Sequence record: MW822008.1
Origin: Escherichia phage BF17
Direction: 5' to 3' (one strand)
DNA: 64,000 nt
Under the pieces are notes generated by a model. It searched no databases and was not told the origin of the DNA. It was given only the letters and a program-made list of their open reading frames with translations. Of this stretch, positions 1 to 64,000 are shown piece by piece; the first letter of the stretch is position 1; the number at the start of each line of letters is the position of its first letter. The position numbers and the translations under genes are program-made.

Positions 1-364
1 AGTAGGCAGAGGAAGTCTGCCGTACTTTTTAGTTTCCAAGCTCCTTTTCCATTTTTCAAATTACATCAAATGTAATCAAAAGTAATCACGCAATGATTAG
101 TACTGAATTATTACTTTCACCTTAATTTCAATTACCCTTTTACCCGTCGGGGTAAAATTCAATTACCCCTTGAGGCTCCAGAAAAAAGTTGGTTAGTACT
201 CCATCCTAAATCTCGATCCTAAAAATTTTGGAGTACCTATGAAATAAAAGTTGGATCTTCGAAAGTTGAAATTTACGTTGGGACGTTTATGATTTGTGGG
301 ATATAATGATGTTTGTAGACGGGTAGTTCTCAAGAATATCAGTACTGAATAATGAAAGAAAGTT

Positions 365-393
365 ATTGACATTATGATTCAGTACTGTATAAT
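365..393 (+). promoter_or_regulatory. sigma70-like promoter in leader region (TTGACA-17-TATAAT)
   Basis: TTGACA 365-370, TATAAT 388-393, AGTACTG immediately upstream of -10. Confidence 0.5.
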
Positions 394-584
394 GTTCTAC
401 ATAGCTTCAAGGGTGATGAGTTGCTGCGAACAATTCATTTACTCTACCTCCTGTCGTGAGACAGTACAGAAAAGATAGTTCCTCCTGTGGTGGTACATCT
501 TTTTGAACCTCATATGAAAATCGTAATAACAGTACTGATATTAACAGAATGGTGTCAGTACTGATTTTAATCTAAAGCATTATG

Positions 585-604
585 CCACCAGCACAAGCTG
601 GTGG
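585..604. other. Inverted Chi pair CCACCAGC-acaa-GCTGGTGG
   Basis: CCACCAGC 585-592 and GCTGGTGG 597-604 read directly. Confidence 0.6.
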
Positions 605-729
605 ATTCCCTCTAACAGTATTCAGTACTACATGATAGTCTTCATCCTCCTAGGGTAACATAGTGAGGGCTATGATGGCAGTACTGAATACTCCCTTTCA
701 AAAGATAGATCTATGGTATAGTACTGACG

Positions 730-920
730 GATTTTGGGCGTAGTTACCCTGGATGGATTTTGGACGTAGATATGTCTAGCCCTCCAGAAGTCTGGAAGTA
801 AAGATGGCTATCCATCTAGACGGCTAAACGGCTAGATTTCTGGATGGCTAGATGGCTAGACGTTTGGACGGCTAAACGGCTAGATGGTTACACGTCTGGA
901 AGTATAGACGGCTAAATCAA
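730..920. repeat. Iteron-like short direct repeats (GGCTA[GA]A[TC]GG x8; GTCTGGAAGTA x2; GGATTTTGGRCGTAG x2)
   Basis: direct repeats visible at 731-770 and 790-915; candidate origin or packaging region. Confidence 0.65.
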
Positions 921-1085
921 AATTTTATTTTGTTTTTCCAATAGTTCCCCTACCGCGTGGGGATAGTTTCCCCGCAGTATCTGGAGTTAGATTTTTCTGA
1001 ATCTGGAATCATTATCTTATAAACTGGGGGCAATGTCAACGACCTGGACGGATATTTTTAAAAATTTTTTCAGTACTGAATTTTG

Positions 1086-1330
1086 GGCGTAACTATGCAC
1101 CCGGTGGGCTTGAGTCTTTCTCGACTTGATGGAACTATTATACAGTACTGAAAAAATAAAGCAATACCCTGGAAGCAAAAAAGTTTTAATTAATTTGCTT
1201 GCTATCCTGGGCCGGACTATGGTACTATATTTCAGTACTGAGAAAGTGCGTTTACCTGCTAGGGTGCGGGAGTGTATCCTTTTTTTATATCTTGAATTTT
1301 GGGCGTAATTTCGCACCCTCTGGGGTTTCC
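1086..1330. promoter_or_regulatory. Promoter-like sites with conserved downstream CCCACCGGGTGCATA-type elements in both orientations
   Basis: minus-strand TATAAT-like with element at about 1093-1108; plus-strand AGGGTGCGGGAGTGTATCC 1261-1280 then T-run; minus element about 1300-1320. Confidence 0.45.
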
Positions 1331-1673
1331 GCTTTCTCGCGTCTATGTAGTAATTATACGCTTTTTCAGGATCAAGTCAATACCTAAAAACAAAATAATT
1401 GAAAATAATTTAACGCGTTTAAACGGCCCGTAAAGCCCTGGAATGATTGGAATGGTGCAAATGTATAGCTTATGTGTATTAATGCGTTAGAATGCGTCTG
1501 AGGCCGTTTTACGGGGTATGGGGATGATTTGGTGGATTGATTCAGTACTGAATAATAGTACTACTATATAGAAAGATAGTTCCCCTGGATGGTTGCAGTA
1601 CTGAATGATAGTACTGAATAATAGTTCCCCTATATAGAAAGAAAACTATTTTAAAAGTATTTGTAGAAAGTAC

Positions 1674-1701
1674 TTGCAAACTAAGTTTAACGGCGTATAA
1701 T
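1674..1701 (+). promoter_or_regulatory. sigma70 promoter (TTGCAA-16-TATAAT) with 5' stem-loop
   Basis: TTGCAA 1674-1679, TATAAT 1696-1701; hairpin AGCGGGAAcactTTCCCGCT about 1714-1733. Confidence 0.7.
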
Positions 1702-1756
1702 GTTTTACATCGAGAGCGGGAACACTTCCCGCTACATATTACGAGAGATTAAAACG

Positions 1757-2119
1757 ATGGCGACTCAAATCACTAAAATTATTGCTAACCTGGTTAACTT
1801 TCGCGACGAGATGAAAGATCTTCCGGCAGAAACGGTAAAAATTCACATTTCAGCTTATCGGGAACTTATTGCAATGTTACCGCTTAAGCGTGAACAATAC
1901 GCCGCGACCGTGATGCTTGATGCGATGATCCATAAGATGATCGCCAGTGATTTAACGATGGTTTATCAGTATATGGGCGAAAATTTCGCGGTGTATAGTA
2001 AACCAGTACCAGGAATGGAAAGTACAGAAGTATTACACGGTTTAAATTTAAAACAAGATGCATGGGATAATATGCCTCGTTTCCTGGTATGGGCTGACAG
2101 TGGCAAAATTTACGAATAA
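1757..2119 (+). CDS. hypothetical protein (120 aa)
   Basis: internal ATG 1757 of ORF 1700; track start lies in promoter -10; promoter + stem-loop upstream. Confidence 0.7.
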   Translation: MATQITKIIANLVNFRDEMKDLPAETVKIHISAYRELIAMLPLKREQYAATVMLDAMIHKMIASDLTMVYQYMGENFAVYSKPVPGMESTEVLHGLNLKQDAWDNMPRFLVWADSGKIYE

Positions 2120-2133
2120 GTTTAATAAAGTAC

Positions 2134-2161
2134 TTGCAAACTAAGTTTAAAAGCGTATAAT
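2134..2161 (+). promoter_or_regulatory. sigma70 promoter with 5' stem-loop
   Basis: TTGCAA 2134-2139, TATAAT 2156-2161, hairpin GTGGGGAAtagtTCCCCAC 2173-2191. Confidence 0.7.
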
Positions 2162-2213
2162 ACTTTACATCAGGTGGGGAATAGTTCCCCACTATAATTA
2201 AGAGATTAATTTT

Positions 2214-2447
2214 ATGAGTACTATTTTAACTGTTTCTCAATCCGTTGCACTGACTGACCTATTAAACGCTTTAAGCCGTTGCACTGAGGTTGGCTTGTTT
2301 GATGTGGTTGACGTTGCACCGGACGTTATTAATCATTTTTGTGATGCGATGGAAGAATGTAAGGAAGATGATAGCCGTATGATGGCGGTCGCCTTTGAGG
2401 AAGTACAGCCGGGTGAGATCAAAGGTTTACCAGTACTGAAAAAATAG
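2214..2447 (+). CDS. hypothetical protein (77 aa)
   Basis: ORF track; promoter + stem-loop upstream; weak AAGAG RBS. Confidence 0.7.
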   Translation: MSTILTVSQSVALTDLLNALSRCTEVGLFDVVDVAPDVINHFCDAMEECKEDDSRMMAVAFEEVQPGEIKGLPVLKK

Positions 2448-2450
2448 TAC

Positions 2451-2478
2451 TTGCAAACTAAGTTTAAAAGCGTATAAT
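2451..2478 (+). promoter_or_regulatory. sigma70 promoter with 5' stem-loop
   Basis: TTGCAA 2451-2456, TATAAT 2473-2478. Confidence 0.7.
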
Positions 2479-2529
2479 ACTTTCTATCAGGTGGTGAATA
2501 GTTCCCCACTATATAAGAGGATTAAAAAA

Positions 2530-2769
2530 ATGGCTAAATCAAAAATGTTCTTAGGTCACAAAAACAAAACTCATTGGAATGTAAGCCTTTGGATTAATAA
2601 CGATGAGTCATTGTACCGGTTGGCCCAGGACTTTATTAATGATAGCACTAATCGCAATGATGCGGCCCGTCATATGATGCTATTTTTAGAACAGACTGGA
2701 CAAGATAAAACACCGGACGGATTCAAATATAGCACTACTGCGATCCGTGCGGCGATGGTTGGAATGTAA
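2530..2769 (+). CDS. hypothetical protein (79 aa); paralog of 4570..4809
   Basis: ATG 2530 with RBS AAGAGGA; shares HKNKT(H/Q)WNVSLWINN...TPDGFKYSTTAIRAAMVGM with 4570 gene. Confidence 0.75.
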   Translation: MAKSKMFLGHKNKTHWNVSLWINNDESLYRLAQDFINDSTNRNDAARHMMLFLEQTGQDKTPDGFKYSTTAIRAAMVGM

Positions 2770-2782
2770 TAGAATTTATTTA

Positions 2783-2819
2783 AAGTACTATCATTTTTTT
2801 GCGATAGTACTTTATAATA
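2783..2819 (+). promoter_or_regulatory. Promoter with palindromic operator-like site AAGTACTATC...GATAGTACTT
   Basis: inverted repeat 2783-2792 / 2803-2812 followed by TATAAT 2814-2819. Confidence 0.55.
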
Positions 2820-2855
2820 GTGTTTTATTCATACACCAACGATAAGGGTAACAGC

Positions 2856-3122
2856 ATGAATATTAAGTATTTTGCGACGCGTGAACAAGCTCGGATCGCC
2901 GCACGCCAGGACGGGGCAACGTTTAAAGATATGGGAGCGGGATCGGCAAGTGGTGAACGTTGGGCCATTGTAAAGCGTAGTACCGCCAGATCATTACAGT
3001 ACTGGTTAGCGGCGTTAAAAAGTCCCGATAGTGTATCGCGTCGAGTGGTAGAAATAAAGCTCGACCGAAAGGGCAACCGCGTGACCGTGTACCGTACTAA
3101 AAAGATTGCAGTACTTGAATAA
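2856..3122 (+). CDS. hypothetical protein (88 aa); paralog of 15228..15623
   Basis: ATG 2856; shares FATREQARIAAR...FKDMG...RKGNRVTVY with 15228 gene. Confidence 0.75.
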   Translation: MNIKYFATREQARIAARQDGATFKDMGAGSASGERWAIVKRSTARSLQYWLAALKSPDSVSRRVVEIKLDRKGNRVTVYRTKKIAVLE

Positions 3123-3129
3123 AAAGTAC

Positions 3130-3157
3130 TTGCAAACTATGTTTAATGGCGTATAAT
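3130..3157 (+). promoter_or_regulatory. sigma70 promoter with 5' stem-loop
   Basis: TTGCAA 3130-3135, TATAAT 3152-3157, hairpin AGCGGGAAcactTCCCGCC. Confidence 0.7.
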
Positions 3158-3209
3158 GTTTTACATCGAGAGCGGGAACACTTCCCGCCTATAACCTGGA
3201 GTAATAAAA

Positions 3210-3440
3210 ATGACTAATATGTATATGACTGAAGTTAAAACCGTAAAAGATACTACCACGAATAAAACTACTTACTTACAGCGGATCTGCGGTGTATGGC
3301 AACGTATCAGCAAATCAAAGTACTTTAAATTAACATCATATGCAAACCGTTCGGATTCATTCAGTACTGAAATAAAAGGTAATAAAGTACACCAATACGG
3401 CACTTATTATTATTATAGCCTGGACGCGATTGCAGTATAA
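3210..3440 (+). CDS. hypothetical protein (76 aa)
   Basis: ORF track; RBS GGAG 3198-3201. Confidence 0.7.
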   Translation: MTNMYMTEVKTVKDTTTNKTTYLQRICGVWQRISKSKYFKLTSYANRSDSFSTEIKGNKVHQYGTYYYYSLDAIAV

Positions 3441-3470
3441 GCAGTTTACAAATCTTTACAATTGCCGGTA

Positions 3471-3550
3471 TTGACTTATTTTGTCAGTACTGGCATAATG
3501 TATTCATTGGCAGATAAGCCGTAGCCCATAGGGTGCGGGAGTGTATCTAT
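3471..3550 (+). promoter_or_regulatory. Promoter (TTGACT-17-CATAAT) plus conserved transcribed element GCCCATAGGGTGCGGGAGTGTATC
   Basis: TTGACT 3471-3476, CATAAT 3494-3499, element about 3524-3550; no ORF downstream. Confidence 0.55.
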
Positions 3551-3563
3551 AGAAAAAGTAGTT

Positions 3564-3643
3564 TATTACAGTTACAATTGTGCACCCGGTGGGTTAGCTG
3601 TTGTCATGGGGTATATTATGCCAGTACTTGATAATGCTGTCAA
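3564..3643 (-). promoter_or_regulatory. Convergent minus-strand promoter (TTGACA-17-CATAAT) plus conserved element ACCCACCGGGTGCACAA
   Basis: minus-strand -35 at 3638-3643, -10 at 3615-3620, element about 3575-3595; faces the 3471 promoter. Confidence 0.55.
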
Positions 3644-3688
3644 TACTTTTTTTACTATTCAGTACTGAAAACTATTTTTAAAAAGTAC

Positions 3689-3716
3689 TTGCAAACTATG
3701 TTTAAAGGCGTATAAT
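3689..3716 (+). promoter_or_regulatory. sigma70 promoter P1 upstream of structured leader
   Basis: TTGCAA 3689-3694, TATAAT 3711-3716. Confidence 0.65.
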
Positions 3717-3721
3717 GTTTT

Positions 3722-3806
3722 ACATCAGGACGGGGAACGAAATAAGTAACTCCCCGTTAAGTAGCCCAGGAGTAAGGCACACGAAAAACTCCCCTGATAA
3801 AATAGT
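3722..3806 (+). ncRNA. Conserved structured leader / candidate small RNA between tandem promoters (copy 1)
   Basis: about 85% identical to 14031-14114; hairpin CGGGGA...TCCCCG with compensatory change in copy 2. Confidence 0.4.
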
Positions 3807-3834
3807 TTGACAAATGTTTTTAAAAGCGTATAAT
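3807..3834 (+). promoter_or_regulatory. sigma70 promoter P2 (TTGACA-16-TATAAT)
   Basis: TTGACA 3807-3812, TATAAT 3829-3834. Confidence 0.65.
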
Positions 3835-3866
3835 ACTTACATCAACTACTGAATGAGGGTTACAAA

Positions 3867-4478
3867 ATGAAAACTATCACTACTACTACTTTCGTTATGG
3901 ATTTTTCTGAATTGAACGCAGAACAAAAAACGTCAGCTATCGAACTGGTTCGGGAACGTGAAAAAAACTTAAACGATGATTATTTTTCTGAAAGTGAAAT
4001 TGAATACTATAAAGAAACAGTACTACCGGAATATGGCATTAATGACGCTGATTTACGTTTCAGTGGCTTTTGGTCCCAGGGTGACGGTGCATCAATCAGT
4101 ACTGACCACGTTGACGCAGTGAAGTTTTTACGCAAGGTAAGAGCATTAACTAAGTATCGCTCAATCCGTCACTTGCTGAATGAAGATGATTTGGCGATGA
4201 GTGTAAAGCGTTCTCACTCCCACTACTCGCATGAAAACACTGTAAGCGGGTACATTGAATCGGCTTACACTGATTTAACCGCAAAACAAGAAACGTTAGT
4301 TAATGAGCTTGAGGAACTACTCACTGAAACTATTCGTGAATTATCCCGCAAGTTGTACCGTGATTTAGAGAATGCATATGAGGATCAATTCACTACTGAA
4401 AACATTACGGCACTGATTGAGGGTAACGAATATCAATTCAATGTTATTGATGGCGTAGTAGAATCAATCGAATATTAA
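3867..4478 (+). CDS. hypothetical acidic protein (203 aa)
   Basis: ORF track; RBS GAGGG; largest module-1 ORF after the kinase-like gene. Confidence 0.75.
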   Translation: MKTITTTTFVMDFSELNAEQKTSAIELVREREKNLNDDYFSESEIEYYKETVLPEYGINDADLRFSGFWSQGDGASISTDHVDAVKFLRKVRALTKYRSIRHLLNEDDLAMSVKRSHSHYSHENTVSGYIESAYTDLTAKQETLVNELEELLTETIRELSRKLYRDLENAYEDQFTTENITALIEGNEYQFNVIDGVVESIEY

Positions 4479-4491
4479 TTTAAAAAAGTAC

Positions 4492-4519
4492 TTGCAAACT
4501 AAGTTTAAAAGCGTATAAT
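4492..4519 (+). promoter_or_regulatory. sigma70 promoter with 5' stem-loop
   Basis: TTGCAA 4492-4497, TATAAT 4514-4519, hairpin GCGGGGAgtggTTCCCCGC. Confidence 0.7.
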
Positions 4520-4569
4520 ACTTTATATCGAGGCGGGGAGTGGTTCCCCGCTCAAACGAGGATTTAAAA

Positions 4570-4809
4570 ATGGCTAGTTCTAAAACTTACAACGGGCACA
4601 AAAACAAAACTCAATGGAATGTAAGCCTTTGGATTAATAACGGTGAGTCATTGTATCGGCTTGCACAAAGTTGTATCGCACAAAGTAGAACTAAAGATAT
4701 TGCAGCGGAATGTATGTACCGCAGATTAAAAGCCAACGGTACTACTACAACGCCGGACGGTTTTAAGTATAGCACTACTGCGATCCGTGCTGCAATGGTT
4801 GGAATGTAA
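4570..4809 (+). CDS. hypothetical protein (79 aa); paralog of 2530..2769
   Basis: ATG 4570, RBS GAGGA. Confidence 0.75.
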   Translation: MASSKTYNGHKNKTQWNVSLWINNGESLYRLAQSCIAQSRTKDIAAECMYRRLKANGTTTTPDGFKYSTTAIRAAMVGM

Positions 4810-4866
4810 TATTCAGTACTGAGATAATGGCGGGTAATAGTTCCCGCCTTTACTGAGGGTTATCTA

Positions 4867-5127
4867 ATGAGTAAAGTAATAAAGTACAATGTGTTAAGCA
4901 AATCATTGTCTATCAGTGAATGCACCGATGGTTTTTGGATGTACGATGAAACGCGTGGCATGAATTTAGCTATGCGTGCAAAAACTGCTGAGGCGGCGTA
5001 TATTCAAGCACTGGAATACTACCAGGAACGTTTAAAGGAAGTAGAAGAAGATTATAAAAGCCTCAAAGCGAAAGTAGATCATTTCGTCGGTCAATTCATC
5101 GAGGAAGACGACGACAAACAATATTGA
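4867..5127 (+). CDS. hypothetical protein (86 aa)
   Basis: ORF track; RBS GAGGG; upstream stem-loop GGCGGGtaatagttCCCGCC. Confidence 0.7.
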   Translation: MSKVIKYNVLSKSLSISECTDGFWMYDETRGMNLAMRAKTAEAAYIQALEYYQERLKEVEEDYKSLKAKVDHFVGQFIEEDDDKQY

Positions 5128-5135
5128 AAAAGTAC

Positions 5136-5163
5136 TTGCAATTAGTTTTCAGTACTGTATAAT
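5136..5163 (+). promoter_or_regulatory. sigma70 promoter with 5' stem-loop
   Basis: TTGCAA 5136-5141, TATAAT 5158-5163, hairpin GGGAGAAatggTTCTCCC. Confidence 0.7.
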
Positions 5164-5213
5164 GGTTTACATCAAAGGGAGAAATGGTTCTCCCTGGTAA
5201 TGAGGAAAATAAA

Positions 5214-5435
5214 ATGGCTAATATCACTACTCTTTCCCAACTGGAAGCACTGGTTAAATCTATGCGGGAACATGCCGACAAAATCGGCGTACAAGATCCA
5301 GCCGTTTGCTTCTGCGACGAATTGAATGATGATACCCTGGTAATAGCAGAAGTCCAGGACGTTTCTAACTATTCATCGCGTTACACTGGCGGCGTAGCAA
5401 ATAAAGGTGACTTCTGTTTATACCTTACAAAATAA
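5214..5435 (+). CDS. hypothetical protein (73 aa)
   Basis: ATG 5214, RBS GAGG 5202-5205. Confidence 0.75.
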   Translation: MANITTLSQLEALVKSMREHADKIGVQDPAVCFCDELNDDTLVIAEVQDVSNYSSRYTGGVANKGDFCLYLTK

Positions 5436-5438
5436 CAA

Positions 5439-5471
5439 CGCGGGGAGATAATAACTCCCCGTTACTTTTTC
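5439..5471 (+). terminator. Rho-independent terminator
   Basis: hairpin CGGGGAGataataaCTCCCCG followed by T-run. Confidence 0.7.
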
Positions 5472-5502
5472 AGTACTGAATCATTTAATAGACGGATCTA
5501 TG

Positions 5503-5573
5503 CACCCGGTGGGTTAGTGACTGTTTCGTCTTGATGTAGTAATTATGCCAGTACTGGATGCACTTGTCAACAA
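5503..5573 (-). promoter_or_regulatory. Minus-strand promoter (TTGACA-17-CATAAT) plus conserved ACCCACCGGGTGCATAG element
   Basis: -35 at 5568-5573, -10 at 5545-5550, element about 5503-5518; no minus-strand ORF. Confidence 0.5.
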
Positions 5574-5603
5574 CTATTTTTCAAATACTTTTTATTAAAA
5601 TAC

Positions 5604-5631
5604 TTGCAATTAGTTTTTAAACGCGTATAAT
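5604..5631 (+). promoter_or_regulatory. sigma70 promoter with 5' stem-loop
   Basis: TTGCAA 5604-5609, TATAAT 5626-5631. Confidence 0.7.
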
Positions 5632-5678
5632 GTTTTGCATAGGGGGAGCGGTTCCCCTGGTAACTAAGGAATAATAAA

Positions 5679-5915
5679 ATGCTTGAACAAATCAAATCAA
5701 CGTCTTCGAATGTAACGGGAACGGTAGCACACTTTACTAGTGATGAATCGCGGGGCGTTCCCTATTGTGCTGTACATGTAAACACTGAGGGTAACTACTG
5801 GTTTACGGTTTACGGATCATATTCATTTGGACGGCCAGGGCATCAAAAAATTCTGGATAAAGTACAACCAACGGGTAAAAATATCACTGCTGAAATGTTT
5901 TATAAAAAATCATAA
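5679..5915 (+). CDS. hypothetical protein (78 aa)
   Basis: ORF track; RBS AAGGA. Confidence 0.75.
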   Translation: MLEQIKSTSSNVTGTVAHFTSDESRGVPYCAVHVNTEGNYWFTVYGSYSFGRPGHQKILDKVQPTGKNITAEMFYKKS

Positions 5916-5920
5916 AGTAC

Positions 5921-5948
5921 TTGATAATAGTTTTTAGTACTGTATAAT
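5921..5948 (+). promoter_or_regulatory. sigma70 promoter with 5' stem-loop
   Basis: TTGATA 5921-5926, TATAAT 5943-5948, hairpin GGGGGAGCGGTTCCCCC. Confidence 0.65.
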
Positions 5949-5999
5949 ATTTTACATCGCAAGGGGGAGCGGTTCCCCCTGGTAACTAAGGATAATCAA

Positions 6000-6299
6000 A
6001 TGAAAATTGCAATCATCGCCCTGGCTTTATCTGTTTCCTCTTTCGCTGTTAATGCGTCATTAGATGTAAGTAGTGAAAAATTCATTCAGTGCACTGTTGC
6101 AATGACCGATGAAAGTACTGGCGAGATTGTTTTAAAGGATTTAGAGATCCAGCCGGAAGCATTTAAAAACGGGCCGTTCCATGAAGAAGACGAAAAAGGT
6201 AGCACGACAATTTATTACGATGCAAGTACTAAACGCGGTTCGGTCACTGTTATGGATACTGAGAAAGTAACTCATACTGGCGTTATTAATTGCCGTTGA
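6000..6299 (+). CDS. secreted/periplasmic hypothetical protein (99 aa) with N-terminal signal peptide
   Basis: MKIAIIALALSVSSFAVNA-S: hydrophobic core plus AxA-like cleavage site. Confidence 0.75.
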   Translation: MKIAIIALALSVSSFAVNASLDVSSEKFIQCTVAMTDESTGEIVLKDLEIQPEAFKNGPFHEEDEKGSTTIYYDASTKRGSVTVMDTEKVTHTGVINCR

Positions 6300-6320
6300 T
6301 ATATACTACGGGGTAACATC

Positions 6321-6551
6321 ATGACTAAGCGAATTGTTTTACTTAACGAAAGCAGTACTACACAACTACTTAACGCCGTGCATTATGATATTGAAACGAG
6401 CGTTAATCTTATCAGTACTGTAGTACTGTTGGACACTGGAAAGGTCGCCAATGATAAAGCGATTGCAGGTATACTAACGGATCTTGAGCCTGGTAGCAGT
6501 GCATCAATAACGTTAAATGGTAAAGTGTTTAACATTTTACTTACTGATTAA
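6321..6551 (+). CDS. hypothetical protein (76 aa)
   Basis: ORF track; RBS GGGG; same operon as 6000 gene. Confidence 0.65.
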   Translation: MTKRIVLLNESSTTQLLNAVHYDIETSVNLISTVVLLDTGKVANDKAIAGILTDLEPGSSASITLNGKVFNILLTD

Positions 6552-6555
6552 GTAC

Positions 6556-6586
6556 ATAGCCCACCTGGTGGGCTTTTTTGTTTTTG
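6556..6586 (+). terminator. Rho-independent terminator
   Basis: hairpin AGCCCACCtGGTGGGCT then TTTTTTG. Confidence 0.7.
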
Positions 6587-6633
6587 TAGTATCGTAGTAC
6601 TGAGATACTTTGAAAATAGTTTTAAAAAAGTAG

Positions 6634-6661
6634 TTGACATTACCGCAGAAAAGCGTAGAAT
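6634..6661 (+). promoter_or_regulatory. sigma70-like promoter (TTGACA-16-TAGAAT) with long diverged leader
   Basis: TTGACA 6634-6639, TAGAAT 6656-6661; leader 6668-6770 related to the 3722/14031 leaders. Confidence 0.6.
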
Positions 6662-6784
6662 GTATTACATCAAGACGGGGAGCACTAAGTAGACCGCCAG
6701 TAAGTCGAACGAAAAACTGGACACGTCGAGAAAACTTTGATACACTAATAAACGTAAACTAAACTTTAATTGAGGATTTATAAA

Positions 6785-7267
6785 ATGGCTAATGTAAAAT
6801 CATTCATCAAAGCACTGGTAGCAAATGAAACTAACGTCGCGGCTGAGATCCTGGCTGAACTGGATAACGATACCATGAAAGCGGTACGCAATAATTTTAA
6901 CATCGCGTACAGTACTGCGAAAGAACTACAAGCAAATAAAGCGGCAGAAATTGAAGCGGCAAAGGCGGCCCGTGAAGCAGAACTACAAGCAACAATCGAA
7001 AGTATTCAGGCGGCAGTAGTTGGATTGGATCTGGAAGTAGTTACAGAGATGGCACAAAAAGCCCTGGCGGTTAAGTATGGGGAAGACAAGCCAGAAGTAA
7101 AAGCCAAAAAATGGATTCAGGAACGCGTAGCGGTAGTACTGGACAACGGGGAAGAATATCTGATTCCGGTGCGTGGTAACTGCATTGCGGTAGTACTGGA
7201 CGCGATTAACTCCAGTGGTATGACTCGCGAGGAATGGATCGAAGCTCATCGCAAAGTTGAAGCATAA
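6785..7267 (+). CDS. hypothetical protein (160 aa), Ala/Glu-rich helical N-terminal part
   Basis: ATG 6785 with RBS GAGG 6772-6775. Confidence 0.75.
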   Translation: MANVKSFIKALVANETNVAAEILAELDNDTMKAVRNNFNIAYSTAKELQANKAAEIEAAKAAREAELQATIESIQAAVVGLDLEVVTEMAQKALAVKYGEDKPEVKAKKWIQERVAVVLDNGEEYLIPVRGNCIAVVLDAINSSGMTREEWIEAHRKVEA

Positions 7268-7286
7268 CAATTAAAGTACTGAATCA

Positions 7287-7318
7287 CTAGCCCACTTATA
7301 CAGTGGGCTTTTTTGTGT
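7287..7318 (+). terminator. Rho-independent terminator
   Basis: hairpin AGCCCACTtatacAGTGGGCT then TTTTTTG. Confidence 0.75.
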
Positions 7319-7324
7319 TTATCG

Positions 7325-7440
7325 TTTACCAGGCCACCAGCACCGCCTAGAAACGATTCTAACGCATTAAACTGATTATCTGATGCATCACCCTAGCTGG
7401 TGGCGTTAAGGTCGTTAGAATGCGATTGAGTGCGTTTAAA
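7325..7440. repeat. Large imperfect palindrome with Chi octamers on both arms and TTAGAATGCG motifs
   Basis: CCACCAGC 7334-7341 and GCTGGTGG 7396-7403; ATTCTAACGCATT / CGTTAGAATGCG inside. Confidence 0.5.
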
Positions 7441-7468
7441 GTATTTTACAAAAAGTAATAAAAAGTAC

Positions 7469-7496
7469 TTGCACGATTAAGAGATTAGCGTATAAT
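7469..7496 (+). promoter_or_regulatory. sigma70 promoter with 5' stem-loop
   Basis: TTGCAC 7469-7474, TATAAT 7491-7496, hairpin GGGGGAAacggTTCTCC. Confidence 0.7.
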
Positions 7497-7551
7497 GTTT
7501 TACATCGAGAGGGGGAAACGGTTCTCCTTCCAAATCAAAGGAATCAAAACA

Positions 7552-7779
7552 ATGGCTATTATCATTACTCGCGTATCTGGTACTACTGGCAACGAACAAG
7601 TAGTTGCAGTCATTACCAACAAGGAAGGTGCGGAATTGCAAAATGCAATGAATACCTGGGCCGTTAATGAGTTCGGTCAGTGGGCAAGTGTAGCATACAT
7701 TGAAACCTATCAAGTGCCGTCGATTAGTTTAACTGATTTGGGCGTTGAGCGTATCCTTTGCCTTGATGAATTAAATTAA
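7552..7779 (+). CDS. hypothetical protein (75 aa)
   Basis: ATG 7552, RBS AGGA 7538-7541. Confidence 0.75.
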   Translation: MAIIITRVSGTTGNEQVVAVITNKEGAELQNAMNTWAVNEFGQWASVAYIETYQVPSISLTDLGVERILCLDELN

Positions 7780-7787
7780 AAAAGTAC

Positions 7788-7815
7788 TTGCAAAGTAAAT
7801 CGAATAAAGTATAAT
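7788..7815 (+). promoter_or_regulatory. sigma70 promoter with 5' stem-loop
   Basis: TTGCAA 7788-7793, TATAAT 7810-7815, hairpin GGGGAGAAaatgGTTCTCCCC. Confidence 0.7.
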
Positions 7816-7865
7816 ACATTACATCAAGGGGAGAAAATGGTTCTCCCCACTACAAGGAAACTAAA

Positions 7866-8009
7866 ATGAAAACTTGTCAATGTGGTCAGAAATCTATTAC
7901 GGGTTTAAAGCGGGGCGTTGCTCTTTGCCAGTACCATTATAATTTACAAGTATGGGGTAAAGAATGGGCCGACCAGGTGGAAGCAGCAAAGAAAGCAAAA
8001 AGTAAGTAA
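7866..8009 (+). CDS. small Cys-containing protein (47 aa; CQCG...CQYHY), below ORF-track cutoff
   Basis: translated by hand: MKTCQCGQKSITGLKRGVALCQYHYNLQVWGKEWADQVEAAKKAKSK; RBS AAGGAA; promoter upstream. Confidence 0.6.
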   Translation: MKTCQCGQKSITGLKRGVALCQYHYNLQVWGKEWADQVEAAKKAKSK

Positions 8010-8022
8010 AAATATTATCACA

Positions 8023-8057
8023 GTACTATTGACATAGTTTGATAGTACTGGCATAAT
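8023..8057 (+). promoter_or_regulatory. Palindromic promoter cassette AGTACTAT-TGACATAGTTTG-ATAGTACT (copy 1)
   Basis: TTGACA 8029-8034, CATAAT 8052-8057; about 60 nt (8007-8070) exactly repeated at 8299-8362. Confidence 0.7.
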
Positions 8058-8088
8058 AGATTTTATCAAGACGACTAAGGAAAACAAA

Positions 8089-8301
8089 ATGGCTATCATT
8101 ACAAAAATCAAAGTAAACAAATCACTGGTTAAACTTGAACAAGTGAAAGCAGGTTATAAAGTATCGTGGTGCGGTATGTATCGGATGTTCGCAGATATTG
8201 ATGAAGCGATCAATTATTACAGCGACACGGTTAAAAACTTTGTTCGTGCTGATGTGGTTATGGCAGTGGCAGCACATAAAGCAGCGAAAGAAAGTAAGTA
8301 A
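8089..8301 (+). CDS. hypothetical protein (70 aa); paralog of 11203..11382
   Basis: ORF track; RBS AAGGAA; MAII(T/A)K start shared with 11203 gene. Confidence 0.75.
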   Translation: MAIITKIKVNKSLVKLEQVKAGYKVSWCGMYRMFADIDEAINYYSDTVKNFVRADVVMAVAAHKAAKESK

Positions 8302-8314
8302 AAATATTATCACA

Positions 8315-8349
8315 GTACTATTGACATAGTTTGATAGTACTGGCATAAT
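8315..8349 (+). promoter_or_regulatory. Palindromic promoter cassette (copy 2, exact repeat of copy 1)
   Basis: TTGACA 8321-8326, CATAAT 8344-8349. Confidence 0.7.
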
Positions 8350-8390
8350 AGATTTTATCAAGACAACATATTAATTTAAGGAATACAAAA

Positions 8391-8714
8391 ATGGCTAAAA
8401 CTATCATTAACACCGTTTCCCTGGCTGCAATCCGTGCAATCAATGTTGACGGTAAACGTTGGACTGATTCATATGGCAATACTTATCATTCTTGTCATGT
8501 AAGCGTTGAACTGGATAACGGTTTGAATGATCTGGCGGTTGAATCATTTACTTATGGCTATGAAGATGCATATCAACAAACGGCGTTAGATCTCTTAAAG
8601 GAATCAGTAGACGGGCTTAATACTGATGAAACCTCCCTTACTCGTTTGTGCAATGATCTTAATATCCCGTTGCATTGTACTGTACAGAATGTTAAACGCA
8701 AAAAAGATCTTTAA
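8391..8714 (+). CDS. hypothetical protein (107 aa); paralog of 14809..15132
   Basis: shares RWTDS(Y/H)GNTYHSC(H/Y)VS and C-terminal RKKD(L/M) with 14809 gene. Confidence 0.75.
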   Translation: MAKTIINTVSLAAIRAINVDGKRWTDSYGNTYHSCHVSVELDNGLNDLAVESFTYGYEDAYQQTALDLLKESVDGLNTDETSLTRLCNDLNIPLHCTVQNVKRKKDL

Positions 8715-8794
8715 TTAGCTTTACTTTATGCAGATACTTTGATATAGTGTCTGCATAGGGGAAAGAAATTAAATTAACTTAAGAGGATCGTATA

Positions 8795-9064
8795 ATGAAA
8801 AATATCAGTACTTTAATCGATGCAGGTACACATGTTCGGCGGTCTATGGTTGCAACCAGTACTACAAAACAAGTAGCGAGCGGTTATCTTGTATTTGTGC
8901 ACGATGGTAAACTCCTGGAACGTTCAATCAATTTTGATGTTAAAAACAATTGCCGTTTTATTATCTTTAAGCGTGAACAATATAAAATTGATTTACCAGC
9001 GAAGCCCATAAGCGGGGCGTACAACGTGCAATCATTGTTTGAGCGTCAACCTTACACCTATTAA
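8795..9064 (+). CDS. hypothetical protein (89 aa)
   Basis: ORF track; strong RBS AAGAGGA; upstream inverted repeat ATGCAGATACT...AGTGTCTGCAT. Confidence 0.7.
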   Translation: MKNISTLIDAGTHVRRSMVATSTTKQVASGYLVFVHDGKLLERSINFDVKNNCRFIIFKREQYKIDLPAKPISGAYNVQSLFERQPYTY

Positions 9065-9115
9065 TCAAAACATCGTTAGCGGTCGTTTAAGGCCGCTTAT
9101 ATTGGGGATTATACC

Positions 9116-9388
9116 ATGAACGTTAATCAAGTACTGAATGAGATCGAAAGCATCATTAAACCGATGAAGCGTACTGATGCTATGTTAACACCGGAAGAAA
9201 GCCGCCTATATGAGCGTTACAGCGTCGAACAAGTCCAGGCAATGGCTATGGCTACGCCAGCCGTTAAACCGCCTGAGAATGCGTTACAGGACGTTACAGG
9301 GGATTATATCATTAATCCAGTACTAGGGAAGATGCCGCCAATCACCGAAGAACAAAAAGACTATTTGAGTCAGTACTTAAAAGGTTAA
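9116..9388 (+). CDS. hypothetical protein (90 aa)
   Basis: ORF track; RBS GGGG. Confidence 0.65.
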   Translation: MNVNQVLNEIESIIKPMKRTDAMLTPEESRLYERYSVEQVQAMAMATPAVKPPENALQDVTGDYIINPVLGKMPPITEEQKDYLSQYLKG

Positions 9389-9393
9389 TTAAT

Positions 9394-9603
9394 ATGCTTA
9401 CTGTACAGGATAAGATCGACATCTTAAAGGTTAATATGTATGTGATTGATGCCGTACCTGGTAAAGTATTTGCATACGATGATTCTAATCGCAGTCCTTT
9501 CTATTGTAGTCATGTAGTTGGATACGTGCCGTTGGCGTATGTTATCGAAAGAGTGGTTGATGCAGCATACAATCATTTTTTAGAAAATAATACTTGCAAT
9601 TAG
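9394..9603 (+). CDS. hypothetical protein (69 aa)
   Basis: ORF track; 5 nt after previous stop. Confidence 0.6.
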   Translation: MLTVQDKIDILKVNMYVIDAVPGKVFAYDDSNRSPFYCSHVVGYVPLAYVIERVVDAAYNHFLENNTCN

Positions 9604-9621
9604 TTTTTAAACGCGTATAAT
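9594..9621 (+). promoter_or_regulatory. sigma70 promoter with 5' stem-loop
   Basis: TTGCAA 9594-9599, TATAAT 9616-9621, hairpin GGGGAGAAatgaTTCTCCCC. Confidence 0.7.
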
Positions 9622-9672
9622 GTTTTACATGAAGGGGAGAAATGATTCTCCCCACTAATTAAGGAATATGAA

Positions 9673-9819
9673 ATGAAAGCATCAAAAAAGAGTAATACCA
9701 AGAAAGCATGTTCACCTTTCGCTGGGGTATTCCCTTTACGTTTCGTTGATGAAGTGGTTTCCTACCCGCTGGGCCTTACTCCTGAGATGGTAGAAAGTTT
9801 GCGTAAATCTAAAAAATAA
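9673..9819 (+). CDS. small basic protein (48 aa), below ORF-track cutoff
   Basis: hand-translated MKASKKSNTKKACSPFAGVFPLRFVDEVVSYPLGLTPEMVESLRKSKK; RBS AAGGAA. Confidence 0.55.
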   Translation: MKASKKSNTKKACSPFAGVFPLRFVDEVVSYPLGLTPEMVESLRKSKK

Positions 9820-9823
9820 TACT

Positions 9824-9850
9824 TGCAATTAGTTTTCAGTACTGTATAAT
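9824..9850 (+). promoter_or_regulatory. sigma70 promoter with 5' stem-loop
   Basis: TTGCAA 9824-9829, TATAAT 9845-9850. Confidence 0.7.
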
Positions 9851-9900
9851 AGTTTACATGAAGGGGAGAAATGATTCTCCCCAATAACAGGAGAAACAAA

Positions 9901-10053
9901 ATGAAACAATACAACGCTCGGTTTGATGTTACTATCGGCAACGGCAAAGGTCAATTCTCTTTCAGTACTCGCCGCAGTTATACAGAAAACTTCCTGCGAA
10001 ATTGTGCACTGACCGCCGCACAAATTAAACATTACTTCCAGGCTAAAAAATGA
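9901..10053 (+). CDS. hypothetical protein (50 aa)
   Basis: ATG 9901 with RBS CAGGAG; track start 9871 lies in leader. Confidence 0.6.
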   Translation: MKQYNARFDVTIGNGKGQFSFSTRRSYTENFLRNCALTAAQIKHYFQAKK

Positions 10054-10139
10054 AATCATTAGCTTATTACAGTTCGGCGGTGATCGGTGCATTGATCGCG
10101 GCATTGTTAGTAACCTATCTATTCTTTATGGTGATTTAA
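10050..10139 (+). CDS. tiny hydrophobic single-TM peptide (29 aa)
   Basis: ATGA overlap with upstream stop; MKSLAYYSSAVIGALIAALLVTYLFFMVI. Confidence 0.35.
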   Translation: MKSLAYYSSAVIGALIAALLVTYLFFMVI

Positions 10140-10259
10140 ATGAATCCTAACGGTTTAATTTACAGTACTACTAAAACGAAAGCAGATAAAGCGAAAGTAA
10201 AGGAGTACATTAAGCAAGGCATGACGCGAAAGGCGGCAGTACTGAAAGCTAAAAAATAA
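10140..10259 (+). CDS. small basic protein (39 aa)
   Basis: ATG adjacent to previous TAA; MNPNGLIYSTTKTKADKAKVKEYIKQGMTRKAAVLKAKK. Confidence 0.35.
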   Translation: MNPNGLIYSTTKTKADKAKVKEYIKQGMTRKAAVLKAKK

Positions 10260-10267
10260 ATGAAAAA

Positions 10268-10350
10268 AGTGGTTGACTTCGGTCAGCCATTTTGCTATTA
10301 TATATTCATTGAGAGATAGCTCACTAGCCCACCGGGTGCATAAGTGTATC
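10268..10350 (+). promoter_or_regulatory. Composite module: terminator-like hairpin overlapping promoter (TTGACT-17-TATTAT) plus conserved element GCCCACCGGGTGCATAAGTGTATC
   Basis: hairpin 10271-10288 with T-run; TTGACT 10273-10278; TATTAT 10296-10301; element 10327-10350. Confidence 0.55.
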
Positions 10351-10394
10351 TATTATATAAGTATTGAGTACTGAGAACTATTTTTAAAAAGTAC

Positions 10395-10422
10395 TTGCAA
10401 ACTATCTCAATTGGCGTATAAT
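10395..10422 (+). promoter_or_regulatory. sigma70 promoter with 5' stem-loop
   Basis: TTGCAA 10395-10400, TATAAT 10417-10422. Confidence 0.7.
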
Positions 10423-10473
10423 GTTTTACATCGAGAGGGGGAACGGTTTCCCCTGGTAATAAGGAAACGAATC

Positions 10474-10815
10474 ATGACTATCTCAATTGCTCAATCTAAC
10501 TTTGAAAATGAAATCATCGCCCAGGCACTGCGTTTAAATGATGGTCGGGCCGAAATTAATTACGGTTTCAATTCAGGCGGTTGTGAAAACTATCAGTACT
10601 TTGTAACTGCTGATGGCGGTGTCCTGGGCATCAATACCGTTATTGTAAACATTCAGAAAATTAATTTCAATGATCCAGACGATAGCCAGTTTTACATTGT
10701 AGGCGTAGACGTGAACTATGAGGATGACTCACTAACTGATGATCACACTGGCGAGAAGTTAGAAAGTGCATACGGTGAAGATGATTATCAGTCCGGTCCA
10801 GAAGATTTTGAATAA
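10474..10815 (+). CDS. hypothetical protein (113 aa), acidic C-terminus
   Basis: ATG 10474 with RBS AAGGAA. Confidence 0.75.
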   Translation: MTISIAQSNFENEIIAQALRLNDGRAEINYGFNSGGCENYQYFVTADGGVLGINTVIVNIQKINFNDPDDSQFYIVGVDVNYEDDSLTDDHTGEKLESAYGEDDYQSGPEDFE

Positions 10816-10828
10816 TATTAAAAAATAG

Positions 10829-10857
10829 TTTGACAATAGATTATAGTACTGTATAAT
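10829..10857 (+). promoter_or_regulatory. sigma70 promoter (TTGACA-17-TATAAT) with 5' stem-loop
   Basis: TTGACA 10829-10834, TATAAT 10852-10857. Confidence 0.7.
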
Positions 10858-10906
10858 AAGTTACATCAAGGGGAGAATAGTTCTCCCCACTAACAGAGAA
10901 AACAAA

Positions 10907-11119
10907 ATGGCTAATATCTGCACTGTACTGAAAAATGCAAAACAAGTTTTATTTTCTGACCACGATTATTTTAATAAAGATATTACAGGCGTTCGGAATA
11001 TCAAAGATGTAAAAAGTGTTATGGGTATCTATTGCAATATGAAACGTGTTGGAACGTTCGGCGACAAAGTACTATACCAGGCAGGGGATTACAATTTTAC
11101 ACTGACTATCATTAACTAA
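10907..11119 (+). CDS. hypothetical protein (70 aa)
   Basis: ORF track; RBS GAGAAAA. Confidence 0.7.
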   Translation: MANICTVLKNAKQVLFSDHDYFNKDITGVRNIKDVKSVMGIYCNMKRVGTFGDKVLYQAGDYNFTLTIIN

Positions 11120-11132
11120 AAATATTATCACA

Positions 11133-11167
11133 GTACTATTGACATAGTTTGATAGTACTGACATAAT
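11133..11167 (+). promoter_or_regulatory. Palindromic promoter cassette (copy 3)
   Basis: TTGACA 11139-11144, CATAAT 11162-11167, flanked by AGTACTAT / ATAGTACT. Confidence 0.7.
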
Positions 11168-11202
11168 AACTTTTATCAACTACACTACTAAGGAATTAAA
11201 AA

Positions 11203-11382
11203 ATGGCTATCATCGCAAAAACTGAAATCGTTGGTCTGGATTCTATCATCATGACGTTTGAAGATCAAAAAGGTATGTATGTAGTTTCATATGGTGATTA
11301 TGTTCGGGAGTATGAAACGGTAGACGAAGCCTTTGAAAGTTATATTCGCCAGGTGAATAAAGCATACGACGACTACCGCTAA
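11203..11382 (+). CDS. hypothetical protein (59 aa); paralog of 8089..8301
   Basis: hand-translated; RBS AAGGAA. Confidence 0.6.
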   Translation: MAIIAKTEIVGLDSIIMTFEDQKGMYVVSYGDYVREYETVDEAFESYIRQVNKAYDDYR

Positions 11383-11403
11383 AATATATTACCAGTACTA
11401 TTA

Positions 11404-11437
11404 AAGTTATTGACATAGTTTGATAGTACTGTATAAT
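11404..11437 (+). promoter_or_regulatory. Palindromic promoter cassette (copy 4)
   Basis: TTGACA 11410-11415, TATAAT 11432-11437. Confidence 0.7.
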
Positions 11438-11481
11438 AAGTTTTATAAACAGTAGTTAACTTAACCTAAGAGAGAAATAAA

Positions 11482-11625
11482 ATGATCGCACTGGATTCAT
11501 TCATCGACGCAGTACTGGCAAAAACTGGCGAGGATCTGACCGCAGAACAATACGCGATGATCGAGCAATGTCAGCAAAACGGTAAATCGGTGAAAGATAC
11601 TGTTAAGATTATCCGCAAGATGTAA
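11482..11625 (+). CDS. small protein (47 aa), below ORF-track cutoff
   Basis: hand-translated MIALDSFIDAVLAKTGEDLTAEQYAMIEQCQQNGKSVKDTVKIIRKM; RBS AGAGAAA. Confidence 0.55.
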   Translation: MIALDSFIDAVLAKTGEDLTAEQYAMIEQCQQNGKSVKDTVKIIRKM

Positions 11626-11631
11626 GATTAT

Positions 11632-11665
11632 AGCCCACTGGTTAACGCTGGTGGGCTTTAATCCT
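11632..11665 (+). terminator. Terminator-like hairpin containing a Chi octamer
   Basis: AGCCCAC...GTGGGCT stem; GCTGGTGG 11647-11654; weak T-run. Confidence 0.45.
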
Positions 11666-11730
11666 TTACCCTATACAATGTCAGTACTAAACCGTTTATC
11701 TCATTAGAATGCGTTACAGGACGTTTGACA

Positions 11731-11928
11731 ATGATTAGCATGAAATCAGTACAAAAACAAATAGAAACATTATCAAAAATTAAACGTAAACAGTACTCGT
11801 TAGAATATACAATCAATGGTAACTATCATCTAATGAAAGAGAATAATTTTATCGTCATTGATGAATCATTGCAAGTTATTAGTATAGTACTGAAAGCATT
11901 AATTAATGATAGAAAAAAATTAAAATAA
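11731..11928 (+). CDS. hypothetical protein (65 aa), AT-rich codon usage
   Basis: ATG 11731 (track start is TTG 11725); weak RBS; no promoter seen. Confidence 0.4.
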   Translation: MISMKSVQKQIETLSKIKRKQYSLEYTINGNYHLMKENNFIVIDESLQVISIVLKALINDRKKLK

Positions 11929-11932
11929 TCTA

Positions 11933-12013
11933 TTGACAATATCCTCCAGTACTGGCATAATACTTACATCAAGACGAGAACGTCACTAACCCATAGGGTG
12001 CACAAATGTAACT
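11933..12013 (+). promoter_or_regulatory. Promoter (TTGACA-17-CATAAT) plus conserved element ACCCATAGGGTGCACAAATGTAAC
   Basis: TTGACA 11933-11938, CATAAT 11956-11961, element 11988-12013. Confidence 0.55.
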
Positions 12014-12020
12014 GTATAAT

Positions 12021-12057
12021 ATTGATCAAAAAATGATCTGATCAATACTTGATCAAT
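12021..12057. promoter_or_regulatory. GATC cluster: 4 GATC sites in 31 bp, three as TGATCAA
   Basis: GATC at 12024, 12035, 12040, 12051 within the leader upstream of the TraR-like gene. Confidence 0.6.
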
Positions 12058-12259
12058 TTGCGTAAAGTAGTATAATTCTATGCAGTTGGTTAGACGAAAG
12101 GTTATGATTAGTAGTGCAAGTGTATAAAAATTTTCATGGTGTATCGTTCCGCACATATGGCAATGAATATGTGGTATCATGTGGATTGGAAAAAGTAAGA
12201 ACAAGTAATATTATTGTCGCATTACAGTACTATAGTATTTTTATAATGAGGTTAAAATA

Positions 12260-12517
12260 ATGGCTGTAGGATTCGCGAAAGATGGGGCCGAACAAGACGA
12301 GATTAACGCAGTGATTCAGGCCGCCGTTAACCACGCTAGAAAGCAAATTAACGCACAAATAGAATCACTGATACATTGCCTCGACTGCGGCGATATAATC
12401 CCTGAGAAACGACGCCAGGCCGTTAAGGGATGTAAGTACTGCATAACTTGCCAGGAGGATCATGATAGTACTTTTAAACGTCCCCCGCGTAATTGTTGGC
12501 ATAGATCTATGAGATAA
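12260..12517 (+). CDS. TraR/DksA-family C4 zinc-finger protein (85 aa)
   Basis: CLDCGDIIPEKRRQAVKGCKYCITCQ = C-x2-C-x13-C-x2-C-x2-C arrangement with IPE..RR typical of TraR; RBS GAGG. Confidence 0.75.
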   Translation: MAVGFAKDGAEQDEINAVIQAAVNHARKQINAQIESLIHCLDCGDIIPEKRRQAVKGCKYCITCQEDHDSTFKRPPRNCWHRSMR

Positions 12518-12523
12518 AAAGTA

Positions 12524-12552
12524 TTGACAGTACTATCCAGTAGTGTTATAGT
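12524..12552 (+). promoter_or_regulatory. sigma70 promoter (TTGACA-17-TATAGT) with 5' stem-loop
   Basis: TTGACA 12524-12529, TATAGT 12547-12552, hairpin AGGGGAAacatcTTCCCCT. Confidence 0.65.
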
Positions 12553-12598
12553 ACTTACATCAAGGGGAAACATCTTCCCCTACTAAGAGGAAATGAAA

Positions 12599-12787
12599 AT
12601 GGAAAACTTATCAAGTATTTTAGTACAAGATGATTTCGGTAATCCTGGAAGTGCTATCATTGTTCGGGGTAATAAAGCAACATTTGTTATTGCTGGTGGA
12701 CCTGTACAGCGTAGCATTAAAAACAATGCCGTTACTATTAATAATGTACGCTATCGCTTAGATAAAGAATTGATTCATAAACTGTAA
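12599..12787 (+). CDS. hypothetical protein (62 aa)
   Basis: ATG 12599 with RBS AGAGG (track start 12593 too close to RBS). Confidence 0.65.
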   Translation: MENLSSILVQDDFGNPGSAIIVRGNKATFVIAGGPVQRSIKNNAVTINNVRYRLDKELIHKL

Positions 12788-12814
12788 TATTAATTTAATA
12801 GAGGATAACAATAA

Positions 12815-13138
12815 ATGTACATTCATACTACTATCACAAAGGAAGTCCGTTGCCAGTTCGAAAGTATTCCGGGCGTATGTTTCATCACTGGTACGTTTTC
12901 CCCTGGTGATCGTGATAATCCAGTACTGTTACAATTACGCCATCCATCATGGGATAAAGCATTTGATCTACCGTTGAATGAATTCGCAACTACTGCTGAA
13001 AAGTACATTAAAAATATTCGCGAGAATGATCGACTATTCATTAATGCTTTCAGTGATTCCGCGTTAAGCGAGATCCACAGCGTATTGGTTGCAATCATGG
13101 AATCAATGGAGAAAACTAAATTCAAACAAGGTGAATAA
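12815..13138 (+). CDS. hypothetical protein (107 aa)
   Basis: ORF track; RBS AGAGGA. Confidence 0.7.
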   Translation: MYIHTTITKEVRCQFESIPGVCFITGTFSPGDRDNPVLLQLRHPSWDKAFDLPLNEFATTAEKYIKNIRENDRLFINAFSDSALSEIHSVLVAIMESMEKTKFKQGE

Positions 13139-13144
13139 AAACTA

Positions 13145-13172
13145 TTGACAAGATAATCTAGTACTGTATAAT
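13145..13172 (+). promoter_or_regulatory. sigma70 promoter (TTGACA-16-TATAAT) with 5' stem-loop
   Basis: TTGACA 13145-13150, TATAAT 13167-13172. Confidence 0.7.
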
Positions 13173-13221
13173 AAGTTACATGAAGGGGAGAAATGATTCT
13201 CCCCACTGAGAGGAAAGAAAA

Positions 13222-13434
13222 ATGCAAGGTCAACTAATCGTTCGTAAATGGTCTGATACTAACGCTAAACCGTGGGATGTACAATACATCGGACCGGATG
13301 GGGTATCACGTTATCAGCCTGGCGTAACGCATAGTACTGAGCAATATGCCGCCGCTCACCGCGAACGCCTGTTAGAATCCATGAAACAGGGATACGGTGA
13401 AAAATTCATTCAAGATCATTGGCTGAAAGATTAA
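13222..13434 (+). CDS. hypothetical protein (70 aa)
   Basis: ORF track; RBS GAGAGGAAA. Confidence 0.75.
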   Translation: MQGQLIVRKWSDTNAKPWDVQYIGPDGVSRYQPGVTHSTEQYAAAHRERLLESMKQGYGEKFIQDHWLKD

Positions 13435-13451
13435 TATAAGGAGTACAGCTT

Positions 13452-13544
13452 ATGCAAATGAATCCGATGATTATTGTGTTAGCTGTACTTATGATCATTC
13501 ATGCAATAGTAAAAGTATTAACGCAATCAGGAGTAATAAAATGA
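13452..13544 (+). CDS. tiny hydrophobic single-TM peptide (30 aa)
   Basis: RBS AAGGAG 13436-13441; MQMNPMIIVLAVLMIIHAIVKVLTQSGVIK. Confidence 0.4.
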   Translation: MQMNPMIIVLAVLMIIHAIVKVLTQSGVIK

Positions 13545-13714
13545 TTCAAGTAGAATTATCAGTACTGAAAGATCTGTTTTATCGGTTAGGTACTACTGGC
13601 GAGTATCCTAAAAGTGATACCGCAAAACTTTTTGTATCACTCGACTTATGGCAACGCGAACAATTAGTAATGTCCTGGCGTAAAGGTAAAGCAGATAGCG
13701 AGGTGAAAGCATGA
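13541..13714 (+). CDS. small protein (57 aa)
   Basis: ATGA overlap with upstream stop; RBS CAGGAG. Confidence 0.45.
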   Translation: MIQVELSVLKDLFYRLGTTGEYPKSDTAKLFVSLDLWQREQLVMSWRKGKADSEVKA

Positions 13715-13860
13715 AAGAATTCTTATTCGAAGTAGTGTTTCAAGGTGTCGGTAGTAACCAACTGATTCGCTCAAGTGGTTATAATGTTAACCAGGCATGG
13801 AATAACATTAAACAAATGTACCCGAACGCTATCACCTATCGCAACCCGAAAGAAGTTTAA
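13711..13860 (+). CDS. small protein (49 aa)
   Basis: ATGA overlap with upstream stop; RBS GAGG. Confidence 0.45.
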   Translation: MKEFLFEVVFQGVGSNQLIRSSGYNVNQAWNNIKQMYPNAITYRNPKEV

Positions 13861-13873
13861 AAATATTTGAAAA

Positions 13874-13952
13874 AGGGATTGACTCCGGTCAGTCCCTTTG
13901 CTATTATATACGCATAGAAACAAATCAGCCCACAGGGTGCATAAATGTATCT
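13874..13952 (+). promoter_or_regulatory. Composite module: bidirectional terminator-like hairpin overlapping promoter plus conserved element AGCCCACAGGGTGCATAAATGTATC
   Basis: hairpin GGGATTGACtccgGTCAGTCCC 13875-13896, TTGACT 13878-13883, element 13927-13952; Chi GCTGGTGG 13960-13967 just downstream. Confidence 0.55.
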
Positions 13953-13998
13953 ATTGTTTGCTGGTGGCTAGTACTGAAAACTATTTTTAAAAAAGTAC

Positions 13999-14026
13999 TT
14001 GCATTGTACTTAGAATCAAGTATAAT
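13999..14026 (+). promoter_or_regulatory. sigma70 promoter P1 (TTGCAT-16-TATAAT)
   Basis: TTGCAT 13999-14004, TATAAT 14021-14026. Confidence 0.65.
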
Positions 14027-14030
14027 GTTT

Positions 14031-14114
14031 TACATCAGGACGGGGAACGAAACAAGTAACCCCGTTAAGTAGTCCAGGAGTAAGACATAAGAAAACCTCC
14101 CCTGATAAAATAGT
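14031..14114 (+). ncRNA. Conserved structured leader / candidate small RNA (copy 2)
   Basis: about 85% identical to 3722-3806; stem CGGGG...CCCCG one base pair shorter on both arms. Confidence 0.4.
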
Positions 14115-14142
14115 TTGACAATAGAAAGTAAACGAGTATAAT
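14115..14142 (+). promoter_or_regulatory. sigma70 promoter P2 (TTGACA-16-TATAAT)
   Basis: TTGACA 14115-14120, TATAAT 14137-14142. Confidence 0.65.
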
Positions 14143-14175
14143 ACTTACATCAACCACTGATAAGGAAACATTAAA

Positions 14176-14451
14176 ATGCGGATTCTACTGACAGCTAACG
14201 AAATCGAACAAGTACTGACTACTAACCTGGAAGACTGGAAACGTGAAGCAGATATCCAGGCGGTTCAACTGCTTAACGATAAGTTAACGCCGGATGACTT
14301 AAGCAAGATTGTAGATCCTCAATTCTACGAAGATATCCACGACACCGCGTTAAGCGTCGAGGATGTACTAGATAAGCACTACATTGATATTGATTTGCAG
14401 GTTTACGGTCGTAAAAACTTTATCACTATTCACGACATTTATAATAATTAA
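14176..14451 (+). CDS. hypothetical acidic protein (91 aa)
   Basis: ORF track; RBS AAGGAAA. Confidence 0.75.
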   Translation: MRILLTANEIEQVLTTNLEDWKREADIQAVQLLNDKLTPDDLSKIVDPQFYEDIHDTALSVEDVLDKHYIDIDLQVYGRKNFITIHDIYNN

Positions 14452-14454
14452 GTA

Positions 14455-14482
14455 TTGACAAAGTATCTTAGTACTGTATAAT
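14455..14482 (+). promoter_or_regulatory. sigma70 promoter with 5' stem-loop
   Basis: TTGACA 14455-14460, TATAAT 14477-14482, hairpin GGGGGAAtggTTCCCCTCC. Confidence 0.7.
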
Positions 14483-14537
14483 AGTTTACATCGAGAGGGG
14501 GAATGGTTCCCCTCCTAACAAAGAGAGAGAAATAAAA

Positions 14538-14720
14538 ATGGCTAAATGCACTATCTGCAAGAAAGAAATAGTATTAGTTCCAAGTGCCCGTGAACGTGCC
14601 GCTCGGTTCGGTGGCAAAGCGTCAGACTATACAAAAATGTTTACTACCCATGCAGCTTGCCAGGTAGCAAAACGTTCACAAGAAAGCGTAGAATTAATGC
14701 GTAAACTTTCCAAAAAATAA
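14538..14720 (+). CDS. small Cys-containing basic protein (60 aa; CTIC...ACQ)
   Basis: ORF track; RBS AGAGAGAGAAA. Confidence 0.7.
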   Translation: MAKCTICKKEIVLVPSARERAARFGGKASDYTKMFTTHAACQVAKRSQESVELMRKLSKK

Positions 14721-14723
14721 GTA

Positions 14724-14751
14724 TTGACAAAGTATCTTAGTACTGTATAAT
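14724..14751 (+). promoter_or_regulatory. sigma70 promoter with 5' stem-loop
   Basis: TTGACA 14724-14729, TATAAT 14746-14751. Confidence 0.7.
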
Positions 14752-14808
14752 AGTTTACATCAAGTGAGGGGAAACGGTTCCCCTCCTAACAAAGAGAGAG
14801 AAATAAAA

Positions 14809-15132
14809 ATGGCTATGATCCTTGCCCAGAAAGTAGAACTGAAAATTGTAACCTCCTTTGACATTAAAGTTAATCGGTGGACTGATTCACACGGCAATAC
14901 TTACCACTCTTGCTACGTGTCCGCGTTAATTGGCGACCGCTGGGAAGACTTGGGACATGAAACCTTTACTTACGGTTACGGTACACAAGGAGAATACACG
15001 GGCTTGGAGATCATTAAAGAAACCGTTATAGGTTTCAACCCGAAAGAAAAAGTTATTCACCGCATCGAAAAAGAGATTAACAAAGAAATAACAGTTCGCT
15101 ACTACGATGTAAAACGTAAGAAAGACATGTAA
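14809..15132 (+). CDS. hypothetical protein (107 aa); paralog of 8391..8714
   Basis: ATG 14809; track start 14764 lies in leader. Confidence 0.75.
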   Translation: MAMILAQKVELKIVTSFDIKVNRWTDSHGNTYHSCYVSALIGDRWEDLGHETFTYGYGTQGEYTGLEIIKETVIGFNPKEKVIHRIEKEINKEITVRYYDVKRKKDM

Positions 15133-15146
15133 TAGAATCCATTTAA

Positions 15147-15183
15147 AGTACTATTTGACATTGCCCAGATAGTACTTTATAAT
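15147..15183 (+). promoter_or_regulatory. Promoter TTGACA-17-TATAAT enclosed by palindrome AAGTACTAT...ATAGTACTT
   Basis: TTGACA 15155-15160, TATAAT 15178-15183; same architecture as 2783-2819. Confidence 0.65.
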
Positions 15184-15227
15184 AGACTCTAACTTGTAGT
15201 ACTAACTCAACTAATAGGATGTATACC

Positions 15228-15623
15228 ATGATTACTAAATTCTACGCTACCCGTGAAGCTGCCCGTATTGTTGCACGCGAGGAAGGAGCAGCATTTAAAG
15301 ACATGGGCAAAGATGCACCGAAAGGTCAACGCTGGGCCGTACAGTTCAAAGAAATCTCTGATATTGTGAATTCACCTGAGCCAGTACTAACAGCAGCAGA
15401 ACTAAAACGAGCGGATTTACTGGCGGCAGTACTTAACGCACAAGATGAATTTATCGCTGATTCTGATATCAAAGTACAGACAAACCATACCGCTTGGACT
15501 CACGCGGATCACCTGGCAAACCTTAAGCGTCCAAGTGAACTGGTTCGCAACCAGAAAGAGATCCGACACGACCGTAAGGGTAATCGTGTAACAGTATACA
15601 GTAAACGCCGCCAGGTTATCTAA
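15228..15623 (+). CDS. hypothetical protein (131 aa); paralog of 2856..3122
   Basis: ATG 15228 with RBS AGGA 15215-15218. Confidence 0.75.
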   Translation: MITKFYATREAARIVAREEGAAFKDMGKDAPKGQRWAVQFKEISDIVNSPEPVLTAAELKRADLLAAVLNAQDEFIADSDIKVQTNHTAWTHADHLANLKRPSELVRNQKEIRHDRKGNRVTVYSKRRQVI

Positions 15624-15643
15624 TAACTTGCAGTACTAACAAC

Positions 15644-15671
15644 ACGGCGGGATCAGTTCCCGCCTTTTTTA
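15644..15671 (+). terminator. Rho-independent terminator
   Basis: hairpin GGCGGGatcagttCCCGCC then TTTTTT. Confidence 0.75.
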
Positions 15672-15685
15672 TAGGATAAACTAAA

Positions 15686-15940
15686 ATGATTAAGGTACAA
15701 CTATCTAAAGATAATATCTTGCGGGTACACTATAAAGCACCACAGAGAATCATCACAAAGGCCGTACAGCTTGCTAATGAGTTTATTAATGGTAACCTAT
15801 TACCAAGGAAGTTAAGCAACGGAAAACTGCGTGTAATCGATGTAGACACTAACAACAGAATAGTAATTGAGAACACAGGAAAGATAAACCTATATGAACA
15901 CCAACAATATAATAAGAAAATAAAACTAATATCACGTTGA
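15686..15940 (+). CDS. hypothetical basic protein (84 aa)
   Basis: ORF track; RBS AGGA. Confidence 0.65.
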   Translation: MIKVQLSKDNILRVHYKAPQRIITKAVQLANEFINGNLLPRKLSNGKLRVIDVDTNNRIVIENTGKINLYEHQQYNKKIKLISR

Positions 15941-15965
15941 CAGTACTCAATTGTTTTAGTATTAT
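15937..15965 (+). promoter_or_regulatory. sigma70 promoter (TTGACA-17-TATTAT); duplicated cassette with 16213-16241
   Basis: TTGACA 15937-15942, TATTAT 15960-15965; leader TACACATACCAACACGGG shared. Confidence 0.6.
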
Positions 15966-15993
15966 GTACACATACCAACACGGGAGAAACAAA

Positions 15994-16212
15994 ATGAAAT
16001 TATCTAAAATCGAAAAGAAAACTATTGATGAAGCAGTTAAGCACGGTTATACCTTTCGTAATGATTCACATTTTACCAATTTTCAACAAGGCCAAAGGAC
16101 TATTAAAAAACTAATTGACAAAGGTTTATTAGTTAAAGTAGATAACGGTAACGGCATTGAGTATCAGCCAACCCAAGACGCATTATCTTTAAAGAAATAT
16201 GCAATTATCTAA
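15994..16212 (+). CDS. hypothetical protein (72 aa)
   Basis: ATG 15994; track start 15937 is the TTG of the -35. Confidence 0.7.
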   Translation: MKLSKIEKKTIDEAVKHGYTFRNDSHFTNFQQGQRTIKKLIDKGLLVKVDNGNGIEYQPTQDALSLKKYAII

Positions 16213-16241
16213 TTGACAGTACTCAAATGTTTTAGTACTAT
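16213..16241 (+). promoter_or_regulatory. sigma70 promoter (TTGACA-17-TACTAT)
   Basis: TTGACA 16213-16218, TACTAT 16236-16241. Confidence 0.6.
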
Positions 16242-16269
16242 ATGTACATACCAACACGGGGAAAACAAA

Positions 16270-16512
16270 ATGATTACTTTAGAAAAACGTATCAAAGAAA
16301 CTACATCGCTGGTGGAACTGTTAACAGTACTGAAATGCCGTACTACTCGGTTTAGTACACCGGACTTTATTAATATGGTTGATGTTAACGGTCGTTATCG
16401 CATTGCAGTAGAACATGGAACAGCGAAAGTATTCAGTACTAAAAACACTAAGGAAGTGATTCACGCGGTTAGTGTGAAAAAAGTGGTTGCCATTGATAGT
16501 AAAGTACTGTAA
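16270..16512 (+). CDS. hypothetical protein (80 aa)
   Basis: ATG 16270, RBS GGGGAAAA. Confidence 0.7.
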   Translation: MITLEKRIKETTSLVELLTVLKCRTTRFSTPDFINMVDVNGRYRIAVEHGTAKVFSTKNTKEVIHAVSVKKVVAIDSKVL

Positions 16513-16543
16513 GATAGTTTCATTAACTCAAGGAGAACATGCA

Positions 16544-17128
16544 ATGCGTAATTATACTAAATTCATCCGTACCCTGTCAGAAATGGAAACCAACAAAGAG
16601 ATCCTTTCAGCTTGTCGGTTAGCTGGTCTGGAGATCATCGGTGCGGGTTCTTCCCGTATTGTATTCGCTTTAAATGATCGGTTAGTGATTAAGGTCGCCA
16701 ATTGTGATGCGGGTGTAGAACAAAATGAAACTGAATGTAAGGTATGGAATTTTTTAGACTATGACCGCCCTCAATTGAAACAGTACTTTGCAAAGGTGCA
16801 TATGCATTTATGCGATCCTGATAATATGTTTATCGTTATGGATCGGTTGAGTACTGCAAGCAAAGGCAGTGTAAAGCACGTTAACGCGTGCAACGAATTA
16901 AAGTACAATATTAAACGTAATGCCATTGAACGCCAGCACCGCTTTGCTGATGCACTACAACACGTCGATGATACATTATCAACACTAACGATAAGAGATA
17001 TCAGAAAACAGAATATCGGCCAGGATCGTAATGGACTTATTAAAGTACTTGATTACGGTTTAACCCGCAATATCTGGAATCAGTACTATAAAAAGCGTGA
17101 TGTGGCAGCAAGTAAAGTAACACGATAA
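16544..17128 (+). CDS. putative small atypical protein kinase (194 aa) with Hanks-like catalytic motifs
   Basis: IIGAGSSRIVF (Gly-rich loop), VIKV (Lys), IRDIRKQNIG (cf. HRDxKxxN), VLDYGL (cf. DFG); ATG 16544 with RBS AAGGAG. Confidence 0.55.
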   Translation: MRNYTKFIRTLSEMETNKEILSACRLAGLEIIGAGSSRIVFALNDRLVIKVANCDAGVEQNETECKVWNFLDYDRPQLKQYFAKVHMHLCDPDNMFIVMDRLSTASKGSVKHVNACNELKYNIKRNAIERQHRFADALQHVDDTLSTLTIRDIRKQNIGQDRNGLIKVLDYGLTRNIWNQYYKKRDVAASKVTR

Positions 17129-17141
17129 AAAAGATTAAAAA

Positions 17142-17225
17142 AGGGATTGATTTCGGTCAGTCCCTTTGCTATTATATATTCATTGAGAGATAGCTCACTG
17201 ACCCACAGGGTGCATAAATGTATCT
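17142..17225 (+). promoter_or_regulatory. Composite module: terminator-like hairpin overlapping promoter plus conserved element ACCCACAGGGTGCATAAATGTATC
   Basis: hairpin GGGATTGAtttcgGTCAGTCCC 17143-17165; element 17201-17225. Confidence 0.55.
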
Positions 17226-17268
17226 ATTATATAAGTATTCAGTACTGAAAACTATTTTTAAAAAGTAC

Positions 17269-17296
17269 TTGCATTGTACTTAGAATCAAGTATAAT
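17269..17296 (+). promoter_or_regulatory. sigma70 promoter with 5' stem-loop
   Basis: TTGCAT 17269-17274, TATAAT 17291-17296. Confidence 0.7.
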
Positions 17297-17351
17297 GTTT
17301 TATATCGAGAGGGGGGGAACGGTTCTCCCTCAAAGAATAAGGAATAAAATC

Positions 17352-17573
17352 ATGACTACAATGACTTGCATTTACGCTTCCAATCTTCTGAATGATGCGG
17401 CCTTTAATGTTGATTCAGAATATCAATGTTATCGGGATGAAAATAAAAAAGTTTTTGTAGTTGATAATAATGGTTTCCATATTGAAATACAATCCGGCTT
17501 CACTGGTGTTGATGGTAAATCAGTATGGGGCGTACAGGATGATAACGGTACATATCATTTTAAACGTAATTAA
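17352..17573 (+). CDS. hypothetical protein (73 aa)
   Basis: ATG 17352, RBS AAGGAA. Confidence 0.75.
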   Translation: MTTMTCIYASNLLNDAAFNVDSEYQCYRDENKKVFVVDNNGFHIEIQSGFTGVDGKSVWGVQDDNGTYHFKRN

Positions 17574-17576
17574 GTA

Positions 17577-17604
17577 TTGACAAAGTATCTTAGTACTGTA
17601 TAAT
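17577..17604 (+). promoter_or_regulatory. sigma70 promoter with 5' stem-loop
   Basis: TTGACA 17577-17582, TATAAT 17599-17604. Confidence 0.7.
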
Positions 17605-17657
17605 AGTTTACATCAAGGGGAGAATAGTTCTCCCCGATACTAAAAGGAAACAAAATT

Positions 17658-17930
17658 ATGTCCAGCTACTCCGCTACTATGATCATTAAAGATATGAACG
17701 GTAATCCTACTTCCGCTGGTGGATCATTTGGAAACATTAATTTAGATGGTCGGTTATCCATGCAATCAGCCATCGATGCAGCGAAAGAAGTTTTTAAGAA
17801 TGAATGCACTGTAAGCAAGCTGGATTATATGGGATTCGCTATCGAGAAAACTAATCGTTTTGTGAACTACAAAAATCCACTGATGATTGATACTAACCTG
17901 AAAGCTAACGAAGTGGAATACTTATTATGA
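17658..17930 (+). CDS. hypothetical protein (90 aa)
   Basis: ORF track; RBS AAGGAAA. Confidence 0.75.
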   Translation: MSSYSATMIIKDMNGNPTSAGGSFGNINLDGRLSMQSAIDAAKEVFKNECTVSKLDYMGFAIEKTNRFVNYKNPLMIDTNLKANEVEYLL

Positions 17931-18118
17931 CAGTTGAAGAAGTTAAAAAAGTACTGGCAGTACTACGCTATCATAATCATTGCAAGGTGAAGAATGATCC
18001 TGATTATGTTGATTCATCCCTGGAGGAAGACACATTAAACGCAATAAGCCATATGCAAACATTAGCAAAGCGTATGACCGAAAAGAATAGACCGGACTAT
18101 ATCGGAAATAAAATTTAA
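17927..18118 (+). CDS. hypothetical protein (63 aa)
   Basis: ATGA start/stop overlap with 17658 gene. Confidence 0.6.
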   Translation: MTVEEVKKVLAVLRYHNHCKVKNDPDYVDSSLEEDTLNAISHMQTLAKRMTEKNRPDYIGNKI

Positions 18119-18125
18119 AAAGTAC

Positions 18126-18153
18126 TTGCATTGTAGTTAGATTAACGTATAAT
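18126..18153 (+). promoter_or_regulatory. sigma70 promoter with 5' stem-loop
   Basis: TTGCAT 18126-18131, TATAAT 18148-18153, hairpin GCGGGGGAAtagtTCTCCCGCC. Confidence 0.7.
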
Positions 18154-18204
18154 GTTTTACATAGAGCGGGGGAATAGTTCTCCCGCCAGTCCAGGAGATA
18201 CACC

Positions 18205-18468
18205 ATGAACACTATCGAAATCACTATCAATGCACACGTATACGACAACGTAGTACTGCAAACTACTATGACCGCTAACGATACCAGTACTTTGCGGAAT
18301 ACTGTTATTAGTGCCGTATGTGCCGCTATCGGTGATGTCGCCCTGGAAAATGCAAAACACGTAAACGATGGTTTCACTATGTGCAAACGTGATAACGCAA
18401 AACATATCATCGTGGAAGGTTACGGCGGTGTAGAATTTAATGTTTATATGAAAAAAGTACTTGCATAA
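18205..18468 (+). CDS. hypothetical protein (87 aa)
   Basis: ORF track; RBS CAGGAG; 3' end overlaps next promoter -35. Confidence 0.7.
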   Translation: MNTIEITINAHVYDNVVLQTTMTANDTSTLRNTVISAVCAAIGDVALENAKHVNDGFTMCKRDNAKHIIVEGYGGVEFNVYMKKVLA

Positions 18469-18488
18469 TAACTAAAACAAAGTATAAT
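18461..18488 (+). promoter_or_regulatory. sigma70 promoter with 5' stem-loop
   Basis: TTGCAT 18461-18466, TATAAT 18483-18488. Confidence 0.7.
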
Positions 18489-18535
18489 GTTTTGCATAGG
18501 GGGAGATGTCCTCCCCCACTAAAAGGAGTAATAAA

Positions 18536-18760
18536 ATGGCTAACTTTGATGAACTGATGCGGGAAGTAGCTAACCTGGCAGAAGAGAAAAAATCATTCGA
18601 TTCTATCTATAACACCTCTTACCGTGATTCAGTACTGGCATGTAACCAGGATCAAAAAGATGAACTAATCGCCACCTATCATGAAGCATGGAAGTACTAC
18701 CGACAATGGGAGAAAGAAGAAAGAGAGTCTACCATTGACGGCCTCAATAATCTAATCTAA
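18536..18760 (+). CDS. hypothetical protein (75 aa)
   Basis: ATG 18536, RBS AAAGGAG. Confidence 0.75.
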   Translation: MANFDELMREVANLAEEKKSFDSIYNTSYRDSVLACNQDQKDELIATYHEAWKYYRQWEKEERESTIDGLNNLI

Positions 18761-18773
18761 AAGTTTTATTTCA

Positions 18774-18808
18774 GTACTATTGACATAGCTTGATAGTACT
18801 GATGTAAT
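18774..18808 (+). promoter_or_regulatory. Palindromic promoter cassette (copy 5, diverged -10)
   Basis: AGTACTAT-TGACATAGCTTG-ATAGTACT; TTGACA 18780-18785. Confidence 0.6.
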
Positions 18809-18836
18809 AACTTTACTAACTACAAGGGGAAACATC

Positions 18837-19094
18837 ATGGAACAATTCACACAATATCGGGTAAATCCTCAAGCTATGGCCTACGTAGAAGACCATAAAA
18901 CGTTACCAGTACTGCAACCAGTTAAAGGCCATATCTATCGTGCAATGTCGTGGAGTACGGCCCAGGATGGCTATAAAACCGTAGCCGTTGGTATGTACTG
19001 CGGTAATGGTGAATGGTTTGATCCAAATAATCCGGTAGCCATTGACAGTACTGAAAAAATGAAATGGGCCGACTACATCGAAGATATTTCATAA
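18837..19094 (+). CDS. hypothetical protein (85 aa)
   Basis: ORF track; RBS AAGGGGAAA. Confidence 0.7.
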   Translation: MEQFTQYRVNPQAMAYVEDHKTLPVLQPVKGHIYRAMSWSTAQDGYKTVAVGMYCGNGEWFDPNNPVAIDSTEKMKWADYIEDIS

Positions 19095-19107
19095 AAAGAA
19101 TAAAAAA

Positions 19108-19187
19108 AAGGAGTTGACTTCGGTCCGCTCCTTTAGTACTATATACGCATAGAAACAAATCAGCCCACAGGGTGCATAAGTGTATCC
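19108..19187 (+). promoter_or_regulatory. Composite module: terminator-like hairpin overlapping promoter plus conserved element AGCCCACAGGGTGCATAAGTGTATC
   Basis: hairpin about 19109-19133; element 19162-19187; Chi GCTGGTGG 19222-19229 downstream. Confidence 0.55.
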
Positions 19188-19254
19188 AAAATATATAGTT
19201 AATAACGGTGAGTAACTATCTGCTGGTGGAACTAAAACTATTAATAAAAAAGTA

Positions 19255-19283
19255 TTGACAAAGTATATCAGTACTGCAATAAT
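19255..19283 (+). promoter_or_regulatory. sigma70-like promoter (TTGACA-17-AATAAT)
   Basis: TTGACA 19255-19260; GC-rich leader hairpin. Confidence 0.55.
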
Positions 19284-19336
19284 GTATCTCGTAGGGCGGC
19301 AATGGTGCGACGGCCCACAAAGTTAGGAGATTCAAA

Positions 19337-19669
19337 ATGAGTACTTCAATCGCTATCGTTAAAGCTTTCATCCGTACCAATGTTTCATCTGTATTCATCG
19401 ACGGTCTGGATCGGGAAGTAGAATACTCAATCATTATCGCACAGACTGCAAACGGTGCTCGGTATATCCTTAATGATAGTGAAGCAAATCACTACTACTT
19501 CACTAAAGCTACTGGCTTTAAACGCATCGATGCTGATGTAGTATACGCTAAGATGAATAAGCTGGTAGACAAGATTAACGCTAAAGGTACTATAGATTTA
19601 CAGTACTGGACCGAAACCGATCCAGAATATGGATCTCACCGCTACCTGAATCCAGGTATTAAAATGTAA
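19337..19669 (+). CDS. hypothetical protein (110 aa)
   Basis: ORF track; RBS AGGAG. Confidence 0.75.
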   Translation: MSTSIAIVKAFIRTNVSSVFIDGLDREVEYSIIIAQTANGARYILNDSEANHYYFTKATGFKRIDADVVYAKMNKLVDKINAKGTIDLQYWTETDPEYGSHRYLNPGIKM

Positions 19670-19676
19670 AAAGTAC

Positions 19677-19704
19677 TTGCATAGTACTTAGAATCAAGTA
19701 TAAT
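19677..19704 (+). promoter_or_regulatory. sigma70 promoter with 5' stem-loop
   Basis: TTGCAT 19677-19682, TATAAT 19699-19704, hairpin GGGGGAAatggTTCTCCCTCC. Confidence 0.7.
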
Positions 19705-19758
19705 GTTTTACATAGAGAGGGGGAAATGGTTCTCCCTCCTAAATTAAGGAGTTTTATC

Positions 19759-20160
19759 ATGACCTTCTCAATCAATTCCTTCGCTGACGTTTTAGTACTG
19801 GCTCGGACTTTCGGTAAAGATGCACTGGAGTACGCTGTAAGTAATGGCACTATCCAACCGGAACAGTGCCGCATCATTGGAAACTGCAAACGTTGGGCGG
19901 TATCCAATACTATTGCACTGGAAAACTTCCACGATGGCAACAATGAATATTCTGTTGATGTAGTATTCGAAGCCGTTGATCTCGGCGGTATCTATAATAC
20001 TAACCTGAATGATGTGCGTATCGTTCGCACGGGGTTCGGTGCTTATGATGTATCTATCCGTGAAGCTATGGACAACGGATACATTAGCAAGGACTTACTT
20101 GCTCACATCATGCAGCTGTGTACGGAACGTAACGAAGCACGCACTATCTTAGGACTGTAA
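19759..20160 (+). CDS. hypothetical protein (133 aa)
   Basis: ATG 19759, RBS AAGGAG. Confidence 0.75.
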   Translation: MTFSINSFADVLVLARTFGKDALEYAVSNGTIQPEQCRIIGNCKRWAVSNTIALENFHDGNNEYSVDVVFEAVDLGGIYNTNLNDVRIVRTGFGAYDVSIREAMDNGYISKDLLAHIMQLCTERNEARTILGL

Positions 20161-20228
20161 GCGTTACACATCACCAAACATCATAGGCCGCCTTGTAGCG
20201 GCCTTAACTATATCAGGAGTACATACAT

Positions 20229-20438
20229 ATGTTCTATACAGTATACAGCGTTCTAGGTACTATTGCAGGCGTACATGATAACGTCAATGATGCTATGCGT
20301 ACAGTACTGCAACAGGTTCCACTAAAGCCTAAGACCATTAAGCAGATGACAGCACGACTAACCAGGGCGACCGATGGCGTGGAAGTATGGCAGGACTACG
20401 GGGATACACAGATAATCGTTAGCGTAACGAAGGATTAA
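20229..20438 (+). CDS. hypothetical protein (69 aa)
   Basis: ORF track; RBS CAGGAG; GC-rich hairpin upstream. Confidence 0.65.
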   Translation: MFYTVYSVLGTIAGVHDNVNDAMRTVLQQVPLKPKTIKQMTARLTRATDGVEVWQDYGDTQIIVSVTKD

Positions 20439-20439
20439 T

Positions 20440-20720
20440 GCGTAAAGGGATCTAGTACTGATTCAGAAAAAAGTCAAGGCGTTTTTAAAATTATGCGTTA
20501 AAAAAATGCATAGGTAATCCCTTGACTTTTTTGAAATAAAAGGGATTGGACTATGGCAAAATGCGTAGGGGGCTAAAGGGCGGGTAACCTTTAGCGACTT
20601 CGAAAAAAGGAGTGATAGGGGCTTGACTTTTTATATAATTCTGATAATATATAGTCTATATTATATTTCATTCATATTTTATATGTTAGTTACATTAACT
20701 CAACTTTAGAGGTCACCGAA
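20440..20720. other. Intergenic boundary between moderate-GC early module and AT-rich paralog-array module
   Basis: three YTTGACTTTTT copies in alternating orientation; GC-rich GGGGGCTAAAGGGCGGG; promoter/RBS style changes after this point. Confidence 0.5.
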
Positions 20721-20722
20721 CT

Positions 20723-21088
20723 ATGAATCCATCATCTAATAAATGTGGTACTTCCTTTAATGTAGAATGGTTGTTTTTTAAACCTACATCTACTATAAAA
20801 TCATTCATTGCTGATATCACTGAAGCACCTGACACCCTTGTATCAGTTGTTAGCAACAATAACGAAATGGTATTTTCTATTGATGAAAATCAATATGCAG
20901 ATATCTATTCATTGATTCGTATAAAAAACTTAGTTGTACTGTCCGAGAAAGCGTTCGCAAAAGAAGCGAAGAAATGGGATTTTAAACTTCCTATTGAATT
21001 GGTACGTGAAATACAAAAATTGGGATGTACTACTATTGAGAATTGTAAAGACTCACGTGCTACTGGGAATATTTCATTTGAAGTATAA
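20723..21088 (+). CDS. hypothetical protein (121 aa), first gene of AT-rich module
   Basis: ORF track; RBS AGAGG. Confidence 0.65.
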   Translation: MNPSSNKCGTSFNVEWLFFKPTSTIKSFIADITEAPDTLVSVVSNNNEMVFSIDENQYADIYSLIRIKNLVVLSEKAFAKEAKKWDFKLPIELVREIQKLGCTTIENCKDSRATGNISFEV

Positions 21089-21111
21089 TGCATTTATATG
21101 AACAAAACATC

Positions 21112-21140
21112 TTGACATCATGCCTCACATGGGGTATGAT
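21112..21140 (+). promoter_or_regulatory. sigma70-like promoter (TTGACA-17-TATGAT) at head of family A array
   Basis: TTGACA 21112-21117, TATGAT 21135-21140. Confidence 0.6.
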
Positions 21141-21174
21141 GTTTTTTCACATATGAACCTATGGATTTTATCCT

Positions 21175-21372
21175 ATGCGTATTTTAACTAAAGAACAGCA
21201 CCACGAAAGACTTATCAATAACATGGCTATGATAATGTATAAGTCCCATGACCGTGGTATTGCCTATAAGCGTGAATTAATTATGGCACTATTCATTGGA
21301 ACTAACTTTCAGGAAAGGTATGTCAACGATTGGATTTGGTATTTAATTGAAGATATAACGAGTAAACTATGA
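21175..21372 (+). CDS. family A paralog (motif FIGTNFQE)
   Basis: ORF track; about 65 aa; conserved LGTNYQE-type core. Confidence 0.65.
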   Translation: MRILTKEQHHERLINNMAMIMYKSHDRGIAYKRELIMALFIGTNFQERYVNDWIWYLIEDITSKL

Positions 21373-21569
21373 AAATGCGTATTTTAAATAAAGAAGAATA
21401 TCAATCACTGTTACGTAAAAACTTCACAAAGATTTATAATACAGACACACACGTAGAACGAATGGAGTTATACCTTTTGATTACTTTGGGAACTAACTAT
21501 CAGGAAAGATGGGTGATTCAATATATGGATACATTGAAAAATAAAATATTGTCCACGAGGAAACAATGA
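21369..21569 (+). CDS. family A paralog (TLGTNYQE)
   Basis: ATGA overlap with upstream gene. Confidence 0.65.
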   Translation: MKMRILNKEEYQSLLRKNFTKIYNTDTHVERMELYLLITLGTNYQERWVIQYMDTLKNKILSTRKQ

Positions 21570-21775
21570 AAACTATAACACGAACCCAATCATACGGTCT
21601 TATCTTGAAATACATGGACTTAATGGTGGATATCAGCAAAGACCTTCCTAAAACTGAAATTGAAGTTGCAAGAGCAGAGATCCGCATGTTGGCTGTACTG
21701 AACACAAACCATCAGGAAGATTATGTTGAAGAATGGATTCGATTTTTAATAGAAGATATAAAGAGTAAATTATGA
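21566..21775 (+). CDS. family A paralog (VLNTNHQE)
   Basis: ATGA overlap. Confidence 0.65.
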   Translation: MKTITRTQSYGLILKYMDLMVDISKDLPKTEIEVARAEIRMLAVLNTNHQEDYVEEWIRFLIEDIKSKL

Positions 21776-21987
21776 TTATTATAGAAAACTCATATCAATA
21801 TACTGAACGCATCGCTGCCAGACAACTTGAAATCCTCATAATATACGAAGAGACTTCTGATTTAAACTTAGCCGAGGTATTGGAAAATGATATACTATTG
21901 GGTGCATTCTTAGGAACAGACTATCAGAAGTATTATGAGGAAAAGTATTTGTCATCTCTTGAGAAATATATCAGGAGCAAATTATGA
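21772..21987 (+). CDS. family A paralog (FLGTDYQK)
   Basis: ATGA overlap. Confidence 0.65.
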   Translation: MIIIENSYQYTERIAARQLEILIIYEETSDLNLAEVLENDILLGAFLGTDYQKYYEEKYLSSLEKYIRSKL

Positions 21988-22196
21988 TTTTTTTAACACC
22001 AGAAGAATATAAGAAACGTTTCAATTCCGCACAGGGTGAAATCTTACTTATATACCTTTCAAATGCAGACCTTAACTTATCAAGGGTATTAGAAAAAGAT
22101 TTACTTATGGGTGCATTCCTTGATACAGACTTTCAGGTGTATTATGTAGGGGAATACTTAATTGCACTCCAGAAATACATTAAGAGCAAACTATGA
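21984..22196 (+). CDS. family A paralog (FLDTDFQV)
   Basis: ATGA overlap. Confidence 0.65.
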   Translation: MIFLTPEEYKKRFNSAQGEILLIYLSNADLNLSRVLEKDLLMGAFLDTDFQVYYVGEYLIALQKYIKSKL

Positions 22197-22411
22197 AACA
22201 TTTAAGTAATTACGAGAAGAATAAAATTATCGTTGCTGCAATAAACAAATATTTTACACTTCCTCACACAGAAGGTTTATGTGTAAGGGAACACAGGATA
22301 AACACCACCGATATACGCATGATGGCTGTACTGGGGACGAACTTTCAGGAAGAGTATGTTGTTGCACACATAGTTGCCCTCACTGATTTAATAAGGGACA
22401 AATGCAAATGA
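22193..22411 (+). CDS. family A paralog (VLGTNFQE)
   Basis: ATGA overlap. Confidence 0.65.
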   Translation: MKHLSNYEKNKIIVAAINKYFTLPHTEGLCVREHRINTTDIRMMAVLGTNFQEEYVVAHIVALTDLIRDKCK

Positions 22412-22716
22412 AACACTTAACTGATGATGAATTTGAAACTATAATTCGTAAACTAACCCCCATCACAAGGATAGTCTACGGTGACCCCAGCCTTACATGG
22501 AACCAAATGCGAGCTAAAGTTAATGAGCTATGGTTGCTGTACTTTATGGGGACTCAATATCAAGATAAGTTTTGCACAGAATATATCGAACAATTAACGA
22601 ATGTTATACAGGATAAACTAGATGATTATTTGCTCACAAAACATGAAGATTTTATCAGGAGTGGAGTATCAGACTGCCCTCTTCTCTCTTCTAAACACCC
22701 TCCGCACGAACAATAA
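22402..22716 (+). CDS. family A paralog (FMGTQYQD) with C-terminal extension
   Basis: 104 aa; 3' end overlaps next paralog by about 74 nt. Confidence 0.55.
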   Translation: MQMKHLTDDEFETIIRKLTPITRIVYGDPSLTWNQMRAKVNELWLLYFMGTQYQDKFCTEYIEQLTNVIQDKLDDYLLTKHEDFIRSGVSDCPLLSSKHPPHEQ

Positions 22717-22894
22717 ACTTTATAATTCCCGTGAAGCTGATATCGTCAACGCTGATGTATATCTTAATAAATTCATAGGGACTAACTATCAAGAACTGTT
22801 CACTCTACGATATATCGCTGCATTGAGAAACGAAATATCAGATAAAACCCGTCAAGCCAGAAGAGAATGGAATAAACAATGCGACACAGACTAA
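22643..22894 (+). CDS. family A paralog (FIGTNYQE)
   Basis: internal ATG 22643 of ORF 22622. Confidence 0.55.
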   Translation: MKILSGVEYQTALFSLLNTLRTNNKLYNSREADIVNADVYLNKFIGTNYQELFTLRYIAALRNEISDKTRQARREWNKQCDTD

Positions 22895-23130
22895 ATCACA
22901 AAATGTATTGTAAACTATTACAGACACTGGCACAGAAACACTATGACACTGTATCTGAAATATTACCCTATGATATCATGCGTTTAATTCATAGTGAGGC
23001 AGAGATGCTTGTACTGATGACAGGCACTGATAAAAAAGCAATTGCCAAATCAATAGATATGTTCATCGAAGCACAATGTCAACACATTAGAACCGAGATA
23101 TGGAGACGAGAGAATGATAACACTAAATGA
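22879..23130 (+). CDS. family A paralog, divergent (LMTGTDKK)
   Basis: ORF track; position in array. Confidence 0.55.
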   Translation: MRHRLNHKMYCKLLQTLAQKHYDTVSEILPYDIMRLIHSEAEMLVLMTGTDKKAIAKSIDMFIEAQCQHIRTEIWRRENDNTK

Positions 23131-23329
23131 GTTTCAGTATCATTGGAGGTTACAAACTATCAAATCAAAAGTGTATAGTATTGTGTTAAACAAATCTATT
23201 GCACAAGAGGACAAATGTGTTATAATAGCTGAAATGAAGTTGGGTGCTTTCGTAGGGACAAACTATCAAAACATCTACACTGACGTATTGTTAAGTGCCT
23301 TACGTAACAAGGTGGTATCCAAAATATGA
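23114..23329 (+). CDS. family A paralog (FVGTNYQN)
   Basis: ORF track. Confidence 0.65.
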   Translation: MITLNEFQYHWRLQTIKSKVYSIVLNKSIAQEDKCVIIAEMKLGAFVGTNYQNIYTDVLLSALRNKVVSKI

Positions 23330-23544
23330 GAAATTTACAAGGCTTTGAATACATCAGACTCCTGAAAACATGCACCAGCAGAAGGAAAATCTTATCAAGC
23401 GATAAGAGCATCCAAGCTAACCTTAAGCACGCACTAGTAACTGAACTCTATGTAGGTGCACTCTTAGGCACAAACTATCAACAAATGTATGTAGATCTAT
23501 GGATTGACGCTCTACAGAAAGAGGTTAAAAGTAAATGCAAATGA
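23326..23544 (+). CDS. family A paralog (LLGTNYQQ)
   Basis: ATGA overlap. Confidence 0.65.
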   Translation: MRNLQGFEYIRLLKTCTSRRKILSSDKSIQANLKHALVTELYVGALLGTNYQQMYVDLWIDALQKEVKSKCK

Positions 23545-23753
23545 TTAATTTAAGTAAAGACGAATTTTATGTTATACTGGCGAAAACTTATCCAGCACGT
23601 AAGGCCGTTTATGATAGTCACATTATTGAACCCTCAAAGAAGTTGATTTTAGTAAATGAGATAAAGATGCTTTCAGTCTTAGGAACAAACTATCAAGAGA
23701 ATGCTGTACTGATGTTAATTGATGCCCTCCAGCGAGAGGTTAAACGTAAATGA
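23535..23753 (+). CDS. family A paralog (VLGTNYQE)
   Basis: ORF track. Confidence 0.65.
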   Translation: MQMINLSKDEFYVILAKTYPARKAVYDSHIIEPSKKLILVNEIKMLSVLGTNYQENAVLMLIDALQREVKRK

Positions 23754-23980
23754 AAATGATTAATTTAACTTACCATGAATATCAAAAACGTTTAAATGCA
23801 TCCAGAGATATAAGGATTCAAATATTCAATAACAAAAGATTGAAGCCTGATATCAGGAAAATCAAAATCATAGAAGCCGTGTTGTGCAACTTCCTAGGGA
23901 CTAACTATCAGGAAGGTAAGGTAGAAAACTATCTTATAGAACTCATGAATAGTATTGAAAATAAATGTAAGGGTAATTAA
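23750..23980 (+). CDS. family A paralog (FLGTNYQE)
   Basis: ATGA overlap. Confidence 0.65.
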   Translation: MKMINLTYHEYQKRLNASRDIRIQIFNNKRLKPDIRKIKIIEAVLCNFLGTNYQEGKVENYLIELMNSIENKCKGN

Positions 23981-23981
23981 C

Positions 23982-24221
23982 ATGAAAATGATTAAATTAT
24001 CTCAAGCAAAATATAAAGAACGCCTGGTAAAAATTGCACCTGGACTTAATGAAATCCATCACGGAGAAGTCATTAAACACGGAAATAAGATGATTATGAA
24101 ACTTGAGTTAAAGGTGGGTGCATTCATAGGAACAAACTATCAGGAGTATTATGTAGATGAATACATAATCGCACTTAAGAGATACATTGGAAGAAAACTA
24201 TATCTACAAACTAAAGAATAG
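23982..24221 (+). CDS. family A paralog (FIGTNYQE)
   Basis: internal ATG of ORF 23955; junction AAATGTAAGGGTAATTAACATG repeated at next gene. Confidence 0.6.
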   Translation: MKMIKLSQAKYKERLVKIAPGLNEIHHGEVIKHGNKMIMKLELKVGAFIGTNYQEYYVDEYIIALKRYIGRKLYLQTKE

Positions 24222-24250
24222 TATTGAAAATAAATGTAAGGGTAATTAAC

Positions 24251-24514
24251 ATGCAAATGATCAATTTAAGTAAAGATGAATATACCGAGCGTATGACAAA
24301 AATTACGCACAAACGTAATACAATCTATCACAACCCAGAAATTCAACACAGTAAGAAAATGATTATGATGCGTGAGTTAAAGATGGGTGTATTCTTAGGA
24401 ACAAACTATCAAGATACAGAAGTAAATCGCTTAATCGCGGAGTTGCTACTGGAAATCAGAGGTAAGCTGTACTTTCATCAAATGACCCAACCACTGAGGT
24501 GTACTAAGAAATGA
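24251..24514 (+). CDS. family A paralog (FLGTNYQD)
   Basis: internal ATG of ORF 24224; duplicated junction. Confidence 0.6.
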   Translation: MQMINLSKDEYTERMTKITHKRNTIYHNPEIQHSKKMIMMRELKMGVFLGTNYQDTEVNRLIAELLLEIRGKLYFHQMTQPLRCTKK

Positions 24515-24726
24515 TCAACATCACATTGCAAGAAAGATTCATCCGAATCAACTATGCAATTACCAAATTAGATGCTACTATAGGATTCCAAAGTCTACCA
24601 TACAAAACCAGATTGTTATTAGAGTGTGAAGCTAAGTTGGGTGTACTATTAGGGACGCAACACCAACAACGATATGTGGAAATCTGGATTGATCTTTTAA
24701 CCCAGGATGTACATGAGAGAATGTAA
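24511..24726 (+). CDS. family A paralog (LLGTQHQQ)
   Basis: ATGA overlap. Confidence 0.65.
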   Translation: MINITLQERFIRINYAITKLDATIGFQSLPYKTRLLLECEAKLGVLLGTQHQQRYVEIWIDLLTQDVHERM

Positions 24727-24981
24727 ATGCAAAATGAAATGATATACTTAACCTATAATGAATACGTCGAGAGATTAGTTCGTGCCAAGAGATATACCAA
24801 TAAACGTCCAATTGACCTAAACCAAACCCCTGCCGAAAGGAGTGCAGAAGTTTTATTCCAATCACTACCATACCTTCTTGGAACTGATAGACAAGAGGAA
24901 TATGTTGCACGTATGATTAGATATCTTAAAATCACTATTAAGGAAAAAGTAAATGCAAATGAAATACTTAACAGACGATGA
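24727..24981 (+). CDS. family A paralog (LLGTDRQE)
   Basis: ORF track. Confidence 0.65.
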   Translation: MQNEMIYLTYNEYVERLVRAKRYTNKRPIDLNQTPAERSAEVLFQSLPYLLGTDRQEEYVARMIRYLKITIKEKVNANEILNRR

Positions 24982-25204
24982 GTTAAAAGAACGACTAATT
25001 AAATCCAGAAAACTTACAAATCAACTTCCAAACGACACAAACAAGTCACATGCCGAAAGGAGTGCAGAAGTTTTATACATTCAACTCATGTACTTTCTTG
25101 GCACTGACAGACAAGAGTATTACATTGAAAGTATGCTTCGATATCTTAAATTCTCTATAAAGGAAAAGATACATGCTCAAGAATTTAAAAATCCTAACAG
25201 TTAA
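24953..25204 (+). CDS. family A paralog (FLGTDRQE)
   Basis: ORF track; close paralog of 24727 gene (HAERSAEVL shared). Confidence 0.65.
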   Translation: MQMKYLTDDELKERLIKSRKLTNQLPNDTNKSHAERSAEVLYIQLMYFLGTDRQEYYIESMLRYLKFSIKEKIHAQEFKNPNS

Positions 25205-25415
25205 TGAATATCATACGATTGTAATGAAAACTAATAGTGCAATTTCTAAAAAATCAAACCCCAAGTACATACTGGAACACACATTCGAAGAACGTCAATT
25301 AGCTTTAGTTGAAGCAAAACTTCTTGCACTCCTAGGAACAAACTATCAGGAAGAATACATCAGAAAACTAATATACCTTTTAACTAAACATATAAGAAAA
25401 AGAAAAAATGCATGA
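25173..25415 (+). CDS. family A paralog (LLGTNYQE)
   Basis: ORF track. Confidence 0.65.
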   Translation: MLKNLKILTVNEYHTIVMKTNSAISKKSNPKYILEHTFEERQLALVEAKLLALLGTNYQEEYIRKLIYLLTKHIRKRKNA

Positions 25416-25642
25416 AACACTTGACAGATGATGAACATGGACTTATAGTAATGGATGTAATCAACATCGAATACAAAAAGTTGATACGCTACCGTTGTTA
25501 TGAAGATAAGCAACTCGTTCTAGCAGAACAGAAGTTGTTTCGACTCTTAAACACAAACTTCCAAGCACAATACGAAGAATCGTATATGTACCTTTTGGCG
25601 AGGAAAGCAAAAAGAGATTATGAAAATTTTAAGCAAAGGTGA
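25412..25642 (+). CDS. family A paralog (LLNTNFQA)
   Basis: ATGA overlap. Confidence 0.65.
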   Translation: MKHLTDDEHGLIVMDVINIEYKKLIRYRCYEDKQLVLAEQKLFRLLNTNFQAQYEESYMYLLARKAKRDYENFKQR

Positions 25643-25841
25643 TTCAGTAATATTACTTATAGAGAGTTCAAGTAAATTCTTAAACATAACACTGTCTGAT
25701 ATAGATGAAGATGACAAAGAAGTACTGAGAGCAGATTTAAGAGTACTGTTACATATCGGAACAAACCTACAAGAAGAATATGTAGAGTGCTACATTAATG
25801 AACTTAAAGAATCAGTACTGAGAAAATGCAAATGCAAATGA
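25620..25841 (+). CDS. family A paralog (HIGTNLQE)
   Basis: ORF track. Confidence 0.65.
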   Translation: MKILSKGDSVILLIESSSKFLNITLSDIDEDDKEVLRADLRVLLHIGTNLQEEYVECYINELKESVLRKCKCK

Positions 25842-26065
25842 AAATCATTTCACCCACAGAATACAACCAACTATTAAGTAGTTTAATTCTAAAGCTGTTT
25901 ATAACAAAAAGCATGAAATTACCAGATGATGAAATAAGTATTCTAGTAAGTGAAATCTATGTTCAAGCTACACTAGGGACTAACTATCAAGAATGCAATA
26001 TTAATGATTACATCAATGAACTAAAAAGGTTTATCCAATGCAAATGCGAATCATTACCGAAGTAG
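25826..26065 (+). CDS. family A paralog (TLGTNYQE)
   Basis: ORF track. Confidence 0.65.
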   Translation: MQMQMKIISPTEYNQLLSSLILKLFITKSMKLPDDEISILVSEIYVQATLGTNYQECNINDYINELKRFIQCKCESLPK

Positions 26066-26280
26066 AATACCTAACAATCATAAATGGACTGTTTTCGAAG
26101 TTATTTGCCATTAACACATCAAAACTTCCAGATTCTGATAAAATTATTAAGTTAAATGAAATCTACGTTCAAGCTACTCTAGGAACAAACTATCAAGAAG
26201 CCAATGTGTATAATTACATTAATACACTCAAAAGGGTAATACAATTAAAATGCACAGACAGCACACACACAAACCCCTAG
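26038..26280 (+). CDS. family A paralog (TLGTNYQE)
   Basis: close paralog of 25826 gene. Confidence 0.65.
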   Translation: MQMRIITEVEYLTIINGLFSKLFAINTSKLPDSDKIIKLNEIYVQATLGTNYQEANVYNYINTLKRVIQLKCTDSTHTNP

Positions 26281-26480
26281 GAACAGCAGAATACATTGAA
26301 CTAATGGCTGCAAACTTCTCATCCTTTAAGAAACTGATGCAAGAATCAAAGAATGATTTAGAATATCACATCAAAAGTTCAGATTTAAGATTGCTACTCA
26401 CTCTAGGAACAGATTCCCAAGAGCGATTTGTCAATGAGCATATTAGAGCACTTTTAAATGGCATCAGGAATAAACTATGA
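26250..26480 (+). CDS. family A paralog (TLGTDSQE)
   Basis: ORF track. Confidence 0.6.
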   Translation: MHRQHTHKPLGTAEYIELMAANFSSFKKLMQESKNDLEYHIKSSDLRLLLTLGTDSQERFVNEHIRALLNGIRNKL

Positions 26481-26693
26481 AGGAAATATCAAATCAAGAG
26501 TACTTGGCACTATTCAGGAAGAATAATCACAAATATATGGCACTTGATTCAAGAACTGATATAAGTGAACTTGAAAAAAAATCTTTTGCGTTCAGAGATG
26601 ATAGTACTGACACTCTTAGGAACACAGCATCAAGAGAGAACTGTTAATTCACACATAGGGATTCTTATGCAGATAGTTCAGGAAAAGATATGA
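26477..26693 (+). pseudogene. family A paralog disrupted by +1 frameshift at an A8 homopolymer
   Basis: N-terminal frame MKEISNQEYLALF... stops at 26645-26647; the C-terminal ...MIVLTLLGTQHQERTVNSHIGILMQIVQEKI is in the +1 frame; A-run 26574-26581. Confidence 0.6.
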
Positions 26694-26911
26694 GAATCAT
26701 AACACAACAAGATATTCTTAAGTTCACAAGGGTTCATGCATCTGAATTTGATGCTATATTATCAAAAAGTTACAACAACCCTTATACACAAGATGTACAT
26801 TACAGTGAATTATGGATGTATATACTTTTAGGTACAAATAAGCAAGAGCAAGCCGTACAGAAGTATTTGACAGCTTTACGTGATGCTACTGCTAATGGAG
26901 TATGTGTTTAA
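26690..26911 (+). CDS. family A paralog (LLGTNKQE)
   Basis: ORF track. Confidence 0.65.
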   Translation: MRIITQQDILKFTRVHASEFDAILSKSYNNPYTQDVHYSELWMYILLGTNKQEQAVQKYLTALRDATANGVCV

Positions 26912-26912
26912 T

Positions 26913-27155
26913 ATGAAAGTACTGACAGAAATAGAAATGTATCATAGATTTAATAAGTACTATCATTTACTTAAGCCTATACAGAGGATTAAATGTCCAT
27001 TTGAAGAGAAACAGGTTTTAATCTATGAGCACAAGTTCTTTGTATCATTAGGTACAGATCAACAAGAGTACTATTTGACGTTGTACTTGATTACATTAAT
27101 AGATTTAATTCACTATAAAACCAAACAAGCTAATAAAGAGAAATATGAAAACTAA
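26913..27155 (+). CDS. family A paralog (SLGTDQQE)
   Basis: internal ATG of ORF 26880. Confidence 0.6.
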   Translation: MKVLTEIEMYHRFNKYYHLLKPIQRIKCPFEEKQVLIYEHKFFVSLGTDQQEYYLTLYLITLIDLIHYKTKQANKEKYEN

Positions 27156-27489
27156 TATACAACTCAAGGTATATAAATCATTTGAACATACATATATCAA
27201 AAGTAGTCTATGTAGAGATGTAATGGATTACAAGGGTAAGCCATTCACAATTACCTATGATTCTTATGTTAGTGATTTATATATATCATTTGTTAATTAC
27301 GAAAATAAAATATACAAGCACGTTGATATTAAAGATTTAAGTACTTTATCACCAGAGGAATACTTTCAGGAATCATTAGTATGGGATTTAGAGTTTCCTA
27401 TGCCATTAGTACATAAGATGATAGTACTAATGAAAGAATCTAAACAGGAGCCTAATGGTGATTATGAAGAACACACAGTTGAGTACTGA
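27145..27489 (+). CDS. family B paralog (PEEYFQESLVWD)
   Basis: ORF track; conserved acidic-aromatic FQ motif in C-terminal third. Confidence 0.65.
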   Translation: MKTNIQLKVYKSFEHTYIKSSLCRDVMDYKGKPFTITYDSYVSDLYISFVNYENKIYKHVDIKDLSTLSPEEYFQESLVWDLEFPMPLVHKMIVLMKESKQEPNGDYEEHTVEY

Positions 27490-27850
27490 TAATATTAAGA
27501 GTTATACAAGCTCAAGTACTGTGACAATCGAAGTGAATTCTATTAATGCTGGTAATGCAGTAGATAAGTTCTTTATTGCTCAAGGGTACAGGAAAGATAT
27601 TCATCAATATTGTTCAGTATATGGGGAGTACAATAGTACTGAAGATATAATTTATTGGTCAACACATCAAGATTATCTAACTAAAATTGGCGTTCCAGAT
27701 GTTAGTACTTTATCTGAAGAAGAATACTTTCAGTACAGCTTAGTACATGATGTACCTATACCTTTAGGGTTAATCAAGGGTATACAGGAAGAGGTTCATA
27801 AGCTTAAATCCATGAGTAAAGGTACTTTCATTAGAACAGTGCAATACTAG
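27455..27850 (+). CDS. family B paralog (EEEYFQYSLVHD)
   Basis: ORF track; RBS AGGAG. Confidence 0.65.
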   Translation: MVIMKNTQLSTDNIKSYTSSSTVTIEVNSINAGNAVDKFFIAQGYRKDIHQYCSVYGEYNSTEDIIYWSTHQDYLTKIGVPDVSTLSEEEYFQYSLVHDVPIPLGLIKGIQEEVHKLKSMSKGTFIRTVQY

Positions 27851-27851
27851 C

Positions 27852-27880
27852 TTGACAGTACTTTTCATTACTGATATAGT
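27852..27880 (+). promoter_or_regulatory. sigma70-like promoter (TTGACA-17-TATAGT)
   Basis: TTGACA 27852-27857, TATAGT 27875-27880. Confidence 0.55.
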
Positions 27881-27911
27881 ACCTGTACGTTAATCATTAG
27901 GGTAGAAAATT

Positions 27912-28157
27912 ATGTTAAATTTTTTAAATTTCCTTATCGTCTTGTGTATTGTTCTTGGGATTGCACCATTTGTATTGTATTTCATGGATTCAGATGAAAT
28001 GCAGAAGATGAATTGCACAAGGACAGGACAGAGTAGAGTAGAGACGATTCTTATGCCTGTTACGGTTATTGTTAACAACATGCCCATTACGAACATGGTC
28101 CCTACCCTAACGACAACGTACCAGTACTCTTGTGCTGACGGAGAGAGGTGGAGATGA
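27912..28157 (+). CDS. small membrane protein (81 aa) with N-terminal TM helix
   Basis: MLNFLNFLIVLCIVLGIAPFVLYF hydrophobic segment. Confidence 0.6.
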   Translation: MLNFLNFLIVLCIVLGIAPFVLYFMDSDEMQKMNCTRTGQSRVETILMPVTVIVNNMPITNMVPTLTTTYQYSCADGERWR

Positions 28158-28465
28158 AATTTAATATAGCAAAAACATCTAATATATGTATATTTGGTTA
28201 TGCCGAAGAGTTGGGTGATATTGACATTCTTTTGTACAAAAAGGATGGTGTTATGCATTTCAAGTACCAGGATGAAGAGGCAGACAATTATCTTTTACCT
28301 AATTTAGTACAAATGCAGGAAGATGAATTATTCCAGTACAGCTTAGTATACGACATTGATATTTGCACGATGCCAGTACTAATTAGTATTCAAAAAGTGA
28401 TGCTCGATATGTATGATAAGCTAATACAAGGTATGTCAGGGAGGATCATTGAAATTGACATATAA
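28148..28465 (+). CDS. family B paralog (EDELFQYSLVYD)
   Basis: ORF track. Confidence 0.65.
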   Translation: MEMKFNIAKTSNICIFGYAEELGDIDILLYKKDGVMHFKYQDEEADNYLLPNLVQMQEDELFQYSLVYDIDICTMPVLISIQKVMLDMYDKLIQGMSGRIIEIDI

Positions 28466-28661
28466 GAATATACCTAATGCATATGAAATGAAGTACAGGG
28501 AGTTTATTAAAAATGTACACACCGATCCTTTTAATATCAAAATATCAGATTTTGATGTATTATTTTATCTAGGGACAATAGCACAGGATCAATGCGTTGA
28601 TAAGCTCATATGGTCCTTGAAAATGGAGATACAATGCAGACCCAAATATATAAAAAGGTAG
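28449..28661 (+). CDS. family A-like paralog (YLGTIAQD)
   Basis: ORF track. Confidence 0.55.
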   Translation: MKLTYKNIPNAYEMKYREFIKNVHTDPFNIKISDFDVLFYLGTIAQDQCVDKLIWSLKMEIQCRPKYIKR

Positions 28662-28897
28662 ATTCTTTATTGTACGCTTCAAAGTACAGGGATTTTTGTT
28701 TACGAGGGGGAGAGGAAGATTTCTCTCTGAGATTATCTGAATTTAATATGTTATTTTATCTTGGTACAAAAGATCAAGAAGATACAGTACAGAAATTTAT
28801 CAAGCACCTTGAACAAAAAATTCATATGCAAATTTTTATGCTTAAGGTACATAATGAGATAAACAAATATGAACCCAACAATAGTACAGGATCTTAA
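28634..28897 (+). CDS. family A-like paralog (YLGTKDQE)
   Basis: internal ATG of ORF 28610. Confidence 0.55.
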   Translation: MQTQIYKKVDSLLYASKYRDFCLRGGEEDFSLRLSEFNMLFYLGTKDQEDTVQKFIKHLEQKIHMQIFMLKVHNEINKYEPNNSTGS

Positions 28898-29255
28898 ACA
28901 AGTAATATTCCTTTTGAATACCAGAAGTGAATTGTATACAGAGTTAAAAGAGATTAATGCATTTTATCAGAATTTTGTAATCCAAGAGTTCAGTGATTTA
29001 ATTACAGATGCATTATTTGAATTCTCGGAGAAATACAAAGGAACAGAGTTCAGTGTTAAGAATGTTATTCGTCCAAGTACAAGGAAAATTATATTATCAC
29101 ATTTTACATTTGACAATAAAGATTTATTCAGTCATAATCCAAGTACAGCTTTATATTTTATTCCTGATTCAGATAAAAATCATCCTATTCATTACGGATG
29201 GATTTTGTCATATATAGTACAAGGAAAGGAGTATCCTATTAAATGGAAAGATTAG
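28869..29255 (+). CDS. hypothetical protein (128 aa)
   Basis: ORF track. Confidence 0.55.
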   Translation: MNPTIVQDLKQVIFLLNTRSELYTELKEINAFYQNFVIQEFSDLITDALFEFSEKYKGTEFSVKNVIRPSTRKIILSHFTFDNKDLFSHNPSTALYFIPDSDKNHPIHYGWILSYIVQGKEYPIKWKD

Positions 29256-29403
29256 GGCGATTAGATTATTACACAATTAATACAAATTATTTGTTGCGTA
29301 ATATAAAATCCGATTACAAAATATGGATAAAGAACAGAGATAGCATGTGTTATGAATTTTATTTAGATTATGCTATCAAACGATTTTTAAGAGAAGAACA
29401 TTA

Positions 29404-29607
29404 ATGCAAAAGATTAATACGATAACATTAAATGCATTACAGGATTCATTATTAGATAGTATTAAGATGTATTACAATATACATTTGAAGGGTGGTATTG
29501 ATGATTACGATTATTATTTGAGTTTAATTACATTTGAGCACCTTTCAGTACAGGACAGGATTTTACATCCTACAAATCCTAGGTATCCATCGATAGGTAA
29601 ATTATGA
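29404..29607 (+). CDS. hypothetical protein (67 aa)
   Basis: ORF track. Confidence 0.5.
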   Translation: MQKINTITLNALQDSLLDSIKMYYNIHLKGGIDDYDYYLSLITFEHLSVQDRILHPTNPRYPSIGKL

Positions 29608-30158
29608 ATGAGATAGAGTTATTAGCACACAAGATAAGTACAATAATGCTTATCCTCAATAACAACCATCCTATATCGCAGATAGATGGAATCCTGAGTC
29701 AGAGGACAGGTGGTAGTTTATATTTGTCCATAAACGCAGATATCGCAAGGAAATACATTGATATTGACATTGATGTTGAAATCGAATATGATACAACGGG
29801 GATTGTTGGTGTAGGTGCATTAATCAGTTCAAATCCAGTATCAGCATCCCCATTGACCAAAGATGTTAGTACAGGATTCGAAGGGTATTTGTGGTACAAT
29901 ACCAATGATGATTATTTTATATATCAGCATTCCAATACAAATTATGATGAAGACAAATTTCAGTTCATAGACCCTTATGATGAAGCTGAAGTATTTCAAA
30001 AATCATTAATCACAAAACCGCATGAGATGATGTATCTAATTTTATTCAGTACAATGCATTTGAATCCATTAATTAAAGGTTTAAAATTTTATATTCAATT
30101 AAATTTAGTCCATGTAGTTTATGATTTATTAATGCAAGGATATAGTTATGAAGTATAA
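29604..30158 (+). CDS. family B-like paralog (EAEVFQKSLIT; C-terminal LIKGLKFYIQ)
   Basis: ATGA overlap; copy 1 of a tandem segmental duplication. Confidence 0.65.
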   Translation: MNEIELLAHKISTIMLILNNNHPISQIDGILSQRTGGSLYLSINADIARKYIDIDIDVEIEYDTTGIVGVGALISSNPVSASPLTKDVSTGFEGYLWYNTNDDYFIYQHSNTNYDEDKFQFIDPYDEAEVFQKSLITKPHEMMYLILFSTMHLNPLIKGLKFYIQLNLVHVVYDLLMQGYSYEV

Positions 30159-30230
30159 AATGAAGTATAAAATGATGTATACCCCAAGATATGATTTATG
30201 TTGAATTAGAAGATGATGCATCCATCAATA
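30148..30230 (+). pseudogene. truncated remnant of the 5' end of gene 30738 created by segmental duplication
   Basis: GGATATAGTTATGAAGTATAAAATGA...CCCCAAGATATGATTTATGTTGAATTAGAAGATGATG nearly identical to 30728-30800 with 1-nt insertion. Confidence 0.6.
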
Positions 30231-30241
30231 GGTAATAATAT

Positions 30242-30748
30242 ATGAATGAGATAGAATTATTAGCACACAAGATTAGTACAGTAATGCTTATGCTCAAGAA
30301 TAATCATTCTATGCATAAGTACATTTATATAGGTGATTTACGCATAGAAGATAGATATGATAAATTATCGTTTTTGTTTAAAGATGAAAGTAATGCAAAA
30401 GTTTGTTTTGCAGCATTTGCCCAAGGCAATCCAGAACAAGCATCTCCTGTTATATACGAAAATAGTGAAGGGTATTTGTGGGTCAACACAAACGATTATT
30501 TCTTTTATGATTTGAAACAAAATGATGAAGTAGAAGCACGAATTGATTTAATTGATATTAGTTCAGATTGTAGTTCTGAATTATTTCAGAAATCGTTATT
30601 ATACAGTCCTCGTCAAATACATTATCTAAAGTTATTCAGTTCATTGTACGCGAATCCTTTAATTAAGGGTTTTAAATTTTATATCAAAATTCCGTACCTT
30701 TCAAACGTTTATGATATTTTGATGCAAGGATATAGTTATGAAGTATAA
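30242..30748 (+). CDS. family B-like paralog (SSELFQKSLLY); copy 2 of duplication
   Basis: N-terminus MNEIELLAHKIST shared with 29604 gene. Confidence 0.65.
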   Translation: MNEIELLAHKISTVMLMLKNNHSMHKYIYIGDLRIEDRYDKLSFLFKDESNAKVCFAAFAQGNPEQASPVIYENSEGYLWVNTNDYFFYDLKQNDEVEARIDLIDISSDCSSELFQKSLLYSPRQIHYLKLFSSLYANPLIKGFKFYIKIPYLSNVYDILMQGYSYEV

Positions 30749-31049
30749 AATGATGTATACCCCAGATATGATTTATGTTGAATTAGAAGATGATGACGAT
30801 GGGTGGAATTTGATTTATTCAAGAAGTTCAGGTTGGTACATGGCACATTTAAATGATTCGATAGTTACAGATTATTTTGTAGATTTCAATACATTATCCG
30901 ATGAAGAATTGTTCCAACAGCAATTAGTGATTGACACGGGTGGTTATGATGTCTTATTATTAAAAAAGATACAGAAAGCTGTTATTGATTTTAAGCCCAT
31001 GATATGGCAAAGGAAATATTATGACCTCGAAGTACCGTACCAGCAATGA
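30738..31049 (+). CDS. family B paralog (DEELFQQQLVID)
   Basis: ORF track. Confidence 0.65.
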   Translation: MKYKMMYTPDMIYVELEDDDDGWNLIYSRSSGWYMAHLNDSIVTDYFVDFNTLSDEELFQQQLVIDTGGYDVLLLKKIQKAVIDFKPMIWQRKYYDLEVPYQQ

Positions 31050-31587
31050 TATTCAGTACACCTACGCTAATGCAATCCTTATGGGACAAAAGTTAGCTTG
31101 TATTGTTGCAGCCTTATATAATGCACAGAAAGATTACAAGCGTCACATCCACAAATGTATTGGTATTATTCCATCGAAGTACAATACATATATTACGTGC
31201 ACGAGTCATTTTGATAAACGATTCAATACACCTGATAACCCAAATGCCCGTAGTGTTATTGGTCTTTTGGATTTTGCCCCTGGGGCTGTTATTGGAAAGA
31301 ATGATTTAGAGTACGCATGGTATAATAAAAATTCCCCATTAGTAATGGTAACATATAATAAAGAAACGAACAAAACAATAGAGTACAATACATATAAATC
31401 AGAGGAAGAATTTTTCCAAGGTTCAATGCTTGTACCAGTGCGTTTGTTATTTTATAATGTCATAATGAGTACAGTACACAATAGTCCATTACACAAGAAT
31501 CACAAAATTAATTTCAATTTTTGTGCTTATGCGATTGATGGTGTTTATGAGTGCTTAATGGAGATATTGAGTTATGAAGCTGAATAA
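31021..31587 (+). CDS. family B paralog (EEEFFQGSMLV)
   Basis: ORF track. Confidence 0.6.
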   Translation: MTSKYRTSNDIQYTYANAILMGQKLACIVAALYNAQKDYKRHIHKCIGIIPSKYNTYITCTSHFDKRFNTPDNPNARSVIGLLDFAPGAVIGKNDLEYAWYNKNSPLVMVTYNKETNKTIEYNTYKSEEEFFQGSMLVPVRLLFYNVIMSTVHNSPLHKNHKINFNFCAYAIDGVYECLMEILSYEAE

Positions 31588-31915
31588 TACATTTGATATT
31601 AATAAGTTAAGAGAATGGTTTTATAGTATTGAAATTGAAGCCATCCCGTATCATAGATATGAACAATATAATTTAACCAGTATTGATATCAGTGAGTTGT
31701 ACGCGTATTATCAAAGTGCATTAGAGATGCATAAGTTATTTTTGAGTACAGATTTTGTTCTAAATTACAATTTTGAGGAATTTAAAAATTATAATTTAGT
31801 ACAGAAATATGTAGTAGCAAAGTACATGTACAATCAAGGAATCAAAGGTTGCATCGAATTCAATACCGTTCTTGTTTTAGTTGAGGTAATTTTATGCACC
31901 GCATGTCTGATTTAG
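31574..31915 (+). CDS. hypothetical protein (113 aa)
   Basis: ORF track. Confidence 0.5.
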   Translation: MKLNNTFDINKLREWFYSIEIEAIPYHRYEQYNLTSIDISELYAYYQSALEMHKLFLSTDFVLNYNFEEFKNYNLVQKYVVAKYMYNQGIKGCIEFNTVLVLVEVILCTACLI

Positions 31916-32400
31916 AGTTCAGTTTAGATGCAGCATTTAAATTTGTTCACAAAATAGAAACAATATACAGTACATTATGTGCAATAACATCAGTATCAAA
32001 AGAGCTTGATGTTGGTGAAAGGTATCAGGTGTGGAATAATTCATTTTTTAATAAAGAACATTCTTCGACGGCATTTTATATTTTAGCATTTAATCCCACC
32101 AATTGTTACCCAGAGAAGCATGAACGTTATCCGAATGACGACATGTGGTTTGAGTACAAAGAAGATTCTTATATGTCGTCAATTGTAGTTCCTGATGATT
32201 TTAATGCACAAGATTTAACAGAAGAGTGGTGGTTCCAGCAGAATTTAGTACATGATGATATTGATTTATTTTTCTATATTGCATTTAAAATGCTTTATCA
32301 CAACAATATAGTTAAAGAAAGTGTATCGTTTTCATGTCTATATATTGATGATTTGTACAATGAAATTCAAATAAACATGCCCAGAACGCCTGTATCGTAA
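31894..32400 (+). CDS. family B paralog (EEWWFQQNLVHD)
   Basis: ORF track. Confidence 0.65.
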   Translation: MHRMSDLEFSLDAAFKFVHKIETIYSTLCAITSVSKELDVGERYQVWNNSFFNKEHSSTAFYILAFNPTNCYPEKHERYPNDDMWFEYKEDSYMSSIVVPDDFNAQDLTEEWWFQQNLVHDDIDLFFYIAFKMLYHNNIVKESVSFSCLYIDDLYNEIQINMPRTPVS

Positions 32401-32425
32401 GATATGGGCTTTTTTCGTTTTGGTA

Positions 32426-32454
32426 TTGACATAGAAGACCAAAGCTGTTATCAT
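32426..32454 (+). promoter_or_regulatory. sigma70-like promoter (TTGACA-17-TATCAT)
   Basis: TTGACA 32426-32431, TATCAT 32449-32454. Confidence 0.55.
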
Positions 32455-32482
32455 GTGTAATCATTTTAAAGGAGAACATATA

Positions 32483-32995
32483 GTGAGTTTCATAATCCCA
32501 AGTACATACGAAGATGCATCAAGTGCAGTTCATAAGATTCATTATATTTTTAATTTAATTATTAGATCTGCAAAAATTAAAATGTATGCACCTCTTGTGA
32601 CAAATAATCGAAATGAAGAAATTTTTATTAGCACAGACAAAATTATTTTTCCATCTTTCCATGAAGATAGATTGTGGTTCATGCATTTAGCTGCATTACA
32701 AAAATATAAAATGTCAATTCGTAATAATTTGGATATACCGTTATATCATCCTGATATTGGAGAGGATGAATATTTTCAGTACAGTACAGTACACCGCCAT
32801 GAAGATATCTTTGTTGCTATGCTTATTGCTAAATTGAATACCGTTGATTTGGAGCAGCACAAATATAATAATACATCATGTAAGATCATAATCCCTGCAT
32901 TCATAGCTCTTTATGATTATGTGGTGCATAACATAAAAGATGATACATATGCTTTCAATGAAGAGTATTTGGATTTTTTTAAGGAGAACATATGA
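32483..32995 (+). CDS. family B paralog (EDEYFQYSTVH)
   Basis: GTG 32483 with RBS AAAGGAG; track start 32453 lies in promoter. Confidence 0.6.
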   Translation: MSFIIPSTYEDASSAVHKIHYIFNLIIRSAKIKMYAPLVTNNRNEEIFISTDKIIFPSFHEDRLWFMHLAALQKYKMSIRNNLDIPLYHPDIGEDEYFQYSTVHRHEDIFVAMLIAKLNTVDLEQHKYNNTSCKIIIPAFIALYDYVVHNIKDDTYAFNEEYLDFFKENI

Positions 32996-33522
32996 GCAGT
33001 ACAACAGTACAGAAAGCAATGTCATTCAATGAAATTGGTACATTTAAAGATAAGATCATTGATTGCCTTGAATACATGATTTGTAGTAATATCGAAAGTA
33101 TCGAGATATTTAACAAGACAAATCGCTCTTACCATATGATGTACATTGCAAACAATAATGGTATCATTCCATTTATTTCGGATAGTACAATATGGTACGC
33201 ATGTGATACGAAAAAAACCACAATAGGTTTACATTTATTTGAGACACATTATGATCTAATTATTCCTGAACATTGTATGCAAGAAGAAGAATATTTTCAA
33301 ATGCAATGTATACATTCACCATTAGTGTTGTTTAGTTTATATATTATACCTTATATCACCAAATGTGTTCATGAGAATAAAGCTCCGTGGAATCATGAAT
33401 TTGTATCGTTGAAGTTATTGTATAATGTATTAGTAGAATATTATGATTACAGGCACAATGGTACAATCAGTGATGTATGGGATTTTGAATCGCTAAGGGT
33501 GAAAACATACACAGGTGAATGA
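32992..33522 (+). CDS. family B paralog (EEEYFQMQCIH)
   Basis: RBS AAGGAG; ATGA overlap. Confidence 0.65.
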   Translation: MSSTTVQKAMSFNEIGTFKDKIIDCLEYMICSNIESIEIFNKTNRSYHMMYIANNNGIIPFISDSTIWYACDTKKTTIGLHLFETHYDLIIPEHCMQEEEYFQMQCIHSPLVLFSLYIIPYITKCVHENKAPWNHEFVSLKLLYNVLVEYYDYRHNGTISDVWDFESLRVKTYTGE

Positions 33523-34138
33523 TATGACCAGAATTAAAATGTATGATTTGATGCAGTACAGTAAAATTGCCATTCCAGTGCTTAATAAAGTGCTGGATGC
33601 ATTCATTGCCAAATACCCTGAGAATTCAGTGTTATGTATTCCATTTAGCGTTCCAGATAAAGATGATATATTCCAAGTGAATGTCAGTACACGTGGTATT
33701 ACATTACAGCAGAAATACATGGATACGGAATATTATGGAATAAAGTTGGATTCAGTACAGGGTTCAAAATCAGCCTATGATTTTTTTGTTCCTAATAATA
33801 TAGAGTCATGGGAAACAAACATTTCAAAGAAAGATGAAAATGATGTTCCTATTAGTGGTGTGTTCAACAATAAAGTTTTTTATTATTACGAAACCGACAA
33901 ATTCCCTGAAGAGTTATATTACAATTCAGAAATGAATGAAGATGTAGATGCATTCATGTTTCAATTATCTTTAGTACATGATATCATTGATGTTCAAGAG
34001 TTAAGAGCAGAAATCAATTTAGCTAAAGAGTTATCGGACATGCTGCCACCGTTTAGTATGCTTTTTTGTGAAGGTGGTTATTTTTCAAAAGAAGTGTTTG
34101 AACATTTCGTAGATGTTGTAAAAGGGTTGGATATATAG
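33515..34138 (+). CDS. family B paralog (DAFMFQLSLVHD)
   Basis: ORF track. Confidence 0.65.
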   Translation: MNDMTRIKMYDLMQYSKIAIPVLNKVLDAFIAKYPENSVLCIPFSVPDKDDIFQVNVSTRGITLQQKYMDTEYYGIKLDSVQGSKSAYDFFVPNNIESWETNISKKDENDVPISGVFNNKVFYYYETDKFPEELYYNSEMNEDVDAFMFQLSLVHDIIDVQELRAEINLAKELSDMLPPFSMLFCEGGYFSKEVFEHFVDVVKGLDI

Positions 34139-34139
34139 T

Positions 34140-34334
34140 ATGCTTACAGTTGATGTTAAACAAAAATACCGTAAGTTTGATTGGTTCACCGATAGTTTCC
34201 AGCTTGAATTATTACATATGAATATCAGTGAAACATTATGTGCAGAAACACAAGATGAATTTGATGATAGAGTGATGAACATAGTAATGCTTTCTTGCTT
34301 TAAACATTTTGGTTATTTTTTCGGACAGAATTGA
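34140..34334 (+). CDS. hypothetical protein (64 aa)
   Basis: ORF track. Confidence 0.45.
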   Translation: MLTVDVKQKYRKFDWFTDSFQLELLHMNISETLCAETQDEFDDRVMNIVMLSCFKHFGYFFGQN

Positions 34335-34342
34335 GGTAAAAA

Positions 34343-34858
34343 ATGCATCAACACAAGCATCATTCATATGATTTTGCAATTAACATTATGAAGTTCATTC
34401 GAGCGTTGGAGGATGGGAAGCTTAGTCATAAGTACAGGAAAGAGGGTAACAATTGGTTCAGAAATGATTCCGAGTTCAGTTGTCATAAAATCGTGTATAG
34501 TAATCAGTACAGTGCCAATTACCTACAAGATGTAGTGATGTGTTTTGAATACGTGTTGCAGTTCAGGGGTTCAATCCAAGATGAGTTGATGGAGAACATG
34601 TACATCCGATACCTTCCAATGCTCAAAGATGAAAATGTATTATTAAATTCAATATACCAACGAGTTCGTGAAATTGAGTGCAGGGATATATTAGATACAG
34701 AAGAATCGTATTTCCAGCAATCCCTGATTTATTCACCTGATTTATTACAGGTACATAATTTGTTTAATACATTACGTCAGAACATCAGTACAGACATATT
34801 TTTGTCATTATCGGATTATGATACATTTGTCAAAGATTTAGAGGAAATAGGATTATGA
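34343..34858 (+). CDS. family B paralog (EESYFQQSLIY)
   Basis: ORF track; RBS GAGG. Confidence 0.65.
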   Translation: MHQHKHHSYDFAINIMKFIRALEDGKLSHKYRKEGNNWFRNDSEFSCHKIVYSNQYSANYLQDVVMCFEYVLQFRGSIQDELMENMYIRYLPMLKDENVLLNSIYQRVREIECRDILDTEESYFQQSLIYSPDLLQVHNLFNTLRQNISTDIFLSLSDYDTFVKDLEEIGL

Positions 34859-35196
34859 GTAGATTTTCGGTTTGTGTGGTAAACATAAAAAGTGATGGTA
34901 GTTTAATTGAATTAGATGTATATGATGATGATAATGCATATGGTATTAAAGTACAGGACAATGATGTGCAGTTCAGTTCAAGAACAAATTTTGAAAATCC
35001 AGTCCAAGTTCCTAATTTCATAGAAGATGAAGCAGCACGTTTCCAATACGAAACGGCATATGACAATGTACATATGCATATTATTATGCAACAAAGTTTA
35101 GTTCAATTAGTTCCTTTGTTCAGACAAAATATATATGTACATGAATTGTCGATCAATGACGTTCGCAGTTCCGTATTGTTCGATACAAATATGTAA
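34855..35196 (+). CDS. family B-like paralog (EAARFQYETAYD)
   Basis: ATGA overlap. Confidence 0.6.
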   Translation: MSRFSVCVVNIKSDGSLIELDVYDDDNAYGIKVQDNDVQFSSRTNFENPVQVPNFIEDEAARFQYETAYDNVHMHIIMQQSLVQLVPLFRQNIYVHELSINDVRSSVLFDTNM

Positions 35197-35206
35197 GGAA
35201 AGTACA

Positions 35207-35749
35207 ATGAGTTTATTAGATACATTAGAAAAAGACAGAAGTGCAATTAAGCGTTTAAAAGAGCAAGTACAAAAGATTGTATACAACGTTGATAAGTTTG
35301 AGGTTCCCGGAAGATTTGGTGATATTTCCCATACGGAGATCAAATCCCTTAAGTCAGATTTGTTGATTAAAAATAAAAATGGGTTGATTTTAGTTTTGAG
35401 TTCAGATATGATGGGGGCAACACATAGTTATAATGCAGTATCGGTGCGTTCAGAGTGTGAAGGTATATATCTATCACAGGGTTTCAATAGCGAGACACAG
35501 GTTTGTTTTTGTGATGCAGTACATGACCCTATGAAGTTCACGAGAAGTGAAGCCCAAGCGTTATTAGAGCTATCAGACGAGAGTTTGTTTCAGTACAGTA
35601 CAATGTATGACAATGATAAGCTTCGTTGTATGTACGCTGTAAAGCATTATACACAGGAGTTCTCTGGATTTGCATACCTTTTAGTTAGAACCAATACCAG
35701 ATATATTGATATGTTAGAAGATTACATCGATAAAGTTGTTAATGTATGA
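35207..35749 (+). CDS. family B paralog (DESLFQYSTMYD)
   Basis: ATG 35207 with RBS AAGGAAA; track start 35135 overlaps upstream gene. Confidence 0.6.
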   Translation: MSLLDTLEKDRSAIKRLKEQVQKIVYNVDKFEVPGRFGDISHTEIKSLKSDLLIKNKNGLILVLSSDMMGATHSYNAVSVRSECEGIYLSQGFNSETQVCFCDAVHDPMKFTRSEAQALLELSDESLFQYSTMYDNDKLRCMYAVKHYTQEFSGFAYLLVRTNTRYIDMLEDYIDKVVNV

Positions 35750-35770
35750 TTTTGTGATGGGATGATGCTA

Positions 35771-35941
35771 ATGAAAGAGTTATTTGAAGATCAGTTCAAT
35801 ACATATGTGGATAATATTCTTTATTCCAGTCGTGCCAGTCAACGAGGAAATCGTGCTTACAATATTGATTACCTATTGGTGGTGCTGAGTTCACAGTACA
35901 CCAATGCGGTACAAAGGGTTTATTATGAAAAGTGCAAGTAA
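35771..35941 (+). CDS. small hypothetical protein (56 aa), below ORF-track cutoff
   Basis: hand-translated MKELFEDQFNTYVDNILYSS...; fills gap in array. Confidence 0.35.
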   Translation: MKELFEDQFNTYVDNILYSSRASQRGNRAYNIDYLLVVLSSQYTNAVQRVYYEKCK

Positions 35942-36134
35942 TAGTGATATTGCAAAGGAGAAGTTTAAGTGCAGTTTAGATTACGGTTTAAATGATTTTC
36001 TTACATGCACAATGTACAGGGATGATGATTATGAACAATCCGTAATTTCGTTGCACAGATATTTAGAAATAATTTACGCAAGATATCTTAGAAGGTTAGA
36101 GGGAATAGGGGATTGGTATAATGATTACGTTTGA
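35925..36134 (+). CDS. hypothetical protein (about 69 aa)
   Basis: internal ATG of ORF 35904. Confidence 0.4.
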   Translation: MKSASNSDIAKEKFKCSLDYGLNDFLTCTMYRDDDYEQSVISLHRYLEIIYARYLRRLEGIGDWYNDYV

Positions 36135-36357
36135 AGAACCAGAAACAATGAGTCCATATACGATGAAAGGTTTTGAATTCATGATGGATTCGATTTTGAA
36201 GAGTTCGTGTTTAGTACACAATCCTGAGCGTGCAACAGTGAGGGAATATCAGGACAATGCATTACAGCGTGTAATGAATATGTACAGGAATACGAGTCGC
36301 AAGCTTTGTGCGTTGAAAAGGATTGAAGAAATCAAGGTTTCTAGGCTGAATAAATAG
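36121..36357 (+). CDS. hypothetical protein (78 aa)
   Basis: ORF track. Confidence 0.5.
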   Translation: MITFEEPETMSPYTMKGFEFMMDSILKSSCLVHNPERATVREYQDNALQRVMNMYRNTSRKLCALKRIEEIKVSRLNK

Positions 36358-36369
36358 AGACGTTTCATT

Positions 36370-36400
36370 TTGACAGGCCGCTGGAGGGGGTCAAAAAAAT
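36370..36400. repeat. GC-rich palindromic island TTGACAGGCCGCTGGAGGGGGTCAA in AT-rich array
   Basis: TTGAC / GTCAA arms flanking a 15-nt GC-rich core, followed by A-run. Confidence 0.45.
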
Positions 36401-36556
36401 TTCCGCTGAAAAACATGCTAAGGTATATGTTTAATATAAAGTTTTATATTGTGTTTTTTCAGAGTACAGTTCATGTTTCTTGAAACAAAAAATACCCCGC
36501 CGCCGAACGTTCTCCTTATATTGGAGTTTACCTTATTAATTATAGTAGAGATTAAG

Positions 36557-36934
36557 ATGGAAATAAAATATAATGAATTTTGTGCAAGGACATGGATGTA
36601 CACTGGTGAGTTAGTTACGCACTCTAACTTATACAAGGGTGATTTAAACTACGCTAGGGACAAGATTTTAAAGTACTGGAATGCTGACTTTTATTTGATG
36701 GATTTTAGTACTGGGTTTAGGGGTAAAGCAACCGAGATGTTGGACTATACAGTACTTGATGATTCTGCACTGTTTCAGGCGGCATTAGTATTTGATAAGA
36801 AGTACATCTGTACATTAGAAGAGATGATTGAATTACAGCGTAGAATTAAATGTATTCACAGGGAATGTATAGATATCTGGTGCAGTACTGGTGAAGATGA
36901 TTTTTGTAATCATTTCAATCTAGGGGAAGTGTGA
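36557..36934 (+). CDS. family B paralog (DSALFQAALVFD)
   Basis: internal ATG 36557 of ORF 36449; start uncertain. Confidence 0.55.
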   Translation: MEIKYNEFCARTWMYTGELVTHSNLYKGDLNYARDKILKYWNADFYLMDFSTGFRGKATEMLDYTVLDDSALFQAALVFDKKYICTLEEMIELQRRIKCIHRECIDIWCSTGEDDFCNHFNLGEV

Positions 36935-36936
36935 TG

Positions 36937-37095
36937 GAATTTGATTTTTTAATATCAGTACATTCTTTTAAGCACAGTTATCAGTACTTTTGTAATTTAA
37001 ACAAAGGTGATTTGATTATGGATACAGATACAGAGGCTGTATACAGTTCTAATATTCTGTACAAATTCAGTACTAATCTGAAGGAGATTTTATGA
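36937..37095 (+). pseudogene. duplicated 5' fragment of gene 37463 (truncated copy, 52 aa ORF)
   Basis: 36937-37030 nearly identical to 37463-37550 (ATGGAATTTGATTTTTTAATATCAGTACAT...). Confidence 0.55.
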
Positions 37096-37463
37096 AAAAA
37101 GAAATTAGAATTCAATTCGGTATGAGGAAAAGAGAGGTCATCTGTACACTGAATCATGCGGTCGTGGAAAGCCTTGGTGGTGCATTACAAAAATTCTCCC
37201 ATTTTGTTCTTGTACTATATGAAAATGGGTCTTTTAAAATCTTCACATATGATGATTCAAAAAATTACCGTAATGATTTTGTAAATCTGACAGTACTGTC
37301 AGAAGAGGAATTCTTTCAGGAAAGTACTGTCTGGAATTTACCAGGAGCACCAATTGAATACGTCCGTGCTACACAGGCAGAAATGATCAAAGTAATGCAG
37401 AACTATCCAGAAGATTATATGACTAAGTTTCCTGAATCTATTTATGTAGAGGTTGAGTACTGA
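37092..37463 (+). CDS. family B paralog (EEEFFQESTVWN)
   Basis: RBS AAGGAG. Confidence 0.65.
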   Translation: MKKEIRIQFGMRKREVICTLNHAVVESLGGALQKFSHFVLVLYENGSFKIFTYDDSKNYRNDFVNLTVLSEEEFFQESTVWNLPGAPIEYVRATQAEMIKVMQNYPEDYMTKFPESIYVEVEY

Positions 37464-37819
37464 TGGAATTTGATTTTTTAATATCAGTACATACTTTCAA
37501 GCACAGTTATCAGTACTTTTGTAATTTAAACAAAGGTGATTTAATGCACAGTGCAAATGAGTATATTCATTACACTCAGGGTAAATTTACATTCATTGAT
37601 TACAGTTCATTACAGTATCCACACCAAGATATGCCGGACTATACATTAATGGATACCGCAGAACTATTCCAAGAATCATTAGTATTTGATAAGAAGTACT
37701 TGTGTACATTTGAAGAAGTTATTGCAATACAAAATGAAATGAAAGAGTATGCTGCTTTGCATAAACCCAATGCAAGTATTAATCAAGAATACAAATTCAA
37801 TTTAGGAATTCAAGAATGA
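37463..37819 (+). CDS. family B paralog (TAELFQESLVFD)
   Basis: ORF track. Confidence 0.65.
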   Translation: MEFDFLISVHTFKHSYQYFCNLNKGDLMHSANEYIHYTQGKFTFIDYSSLQYPHQDMPDYTLMDTAELFQESLVFDKKYLCTFEEVIAIQNEMKEYAALHKPNASINQEYKFNLGIQE

Positions 37820-38175
37820 CATATGATTATTCTATGTACTATTATAAGTTACCTAAAGGATGGGACTTGTGCTGTAATCTTATTAAGGGCGACTCGGAAC
37901 ATGAGTTGAGTTTATATATGCATTACAAAGATTCTTGTTTTAAATTTATTCATGTATCACATGACGACTATGACTATGAATCTGAGAGTCTTATAGATTA
38001 TACAGTACTGGACGATGGTGAACTATTTCAGGCTGCATTAGTGTTTGATAAGAATAAGTACTCCTGTACATTTGAAGAAATGGTTTCTTTGCAAAATGAA
38101 ATGAAGAGATTTGAAAAAGAAAACGTATTTAATCCATCCCCATCAAGAACGAATAATTATTATTTCAATATATGA
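37816..38175 (+). CDS. family B paralog (DGELFQAALVFD)
   Basis: ATGA overlap. Confidence 0.65.
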   Translation: MTYDYSMYYYKLPKGWDLCCNLIKGDSEHELSLYMHYKDSCFKFIHVSHDDYDYESESLIDYTVLDDGELFQAALVFDKNKYSCTFEEMVSLQNEMKRFEKENVFNPSPSRTNNYYFNI

Positions 38176-38184
38176 GATTATAAA

Positions 38185-38676
38185 ATGACATTACAGAGTT
38201 CATTGGAAAAAGCAAAGAAGATTCATGAGTACATGAATATGGCAAAAGAAGGTTCAGTTTACGGTGTTTTCAAAGACACAAGTACTCAATATTATGTACC
38301 GGATAACCTCCTTTATAATGACTGCTCAGATACAGAAACGTGCGTACTGGATACAGAAACGTGCATACTAGATACCGACCCTAATGATTATGAATGCTTC
38401 ATTAATATGCATAATGAGTACATGGTCTATATTAATGATACAGATACCATCAACAGTACTGACAGCGATTCCAATGACATTATAATTCCGAGTGAAGTAC
38501 TGGAAGGTCCGTGGGATAGTGAAGAGTATTACTTCCAACAAAGTACTGTATATGATAATGAAGTACTTGATGTTATTATAATTATGTGGTACTTTAAAAG
38601 TATTGGTTCTGGGAACTTCTATTTCGATTACAAATACGTAAAGAAAACTGTAGATAACGGTATTAACAGGGGTTGA
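38185..38676 (+). CDS. family B2 paralog (SEEYYFQQSTVYD); contains 21-bp internal tandem repeat
   Basis: GATACAGAAACGTGC(G/A)TACT(G/A) x2 at about 38322-38363. Confidence 0.65.
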   Translation: MTLQSSLEKAKKIHEYMNMAKEGSVYGVFKDTSTQYYVPDNLLYNDCSDTETCVLDTETCILDTDPNDYECFINMHNEYMVYINDTDTINSTDSDSNDIIIPSEVLEGPWDSEEYYFQQSTVYDNEVLDVIIIMWYFKSIGSGNFYFDYKYVKKTVDNGINRG

Positions 38677-38677
38677 A

Positions 38678-39148
38678 ATGAGTTTAGAAAGAGCATTAGA
38701 GATTGCGAAGTTAATTGATTTATGCAGCAAAGAAATTGTAGCAAATTGTCTTAATGGATATCTATTCAAGGAAGGTAAATCATATTGTCGAATGAGATAC
38801 GATGACAGTAGTGAGTACATTCACATGTATGAAGAAAACTTAGATTCTTCTGAAACAACACTCAATGGGTGTGATGTTAATTTGGAAGATAATTACATGT
38901 ACTTCTGTCGTGATGCTGATATTTTAATACAAGATTCTGACATTATATCTGGTGCAGCAGAGAAACATCTTCCGTATTCAGTACTGGATAATGACTGGGG
39001 AAGTGAAGAGTACTACTTCCAGCAGAATACTATCTACGAGGAAGATGTACTTGACAAGCTTGTCATTCTGTGGTACTTTAATAATACAGATTGTCCTAGC
39101 TTCTATTTGGACTTGGATCTACTACGAGTTATTAAAGAGGATATATGA
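38678..39148 (+). CDS. family B2 paralog (SEEYYFQQNTIYE)
   Basis: N-terminus MSLERALEIAK. Confidence 0.65.
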   Translation: MSLERALEIAKLIDLCSKEIVANCLNGYLFKEGKSYCRMRYDDSSEYIHMYEENLDSSETTLNGCDVNLEDNYMYFCRDADILIQDSDIISGAAEKHLPYSVLDNDWGSEEYYFQQNTIYEEDVLDKLVILWYFNNTDCPSFYLDLDLLRVIKEDI

Positions 39149-39588
39149 GTTTAGCAAGTGCACTTGAACTAGCACACAGAATACATCACTTCCACGATAA
39201 CATAAAAAGTGGGTTCTATGGTGATAAAGTAAGTGCATTTGGTGATGAGTATTATCTATCAGGTATAAAGACATACTCTGATGATATTTTACTTATGGGA
39301 CAGGATAAAGACAATACTATACAGTACTCTTCATGTAGTCAATATACTAATTTTTTTGTATATATTCCAGGTACTAAGATTACTTTTGACACAACAAATA
39401 CACCTGTTGACTTCGGGGTACTTGATGGCCAGTGGGGTACTGAAGAGTATTACTTCCAACAGAGTCTCATTTTTAACCAAGAAATTCTTGATTCCTTGGT
39501 TGTGTTGTGGTACTTTAAGGAATTGAATTTTGAACCATTCTTTCTTGACTGGGGAGCATGTGAATATTTAAGTACAGGGGATTTGTAA
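39145..39588 (+). CDS. family B2 paralog (TEEYYFQQSLIFN)
   Basis: ATGA overlap. Confidence 0.65.
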   Translation: MSLASALELAHRIHHFHDNIKSGFYGDKVSAFGDEYYLSGIKTYSDDILLMGQDKDNTIQYSSCSQYTNFFVYIPGTKITFDTTNTPVDFGVLDGQWGTEEYYFQQSLIFNQEILDSLVVLWYFKELNFEPFFLDWGACEYLSTGDL

Positions 39589-40076
39589 TGTCATTACAAA
39601 GTGCATTGAAAGAAGCAAAGAAGATTCATGAGTACATGATTATGGTACAGGAAGGTTCAGTACCAGGTGTATATAAAACATCTGATACTGAATTTTTTGT
39701 AAAAGACCGTGACGATTATGACGAGTCCGAGATATGTGCAGAAACATTAGTACTGCACACTGATACTGGTGACAGTGATAACTGTGAATATCATATGTAC
39801 AATCAGTACATTAGTTATTGTCGTAATGAAGATATTACCATCTACAACACAGATAGTGATGCTGATGACACTATCATTCCTTATTCAGTACTGGAAGGAC
39901 CGTGGGATAGTGAAGAATATTACTTCCAGAATAGTACGTTGTACAATGAAGAAGAATTAGATGTTATTGTAATTATGTGGTATTTCAAAAGTATTGACTC
40001 CAGTAGTTTCTATTTTGATTATGAATATGTAGAGAATACTGTAGGAGAAGGTAATGTCATTACAAAGTGCTCTTGA
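39588..40076 (+). CDS. family B2 paralog (SEEYYFQNSTLYN)
   Basis: close paralog of 38185 gene. Confidence 0.65.
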   Translation: MSLQSALKEAKKIHEYMIMVQEGSVPGVYKTSDTEFFVKDRDDYDESEICAETLVLHTDTGDSDNCEYHMYNQYISYCRNEDITIYNTDSDADDTIIPYSVLEGPWDSEEYYFQNSTLYNEEELDVIVIMWYFKSIDSSSFYFDYEYVENTVGEGNVITKCS

Positions 40077-40506
40077 AAAAGCAAAAGAACTACATGGATA
40101 CTTTGACGATATAAAGGCAGGAAAGTTCAAAGAAGTGTACAAAGCCGAGAACGGCAACTACTACAAGGATGAAATGTATAATAACTCCGTTGGTGTAAGG
40201 GTTATTCTTGGGTTGAATTCCAATAGTCCTATATCGTTTTCTGAATACAATAGAGATGCAGAATTTATTAGTTATGTTGAAAATGGTAGCATTCGTTTTA
40301 TTAATCGCAAAAAACCATTAATTTTGAATTATGAAGTACTGGAAGGTCCGTGGGATAGTGAAGAGTATTACTTCCAAAACAGTACTGTTTACGATGATGA
40401 AGTACTTGAAGCATTAGTTATTATGTGGTACTTAAAGAGTGTTAACTGTCCTCGATTTTATTTGGATTTCGAAGAACTTCGTAAAGATCCAGAAGGTATA
40501 GAATGA
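40054..40506 (+). CDS. family B2 paralog (SEEYYFQNSTVYD)
   Basis: ORF track. Confidence 0.65.
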   Translation: MSLQSALEKAKELHGYFDDIKAGKFKEVYKAENGNYYKDEMYNNSVGVRVILGLNSNSPISFSEYNRDAEFISYVENGSIRFINRKKPLILNYEVLEGPWDSEEYYFQNSTVYDDEVLEALVIMWYLKSVNCPRFYLDFEELRKDPEGIE

Positions 40507-40817
40507 AAAACTTATTCAGTGTTCAGTACGTCCCTGGTGAAATTAGTTTATTGTATCTGTTTGATCATGATAATTCATTATTACTAGTAGTAAAGAAATG
40601 CCAAGCTAGTTCATTTGTTGAATACATTCACGATAGTGAATATATACCTGATTTTTTAGAGTGTGATTATTACGATGAACATGAATCATTTATTTTCCAG
40701 GAATCGCTCGTGTGGGATAAATCGATCAACTTCTTTACGTTAATTGAATTACAAAAGCAGGTGAAGTATCATTGGAATTACTTAATCACACAGGATTACA
40801 TTGAGATAGAAATATAA
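40503..40817 (+). CDS. family B paralog (ESFIFQESLVWD)
   Basis: ATGA overlap. Confidence 0.65.
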   Translation: MKNLFSVQYVPGEISLLYLFDHDNSLLLVVKKCQASSFVEYIHDSEYIPDFLECDYYDEHESFIFQESLVWDKSINFFTLIELQKQVKYHWNYLITQDYIEIEI

Positions 40818-41125
40818 TGACTAAAAATGAATTTGATTCACTTTGTACGGTTTATAATTCATTAACAGAAATACCTGACTTTATTAATTACATTTCAGCT
40901 TTAAATCAAATTATGCATAGTTTTGAACAATCGTTTGAAGAGAAATATGCTGGTAGAAAAGTTCTATGTCATATGTCAATGTACTTAGGAGATGGTGAGC
41001 CTTACACTACAAGTACTACATGTGAAATAAAAAAATATAATATATTATTGGGGACAATAGAATTCACAGTATCCAATGGTGGTAGTTATATGTACTTTAG
41101 AGATGGAGTGGTTGAATTATTATGA
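40817..41125 (+). CDS. hypothetical protein (102 aa)
   Basis: ORF track. Confidence 0.5.
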   Translation: MTKNEFDSLCTVYNSLTEIPDFINYISALNQIMHSFEQSFEEKYAGRKVLCHMSMYLGDGEPYTTSTTCEIKKYNILLGTIEFTVSNGGSYMYFRDGVVELL

Positions 41126-41571
41126 GTTACGAAAGTGCAATCAAGAAAGCAAATGATATTCTACGCGTCGTTAAATTCTTCAAAGAAAATCCTGAATACT
41201 TAGCTGATGAAAACCATGATCACGATGAGAGATTGAGACGAAAAATTGTCGCTTTATTTGACACTAATGCGGATAATTATAGTCTAATTGAGTTAGCATA
41301 CGATTATATTTCATTGAACCGAAACGGCAATATAGTTAATATAGAAAGACATGCAACTGAAGAATCTTTTAAAATTTCAGATATTTTATCCCTGAGTACT
41401 GAAGAAGGGTACTTCCAGGGTAGTACTGTTTATGAACAAGGGACACTTGACAATCTATGCACATTCAGTGTAATATATCAGAAATCTGTACTAGATGTAT
41501 TTTATCTTGACACTGCTGAACTGGATACACTAACCAATTTTGTTACTACTGAAGAGGCTACATTCGAGTGA
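41122..41571 (+). CDS. family B2-like paralog (TEEGYFQGSTVYE)
   Basis: ATGA overlap. Confidence 0.65.
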   Translation: MSYESAIKKANDILRVVKFFKENPEYLADENHDHDERLRRKIVALFDTNADNYSLIELAYDYISLNRNGNIVNIERHATEESFKISDILSLSTEEGYFQGSTVYEQGTLDNLCTFSVIYQKSVLDVFYLDTAELDTLTNFVTTEEATFE

Positions 41572-42104
41572 TGAAAGTTAACATCAATGACTTTGATGCA
41601 TTACAAGATTTATCAAAAAAGATTCGCACCATTGTACCAGTACTCAAAAAATGCAGTACTGGTTTAATCGATCCTAGTACTGTTGTTAATGAGAAGTACA
41701 ATTTTCATTATGTATTACAGGGTACTGGGGCATTCCAGAAGTGTGAGGTGCGTGAGACACACGTAATTGATACATCATTGTTTTCTATTGGTGCACCTGT
41801 GTCGAATAATACTATTTTCCTAGACAACGCTGGAAATATTCAACAATTAACATTTAAGAAAAGGAAAAAGAACAATAACATTGGTGTGTATGCGATGAAG
41901 TGGGGGCAACCTGATTTGAAGCGTGAAATTCACATCCCTAAGTACAATTACAATGCATTTGACGAACAGTGTTTTCAACTATCGTGTACTGACCCTGACT
42001 ATGCTATCATTCAGTTCTATATGGAATTGCAGATTGCATTTAACAGTAATTTGTATATTAACTTATTGGCGATGAACATCGATGAAGTATTCAAAAACAT
42101 TTAA
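41568..42104 (+). CDS. family B-like paralog (DEQCFQLSCTD)
   Basis: ATGA overlap. Confidence 0.55.
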   Translation: MMKVNINDFDALQDLSKKIRTIVPVLKKCSTGLIDPSTVVNEKYNFHYVLQGTGAFQKCEVRETHVIDTSLFSIGAPVSNNTIFLDNAGNIQQLTFKKRKKNNNIGVYAMKWGQPDLKREIHIPKYNYNAFDEQCFQLSCTDPDYAIIQFYMELQIAFNSNLYINLLAMNIDEVFKNI

Positions 42105-42300
42105 TCGAATTGAATACATGAGAACTGTGAGTGCAGTGTGGGACATATGGTTCACTACTAAACCAAAAATGGATTACCATGACTTTAAGCTCTTGTTCTT
42201 CGTTGGCTCTAACAAACAGGATGTTGCAATGAAGGGTTATATTCAGCACTTACAGGAACTAATCCAGAAGAGAATATATGAAAATAATAGACCAAAATGA
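42082..42300 (+). CDS. family A-like paralog (FVGSNKQD)
   Basis: ORF track. Confidence 0.55.
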   Translation: MKYSKTFNRIEYMRTVSAVWDIWFTTKPKMDYHDFKLLFFVGSNKQDVAMKGYIQHLQELIQKRIYENNRPK

Positions 42301-42469
42301 CATTGCTAAACTATTCAATATATATTCTACTAGAATGATGCAAACAGACTCATATAGTACTGAATTCAAAGAGTTGAAAGTACTGATGTACTTAGGAACC
42401 CAATACCAAGAACAAGTTATTTTAGAATATATTAATTCGTTGAAGAAGGATATCCGTTATGTACGATGA
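42278..42469 (+). CDS. family A-like paralog (YLGTQYQE)
   Basis: ORF track. Confidence 0.6.
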   Translation: MKIIDQNDIAKLFNIYSTRMMQTDSYSTEFKELKVLMYLGTQYQEQVILEYINSLKKDIRYVR

Positions 42470-43019
42470 TTTAGATCTTGCGTTTGAACGTATGGTAATT
42501 TTAATGCAATGTGCAGAAATGCATGAAACAATCCGTCGCACCAAAGGGATTGAATATACAAGTAAACTATTCTCATACGAAAGTCGTCGAGGGATGGATC
42601 ATTTTTACTGCACTGATTGTTCAAAGTTTTCAGTACTGAAATATTATCATCCTACTGTTTCCAATAATAGTTTAATATCCACATATGACGGTGTTCTGTT
42701 TAGTGTAATGTATGACACATTACATCCATCAATTTCAATCTATAAAGATTGCGATAGTAGTTTATCGTATATAATTGAAGATTACTTATCTCCTAATACT
42801 GAAGAGAATATTTTTCAGAACAGTGTGTTGCATGATGAATTAAGCATAAAATGCATCTATATGTTCAATAAGTTAAAAGAGTACGCCGATAATAATTACT
42901 TAATTGATAAGTTAGCAGTATTGTCTGTTTCCGTTTTTAATACAAATGACATTGATATGAAATACTATAATGAGATTTGTAAAGTACATCATATGTATAA
43001 GGAACTATTATGTCAATAA
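42459..43019 (+). CDS. family B paralog (EENIFQNSVLHD)
   Basis: ORF track. Confidence 0.6.
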   Translation: MYDDLDLAFERMVILMQCAEMHETIRRTKGIEYTSKLFSYESRRGMDHFYCTDCSKFSVLKYYHPTVSNNSLISTYDGVLFSVMYDTLHPSISIYKDCDSSLSYIIEDYLSPNTEENIFQNSVLHDELSIKCIYMFNKLKEYADNNYLIDKLAVLSVSVFNTNDIDMKYYNEICKVHHMYKELLCQ

Positions 43020-43612
43020 ATGCAAATAAATGTTGTAGTGCAGATGTGCATTTGTTTTTTAAGAAATTAGCAAATGATATTATATATATGCAGGAAATGA
43101 TTTATCACAAACGAGCGGATTTAGAAAAAGCATTAGTACAGTTCTCATTTATGCTTGATGGTGATATATTTCTAGAGAGTGATGCATTGCGAATAGTATT
43201 AGACAAAAATGCTAAAAGATTTTTATTTCATATAGATAATAAATTATGTTCCTCCGTATGTCGTACTTTTTATAATCGTGATTCGGACTTATATCAATTC
43301 CTTTATTCTAAAGGTGCAGTAGAAGCATCATATGGTGATGGTTATGCCCTAGGAAAGAGTATTCCATTTATGAAATCATTTAAAATAGAACACATCAGTA
43401 CTGATGAAGATGCAATGTTCACAAATGATATAACTATGGGACGTGAAGATGCAATGCGATATATTACAAATTCTATGCATACATTCTTTCAACGAACAGA
43501 ATTTGATAATGTATATATATCAAATGTAAATATTTTCAATGACCTGTGTCAGTACTTGAGAAGTGTTTGTGATTTTGATGAAAGCTATTGTAAGCTTTAT
43601 ACTGAGGTATAA
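43010..43612 (+). CDS. hypothetical protein (200 aa), weak family B resemblance
   Basis: ORF track. Confidence 0.55.
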   Translation: MSINANKCCSADVHLFFKKLANDIIYMQEMIYHKRADLEKALVQFSFMLDGDIFLESDALRIVLDKNAKRFLFHIDNKLCSSVCRTFYNRDSDLYQFLYSKGAVEASYGDGYALGKSIPFMKSFKIEHISTDEDAMFTNDITMGREDAMRYITNSMHTFFQRTEFDNVYISNVNIFNDLCQYLRSVCDFDESYCKLYTEV

Positions 43613-43617
43613 AACAA

Positions 43618-43980
43618 ATGAACACATTAAGTATTACATACTATACAACTAAAAAATTAGTTACTTGTTTAATATCATTGAAGACAAATCATGATGATAT
43701 GTTTGATATGGCTGCATATGAATTAGAATTATCAGAAGATGGCTTCAAGAGCTATGAAGTATATAGCTATGTTCGTGAAGATGTAATTGACACTACACTA
43801 ATGCAAGAGGATGAGTTATTCCAAGAAAGTTTAGTATGGGATAATAAGTACGATTGTAACTTTGATTTCTTATGTTTAATCCAGAAAGAAATGAAAAGAA
43901 TCTTTGATAATTATCCAGTGAAGAGATTGAGTACTGGACCGGAGCAGTACAGGAGAATTTTATTCCGTTATGAAGACTGA
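43618..43980 (+). CDS. family B paralog (EDELFQESLVWD)
   Basis: ORF track. Confidence 0.65.
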   Translation: MNTLSITYYTTKKLVTCLISLKTNHDDMFDMAAYELELSEDGFKSYEVYSYVREDVIDTTLMQEDELFQESLVWDNKYDCNFDFLCLIQKEMKRIFDNYPVKRLSTGPEQYRRILFRYED

Positions 43981-44305
43981 ATTAGTGAAAGTAATGTACG
44001 CTACTCATATTAAACTACTACTTGTGAAATTTGATTATAATAAAAAACATAATGATTTCTATACTTTAATTCGTGATGAAAATACATTCTCCTTGCGATG
44101 CAACAATATACCGTTGAAGATAAATGATTTTACTTCACTTGACGAGGGTGAATTATTTCAAGAATCATTAGTTTTTAATAGTAATATAAAAATTGATATA
44201 GAAGTTATTAAAAAATACCAGATTTTATTGAACAAAATTATGAATTGTTATCCATGTGAAATAGGTGGTCATATGCAGTTCAAATCAAAAATGTATGAAT
44301 TATGA
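43970..44305 (+). CDS. family B paralog (EGELFQESLVFN)
   Basis: ORF track. Confidence 0.65.
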   Translation: MKTELVKVMYATHIKLLLVKFDYNKKHNDFYTLIRDENTFSLRCNNIPLKINDFTSLDEGELFQESLVFNSNIKIDIEVIKKYQILLNKIMNCYPCEIGGHMQFKSKMYEL

Positions 44306-44312
44306 GGTTTAT

Positions 44313-44849
44313 ATGTTAGATGAAAAAATGAACAATGGAACACAATATAATCATCTTAAGTTAGATACATTCGAATCAGCTATCAGTACTGCACAAGATA
44401 TAATTGATATTATCAAGTTCATTAAAGAAAATAAGTTCAAATGTTTGAAAATACTAAATCGTTCAATGTACCGTGATAACAATATTCATGTATCAGTACG
44501 TAGACCGAAAGATAAAGAAAGTGGGAGAGATTTCTATAACAACAGTGAGCAGTTCGAATGTGAATATGATCCAGAATTCAGAGGCGGTTTCATGTGTTAC
44601 TGTATAAAGGATACCTCACACATTGAGATACGTTCATCGAAAGGTGGCATACGTACATTAGAGTTCATTGATATAGTTTTAAATCAGGAATACTACTTTC
44701 AACTATCATTGTTGTTTCCTGCATACGATTTAGGAGTTCTATTCATGTATAAGTACTTTTATGAGCACTGGAATGAAGACTTCTATCTGGACTTAGAAGA
44801 TTACCAATTAGTTTGGAAAGAAATGGTAGAACTTCGCAACCCATCTTGA
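44313..44849 (+). CDS. family B2-like paralog (NQEYYFQLSLLF)
   Basis: ATG 44313 with RBS GAGG 44304-44307; track start 44265 overlaps upstream gene. Confidence 0.6.
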   Translation: MLDEKMNNGTQYNHLKLDTFESAISTAQDIIDIIKFIKENKFKCLKILNRSMYRDNNIHVSVRRPKDKESGRDFYNNSEQFECEYDPEFRGGFMCYCIKDTSHIEIRSSKGGIRTLEFIDIVLNQEYYFQLSLLFPAYDLGVLFMYKYFYEHWNEDFYLDLEDYQLVWKEMVELRNPS

Positions 44850-44855
44850 CACCCT

Positions 44856-44909
44856 CCGATTCTTTGTGATATAATCTCTTTATATTAATTGTAAAGGGTT
44901 ATATCACAA
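44856..44909 (+). promoter_or_regulatory. Promoter with extended -10 (TGaTATAAT) inside inverted repeat TTGTGATATAA...TTATATCACAA
   Basis: TTGACA 44856-44861, TATAAT 44880-44885; 11-bp arms; GATTCTT(T)GTGATATAAT motif recurs at 57905. Confidence 0.55.
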
Positions 44910-45385
44910 TGTCCAAAGACCTATCATTTAGCAATGCACAAAAAATAGCAAAAGACATTATCAGGGTTTATAAATTCCTTGCGAATGTTACTGAAGATTT
45001 TTTCGTGGGGGAACATAAAGTTATTAAACGAAATGGATACCTTTCCTTTATGGATGGGTTACTCTATAGTTCAGATGAATCAACTTGTAGCATTAGAGTA
45101 CTTGATGAAGTACCAAGTGGTGATTTTATTTCATACCATTTTCCAAGTTCAGATAATTTCAAATACTACAATCATCTTCTTATAAATGAAGCATTTGATA
45201 CGATTGTAATTAACACTGAAGAAGAGTTCTTCCAGTACAGTACTGTGTATCCAGAGAGGATTGTTTTCAGTTCAGTGATTTACACTGCCCTTAAAAATGA
45301 ACTAAATTCCGATAGTGATCATTACTACTTGGACCTGAACAATGTCGATTGTATTATTGAGTACATGGAGAAAAATGGTTTATGA
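44909..45385 (+). CDS. family B2-like paralog (EEEFFQYSTVYP)
   Basis: ORF track. Confidence 0.65.
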   Translation: MSKDLSFSNAQKIAKDIIRVYKFLANVTEDFFVGEHKVIKRNGYLSFMDGLLYSSDESTCSIRVLDEVPSGDFISYHFPSSDNFKYYNHLLINEAFDTIVINTEEEFFQYSTVYPERIVFSSVIYTALKNELNSDSDHYYLDLNNVDCIIEYMEKNGL

Positions 45386-45876
45386 TTACTACAGAATATG
45401 ATTACTATGGTGTTTTAGAATTTACAGAAAATATCTATCGCATTGCAAAGGAGTTCAGAAGTCCTAAGCCTTTTGGTGGTATGTTTCAATACGATGAGTT
45501 CAGTTCATCTAAAGGAAGACTAGCATTTACTAATGTTAGAGGTAATCAAATCTACGCGGAGTACTTTGATGATAATGACTTTCATTACAAAGCCGAATAC
45601 ATTTCATATTGCCCTGGGTCTGATTTGAAGATTAATATTGATACCTTTAGAGATTCAGTGCTTGTCCCTTATAGTGAGTTAGTTTTCATGACAGAAGAAA
45701 TGTACTTTCAAGAGTCTTGTATTCATGATGTAAAAGTACTTAATGCTATGTTATTTTATGGTGCACTACTTCATCATTACAAATACAAACAACGATTCTT
45801 TTTAGATTTAGTAGTATACTATAAATGCGTGGATTATTTGAATGCAAAATACGACAACAATTCAGTACATGACTGA
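45382..45876 (+). CDS. family B paralog (EEMYFQESCIHD)
   Basis: ATGA overlap. Confidence 0.65.
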   Translation: MITTEYDYYGVLEFTENIYRIAKEFRSPKPFGGMFQYDEFSSSKGRLAFTNVRGNQIYAEYFDDNDFHYKAEYISYCPGSDLKINIDTFRDSVLVPYSELVFMTEEMYFQESCIHDVKVLNAMLFYGALLHHYKYKQRFFLDLVVYYKCVDYLNAKYDNNSVHD

Positions 45877-46204
45877 TGGTACTGAATACTTTGTTTCAAG
45901 ATATGTAATCAACCACAACCATTATGTAACCTATATTCCAGAGTACAATCAATTTTATATCCAGATTTATCAAAATAATGGAAAGATAAATGATATATAT
46001 TCAGAAATAAAAATCCCTGATTATAGTACTTTATCAGAAGAGGAATTATTTCAGGAGAGCACTATCAGTACTGAAGATGTGTACGAAATAATGGAATACC
46101 AGAAGGTACTTAAACATTTTCATGAAGCAAATGATATACAAATCGATATTGTTAAACCGTGGTGTTACAATACATATGAGGTAAATTATGTTAGAAATGA
46201 TTAA
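45842..46204 (+). CDS. family B paralog (EEELFQESTIS)
   Basis: ORF track; true start may be ATG 45869. Confidence 0.6.
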   Translation: MQNTTTIQYMTDGTEYFVSRYVINHNHYVTYIPEYNQFYIQIYQNNGKINDIYSEIKIPDYSTLSEEELFQESTISTEDVYEIMEYQKVLKHFHEANDIQIDIVKPWCYNTYEVNYVRND

Positions 46205-46601
46205 AATTATGCAACGCTGTCTTGTTGATCAACACGGGGTATATGGATATCGTTTAAGTGCTCCTATTGACAAAAATAAAACAACCTATGTAAGCTATAA
46301 TGCTGTACAAGGATTTGATATATTCATTAGTACTAATTATCAAATCAAACAAGCGAAAGATGTGTCTATAATGACCCCTGATGAGTTATTTCAGTACAGC
46401 TTAGTCTTTCCTACATGTATCGATTTACAACGTCTAGGAGCGATACAGAAGGTTTTACGCGAACATAAAGTACAACCCAATAAAGTCACACACATTCCAG
46501 AAACAATCTTCAAAACCATAGAAGTAGAAACTCCTGATTATATGTTAAGTGATGATGAGTACTACGAGAAACACTTCCCTGGTAAAGTTTGGAGAGACTA
46601 A
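46188..46601 (+). CDS. family B paralog (PDELFQYSLVFP)
   Basis: ORF track. Confidence 0.65.
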   Translation: MLEMIKIMQRCLVDQHGVYGYRLSAPIDKNKTTYVSYNAVQGFDIFISTNYQIKQAKDVSIMTPDELFQYSLVFPTCIDLQRLGAIQKVLREHKVQPNKVTHIPETIFKTIEVETPDYMLSDDEYYEKHFPGKVWRD

Positions 46602-47083
46602 TGAACCGAAAGTACAGAGAAACTATGAAGTTCGCTAAGGAGTGTTTAGAGACAGTTGATTTCATTTTCGATAACAAAGACTCACTGGGTCATCACTTCG
46701 TAATTACAAAGAAAGAAGATAAGAGATACAAGTGTGAAAGATTAGGATACAGTATTGAGTTCTCCTTAATGATTGATGGAATGATAAACTCCTTATATGA
46801 ATGTGGTAAGACTGATTACCTTTCATTTAGATCATGGAGTGAAGGTATCATGTTCTTGAGAACAAATGGAGTTTTATATCCGTTTCTTGATGATTTATCA
46901 GAAGAAAGTTACTTTCAAAATAGTTTAATTTACACAGAAAAAGAACTCAAAATGCTATTCATTATGTCGTACTTTAAAAAGTACTGCAAATTTAATACAT
47001 TATCTTTTGAGATTTCTGCAATGAAAGTATTCATTAAAAATGTAAAAGAATTAAAGAGGGCTTTTAATGTACATAGAAAATGA
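46589..47083 (+). CDS. family B2 paralog (EESYFQNSLIYT)
   Basis: ORF track. Confidence 0.65.
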   Translation: MERLMNRKYRETMKFAKECLETVDFIFDNKDSLGHHFVITKKEDKRYKCERLGYSIEFSLMIDGMINSLYECGKTDYLSFRSWSEGIMFLRTNGVLYPFLDDLSEESYFQNSLIYTEKELKMLFIMSYFKKYCKFNTLSFEISAMKVFIKNVKELKRAFNVHRK

Positions 47084-47609
47084 GAATGTAAAATGCATTA
47101 CTGACATTTGTATAAAATTAATGAAAATTTTCATTAACCCAAAATACAAGACTCGTTCTTTACGTCATAATATTGATGAGCATTGTACCATTAATATACT
47201 AGGTAGTATTCTTGATGTAAAATATGATGGTAAAATGTTATTCGGTATAAGAGAAGAGAAGATAGATGATGCATTCTTTTCTTCTAAAGATAAATTTGAA
47301 CCTTCTGATTATAAAGTGATTATTCGTGATGATAGCATCTATATTAGTAGTGATTATTCAAATTACTTCGATAAAATATACACTGAAAACGTTGACTACC
47401 ATTATGAAATGATAGATTTACCAGTAACAGACATTGATATGGAGAGAATCAAATTTTCATTATCAGATAATGAGTACTTAGGTATACAAACATATTATTC
47501 ACTACAAGGAAAGATTCCACCTGCTATGTATATAAGGATTGAGATTGGTAATGTATTCAATGATAAGGTTATATCAATTGCTGATAAAATATTGGGGGTT
47601 GAATTATGA
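47067..47609 (+). CDS. hypothetical protein (180 aa)
   Basis: ORF track. Confidence 0.55.
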   Translation: MYIENENVKCITDICIKLMKIFINPKYKTRSLRHNIDEHCTINILGSILDVKYDGKMLFGIREEKIDDAFFSSKDKFEPSDYKVIIRDDSIYISSDYSNYFDKIYTENVDYHYEMIDLPVTDIDMERIKFSLSDNEYLGIQTYYSLQGKIPPAMYIRIEIGNVFNDKVISIADKILGVEL

Positions 47610-48169
47610 ATATCAATGATTACCAATTTCATAGGCTTGAATTTCGTCATTGTGTTGCATTTGCAAAAACATTGATGTGCATCATTGACACTCTTTCATC
47701 CAAACAATTTCGTAAGGATAATGATTTATTTCTGAAAAAAGGTCGTGTAACATCAACCGATATCGGTATTGAACTATTTGTTGATATCAGTGTTGATACC
47801 GGAGACAGTACAAGGGTTGGTTGTATAGGTCATATTGGTACACATTGCTTCACATGGAATCCAAATACAAGTCAAGTACGAATTGATTATAGAAATTCAC
47901 GTTGGGTTGATCTTAGTACTGAATCAGATTTAGAATCAGCTATGTTCCAGCTAAGTTTAATTCACAATCCTAATGAACTTCTTTACATTATTACTTTCAG
48001 TTATCTGTTACAAAACTACAATAAACCATCAGGTTTTTTTATAGAATCAGATATAGATGAAATTATGGAAGAGATTCCCAGTTTAAAGGATATTCTGGAA
48101 GAAAAAGATTTCTATGAAGACTTAAGAGATTTATACGACATGCACTTGGAGTTATTTAAGAATGGATAA
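47606..48169 (+). CDS. family B paralog (ESAMFQLSLIHN)
   Basis: ATGA overlap. Confidence 0.65.
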   Translation: MNINDYQFHRLEFRHCVAFAKTLMCIIDTLSSKQFRKDNDLFLKKGRVTSTDIGIELFVDISVDTGDSTRVGCIGHIGTHCFTWNPNTSQVRIDYRNSRWVDLSTESDLESAMFQLSLIHNPNELLYIITFSYLLQNYNKPSGFFIESDIDEIMEEIPSLKDILEEKDFYEDLRDLYDMHLELFKNG

Positions 48170-48680
48170 AGATGATATTCTAATTAGACTAATTAATAGT
48201 TTAATAAAGTTCTCAAATAATGATGTCGATACATACAAAGTAGGGGATATTGAATACAAATCATTTGGTATGTACGGTGAGGATAAAACATATTATGCGT
48301 CAATGAAATTTCAAGATTTTCACGAGATGTTAATATCGTTATCATATGAAGATGTTGATCCAAGATGGAGTTCCAGTATTTCACTATCGAGAATGGTAAT
48401 TCGTAGTAAGCATCGTTATATTTCGTCAAAGAATACTCCTAACTTGATTAATATTGTGTTGAATGAAAATACAAATCCCCTATCTAAACATGATATCGTA
48501 CCGTTAACCGATGAAGTTCTTTTTCAATTGAGTACCATTTGTGATGAAGATGTGATATCATGTATGAAAATTTATGAGAAGGTTGGGAGTGATATTCCTA
48601 TGAACTATTACCTAACTATAGATGGAACGTACCTTCGAGATGATGTTTTAGCGTACATTGACAGTGTTTTACCAAAATAA
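48162..48680 (+). CDS. family B paralog (DEVLFQLSTICD)
   Basis: ORF track. Confidence 0.65.
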   Translation: MDKDDILIRLINSLIKFSNNDVDTYKVGDIEYKSFGMYGEDKTYYASMKFQDFHEMLISLSYEDVDPRWSSSISLSRMVIRSKHRYISSKNTPNLINIVLNENTNPLSKHDIVPLTDEVLFQLSTICDEDVISCMKIYEKVGSDIPMNYYLTIDGTYLRDDVLAYIDSVLPK

Positions 48681-48703
48681 AGACCCGTATGGGTCTTTTT
48701 GTG
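48680..48703 (+). terminator. Rho-independent terminator
   Basis: hairpin AGACCCgtatGGGTCT then TTTTTG. Confidence 0.7.
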
Positions 48704-48755
48704 TTTATGGCTTTACAAGAGCATTCAGGTGTGTTATACTTGATTTTAACTAGAG

Positions 48756-49334
48756 TTGGAGGAATCTATGAGTACTGAATTAATTAAAGAAGTCACATTA
48801 CTTCTGAAGCATTGTTTTAAGTTCATTCCTGATACTGGCTCACGCCAGTACATTAAAGTTAATGAGAAATATAACATCAATATCCTTGTATCTGAAACTG
48901 CGAGCAGTTATGCAAACATTGAGTTGGATTCTGAAGAAAAATATACAGTATTACAAATCATAGCAGATGTACAACGTAAACAAGATTATCGTTCTTCATT
49001 TTACAACGATCATCTGTGTGTTTGCTCAAACTTCAGTGAGAATAAAATTGTGTATAAGAATTTATACACACATGAAGTGATTGATACATATAATTATAAA
49101 ATTTCATCTGATGAATACAATGTTCTAATGTTCAACGCAAACCTTTTGTATGATGCCAGTACTGTACGCTGTTTAGAGTTAGCATATAAAATTCCAAAGA
49201 TCATGGAAAGAAAAGATTTGATTCACTTTAAAACTATTTTAAAATACAGTACAAAAGAATTAGAGGATTTAGTACAGGCTCTTAAGAATTTCATTAATGA
49301 ACATGTACCTGTTAAATTCGAGGATGCACAATGA
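48756..49334 (+). CDS. hypothetical protein (192 aa), family B-like
   Basis: RBS GGAGG. Confidence 0.65.
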   Translation: MEESMSTELIKEVTLLLKHCFKFIPDTGSRQYIKVNEKYNINILVSETASSYANIELDSEEKYTVLQIIADVQRKQDYRSSFYNDHLCVCSNFSENKIVYKNLYTHEVIDTYNYKISSDEYNVLMFNANLLYDASTVRCLELAYKIPKIMERKDLIHFKTILKYSTKELEDLVQALKNFINEHVPVKFEDAQ

Positions 49335-49915
49335 ACCATATCAGAACTAAAATTTTGAGACTCATGCATGACATTGCAGAACTTTCAGAGATTCATGACA
49401 TTACAGAAATTGTTGAATTTGATAATTATCGACTGAAAATTGAAAACAAATCCAAACATCGTTTTGGTTCAGTTCAGTTGGATGTATATAAAACTTATGA
49501 ATTTTCTAAAAAAATTAAAAGTTCATGGGATACGATTACTATGTACATTCGCACATCCAGAAATCGTGAACGTATTGGTTCTATTTCTTCTAATATGGTA
49601 TTTGCGAATGCATTACATGAAAAAATGAATAAAATTGTAGAATCTGATTTCAGTGAAGATGATGGTTTTATTGGGTTGGATGTTCCACCAGAATTAGACC
49701 AAAGTGAAGATATTCGAGATGCATTCATTTTCCAGAAATCATTGTTGGACAATTACAAAGAATTCGAGTACTTAATGCTTTGTTACGATACTGCAAAAGT
49801 TCTTGATTGTGGTGAACTAGTTATGTACAATGATTTTATCAATTACAAGACTGATGTTCTGAATACACTACTTCAAAATATAGAATCGGTTAAGGAAAAA
49901 TATGAACGCTTATAG
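49331..49915 (+). CDS. family B paralog (DAFIFQKSLLDN)
   Basis: ATGA overlap. Confidence 0.65.
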   Translation: MNHIRTKILRLMHDIAELSEIHDITEIVEFDNYRLKIENKSKHRFGSVQLDVYKTYEFSKKIKSSWDTITMYIRTSRNRERIGSISSNMVFANALHEKMNKIVESDFSEDDGFIGLDVPPELDQSEDIRDAFIFQKSLLDNYKEFEYLMLCYDTAKVLDCGELVMYNDFINYKTDVLNTLLQNIESVKEKYERL

Positions 49916-50483
49916 TTATATGACAGAACGCCATCAGTTATTATATGATATCAGTAAAAAAATGCTATCAATTGTTGGTAGTGCGAAAGAAATTGAAAAA
50001 CAATATCTCATCCGTGATGTATCAATTTCATCCAAATGTTGGTCAAATGAATATTACGACCACGGTATTCTTACTATTTCTGGGGCCAGAAATATTTGTA
50101 TTGTAAAAAATAAAAGTAAAAGTAATGAAGAGTGTGAGATTAGAACCGATATACAAATTAAGGATGATGGAAGTTTTTCACATCACCCATTCCATATTAG
50201 TACTATTGGTGTTTTATATAATATTAAAGTACTATTCGGTGATGAAGAGTATGTGTTAAAAGCTATCAATCCAGATTCAAGTACAGTTGAAGAAGAACTG
50301 TTCCAGATGAGCACTGTTATACCTGAAGAGGTTCTTAGTACTGTTGTTTTTTGTAGTTTAATTTATCATACATACAAAAAGAACCAATTCGATTTCCACA
50401 TTTTAGGAACGTACATCTTCAATACTTTGAATGTTGATCGTTTAAAAGCATTAAATGCAGCAATGGATAAGGTGCTACAATGA
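49902..50483 (+). CDS. family B paralog (EEELFQMSTVIP)
   Basis: ORF track. Confidence 0.65.
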   Translation: MNAYSYMTERHQLLYDISKKMLSIVGSAKEIEKQYLIRDVSISSKCWSNEYYDHGILTISGARNICIVKNKSKSNEECEIRTDIQIKDDGSFSHHPFHISTIGVLYNIKVLFGDEEYVLKAINPDSSTVEEELFQMSTVIPEEVLSTVVFCSLIYHTYKKNQFDFHILGTYIFNTLNVDRLKALNAAMDKVLQ

Positions 50484-50908
50484 CAAGAGATGATTGTTTG
50501 TACATATGGGATATAATTGAAACTACACTTTCAAATCCAGAAAATTATAAAACAAAAAAAAGACAACGACACAAAATATGGATAGATTTGTTCGTTGAGG
50601 GCATACACGCAGTGACTATTTGGGATTCACCGAGGGCATCAGCATCTACTCTATTGGACAATGAATGCATTGATTGCATTAATTCCACTTTTCATCTCTA
50701 CGGTACTACATTTTTCGGTACATTTCTGGATATTGAAAGTAAAGATGATATTGATTCACTTGCGTTACAATACCAAGTACTGTATAATACTAAATTAATT
50801 TACGATTTAGTACTAGCTTCTTATGTGTATAAATTAATGATGAAATATAATCATATTTCTGTTTCAGTTTATACTAAGGATATTCTTTCATTAAGAGACA
50901 AAACATGA
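50480..50908 (+). CDS. family B-like paralog (SLALQYQVLYN)
   Basis: ATGA overlap. Confidence 0.55.
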   Translation: MTRDDCLYIWDIIETTLSNPENYKTKKRQRHKIWIDLFVEGIHAVTIWDSPRASASTLLDNECIDCINSTFHLYGTTFFGTFLDIESKDDIDSLALQYQVLYNTKLIYDLVLASYVYKLMMKYNHISVSVYTKDILSLRDKT

Positions 50909-51414
50909 GTTTATTAAATGCACGCGAATTAGTTGAGATGTATGAGATTTTGTCTTCATATAAAAATTCTCATGGAGATGTGATTCTCGACAAAAAGTTC
51001 CATGTCAGTGTTGAACATATATCAAATATAGATATGATTTCTTTGGTGGAAAGTGATAAGTCAGGTCTTGAACGCGATATCATGCGTTTGATTTATATTC
51101 CCAAACCATCATATACTAATGATAGTTCAATTAGTAATGAGACATTCATGTATAGTCCTGGTACGGATTCTACTATAGTATCGCTGTCCAATAAATCAAT
51201 GGGTACTTTCCAATTCATCTATACCAGTACTGATAACATTGAAGAAATTGAATTTCAAAACAATACATTAAGTCCATGTAGTAGTGTTATAACCTTTATG
51301 TCATATCTATGGTCAACTAAAACAAGTGCTGTTGTATATAGTTCAAATTATACACAAGATAGTATTGTTGAATCATATAAAGTTCTAAAGGAATACTATG
51401 AAAATAACAAATGA
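50905..51414 (+). CDS. family B-like paralog (EEIEFQNNTLSP)
   Basis: ATGA overlap. Confidence 0.55.
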   Translation: MSLLNARELVEMYEILSSYKNSHGDVILDKKFHVSVEHISNIDMISLVESDKSGLERDIMRLIYIPKPSYTNDSSISNETFMYSPGTDSTIVSLSNKSMGTFQFIYTSTDNIEEIEFQNNTLSPCSSVITFMSYLWSTKTSAVVYSSNYTQDSIVESYKVLKEYYENNK

Positions 51415-51979
51415 TTTTATTAAAAGTGTAGTACACCCTATGCTTAGTATTATGAAAAAAATACAGAATCTACCGGAAGATAACGATTACAAGTTTAATC
51501 GTTTTGATTCAGATGTGTTTTGTATTGAAATTGAAATTAATAACAATCGCAATTTACATTTAAAATTCAAAGAATCGTCAAGTCCGTACTACAACTTTGA
51601 TATGAATTTTAAAATAGATACTGACATTGAAGAAAACGTAATATCAAATCATACTAGCAAAAATGGTTTTATGCATAGAACTACTATGTACAATAATAAA
51701 AATAGTATTATATCTAAATGGAATCATCAATTCACTAAAATTTGTGAAATTGAATATAGTGATTTTGGTGAAGAGAATTACTTTCAGTTAAGTACAATTC
51801 ATGAACTTCCACCGTATGATTATGTTAAAACATGGTTTGATATTCATAATATAATTGATGATGCAATCAAACTTCCATTTGGTGTGTCAATATCATATAC
51901 TGCTCCTAAAACATTTGTTTTTACTGAAGATATGATTATGAAAAAGATATGGGCAATTATCCCACTTATGATGGATTAA
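51398..51979 (+). CDS. family B paralog (EENYFQLSTIHE)
   Basis: ORF track. Confidence 0.65.
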   Translation: MKITNDFIKSVVHPMLSIMKKIQNLPEDNDYKFNRFDSDVFCIEIEINNNRNLHLKFKESSSPYYNFDMNFKIDTDIEENVISNHTSKNGFMHRTTMYNNKNSIISKWNHQFTKICEIEYSDFGEENYFQLSTIHELPPYDYVKTWFDIHNIIDDAIKLPFGVSISYTAPKTFVFTEDMIMKKIWAIIPLMMD

Positions 51980-51983
51980 ATTC

Positions 51984-52011
51984 GTACCAGGGGTTGACTC
52001 TGGTATTTTTG
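51984..52011 (+). terminator. Terminator hairpin overlapping a TTGACT -35 box
   Basis: ACCAGgggttgactCTGGT then T-run; RBS AAAGGAG downstream. Confidence 0.55.
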
Positions 52012-52040
52012 TATGATACATTGTCCTAAAGGAGAATTTT

Positions 52041-52592
52041 ATGAACTACAATCATGATCTTTTTACATTATGTGCATCCAAATGTGTTGATGGATGGACA
52101 GATAAAATCAATACCATAATTCATCGATATCTGGTCTTTAGTTCTCGTGCACGAAGTGAGGGGGCTATGGATTTCAAATATACACTATCTATTGATGGTG
52201 TAACTATCCATGCAGACGAAGAACGTCTGAGCATTAATTTGTATGATTCCTGTGTATTTGCTATTCACCAAAAGATGGGGAAAGGATGGGGTTGTAATAA
52301 CATTAACTCAAAAGCTATCTTTTGGGTTGGTCACCACCAGACAGTACTTGATCCTTCAATCAAATCTAATCTTTTATCCGATAATATGGTTTATGATTTA
52401 TTGTACTCCGAAGAACAACATTTTCAGTTAAGTACATTACATGATCTGGCACAGTACGAGGATTGTTACAAAACATTAGAACTATGCCATTCCCTTGAAC
52501 TTAAAGATAAATTGATACAAGTTTACCCTTCATTCTTTCATGAAGAAGTACAAAGTACACTAGATCATATTTTATATGGATACGATAAATGA
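52041..52592 (+). CDS. family B paralog (EEQHFQLSTLHD)
   Basis: RBS AAAGGAG. Confidence 0.65.
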   Translation: MNYNHDLFTLCASKCVDGWTDKINTIIHRYLVFSSRARSEGAMDFKYTLSIDGVTIHADEERLSINLYDSCVFAIHQKMGKGWGCNNINSKAIFWVGHHQTVLDPSIKSNLLSDNMVYDLLYSEEQHFQLSTLHDLAQYEDCYKTLELCHSLELKDKLIQVYPSFFHEEVQSTLDHILYGYDK

Positions 52593-53191
52593 GAAAAAGT
52601 TATCAAGAAGCTATTGACTTAATTCGTGAAGTTATCAAGGTGGCTCCTGCTGCTATTGAGTTCAAGAAGTCCATATACAAGAAGTATGGTTCAATGTCGA
52701 GTATGTGCTTTCAAAAGAAACGTAGAGCATTCACTACCCAGTACTGGAATGATTCTATCATCCTGAGCAATGAGACTCAGCGTATTTTAACACTAGAATC
52801 TGAACCTAATGAGTACGGGGAAGGGAACATTTGTGTACCTGATTATGATGAAATTAACTTCAACTGCGGTGATTTTGAAACAACATTATTACTTCATGAG
52901 GGTTATCCAGAAGGTGATGTATTAGCTGAGTACAATCCAAAAACTAAAATTCTCAAAAGAGGAATCCAGTTCACTATTAATAACAAAGATGATGTTCAAG
53001 CAGCACTGATGCAACTGAGTACAAGTGAACCTATCACTATTAGTGTAGAAGAGTTATGGGGAATTATTTCAGTACTCAATGAGTGCTACAAAGTAAAATC
53101 ATTGCGTAAACACAGCATTATATTACATACCAATATGGCAAATATAAAATGTAAGCACATTCAAGAAATGGTGGTTCCAGATGGACTTTAA
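52589..53191 (+). CDS. family B-like paralog (QAALMQLSTSEP)
   Basis: ATGA overlap. Confidence 0.55.
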   Translation: MRKSYQEAIDLIREVIKVAPAAIEFKKSIYKKYGSMSSMCFQKKRRAFTTQYWNDSIILSNETQRILTLESEPNEYGEGNICVPDYDEINFNCGDFETTLLLHEGYPEGDVLAEYNPKTKILKRGIQFTINNKDDVQAALMQLSTSEPITISVEELWGIISVLNECYKVKSLRKHSIILHTNMANIKCKHIQEMVVPDGL

Positions 53192-53765
53192 AGAAATTGA
53201 AAGTAAATTAAAGTACTTCAAAGATATCAAACTTCTTTGGAAAAAGTATAAAGTTGATTACAATTTCAGTGATGATGAGACAATAAAATACATTGAGATT
53301 AATATCAAAATCAAGTTCAAGAATAATAATTATGGTGAAGTAACCTTAAATCATACTGGTATATCACTCAAGGACTATGATGGTACAACACTCGCATATT
53401 TTGACTTCACACCAGAACCAGGTGAAACACTACTTAGTGAGATAAATTCCTATGACATGGAAGTGTTCGGCGGGAATCCGTTACTGTTCCGACTTTCTGA
53501 AGAGTGGAGTGAAGAGTACTACACTTACAAAGATGGTGTAGTACTTGATATTCATGGAGAAGTTGTGAATGACTTGGAAGAACGTTTGTTCCAAGAATTG
53601 TGTGTTTCAAATACTTCATATGCATACAATCATATCCTTGACATGTTTGATTTATATAGTAAAATAGATGCTGAAATGAAGGCACATGGTATTCATTACC
53701 TTACAATTAACGACTATGCTCAACTCGAAACCGCTGTGAAAGCATTGACTAAAGTACTGAAATAG
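53181..53765 (+). CDS. family B-like paralog (EERLFQELCVSN)
   Basis: ORF track. Confidence 0.55.
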   Translation: MDFKEIESKLKYFKDIKLLWKKYKVDYNFSDDETIKYIEINIKIKFKNNNYGEVTLNHTGISLKDYDGTTLAYFDFTPEPGETLLSEINSYDMEVFGGNPLLFRLSEEWSEEYYTYKDGVVLDIHGEVVNDLEERLFQELCVSNTSYAYNHILDMFDLYSKIDAEMKAHGIHYLTINDYAQLETAVKALTKVLK

Positions 53766-53774
53766 GAATGAAAT

Positions 53775-54188
53775 ATGAAACTGTATCATGCGAGTACTGT
53801 AAAAATTGATAACTTTTATATCCCGTATGGTGGTCTTCATATGGGAGGTAAACACAGTGCTTTGGAAGCTGCATTACGCAAGCTGAGAAGCCCACTGAAC
53901 GTAGTAGACGCATGTACAGTATACTTGCATACCTTAGAAGTTGATGTTGATAACGTGCTTCTGTGTGAAGATTTAGGCAGTGATGATGAGTGGCGTTCAC
54001 TTATTGAGAATTGCACTGCTCAAGGTTATGATGCTGTTCAGTACAAAAATGATTACGAGCCAGACAATGTTCCTAGCTTTATGATTTGGGATGCATCTAA
54101 AGTTCGCATCATTGAAGTTGATGCTATGCATATGGATGAAGCTGAAATGATTATCGAAGATTTTCTTGATGAATATGAAGGTGTATAA
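53775..54188 (+). CDS. hypothetical protein (137 aa), not a family A/B member
   Basis: ORF track; RBS AGGAA. Confidence 0.6.
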   Translation: MKLYHASTVKIDNFYIPYGGLHMGGKHSALEAALRKLRSPLNVVDACTVYLHTLEVDVDNVLLCEDLGSDDEWRSLIENCTAQGYDAVQYKNDYEPDNVPSFMIWDASKVRIIEVDAMHMDEAEMIIEDFLDEYEGV

Positions 54189-54724
54189 TGTCTGAACCGA
54201 TGGTAGCACTGGCACGTACAAAATTACTATTAAAGATTGGTGAGATTTTTACGGTTCTTCTGTCCAATAATATTGATATCACTGAGCTAGATATTAAGCA
54301 ACCGTGGGAAGTGACTATGTTCTCGGCGTTCCACCGATTGTCATATAAAGGTGAAAGTGTTCTTGATTTTAACCCTAAAGCAAAATTCATAGATTATGCT
54401 GCGTTGTACAGAGAGTTGCACAGAAATATTTATTCCGGTTGTATAACCAATAACTTCAAAGAAATTAAAGTTCAAACTGCATCACATGAGTTCAATGATT
54501 TACTTTATCCAGAATTTAATCTAACGGAAGAATTACTCTTTCAGTACTCGTTAATTCTCACAAATCTCGAAACACTAGAGTTCTACAAAGAGTTAGTAGA
54601 TATTTTTATGAATACACGACTTTCAAAAGATATTGTGATATTCTGGTATACAGAGCATGTTACGGAGGAATTGCTTACTGAATTTCTTCTAAATATGACA
54701 GCTATAAAGGAGAAGTTATGTTAG
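54188..54724 (+). CDS. family B paralog (EELLFQYSLILT)
   Basis: ORF track. Confidence 0.65.
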   Translation: MSEPMVALARTKLLLKIGEIFTVLLSNNIDITELDIKQPWEVTMFSAFHRLSYKGESVLDFNPKAKFIDYAALYRELHRNIYSGCITNNFKEIKVQTASHEFNDLLYPEFNLTEELLFQYSLILTNLETLEFYKELVDIFMNTRLSKDIVIFWYTEHVTEELLTEFLLNMTAIKEKLC

Positions 54725-55191
54725 ATATTTTAGGAAACATCGATACTGCAAATTATTTTATCCAGGACGCACTGTTCAATACAGTTCAACAAGGATTAGA
54801 AGTTCGTCATAACGTTTACCAAGGTGATGGTTATTTCGTTGATATTGTTGAGGCACGAAAGAATACGTTTAATGTTAACATTACAACACTGGGTAGACAG
54901 AACATTGCACGAATTTTAGTAAGTAAAGATGAAATTGTATTGAGATACAGTGCTAAGTTTATGTTGACTTATAAGAAAAAAACTGATATGTTCAGTACTA
55001 ATTTATTTGATGAGCCATTTGACCTTGAAGATATTGAAGCTACTTTCTTTACTCAAAGTACTATGGTAAAATACACTGATGTTCAATTTTCTGCTGATGT
55101 AATGTCAGAAACATTACAAATGATCAAGGTATTATTTTATGCATTTGAGCAATTTAGAGAAGAAAGAAACAAGGTTAACAACCACAGATGA
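54718..55191 (+). CDS. family B-like paralog (EATFFTQSTMV)
   Basis: ORF track. Confidence 0.55.
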   Translation: MLDILGNIDTANYFIQDALFNTVQQGLEVRHNVYQGDGYFVDIVEARKNTFNVNITTLGRQNIARILVSKDEIVLRYSAKFMLTYKKKTDMFSTNLFDEPFDLEDIEATFFTQSTMVKYTDVQFSADVMSETLQMIKVLFYAFEQFREERNKVNNHR

Positions 55192-55552
55192 ACTAATAGA
55201 GGCGATGACTAAGGAGTCAAAATACCACAAAGGGATTCGTCTATATTTTATAGATATTGGTTCAATGGAAGGCATATACATTTATGGTTCACAATCTTTA
55301 TCTTATGATGTAATGCCAAAAAAACATGTAAAAATCTTTTTAGGTTCAAATAAAAAAACTTTCTTGACAATTAATGATAAAAACGTTATTATGAATTCGT
55401 TGGGTCATGATAAGGTGGAAATTGATCTAAACACACTGGAGGATATTGATTTTTTTCAATACGAGTGTTTAGGTGTTGACTTACATGGCATTAGTAGCGA
55501 TATGATAAAATCATTAATCAAATATTTCGAAGGTGTTCATAAATGTATCTAA
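55139..55552 (+). CDS. family B-like paralog (IDFFQYECLGVD)
   Basis: ORF track; true start may be ATG 55205. Confidence 0.5.
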   Translation: MHLSNLEKKETRLTTTDELIEAMTKESKYHKGIRLYFIDIGSMEGIYIYGSQSLSYDVMPKKHVKIFLGSNKKTFLTINDKNVIMNSLGHDKVEIDLNTLEDIDFFQYECLGVDLHGISSDMIKSLIKYFEGVHKCI

Positions 55553-56040
55553 CTAAATCAATGAAAAATTCATTTGATAAAATCAAGAGTTGTCTTGATG
55601 GGGAAAATATTACAAGTGTTACACAAACTGCTGACCAAATTCAAAGCAGTTCAAGTGATTGTACTGTTATTTTAGGTTTACATAGTCTACGTTTATCAAT
55701 AGTAAATAATATTGACAACACTGCTATTGTAATCACACCATGCCATATTCAAAATGAGAATGGTGTATATCTTCATCACATGGGAACAGTATTTCATATT
55801 TTCAATACAAACGAAAACATTGTTAAGGAATACAATACTCTTAATATTGATTCAGGTGAATTATTTCAAATGAGTACTTTGTACTCATGTAATTTTACAG
55901 ATACTTCATGTATTTTGCCATTTTTCTTGGAAATTATTAAGAAAATGGAAAATTTAAAACGTGAATACAATAAAGAAATGGTTCCTGAAGCTATATTAAA
56001 TATTACTAATGCTATAGAGAAGTATAATGCAGTGACTTAA
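55543..56040 (+). CDS. family B paralog (SGELFQMSTLYS)
   Basis: ORF track. Confidence 0.65.
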   Translation: MYLTKSMKNSFDKIKSCLDGENITSVTQTADQIQSSSSDCTVILGLHSLRLSIVNNIDNTAIVITPCHIQNENGVYLHHMGTVFHIFNTNENIVKEYNTLNIDSGELFQMSTLYSCNFTDTSCILPFFLEIIKKMENLKREYNKEMVPEAILNITNAIEKYNAVT

Positions 56041-56082
56041 TAAAAACGCACATGGAGTGCATTAGAAGATCAAGGATAGATC

Positions 56083-56556
56083 ATGGAGATTAAAACTGTT
56101 GAAAATGGGAAAATTGATGACATTTTAGAGTTGGACGCATTCAAAGTTCATGATATAATGTTTAATGTGAAGGACATTATTCAATGTCTATTTTTGTGTA
56201 GCAAGACAATGCATGATTTTTTTCACAACCCAAATACTAACGTTTTTATACTAACAATCAGTACTGAAAACTCGTTTATCATGGGTATGCCTATGAGTAC
56301 AAATGAACAATATATTGATTGTGTTATTCGTAATAACGATAGTATTACGCCACAATCTGAAGTACGTAAAAAGAAAAACACCTACACAATCAAAGATGAT
56401 AAAATTATGATGTGCTGTAGTAAAGGGTTTATATTAGATAATTTTATCGTAAAAGACAGTTATCACGACTTTAAAGTATCTGAAAATCAATCCAATGTAG
56501 TTCTTTATGCGAGTGACATAGAAAGTCTAACAGTTAAAGATCCTAGTTTGGAGTAA
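56083..56556 (+). CDS. hypothetical protein (157 aa)
   Basis: ORF track. Confidence 0.6.
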   Translation: MEIKTVENGKIDDILELDAFKVHDIMFNVKDIIQCLFLCSKTMHDFFHNPNTNVFILTISTENSFIMGMPMSTNEQYIDCVIRNNDSITPQSEVRKKKNTYTIKDDKIMMCCSKGFILDNFIVKDSYHDFKVSENQSNVVLYASDIESLTVKDPSLE

Positions 56557-56558
56557 TT

Positions 56559-56690
56559 ATGTCGAAGAAAGTTAACAATTTCGTACAGAAACACATGAAT
56601 GAGTTTAATAAACCTCAGACACATGTGGATCGTAAAAAAGAAATGAAAAATGGTAAAGTAAAACACAAGTCGAGATTTATTCTCGACTAA
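56559..56690 (+). CDS. small basic protein (43 aa), below ORF-track cutoff
   Basis: hand-translated MSKKVNNFVQKHMNEFNKPQTHVDRKKEMKNGKVKHKSRFILD; RBS GGAG; terminator overlaps 3' end. Confidence 0.4.
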   Translation: MSKKVNNFVQKHMNEFNKPQTHVDRKKEMKNGKVKHKSRFILD

Positions 56691-56697
56691 TTTTTTG
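56668..56697 (+). terminator. Rho-independent terminator
   Basis: hairpin GTCGAGAtttatTCTCGAC then TTTTTTG. Confidence 0.7.
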
Positions 56698-56719
56698 TCT
56701 AAATTTATGAGGATTGTAT

Positions 56720-57568
56720 ATGTTAGACATTTCAGATTTTCTTAATTTTAAAAAGTATTCAGTACTTGAACATATCAACGAATTTCTGAATTCTACTACA
56801 CCATTTGGTATCAGTACATCAGATGCATACGATGGATATACAATCTTCCCATACAATGACTTTCAAATTTCCGTCAAAAAAGGTATTACAAAAGAAGTTG
56901 CAATTCGTGATGTAGTAATGTATAGCGATTCTTCTATTTCTTACTGTCATGATGTGAACAAGTTTGAATCTCTTGCAACACCTAATTGTTCATACTACAA
57001 ATCCCATGACACGATGATGTATAAAGAACAACATATCAATGGTGTTTCGTTCTATAAAACTAGCAGTGATAAATCATATACATCTAGAGATGATTTTGGA
57101 AAATACACATGTACTATGCACACGGATAATGAAAAAACAAATTACACTCATTCATTCGAGTCCAAATTCCAAGAGAGTGAAGTTTCAAATATCACTATAC
57201 AAGAACAGGTTTCAGAAGGCATTGTATATCGTAGCACTGCATTCTTTCGCATGAAAGATATTGCCACAGGCAGACCAATGATGTACAATATTGATATATA
57301 CATGAAAGGTGATATATCCGAAGTAGTGATTAGTACTGGTTATCGTGAAAAATATACAGTTACAATGGAATCACCAGATGCATCATTAGTTCACCTCTTT
57401 AACAATTTATATACATTCCAATTCGAACTTAGTTTCGATCCAAATGAATATCAAATATTTGATATATTAAAAAGTAATATTATTAATAAGTTAGAATATT
57501 ACTACAAGTTAGGTGGTAAGATGTGCATAGTTAATACTATGTTACATAACATAAAAGAAACATTATAA
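56720..57568 (+). CDS. hypothetical protein (282 aa)
   Basis: ATG 56720 with RBS GAGGA; track start 56714 is TTG. Confidence 0.7.
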   Translation: MLDISDFLNFKKYSVLEHINEFLNSTTPFGISTSDAYDGYTIFPYNDFQISVKKGITKEVAIRDVVMYSDSSISYCHDVNKFESLATPNCSYYKSHDTMMYKEQHINGVSFYKTSSDKSYTSRDDFGKYTCTMHTDNEKTNYTHSFESKFQESEVSNITIQEQVSEGIVYRSTAFFRMKDIATGRPMMYNIDIYMKGDISEVVISTGYREKYTVTMESPDASLVHLFNNLYTFQFELSFDPNEYQIFDILKSNIINKLEYYYKLGGKMCIVNTMLHNIKETL

Positions 57569-57584
57569 ATCTGGAGGATTTGGT

Positions 57585-57878
57585 ATGGATACTAAATTCA
57601 AAATTATTTTTAAAACTAAGCCGTATATTCCACATACAGCAGAACGTTTTATACCACATGGTGCTGAGGAAATTATTCACCAAGATGGTACTAAGTTATA
57701 CCTTGTTCCTTGTTCTTATGAACGTGCAGTAGAAATGTTACTAATGAATGCTAGACTATGCAAAAACAAGTACATTAGTTACCTATACAATGAACATATT
57801 TTAGATTTCAATGATGAAAATATGTTCATTCTAGCAATCGAGGATTTTGATAACTGGTACAATATTATTAAAATCTAA
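57585..57878 (+). CDS. hypothetical protein (97 aa)
   Basis: RBS GGAGGA. Confidence 0.7.
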   Translation: MDTKFKIIFKTKPYIPHTAERFIPHGAEEIIHQDGTKLYLVPCSYERAVEMLLMNARLCKNKYISYLYNEHILDFNDENMFILAIEDFDNWYNIIKI

Positions 57879-57888
57879 TGAAAATAAT

Positions 57889-57935
57889 GTGAACATATTA
57901 GATTCTTGTGATATAATGTTCACATCTTTTTTTGA
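57889..57935 (+). promoter_or_regulatory. Inverted repeat GTGAACAT...ATGTTCAC with T-run, enclosing extended -10 promoter motif GATTCTTGTGATATAAT
   Basis: TATAAT 57913-57918; same motif as 44868-44885. Confidence 0.55.
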
Positions 57936-57949
57936 TAACGGAGATATAG

Positions 57950-58336
57950 ATGAATACAAGTTCAATCCTAAAAGCAATTGGTGGTGTTTTACTCATTGAA
58001 GTAAAAGGTGAGCCAAAGCTATGCTGTTTAGAAGATATGAAGAATACAAAACACTTCAGTACTGGTCAGATTTTCAATGCCATTCGTATTCTAAATGACA
58101 AATCCATTGCTGATTATGGAAAAGTTTGGCCTGTATATCAAAATGCTGATGGTGATATCAGTACTGATTGGAAAACAATTGAGGCGGTACGACAAAGTTG
58201 TGAGAGTGATTGGGACTTCATTGTTGAAGTTTGTGATCAACTACAAGAAGATGTTCCAGAAATTGTCGAACGAAAAGAAGTCCTAGCACGACTTGAAAAA
58301 TTCCGTCACGGAACACTACAGTATAACACAATCTAA
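57950..58336 (+). CDS. hypothetical protein (128 aa)
   Basis: ORF track; RBS GGAG. Confidence 0.7.
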   Translation: MNTSSILKAIGGVLLIEVKGEPKLCCLEDMKNTKHFSTGQIFNAIRILNDKSIADYGKVWPVYQNADGDISTDWKTIEAVRQSCESDWDFIVEVCDQLQEDVPEIVERKEVLARLEKFRHGTLQYNTI

Positions 58337-58385
58337 TCTGCTTATTAAAAATATCTAATTAACATTATATAAAAGGAATTTAAAA

Positions 58386-58691
58386 ATGGAAGACAATGGA
58401 ATGAAATTTGATATGTTTGAAGGTGTACCAGAGTTCGATTTCAACAAACTTGAAGAAGGTGAGGAATCAGAACTAGTCAGTGTTACACTTAAAGCAGATT
58501 CTAAGAAGAAATATTCATCAGCAGTACGTTCACGTTCACAAGAAGAATACGAAACATTTATTGAAAGTATTCATTATGAAACATTCCATCATGCAGATGG
58601 AACTCCATATGAAGTACGTGTAACAGTACTGAAGCCTGAAGTAAATCCAATGGAAAATCTACGTCCTGTTTACTGCTGGGCAAGTCACTAA
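58386..58691 (+). CDS. hypothetical acidic protein (101 aa)
   Basis: RBS AAAGGAA. Confidence 0.7.
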   Translation: MEDNGMKFDMFEGVPEFDFNKLEEGEESELVSVTLKADSKKKYSSAVRSRSQEEYETFIESIHYETFHHADGTPYEVRVTVLKPEVNPMENLRPVYCWASH

Positions 58692-58696
58692 TAAAC

Positions 58697-58733
58697 CAAA
58701 GGACGGGATTTGTTATCTCGTCCTTTTTTTGTC
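58697..58733 (+). terminator. Rho-independent terminator
   Basis: hairpin AAAGGACGggatttgttatctCGTCCTTT then TTTTTT. Confidence 0.7.
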
Positions 58734-58742
58734 TGGAGATGT

Positions 58743-59597
58743 ATGAAACTTTATCTAATCGTTGACTACAATAAGGATTATGCTGGTAACTTCACCGAAG
58801 ATTCGGATGGATATTGCACATCGACTAATGTCAATGTACGTAGCAGTAGTGCTCATGAACATGAATCTTGTAAAAATCTAAAAGATTTTATCGCATACCG
58901 AGCATTTGAAAAGAACTTCTGCCGCAGTAGATATTCGAAGTTTGAGTACCCGTTAATTGATGTTCCTGATGATTTAATGTTCCAGTTAATGCTAACTGGA
59001 GTTCAAGATTATGATTACATAGCATATAATCATATTACTAAGAAAATTTATATTGGTACATCATCACATGACACTTCTATGTATGCATCATGCCCAGATG
59101 ATCGAATGAATGATAGAAAATCATACTATAGTGGATCAGTTGGTTTAAATGATTCATTAAATGAAAATTTATTCTTTGAGTATGTTTATGATTACCATCA
59201 TGAGAAAAAAGAACGTGAAGATTACTGTATAGCAATTGATAGTACTAATGGGTATGAAGACGTGAAAGAAGCACTTATGCCGTACATTATTGAAAAGTAC
59301 TACAAAGATTTTCAGTACTGTAGTAATTTTCTAATCAGAAATTCTATTATAATCGGTCGCCAATCTAGTGCATACTCTCAGTACTATAATGATTCACCAG
59401 TAGCATCGGCAAATGAAATGTGTGATATTTTACAAATTCCACGTGAAGATATGGCATTCATTTTTACATCTTTTATTGAAGATGATGAGTTGTATATTAA
59501 AAATAAACACCGTTTCATGCCAAGCAAGATTGAGGTTATTCGAAGTTTTAGTGTTGATATACTAACAAATTTCACAGAAAAAACCGAATATAACTGA
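58743..59597 (+). CDS. hypothetical protein (284 aa)
   Basis: ATG 58743 with RBS GGAG; track start 58710 lies in terminator. Confidence 0.7.
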   Translation: MKLYLIVDYNKDYAGNFTEDSDGYCTSTNVNVRSSSAHEHESCKNLKDFIAYRAFEKNFCRSRYSKFEYPLIDVPDDLMFQLMLTGVQDYDYIAYNHITKKIYIGTSSHDTSMYASCPDDRMNDRKSYYSGSVGLNDSLNENLFFEYVYDYHHEKKEREDYCIAIDSTNGYEDVKEALMPYIIEKYYKDFQYCSNFLIRNSIIIGRQSSAYSQYYNDSPVASANEMCDILQIPREDMAFIFTSFIEDDELYIKNKHRFMPSKIEVIRSFSVDILTNFTEKTEYN

Positions 59598-59625
59598 GAC
59601 AAATGATAAGTTAATGATATAATAT

Positions 59626-59661
59626 AAGGTGACAACATAATATGTTAGTCACCTTTTTTTA
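59626..59661 (+). terminator. Rho-independent terminator
   Basis: hairpin AGGTGACaacataatatgttAGTCACCT then TTTTTTT. Confidence 0.75.
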
Positions 59662-60200
59662 ATCCTGAAAGGTTCCCATAAGGAAATGATTAAAAGCCTA
59701 ATCCACTCGAAAATGTAGAGGGTAGATGAGTAGTCCTTTCAGTACGAACAGCAGATGAAACCCGTTAGATGATGGCATAGTTTGAACCACTCACGGCAAT
59801 GCGGCTGTATAAAGAACTCCAATAGGATAAAGAGAGTTCCTCGATAGACATATAAGGATCGCACCTTACCAATTATCTAAGGGAGATTTCATAAGAAATA
59901 TGCGGTCGGAATTATACAATATAGTTGCGTCCAAATTTTGTGAAATCAAATACAAGTACTGGTCATATGGTATTTGTATTATGTGTCGGGATGTTTAAGA
60001 CCGACGACCGTTGCTACAAGAACCGCGATAGAGAGAAACAGAGCAACCCGCTTTCGTCTCGTAAGAGAATTCGTGATATGAACTATGTGAAGGCCACCAG
60101 CGTCAAACTTTTTTGTTCTTTCCCCTGCGGGGGGGATGAAATATGCTCAAGCAAACCCCGTCAATATTAATTAAAAGAAAATAGTACTTGTAGAATTAGA
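59662..60200. other. ORF-poor, relatively GC-rich intergenic region; candidate structured RNA or replication/recombination site
   Basis: no ORF with RBS; long-range complementary segments (GACGACCGTTGC / GCAACCCGCTTTCGTC); CCACCAGC 60094-60101; CCCCTGCGGGGGGG hairpin. Confidence 0.35.
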
Positions 60201-60279
60201 CATGCGTAGCATGGTAATTCTACTGATGTTGATGAAATCAACGTCACGTATATTCATTGATGTTTCCATAGGAATAATG

Positions 60280-60822
60280 ATGGCATTTATTAGAAAAGAA
60301 AAAACTGTTACTTATAAAACTTTGAATTTTGATGATTGCATTAATCAATCACAAGACGAAGATATCTTTACTGGATATGTGGTTATTAAAGAAAAAGGAT
60401 GCATTTCTTATATAAAGGAATTGCAAAATGGAATTGAAGTGACTTCAGTTAAATTACTTCCTACTCAAAAACCAACAATATCAAAAGCCCAGTATGGTAA
60501 TTATTTTGAAGAAAGATATAGTAATAATTCAATAAGTGTTAAGGCTCATATTATTAAAGGAGAACTAGAAGGAGAATATAGAAAATACAACCCACAAGGA
60601 AAATGTGTTTGGGTTAAATACTTCAATTCAGGATATGATGTAACATCTGAAATTATAGAGTTCTTAGGTTTAAAATGTACCCCTGAGACTATTCACGATT
60701 ATAAGTTCAATACTGAAGAAGAGTTTAATCTGATGATGCGTTACGGTTCACATTTTAAATTTTTATATGAATATAACATTGACAGTAGTACTTTTGATAA
60801 GATAGTACACAACTGTCTCTAA
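60280..60822 (+). CDS. hypothetical protein (about 180 aa)
   Basis: ATG 60280 (or 60277) with RBS AGGA; track start 60202 lacks RBS. Confidence 0.6.
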   Translation: MAFIRKEKTVTYKTLNFDDCINQSQDEDIFTGYVVIKEKGCISYIKELQNGIEVTSVKLLPTQKPTISKAQYGNYFEERYSNNSISVKAHIIKGELEGEYRKYNPQGKCVWVKYFNSGYDVTSEIIEFLGLKCTPETIHDYKFNTEEEFNLMMRYGSHFKFLYEYNIDSSTFDKIVHNCL

Positions 60823-60838
60823 CAAAAGGAATTATATA

Positions 60839-61360
60839 ATGTCGAAGAAGGATGCTTCGAAAAAACATTCAGTACATTTTAGTACTGGAAAAGATAACTG
60901 GACAACTCCAAAGGATTTCTTTGAAGATTTGGATGAACTCTGGGAATTTACACTAGATGCAGCATGTGTCAAAGAAACTGCATTGTGTGATAATTTTTTC
61001 ACTCCAGAAGATGATTCACTGTCACAGGATTGGGGAAATAATATAGTTTGGTTGAATCCACCATATAGTGACTTGAAAACTTGGTTATCTAAAGCAGTAG
61101 ATGCATATAATAACGGGGCAACTGTAGTTATTCTTGTACCCTCAAGAACCGATACAATTGCTTTTCAGGATTATGCTGCTAAAATATGTGATTGTATTTG
61201 TTTTATTAAGGGAAGATTGAGATTTGGTATACCAGAAGAACCCGATAAGAAAACAGATTCAGCACCATTTCCTTCGTGTCTGATAGTACTGGATAAGTAC
61301 TTAACCACTGCTAAAATCAATTATCTTAAATCTCTTGGGTTGGTGATGAAGAATTTATGA
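60839..61360 (+). CDS. phage Dam-family DNA N6-adenine methyltransferase (173 aa)
   Basis: WTTPKDFF...LDAAC...WLNPPYS: NPPY catalytic motif plus overall pattern of the small phage Dam family; RBS AAAGGAA. Confidence 0.75.
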   Translation: MSKKDASKKHSVHFSTGKDNWTTPKDFFEDLDELWEFTLDAACVKETALCDNFFTPEDDSLSQDWGNNIVWLNPPYSDLKTWLSKAVDAYNNGATVVILVPSRTDTIAFQDYAAKICDCICFIKGRLRFGIPEEPDKKTDSAPFPSCLIVLDKYLTTAKINYLKSLGLVMKNL

Positions 61361-61890
61361 AAGAAACATGCGTATTAACTTTTGGACGTGTTAATCCCGT
61401 ACATCGTGGACATGGTTTAGTTTTTGAAAAGGCCAAAACATTACAAGAACAGTACAATGCTGATTTAAAAATATATCTAAGCACCAGTACTGACAATATA
61501 AAAAACCCACTCCCACCTGAACTAAAAATGTATTATACAGAGGGATTCTATCCTTCAGTGCAAGAGAACATCTACACAGAAGACAATCTATTTGATATAA
61601 TGAGAGAACTGGATGGAAAGTACTTAGATGTTCTTTTCATATGTGGTTCTGACCGTATTGATTCTTTTCAAAAAACTCTTGACATGTACAATGGTAAGTT
61701 GTATAATTTTTGTAGTATAAAAGCAATTCAAGCAGGTATTGACCGTAATGTAAGTCAATATAGCTCAACACAAATGCGTAACTTCGCAAAAAATGAAGAT
61801 TTTGATAGTTTTCGTGAGTTTTTACCTGGAAATGACGAGGACTTAAAAATACAATTATTTGAAGACGTTATAAAATACATGAGGAAATAA
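61357..61890 (+). CDS. nucleotidyltransferase with HxGH motif, NMN adenylyltransferase-like (177 aa)
   Basis: N-terminal TFGRVNPVHRGH matches the G(R/K)FxPxHxGH signature of NadM/NadR-type adenylyltransferases; ATGA overlap with methyltransferase gene. Confidence 0.55.
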   Translation: MKETCVLTFGRVNPVHRGHGLVFEKAKTLQEQYNADLKIYLSTSTDNIKNPLPPELKMYYTEGFYPSVQENIYTEDNLFDIMRELDGKYLDVLFICGSDRIDSFQKTLDMYNGKLYNFCSIKAIQAGIDRNVSQYSSTQMRNFAKNEDFDSFREFLPGNDEDLKIQLFEDVIKYMRK

Positions 61891-61892
61891 TT

Positions 61893-62186
61893 ATGTCAGT
61901 ACTGTTCAAAACCAATCCAGTACTTTGGGATCAAAATGAGCAATCAGGATTTCGTTCCATCCATGTTGAATACAAAGGTAATACTGTAGTTGCAATTATT
62001 GCTAACAAAACTCTAGGAAACTGGACTGCACAGGTTGTTCCTATGGGATATTCTTACACATCTGATGAGGTTCAATTCCTGGCTGAACTATATCGTCAAG
62101 TGCCGTTTATCATTAATGTACTAGAAGGTAATGATACATTATCACATGCAGATGTGATTAATTTTCTTGGAAACTTGCATGTGTGA
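61893..62186 (+). CDS. hypothetical protein (97 aa)
   Basis: RBS GAGGAAA. Confidence 0.7.
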   Translation: MSVLFKTNPVLWDQNEQSGFRSIHVEYKGNTVVAIIANKTLGNWTAQVVPMGYSYTSDEVQFLAELYRQVPFIINVLEGNDTLSHADVINFLGNLHV

Positions 62187-62466
62187 TGAAATAAATCTTA
62201 CAGGATATTTTTTACAAGAATCAATGATTAAATTTAGTGATAAATTTTCAGTACTGGATGGTATCGAAATGTGGCATGTCAAACCACTGTTCCACACTTT
62301 CAGTAAAGAGCACAAAATGTTATTGACTGAAGCCAGTAAATCAAATAACATATGTGAAATCAAAATTGGTGTAAATGTCTATAAAGGGATGGTTATCTTT
62401 TTTGACAATAACAGCAACTACTTTTATATTGTTAAGGAGCATTACGTTGACAAATACAAATACTAA
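62179..62466 (+). CDS. hypothetical protein (95 aa)
   Basis: ATG 62179; track start 62167 is TTG. Confidence 0.6.
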   Translation: MCDEINLTGYFLQESMIKFSDKFSVLDGIEMWHVKPLFHTFSKEHKMLLTEASKSNNICEIKIGVNVYKGMVIFFDNNSNYFYIVKEHYVDKYKY

Positions 62467-63067
62467 TACATATTTCCGTTATCTTCGATTAGGTCTTTCC
62501 CTACGTCCGATCCGTGGAAAGTGCGATTCACTCGCTGACCTTGACTATGCATATGCATTACATCATGAAGGTGTACAGTATGTATTGGGTGATTATGGTG
62601 AATTTGAAGAAACAAATGACAGTACTGGAATTAATGCTGGTGTAGAAAATCTTAACAACATTGCTAACAGTTCTCGCCATGACATTGTGTTACAGATTCA
62701 AAACTTTATTGAGCAACACACAGGCAAACGTGTTTGGTGCTATGTCGGTACTGATGCACAAATGTCAATTTCATTCGGTAACGATGAAGGATATGTTGCA
62801 CAGCTTATTATGGATTTTGAATCTGAAGAGAAGTTTTTAGAATTCAAAGAAAAGATTATTCAGTCACTTGTTGATATGGGTATCCCCGAAGATAAAATGC
62901 CAGAAGTTCAAAACATTGATGAATTTGTTTTGATTCCATCTGATGAGAAATATGATGCAATGTTTACTGCTCTTAATATTCCAGGAGTTATTGTGGAGTA
63001 CTTTGATGATGGTGATGATAGTATCTATATCGATCTAGATGACGATGACGATGACGACGATGAATAA
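62447..63067 (+). CDS. hypothetical acidic protein with poly-Asp C-terminal tail
   Basis: TTG 62447 preceded by RBS AAGGAG 62434-62439 (start uncertain; track gives 62375); C-terminus DLDDDDDDDDE. Confidence 0.5.
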   Translation: MTNTNTNTYFRYLRLGLSLRPIRGKCDSLADLDYAYALHHEGVQYVLGDYGEFEETNDSTGINAGVENLNNIANSSRHDIVLQIQNFIEQHTGKRVWCYVGTDAQMSISFGNDEGYVAQLIMDFESEEKFLEFKEKIIQSLVDMGIPEDKMPEVQNIDEFVLIPSDEKYDAMFTALNIPGVIVEYFDDGDDSIYIDLDDDDDDDDE

Positions 63068-63073
63068 TGTACA

Positions 63074-63102
63074 TAGCCCGACATAAGTTCGGGCTATTTT
63101 TG
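63074..63102 (+). terminator. Rho-independent terminator
   Basis: hairpin AGCCCGAcataagtTCGGGCT then ATTTTTG. Confidence 0.75.
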
Positions 63103-63113
63103 TAAGGGGATAT

Positions 63114-63389
63114 ATGAATTATAAAGTTCTACAATATACATACAGTGTTTTGTTTGATTTACATCACAATGGAAGATATCTCAATACAATACGAGAAAAC
63201 ACATTCACTCATACTATCTGGATTAATCACTTAATAATGATACGTGAATATTTTGTTAATAGTGAGATAATCATTCGTGGTAAAAAACAGAAGATAGAAC
63301 AAGTTAATAGTTTTGGTGGTAAATTAGTACTATCATTTATAGATAGTAATACTAATGAAAGATATAGTATAGATTTGGTGGACATATGA
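63114..63389 (+). CDS. family C paralog (MNYKVLQYTYSVLFDL...)
   Basis: RBS AAGGGGA; N-terminal motif shared with following genes. Confidence 0.65.
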   Translation: MNYKVLQYTYSVLFDLHHNGRYLNTIRENTFTHTIWINHLIMIREYFVNSEIIIRGKKQKIEQVNSFGGKLVLSFIDSNTNERYSIDLVDI

Positions 63390-63652
63390 ATTATAAAGAT
63401 TTCCTACTAACATACAAGATTATTCGAGATTTAGCACACGACAATGATAGCCCTAGTCTAGAAGACACATGCACTGAAATGATTCATACGATTCGTGGTA
63501 AGATTAAAAAAAAATTCAGTACTGTTATTATTGGTGATGACCATGCAGAATTTTCTGATATAATCATTAGACGTGATGGTAAAGTTGAGGTTCAGTACTA
63601 CACTGATTTTGGATTTACCAGTATTCCGTTGGAGATATTCCCTTGGGATTAA
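63386..63652 (+). CDS. family C paralog (MNYKDFLLTYKIIRDL...)
   Basis: ATGA overlap. Confidence 0.65.
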   Translation: MNYKDFLLTYKIIRDLAHDNDSPSLEDTCTEMIHTIRGKIKKKFSTVIIGDDHAEFSDIIIRRDGKVEVQYYTDFGFTSIPLEIFPWD

Positions 63653-63954
63653 ATTTAAATGATATACAATTCACTTATAAGATCCTATATGATTTGTATG
63701 ATGTATACCTTGTTAGTAACAACATAGGTTCACATAACCGATCCAAAGAACAACCATTTATTGATTTATATATTGAGTACTTAGATTCAGTAGGTGAATA
63801 TATAAAAAAGAATTACAGTACTTTTATCGATGGAAATGATAAATTCGATTTCTATGGTGTACAATCATATAATGGTATAATCCATGTTCAATTTCAGGAA
63901 ATAACCGATAGGGGATTTATCGAGATTAAAGTTGTGAAGTTGGTGAATTTATAA
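63643..63954 (+). CDS. family C paralog (LNDIQFTYKILYDL...)
   Basis: ORF track. Confidence 0.6.
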   Translation: MGLNLNDIQFTYKILYDLYDVYLVSNNIGSHNRSKEQPFIDLYIEYLDSVGEYIKKNYSTFIDGNDKFDFYGVQSYNGIIHVQFQEITDRGFIEIKVVKLVNL

Positions 63955-63964
63955 GAGGTTACAT

Positions 63965-64000
63965 ATGTTATTAAATGATATACAATTCACATACAAATTT
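63965..64000 (+). CDS. family C paralog, 5' partial (MLLNDIQFTYKF...), runs off window
   Basis: ATG 63965 with RBS AGAGG; same N-terminal motif. Confidence 0.5.
   Translation, partial: MLLNDIQFTYKF

Follow-up and report, generated by a model that had tools for sequence, protein, structure and literature searches.

The 177-aa protein encoded beside a Dam-type methyltransferase gene of Escherichia phage BF17 is, to judge from its sequence, an intact ATP-using nucleotidyltransferase, and our best single guess at its function, put forward tentatively, is that it acts as an NMN or NaMN adenylyltransferase. The stretch analysed (64,000 nucleotides of record MW822008.1, hereafter the window) comes from an Asteriusvirus jumbo coliphage and is 100% identical to SP27 and SHEFM2K. 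The gene is real: its ORF, which starts with ATG, is present in the mechanical ORF list and was confirmed by direct reading, and the protein is 59–99% identical among relatives with all catalytic-motif residues invariant. Its match to PHROG 3041 (E 9.6e-58, residues 2–176) identifies it as a further member of a phage family that is already annotated. The features discussed are collected in Table 1.

The first-pass annotation had placed the gene in translational coupling with the methyltransferase, and both the ORF and the coupling were borne out: the ATG of the transferase (61357–61359) overlaps the TGA of the methyltransferase ORF (61358–61360) in a 4-nt ATGA. The coupling is genuine, yet unremarkable. 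Overlaps occur in 22 of the 53 neighbouring gene pairs of the surrounding block, six of them of 4 nt, and we rejected the coupling as functional evidence because such overlaps are usual here and the pairing is limited to three related jumbo-phage genera. The order methyltransferase–transferase is kept in PBECO4, K64-1 and fHe-Yen9-04, where a gene of similar size also occupies the downstream PHROG 14956 position; the PHROG 16210 position upstream is likewise held by a similar-sized gene in relatives. Within the transferase ORF lies a perfect sigma-70 consensus, kept in PBECO4 and K64-1, which may serve as an internal promoter of the genes that follow; such perfect sites number 12 in the window, every one of them on the + strand, compared with an expectation of 0.19. 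The hairpin further downstream may mark the end of the transcription unit.

Table 1. Features of the transferase gene and its surroundings (positions in the window).
Feature	Position	Strand	Remarks
Nucleotidyltransferase of the HIGH superfamily, 177 aa (phage family PHROG 3041, 'cytitidyltransferase')	61357..61890	+	
G10-R-V-N-P-V-H16-R-G-H19, (H/T)xGH ATP-binding motif with family-invariant Arg11	61384..61413	+	Sequence reading
K49-N-P-L ... K57 motif	61501..61527	+	N50 and K57 invariant; aligned to CBB_113 NadM domain and E. coli CoaD
Family-specific G97-S-D-R100 ... Y111-N-G ... Y116-N-F118 segment	61645..61710	+	G97, S98, D99, R100, N112 invariant
S136-S-T-Q-M-R141, SxTxxR phosphate-binding signature of NMNAT/NaMNAT/PPAT branch	61762..61779	+	S136 and R141 invariant
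Dam-type DNA N6-adenine methyltransferase, 173 aa	60839..61360	+	Pfam PF05869 2.3e-31, PHROG 111
97-aa gene, 2 nt past transferase stop	61893..62186	+	PHROG 14956 (1.8e-47)
Upstream gene, first after ~600-bp gap	60202..60822	+	PHROG 16210 (3.2e-94)
Sigma-70 consensus TTGACA-17-TATAAT inside transferase ORF	61679..61707	+	12/12 match
Terminator-like hairpin and T-run	63073..63097	+	Consensus scan only

A confident structure model (pLDDT 93.8, pTM 0.87), taken together with sequence comparison, places the predicted protein in the adenylyltransferase branch of the HIGH (Rossmann-like) superfamily and in no single family within it. The model has the Rossmann-like fold, with an (H/T)xGH motif near the N-terminus and SxTxxR towards the C-terminus. 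Among solved structures searched with Foldseek, the top 23 matches are all PPAT/CoaD (best E 1.7e-6, TM 0.64–0.67). Searched as a single sequence against PDB sequences, the protein found no match; the family profile found NadD of S. aureus (2h29) over its full length at 1.4e-6, H. pylori PPAT at 7.5e-6, NadM at 1.8e-4 and GCT at 0.34, and its matches include entries 1m8f, 1m8g and 1m8j. A vote of NCBIfam models over 55 family members gave NadD in 43, NadR-NMNAT in 29, archaeal NMNAT in 25 and PPAT in 11, the last being weak matches to TIGR01510. The NadD model TIGR00482 reaches 19.8 bits against a cut-off of 112.45, and Pfam CTP_transf_like 17.1 against 21; TIGR01526 and PRK01153 are absent from the matches of the window protein at E up to 1 and weak in other family members (best 3.2e-5 and 8.7e-4, respectively). 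In hhalign comparisons, the sole full-length profile alignment to a single enzyme was that to E. coli CoaD (146 columns, E 9.8e-5), an enzyme of similar length; NadM and NadR aligned at the N-terminus only and E. coli NadD over 19 columns. For NadM-type NMNATs (1F9A/1EJ2; NadM-Nudix 2QJT; phage CBB_113), sequence alignment is confined to the N-terminal ~60 residues. The first-pass reading of an NMN adenylyltransferase-like protein thus stands in part: the protein is a HIGH nucleotidyltransferase nearest to NadM/NadR/NadD and PPAT, with cytidylyltransferases clearly farther, but the curated NMNAT families are all missed by far and the best structural matches are PPAT. The family is about as similar to enzymes that make NAD as to those that make CoA, and so the label "NMN adenylyltransferase" is a sensible conjecture and not a finding.

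The first-pass annotation had relied on an N-terminal G(R/K)FxPxHxGH signature; GRVNPVHRGH fits G[RK]xxPxHxGH, a pattern found once when all six reading frames of the window are translated and never in 300 shuffles, but it departs from the strict NadM/NadR pattern in having V for F. In the family as a whole, the consensus reads GR(F/M)NP(P/V)(H/T)xGH. Across the 55 family members R11, G18 and H19 are invariant, whereas position 16 is T in 47 and H in 8, so that the H of HRGH turns out to be specific to a subclade, most members sampled having T as PPAT does. The invariant Arg after the first Gly corresponds to what we take to be the NadM/NadR form G(R/K)F, presumably the residue changed in the R11 mutants of Mth NMNAT; NadD has Gly/Thr in its place, and the GTFDPxTxGH motif of PPAT is without Arg. 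The K49-N-P-L ... K57 motif is shared with NadM (KNPF...ER) and loosely with PPAT (KKPMF...ER); hhalign with the phage NadM domain (CBB_113) sets GRFxxxHxGH/KNPF..ER against GRMNPPTxGH/KNPL..K. In the alignment to E. coli CoaD, K49 corresponds to PPAT K42 and N112 to PPAT N106, two residues with presumed roles in PPAT. The GSDR ... YNG segment, presumed to be the second-substrate site, has no equivalent motif in the NadD or PPAT alignments and differs from the central segment of NadM-type NMNATs; PPAT carries GTFDP and RGLRxxxDFEYE where the phage family has GR..NP and GSDR. Likeness to NadD, the closest full-length profile match and the commonest NCBIfam match, extends to a GxD after strand 4 and an aromatic residue aligned to the NadD Trp, but the NaMN-binding SYTxDT loop has no counterpart in the region aligned to 2h29. 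A second superfamily signature, SSTQMR, which the first-pass annotation did not mention, aligns with ISSTMIR of NadD and ISSSIVR of PPAT.

In public records the gene is named "(putative) cytidyltransferase", and the family (PHROG 3041/395) appears as 'cytitidyltransferase' of T4-like cyanophages and Rak2-like jumbo phages. The name goes back to a Pfam domain label and not to an assay. By tblastn the transferase was found in 559 phage records; nearly every T4-like cyanophage record searched has a family member, and members are also common in jumbo phages. Cyanophage members (S-PM2 Q5GQJ8, P-HM2 E3ST13), Serratia phage BF A0A1S6UAX7 and PBECO4 gp147 have the same invariant residues, and predicted structures of family members superpose on that of the transferase with TM 0.86–0.91. 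The Asteriusvirus protein is a minimal stand-alone domain with HxGH, whereas in cyanophages the members are for the most part longer and with TxGH, and they usually occur as tandem pairs and beside a DUF6267 gene. JGI names several members nicotinic acid or nicotinamide mononucleotide adenylyltransferase, a cyanophage paper calls the family protein an NMNAT homologue (PMC10665884), and the protein has been detected in cyanophage virion proteomes (PMC9146016; PMC10665884). Our literature search found no enzymology for any family member and nothing on the name 'cytitidyltransferase' or on DUF6267/PF19782; the transferase goes unmentioned in the polyvalent-protein paper, the phAPEC6 virion paper and the PA5oct omics paper (PMC7318152).

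DUF6267 is the conserved partner of the family elsewhere. Its gene lies directly upstream of the transferase, or at most two genes away, in S-RIM8 and three unrelated metagenomic T4-like contigs, and among the matches listed the gap is at most about 250 nt in six of the seven cyanophage records common to both searches, the seventh, S-RIM12 (KX349327), having 245 nt. The cyanophage distributions of the transferase and DUF6267 families are nearly equal (371/61/24 versus 375/61/22 records), and the two are fused in the metagenomic relatives P0101, P0145 and P0127. Other fusions join the transferase to Pol-beta-like NTase, Hint, DUF5824, LysM, AAA or SET domains; in the representative set of homologues the majority belong to large proteins with several domains, 82 of 150 exceeding 400 aa. 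The order of its motifs (KxDG ... EGxV ... KxVDR) makes DUF6267 appear ligase-like, and the T4-like cyanophages examined seem to be without a gp30-type DNA ligase; DUF6267 found no matches among PDB sequences, and comparison by hhalign with the DNA ligase and RnlA of the phage itself was not significant (E 0.68 and 0.12). DUF6267 is absent from the Asteriusvirus genome, as judged from the 98% identical PBECO4; there gp110 (399 aa, adjoining the DNA ligase) was checked as a possible unrecognised DUF6267, with a negative outcome.

An NAD+ salvage or counter-defence function had been suggested for the gene, with no Nampt or Nudix-fused partner in the window. This absence was confirmed by tblastn, and the search for a partner beyond the window came back empty: CBB_115 and CBB_113 found nothing better than E 5.8 in the window or the whole PBECO4 genome, in which we found no Nampt, NadM-Nudix, PnuC or NR kinase. 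No PnuC or NadR-like gene is annotated in PBECO4; its gp465 ('membrane protein') was weighed as a PnuC candidate but dismissed, since on inspection it is unlike a multi-pass transporter. NARP2 (Nampt and NadM-Nudix) and NARP3 (PnuC and NadR-like) both include a HIGH-type NMN adenylyltransferase, but of another clade than the transferase; that of NARP3 carries a kinase domain, whereas the protein here is a single domain with neither a Nudix fusion nor a Nampt neighbour. The genome has neither the Nampt plus Nudix-fused NMNAT of NARP2 nor the PnuC plus kinase-fused NMNAT of NARP3. Sir2 is still present at the syntenic site, but Nampt and NadM-Nudix are not. Sister jumbo phages of the Rak2-like group do have NARP2-type pairs: in fHe-Yen9-04, XaC1 and Serratia phage BF the transferase gene is accompanied by NadM-Nudix and Nampt at a separate locus, and K64-1 has it together with NadM-Nudix. 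This coexistence with a bona fide NadM-Nudix and Nampt suggests that the transferase is not simply the phage's NMNAT and that its function is likely non-redundant. For a counter-defence function the findings give no direct support. The phage's NAD+/ADPR-related genes comprise Sir2, three Nudix hydrolases, a macro domain and a WGR domain. In the related jumbo phage PA5oct, the host operon induced most strongly is pncA-pncB1-nadE, the Preiss-Handler route minus its NadD step (PMC7318152), and Cassandra (Wroclawvirus, the same genus as PA5oct) has a member of the transferase family.

We propose that the protein would be a stand-alone ATP-dependent adenylyltransferase of a phage-specific HIGH clade, catalytically intact by its motifs. 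ATP would be bound by R11, the (H/T)xGH loop, K57 and the SxTxxR helix, and the invariant KNPL, GSDR and YNG elements would hold a small phosphorylated acceptor, to whose phosphate AMP would be transferred with release of pyrophosphate. With a pyridine mononucleotide as acceptor, NMN would be converted to NAD+ or NaMN to NaAD. The enzyme could then boost host salvage at the adenylyltransferase (NadD/NadR) step or re-use NMN from NAD+-consuming reactions; as the genome is without Nampt, PnuC and NR kinase, it would serve host salvage and not an autonomous NAD+ reconstitution pathway. The analysis shows the gene, its motifs, fold and family, how the family is distributed, its gene contexts and the lack of partners; that an adenylyl group is transferred, to which acceptor and to what physiological end, we infer.

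The pyridine mononucleotide reading draws on the NadD 2h29 profile match, the NCBIfam vote, the NadM-domain hhalign, the invariant Arg, the JGI names and the NMNAT-homologue label (PMC10665884), as well as on the PA5oct operon induction (PMC7318152) and the retention of Sir2, Nudix, macro and WGR genes. It has to contend with the unreached NMNAT/NaMNAT models, the PPAT matches in Foldseek, a full-length alignment to CoaD only, the TxGH majority, the lack of a SYTxDT loop, coexistence with NadM-Nudix and a conserved partner that is DUF6267 and no NAD gene. Some of these points would suit another acceptor, a possibility that we regard as serious though somewhat less likely. Here a neofunctionalised adenylyltransferase would work with DUF6267 in nucleic-acid end chemistry or early host takeover, adenylylating an acceptor new to this superfamily, for example the 5′ end of a nucleic acid, a nucleotide used in signalling or a cap donor of the NMN type; in many phages it would be a domain of polyvalent-like, possibly virion-delivered proteins, and the Asteriusvirus member would have lost its DUF6267 partner and now sit in a methyltransferase cassette. 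The proximity, matching distribution and fusions of DUF6267, the size of the homologues together with virion detection (PMC9146016; PMC10665884), the true NMNATs of sister phages and the invariant, family-specific GSDR, YNG and R130 beyond the ATP site all argue for it. Against it, DUF6267 is ligase-like by motif order only, with no significant match to a structure or the phage's own ligase, the Asteriusvirus genome is without DUF6267, and the transferase protein is not marked as virion-associated in the phAPEC6 virion study or in the annotation of PBECO4. Moreover, we know of no member of the HIGH adenylyltransferase branch that uses macromolecular acceptors. Rather improbable, in our estimate, is that the family is a distinct adenylyltransferase that co-operates with ligase-like DUF6267 and takes no part in cofactor salvage, the Asteriusvirus domain having been freed from its partner and moved into the Dam methyltransferase cassette; in one version, an adenylylated cofactor would be regenerated or supplied as infection begins, to be used in joining ends or in modifying the ends of RNA or DNA.

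The similarities to CoaD invite the reading of a PPAT-like enzyme that would convert ATP and 4′-phosphopantetheine to dephospho-CoA and so provide more CoA during infection. The Foldseek matches, the full-length CoaD alignment, the H. pylori PPAT profile match, the TxGH majority and the correspondence of K49 and N112 point that way, but the TM of only ~0.65, the weakness of TIGR01510 and the PPAT motifs that differ from those of the transferase family make it rather doubtful; to our knowledge there is no precedent for a phage CoA-pathway gene. The public name taken literally, a CTP-dependent glycerol-3-phosphate or phosphosugar cytidylyltransferase making CDP-/NDP-precursors for surface or DNA modification, is very unlikely. 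It has the record names and the weak Pfam CTP_transf_like match in its favour, but cytidylyltransferases carry the C-terminal signature RTxGISTT and the protein has the adenylyltransferase form SxTxxR, its closest similarity lies elsewhere than with GCT, and no sugar or glycosyltransferase genes adjoin. For HIGH nucleotidyltransferases encoded close to the sugar clusters of cyanophages, Iyer et al. suggested a role in making NDP-sugars, which would count for this reading if those enzymes were of the same family, a kinship that is not established (PMC7824862). A part in an autonomous NAD+ reconstitution counter-defence of NARP2 or NARP3 type is the least credible reading and is already contradicted by the gene content: NMNAT resemblance and the occurrence of such systems in sister jumbo phages and the literature speak for it, but the whole PBECO4 genome is without Nampt and NadM-Nudix (tblastn E above 5), with no PnuC or NadR-like gene annotated, and the syntenic site is without the pair but retains Sir2.

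For the window itself the finding carries small weight, as the gene is already annotated and would give no autonomous NAD+ rebuilding. The family is noteworthy, being widespread in T4-like cyanophages and jumbo phages and found in virions, carrying a misleading public name and standing exactly between NAD- and CoA-making adenylyltransferases. Identifying its acceptor would correct hundreds of annotations and would tell whether stand-alone NMNAT-like genes are to be classed as NAD+ counter-defence or auxiliary metabolic genes.

The region encoding the 177-residue protein (here, the transferase) is 100% identical in Escherichia phages SP27 and SHEFM2K and 98-99% identical in PBECO4, 121Q and phAPEC6, jumbo myoviruses of about 350 kb, of which PBECO4 is placed in the genus Asteriusvirus. 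The reading frame, its coupling to the upstream methyltransferase and the GRVNPVHRGH motif, all described in the first-pass annotation, were found in the ORF listing, the sequence and a pattern scan, respectively. In six-frame translation this peptide is the only match of the window to its pattern, and 300 shuffles gave none. The start codon of the transferase shares an ATGA, as read from the sequence, with the TGA of the methyltransferase; this overlap is genuine yet ordinary for the block, since 22 of 53 neighbouring pairs in the same co-directional block of PBECO4 (98% identical) overlap.

Positions of the features considered (window coordinates unless another record is named)
Feature	Position	Strand	Remarks
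Transferase ORF	61357..61890	+	177 aa; ORF listing
Dam-type N6-adenine methyltransferase ORF	60839..61360	+	173 aa; Pfam PF05869, 2.3e-31
GRVNPVHRGH peptide	61384-61413	+	fits G[RK]xxPxHxGH
SSTQMR	61762-61779	+	second signature of same enzyme branch; sequence
Perfect sigma-70 sites	366, 3807, 10830, 11410, 13145, 14115, 14455, 14724, 15155, 17577, 44846, 61679-61707	+	
Terminator-like hairpin	63073-63097	+	9-bp stem, 5 GC pairs, T-run; directly 3′ of 230-aa ORF
Sir2 gp095 and overlapping stand-alone Nudix hydrolase gp094	PBECO4 NC_027364 65840-67140 (L005, a stretch of this record, 15840-17140)		syntenic with NadM-Nudix/Nampt/Sir2 locus of phage CBB

Curated models barely detect the transferase: Pfam CTP_transf_like (17.1 bits, cut-off 21) and FAD_syn (17.1 bits, cut-off 27) remain below threshold, and NCBIfam NadD TIGR00482 (19.8, cut-off 112) far below. 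Structure prediction, proposed earlier as a check, yielded a confident model (AlphaFold, 55-sequence alignment; pLDDT 93.8, pTM 0.87), with a five-stranded Rossmann-like core and a C-terminal helical part; its best Foldseek matches among solved structures are PPAT (CoaD; E 1.7e-6, TM 0.64-0.67), followed by NadD and human NMNAT (1-2e-5). Against PDB sequences, the family profile matches S. aureus NadD (1.4e-6) and H. pylori PPAT (7.5e-6) over the full length, archaeal NMNAT over the N-terminal 60 residues only (1.8e-4), and glycerol-3-phosphate cytidylyltransferase at 0.34. Weak NCBIfam matches among the 55 family members are to NadD (43), NadR-type NMNAT (29), archaeal NMNAT (25) and PPAT (11). 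With hhalign, single E. coli CoaD scores 9.8e-5 (146 columns), the phage NadM domain of CBB_113 4.6e-4 (58 columns), single E. coli NadR 5e-4 (26 columns) and single E. coli NadD 0.02 (19 columns). On these comparisons the transferase is securely a HIGH nucleotidyltransferase of the adenylyltransferase branch, and is not specifically a cytidylyltransferase. NMNAT, NaMNAT and PPAT are about equally distant from it.

Invariant or nearly invariant in the family are F9-G-R11-(F/M)-N-P-(P/V)-(H/T)-x-G18-H19; S42, D46, K49-N-P-L52 and K57; G97-S-D-R100, L108 and Y111-N-G113; and G127, R130, S136 ... R141, F152 and P157. The Arg following the first Gly and the KNP(L/F)...(K/R) element recall NadM, whereas the Thr that opens the HxGH motif in 47 of 55 diverse members recalls PPAT; His at this position is restricted to the jumbo-phage subclade. 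Specific to the family are its GSDR and YNG elements. As the transferase has every residue expected to bind ATP and carry out catalysis, it is probably active.

The gene belongs, as a new member, to a family that is known and annotated but biochemically uncharacterised. It matches PHROG 3041 'cytidyltransferase' at 9.6e-58, and near-identical phage records label it 'cytidyltransferase', 'putative cytitidyltransferase' or hypothetical. The misspelling 'cytitidyltransferase' is propagated across hundreds of cyanophage records, and two public records mislabel family members as 'ribonucleotide reductase A' (121Q gene 418, GenBank KM507819) and 'NrdB ribonucleotide reductase A subunit' (BFVD H8ZNG8). 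An exhaustive HMMER search recovered 2702 relatives at E<=1e-3; by tblastn the family occurs in 559 phage records, 458 of them Synechococcus, Prochlorococcus or 'Cyanophage' and the remainder mostly Rak2-like and PA5oct-like jumbo phages. Among the 150 best representatives, 82 exceed 400 aa, and domains joined to the transferase in homologues include Pol-beta-like NTase, Hint, DUF5824, LysM, AAA and SET. The protein has been found in purified cyanophage virions, where its function was called unclear (PMC9146016; PMC10665884). The NMNAT-like reading is not new either: public annotations carry it, and PMC10665884 already names the protein an NMNAT homologue.

PBECO4, K64-1 (Alcyoneusvirus) and fHe-Yen9-04 (Eneladusvirus) share the order PHROG 16210, Dam methyltransferase, transferase, PHROG 14956, the two flanking genes being matched by size and position only; among the loci compared, this order is absent from the PA5oct-like phage Cassandra and from cyanophages. 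In the T4-like cyanophage S-RIM8 (L013 2854-4909) the domain lies within a 385-aa protein, directly preceded by a DUF6267 (PF19782) gene and followed by a 572-aa second 'cytidyltransferase'. DUF6267 is adjacent or two genes off in three unrelated metagenomic T4-like contigs, near UvsX, gp41-type helicase and RNase H, and is fused to the transferase in several metagenomic proteins (P0101, P0145, P0127); its 471 phage records show a cyanophage spread nearly identical to that of the transferase. The two form a conserved gene pair of T4-like marine phages; DUF6267 was not found in the Asteriusvirus genome. Its motif order, KxDG ... QGD ... EGxV ... KxVDR, is the one usually seen in covalent nucleotidyltransferases (ligases and capping enzymes, for example), a likeness that a PDB sequence search and hhalign against the phage's own ligases did not confirm statistically. 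Because of this order, and because Synechococcus phages fall outside the ten commonest organism names among the 2357 phage records matching a gp30-type ATP-dependent DNA ligase, DUF6267 could be a candidate for the missing cyanophage ligase.

The window also contains 12 perfect sigma-70 consensus promoters (TTGACA-16..18-TATAAT), where chance predicts 0.19. Ten of these lie at 366-17604; TAGTACTGTATAAT is common to seven of those ten, which resemble strong early promoters of the phage. The site inside the transferase ORF covers conserved LDxYNGKLYN codons; PBECO4 and K64-1 keep it, fHe-Yen9-04 has a weaker version, and it may be an internal promoter driving downstream genes. Just 5′ of the cassette, about 600 bp (59598-60201) have no convincing + strand gene; promoter-like sites with an extended -10 lie at 59594-59623, and the SHEFM2K annotation has nothing there but tiny ORFs on the opposite strand. 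The 230-aa ORF (62375-63067) ends in an acidic poly-Asp tail. Three successive ORFs of 91, 88 and 103 aa at 63114-63954 have similar N-termini (MNYK..L.Y.Y.IL.DL...) and look like tandem paralogues; SHEFM2K carries two adjoining PHROG 21004 copies nearby. Long tandem arrays of small paralogous genes of unknown function occupy about 36050-46200 (SHEFM2K 35389-45527), with PHROG 9317 five times consecutively and PHROGs 15629, 13866 and 12674 repeated.

In the related jumbo phage CBB, NadM-Nudix (CBB_113), Nampt (CBB_115) and Sir2 (CBB_120) stand together (KU574722 54982-61119; see also PMC5259590). Partners were sought, as the first-pass annotation proposed, by reading the whole PBECO4 annotation and by tblastn of the CBB proteins against PBECO4, SHEFM2K 1-50000 and the window. 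Sir2 is kept (2.7e-64), while Nampt and NadM-Nudix were not found in these sequences (best E 5.8 and 9.1), which bears out the remark that the window has no Nampt or Nudix-fused partner; neither PnuC nor a NadR-like gene is annotated in the whole PBECO4 genome. Away from the Sir2 locus PBECO4 encodes a macro-domain protein (gp028), two further Nudix proteins (gp032 and gp542) and one with a WGR domain (gp086). Asteriusvirus has lost the NadM-Nudix and Nampt that sister jumbo phages retain near Sir2. The known phage routes of NAD+ reconstitution, NARP1, NARP2 (Nampt + NMNAT/Nudix) and NARP3 (PnuC + NadR-like), are accordingly not present. fHe-Yen9-04 (Yersinia), XaC1 (Xanthomonas) and Serratia phage BF carry a transferase homologue with NadM-Nudix and Nampt at another locus, and Klebsiella phage K64-1 carries one alongside NadM-Nudix. 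In such genomes the transferase is possibly a second, very divergent NMNAT; a non-redundant role is at least as likely.

Taken together, the observations of the first-pass annotation were confirmed and its interpretation only in part. The safest statement, and a highly probable one, is that the transferase depends on ATP and represents a phage-specific clade of adenylyltransferases. The single likeliest acceptor is, tentatively, NMN or NaMN, a pyridine mononucleotide, since the weak HMM matches are mostly to NadD, NadR and NadM, Arg11 and KNPL resemble motifs of NadM, genes that consume NAD+ or handle ADPR (Sir2, Nudix, macro, WGR) are retained by the phage and, circumstantially, the related phage PA5oct induces the host pncA-pncB1-nadE operon, its strongest host induction and the Preiss-Handler route minus the NadD step (PMC7318152). 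With no NMN-forming enzyme, the transferase would only reinforce the adenylyltransferase step of the host; it is unable, alone, to turn ADP-ribose and nicotinamide back into NAD+. An autonomous NARP-like system is unsupported and most improbable.

An acceptor not yet known, tied to DUF6267 or to the multidomain context, is somewhat unlikely; the conserved pairing and the fusions are consistent with it, and the absence of DUF6267 from the Asteriusvirus genome speaks against it. We consider a PPAT-like reaction unlikely, with the top Foldseek match and the Thr of most members on its side and the NadM-like Arg11 on the other. A true cytidylyltransferase, as the database labels have it, is very unlikely in view of the profile comparisons. 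The window's own gene adds little; the interest lies chiefly at the level of the family, in its acceptor, its partnership with DUF6267 and its association with the virion.
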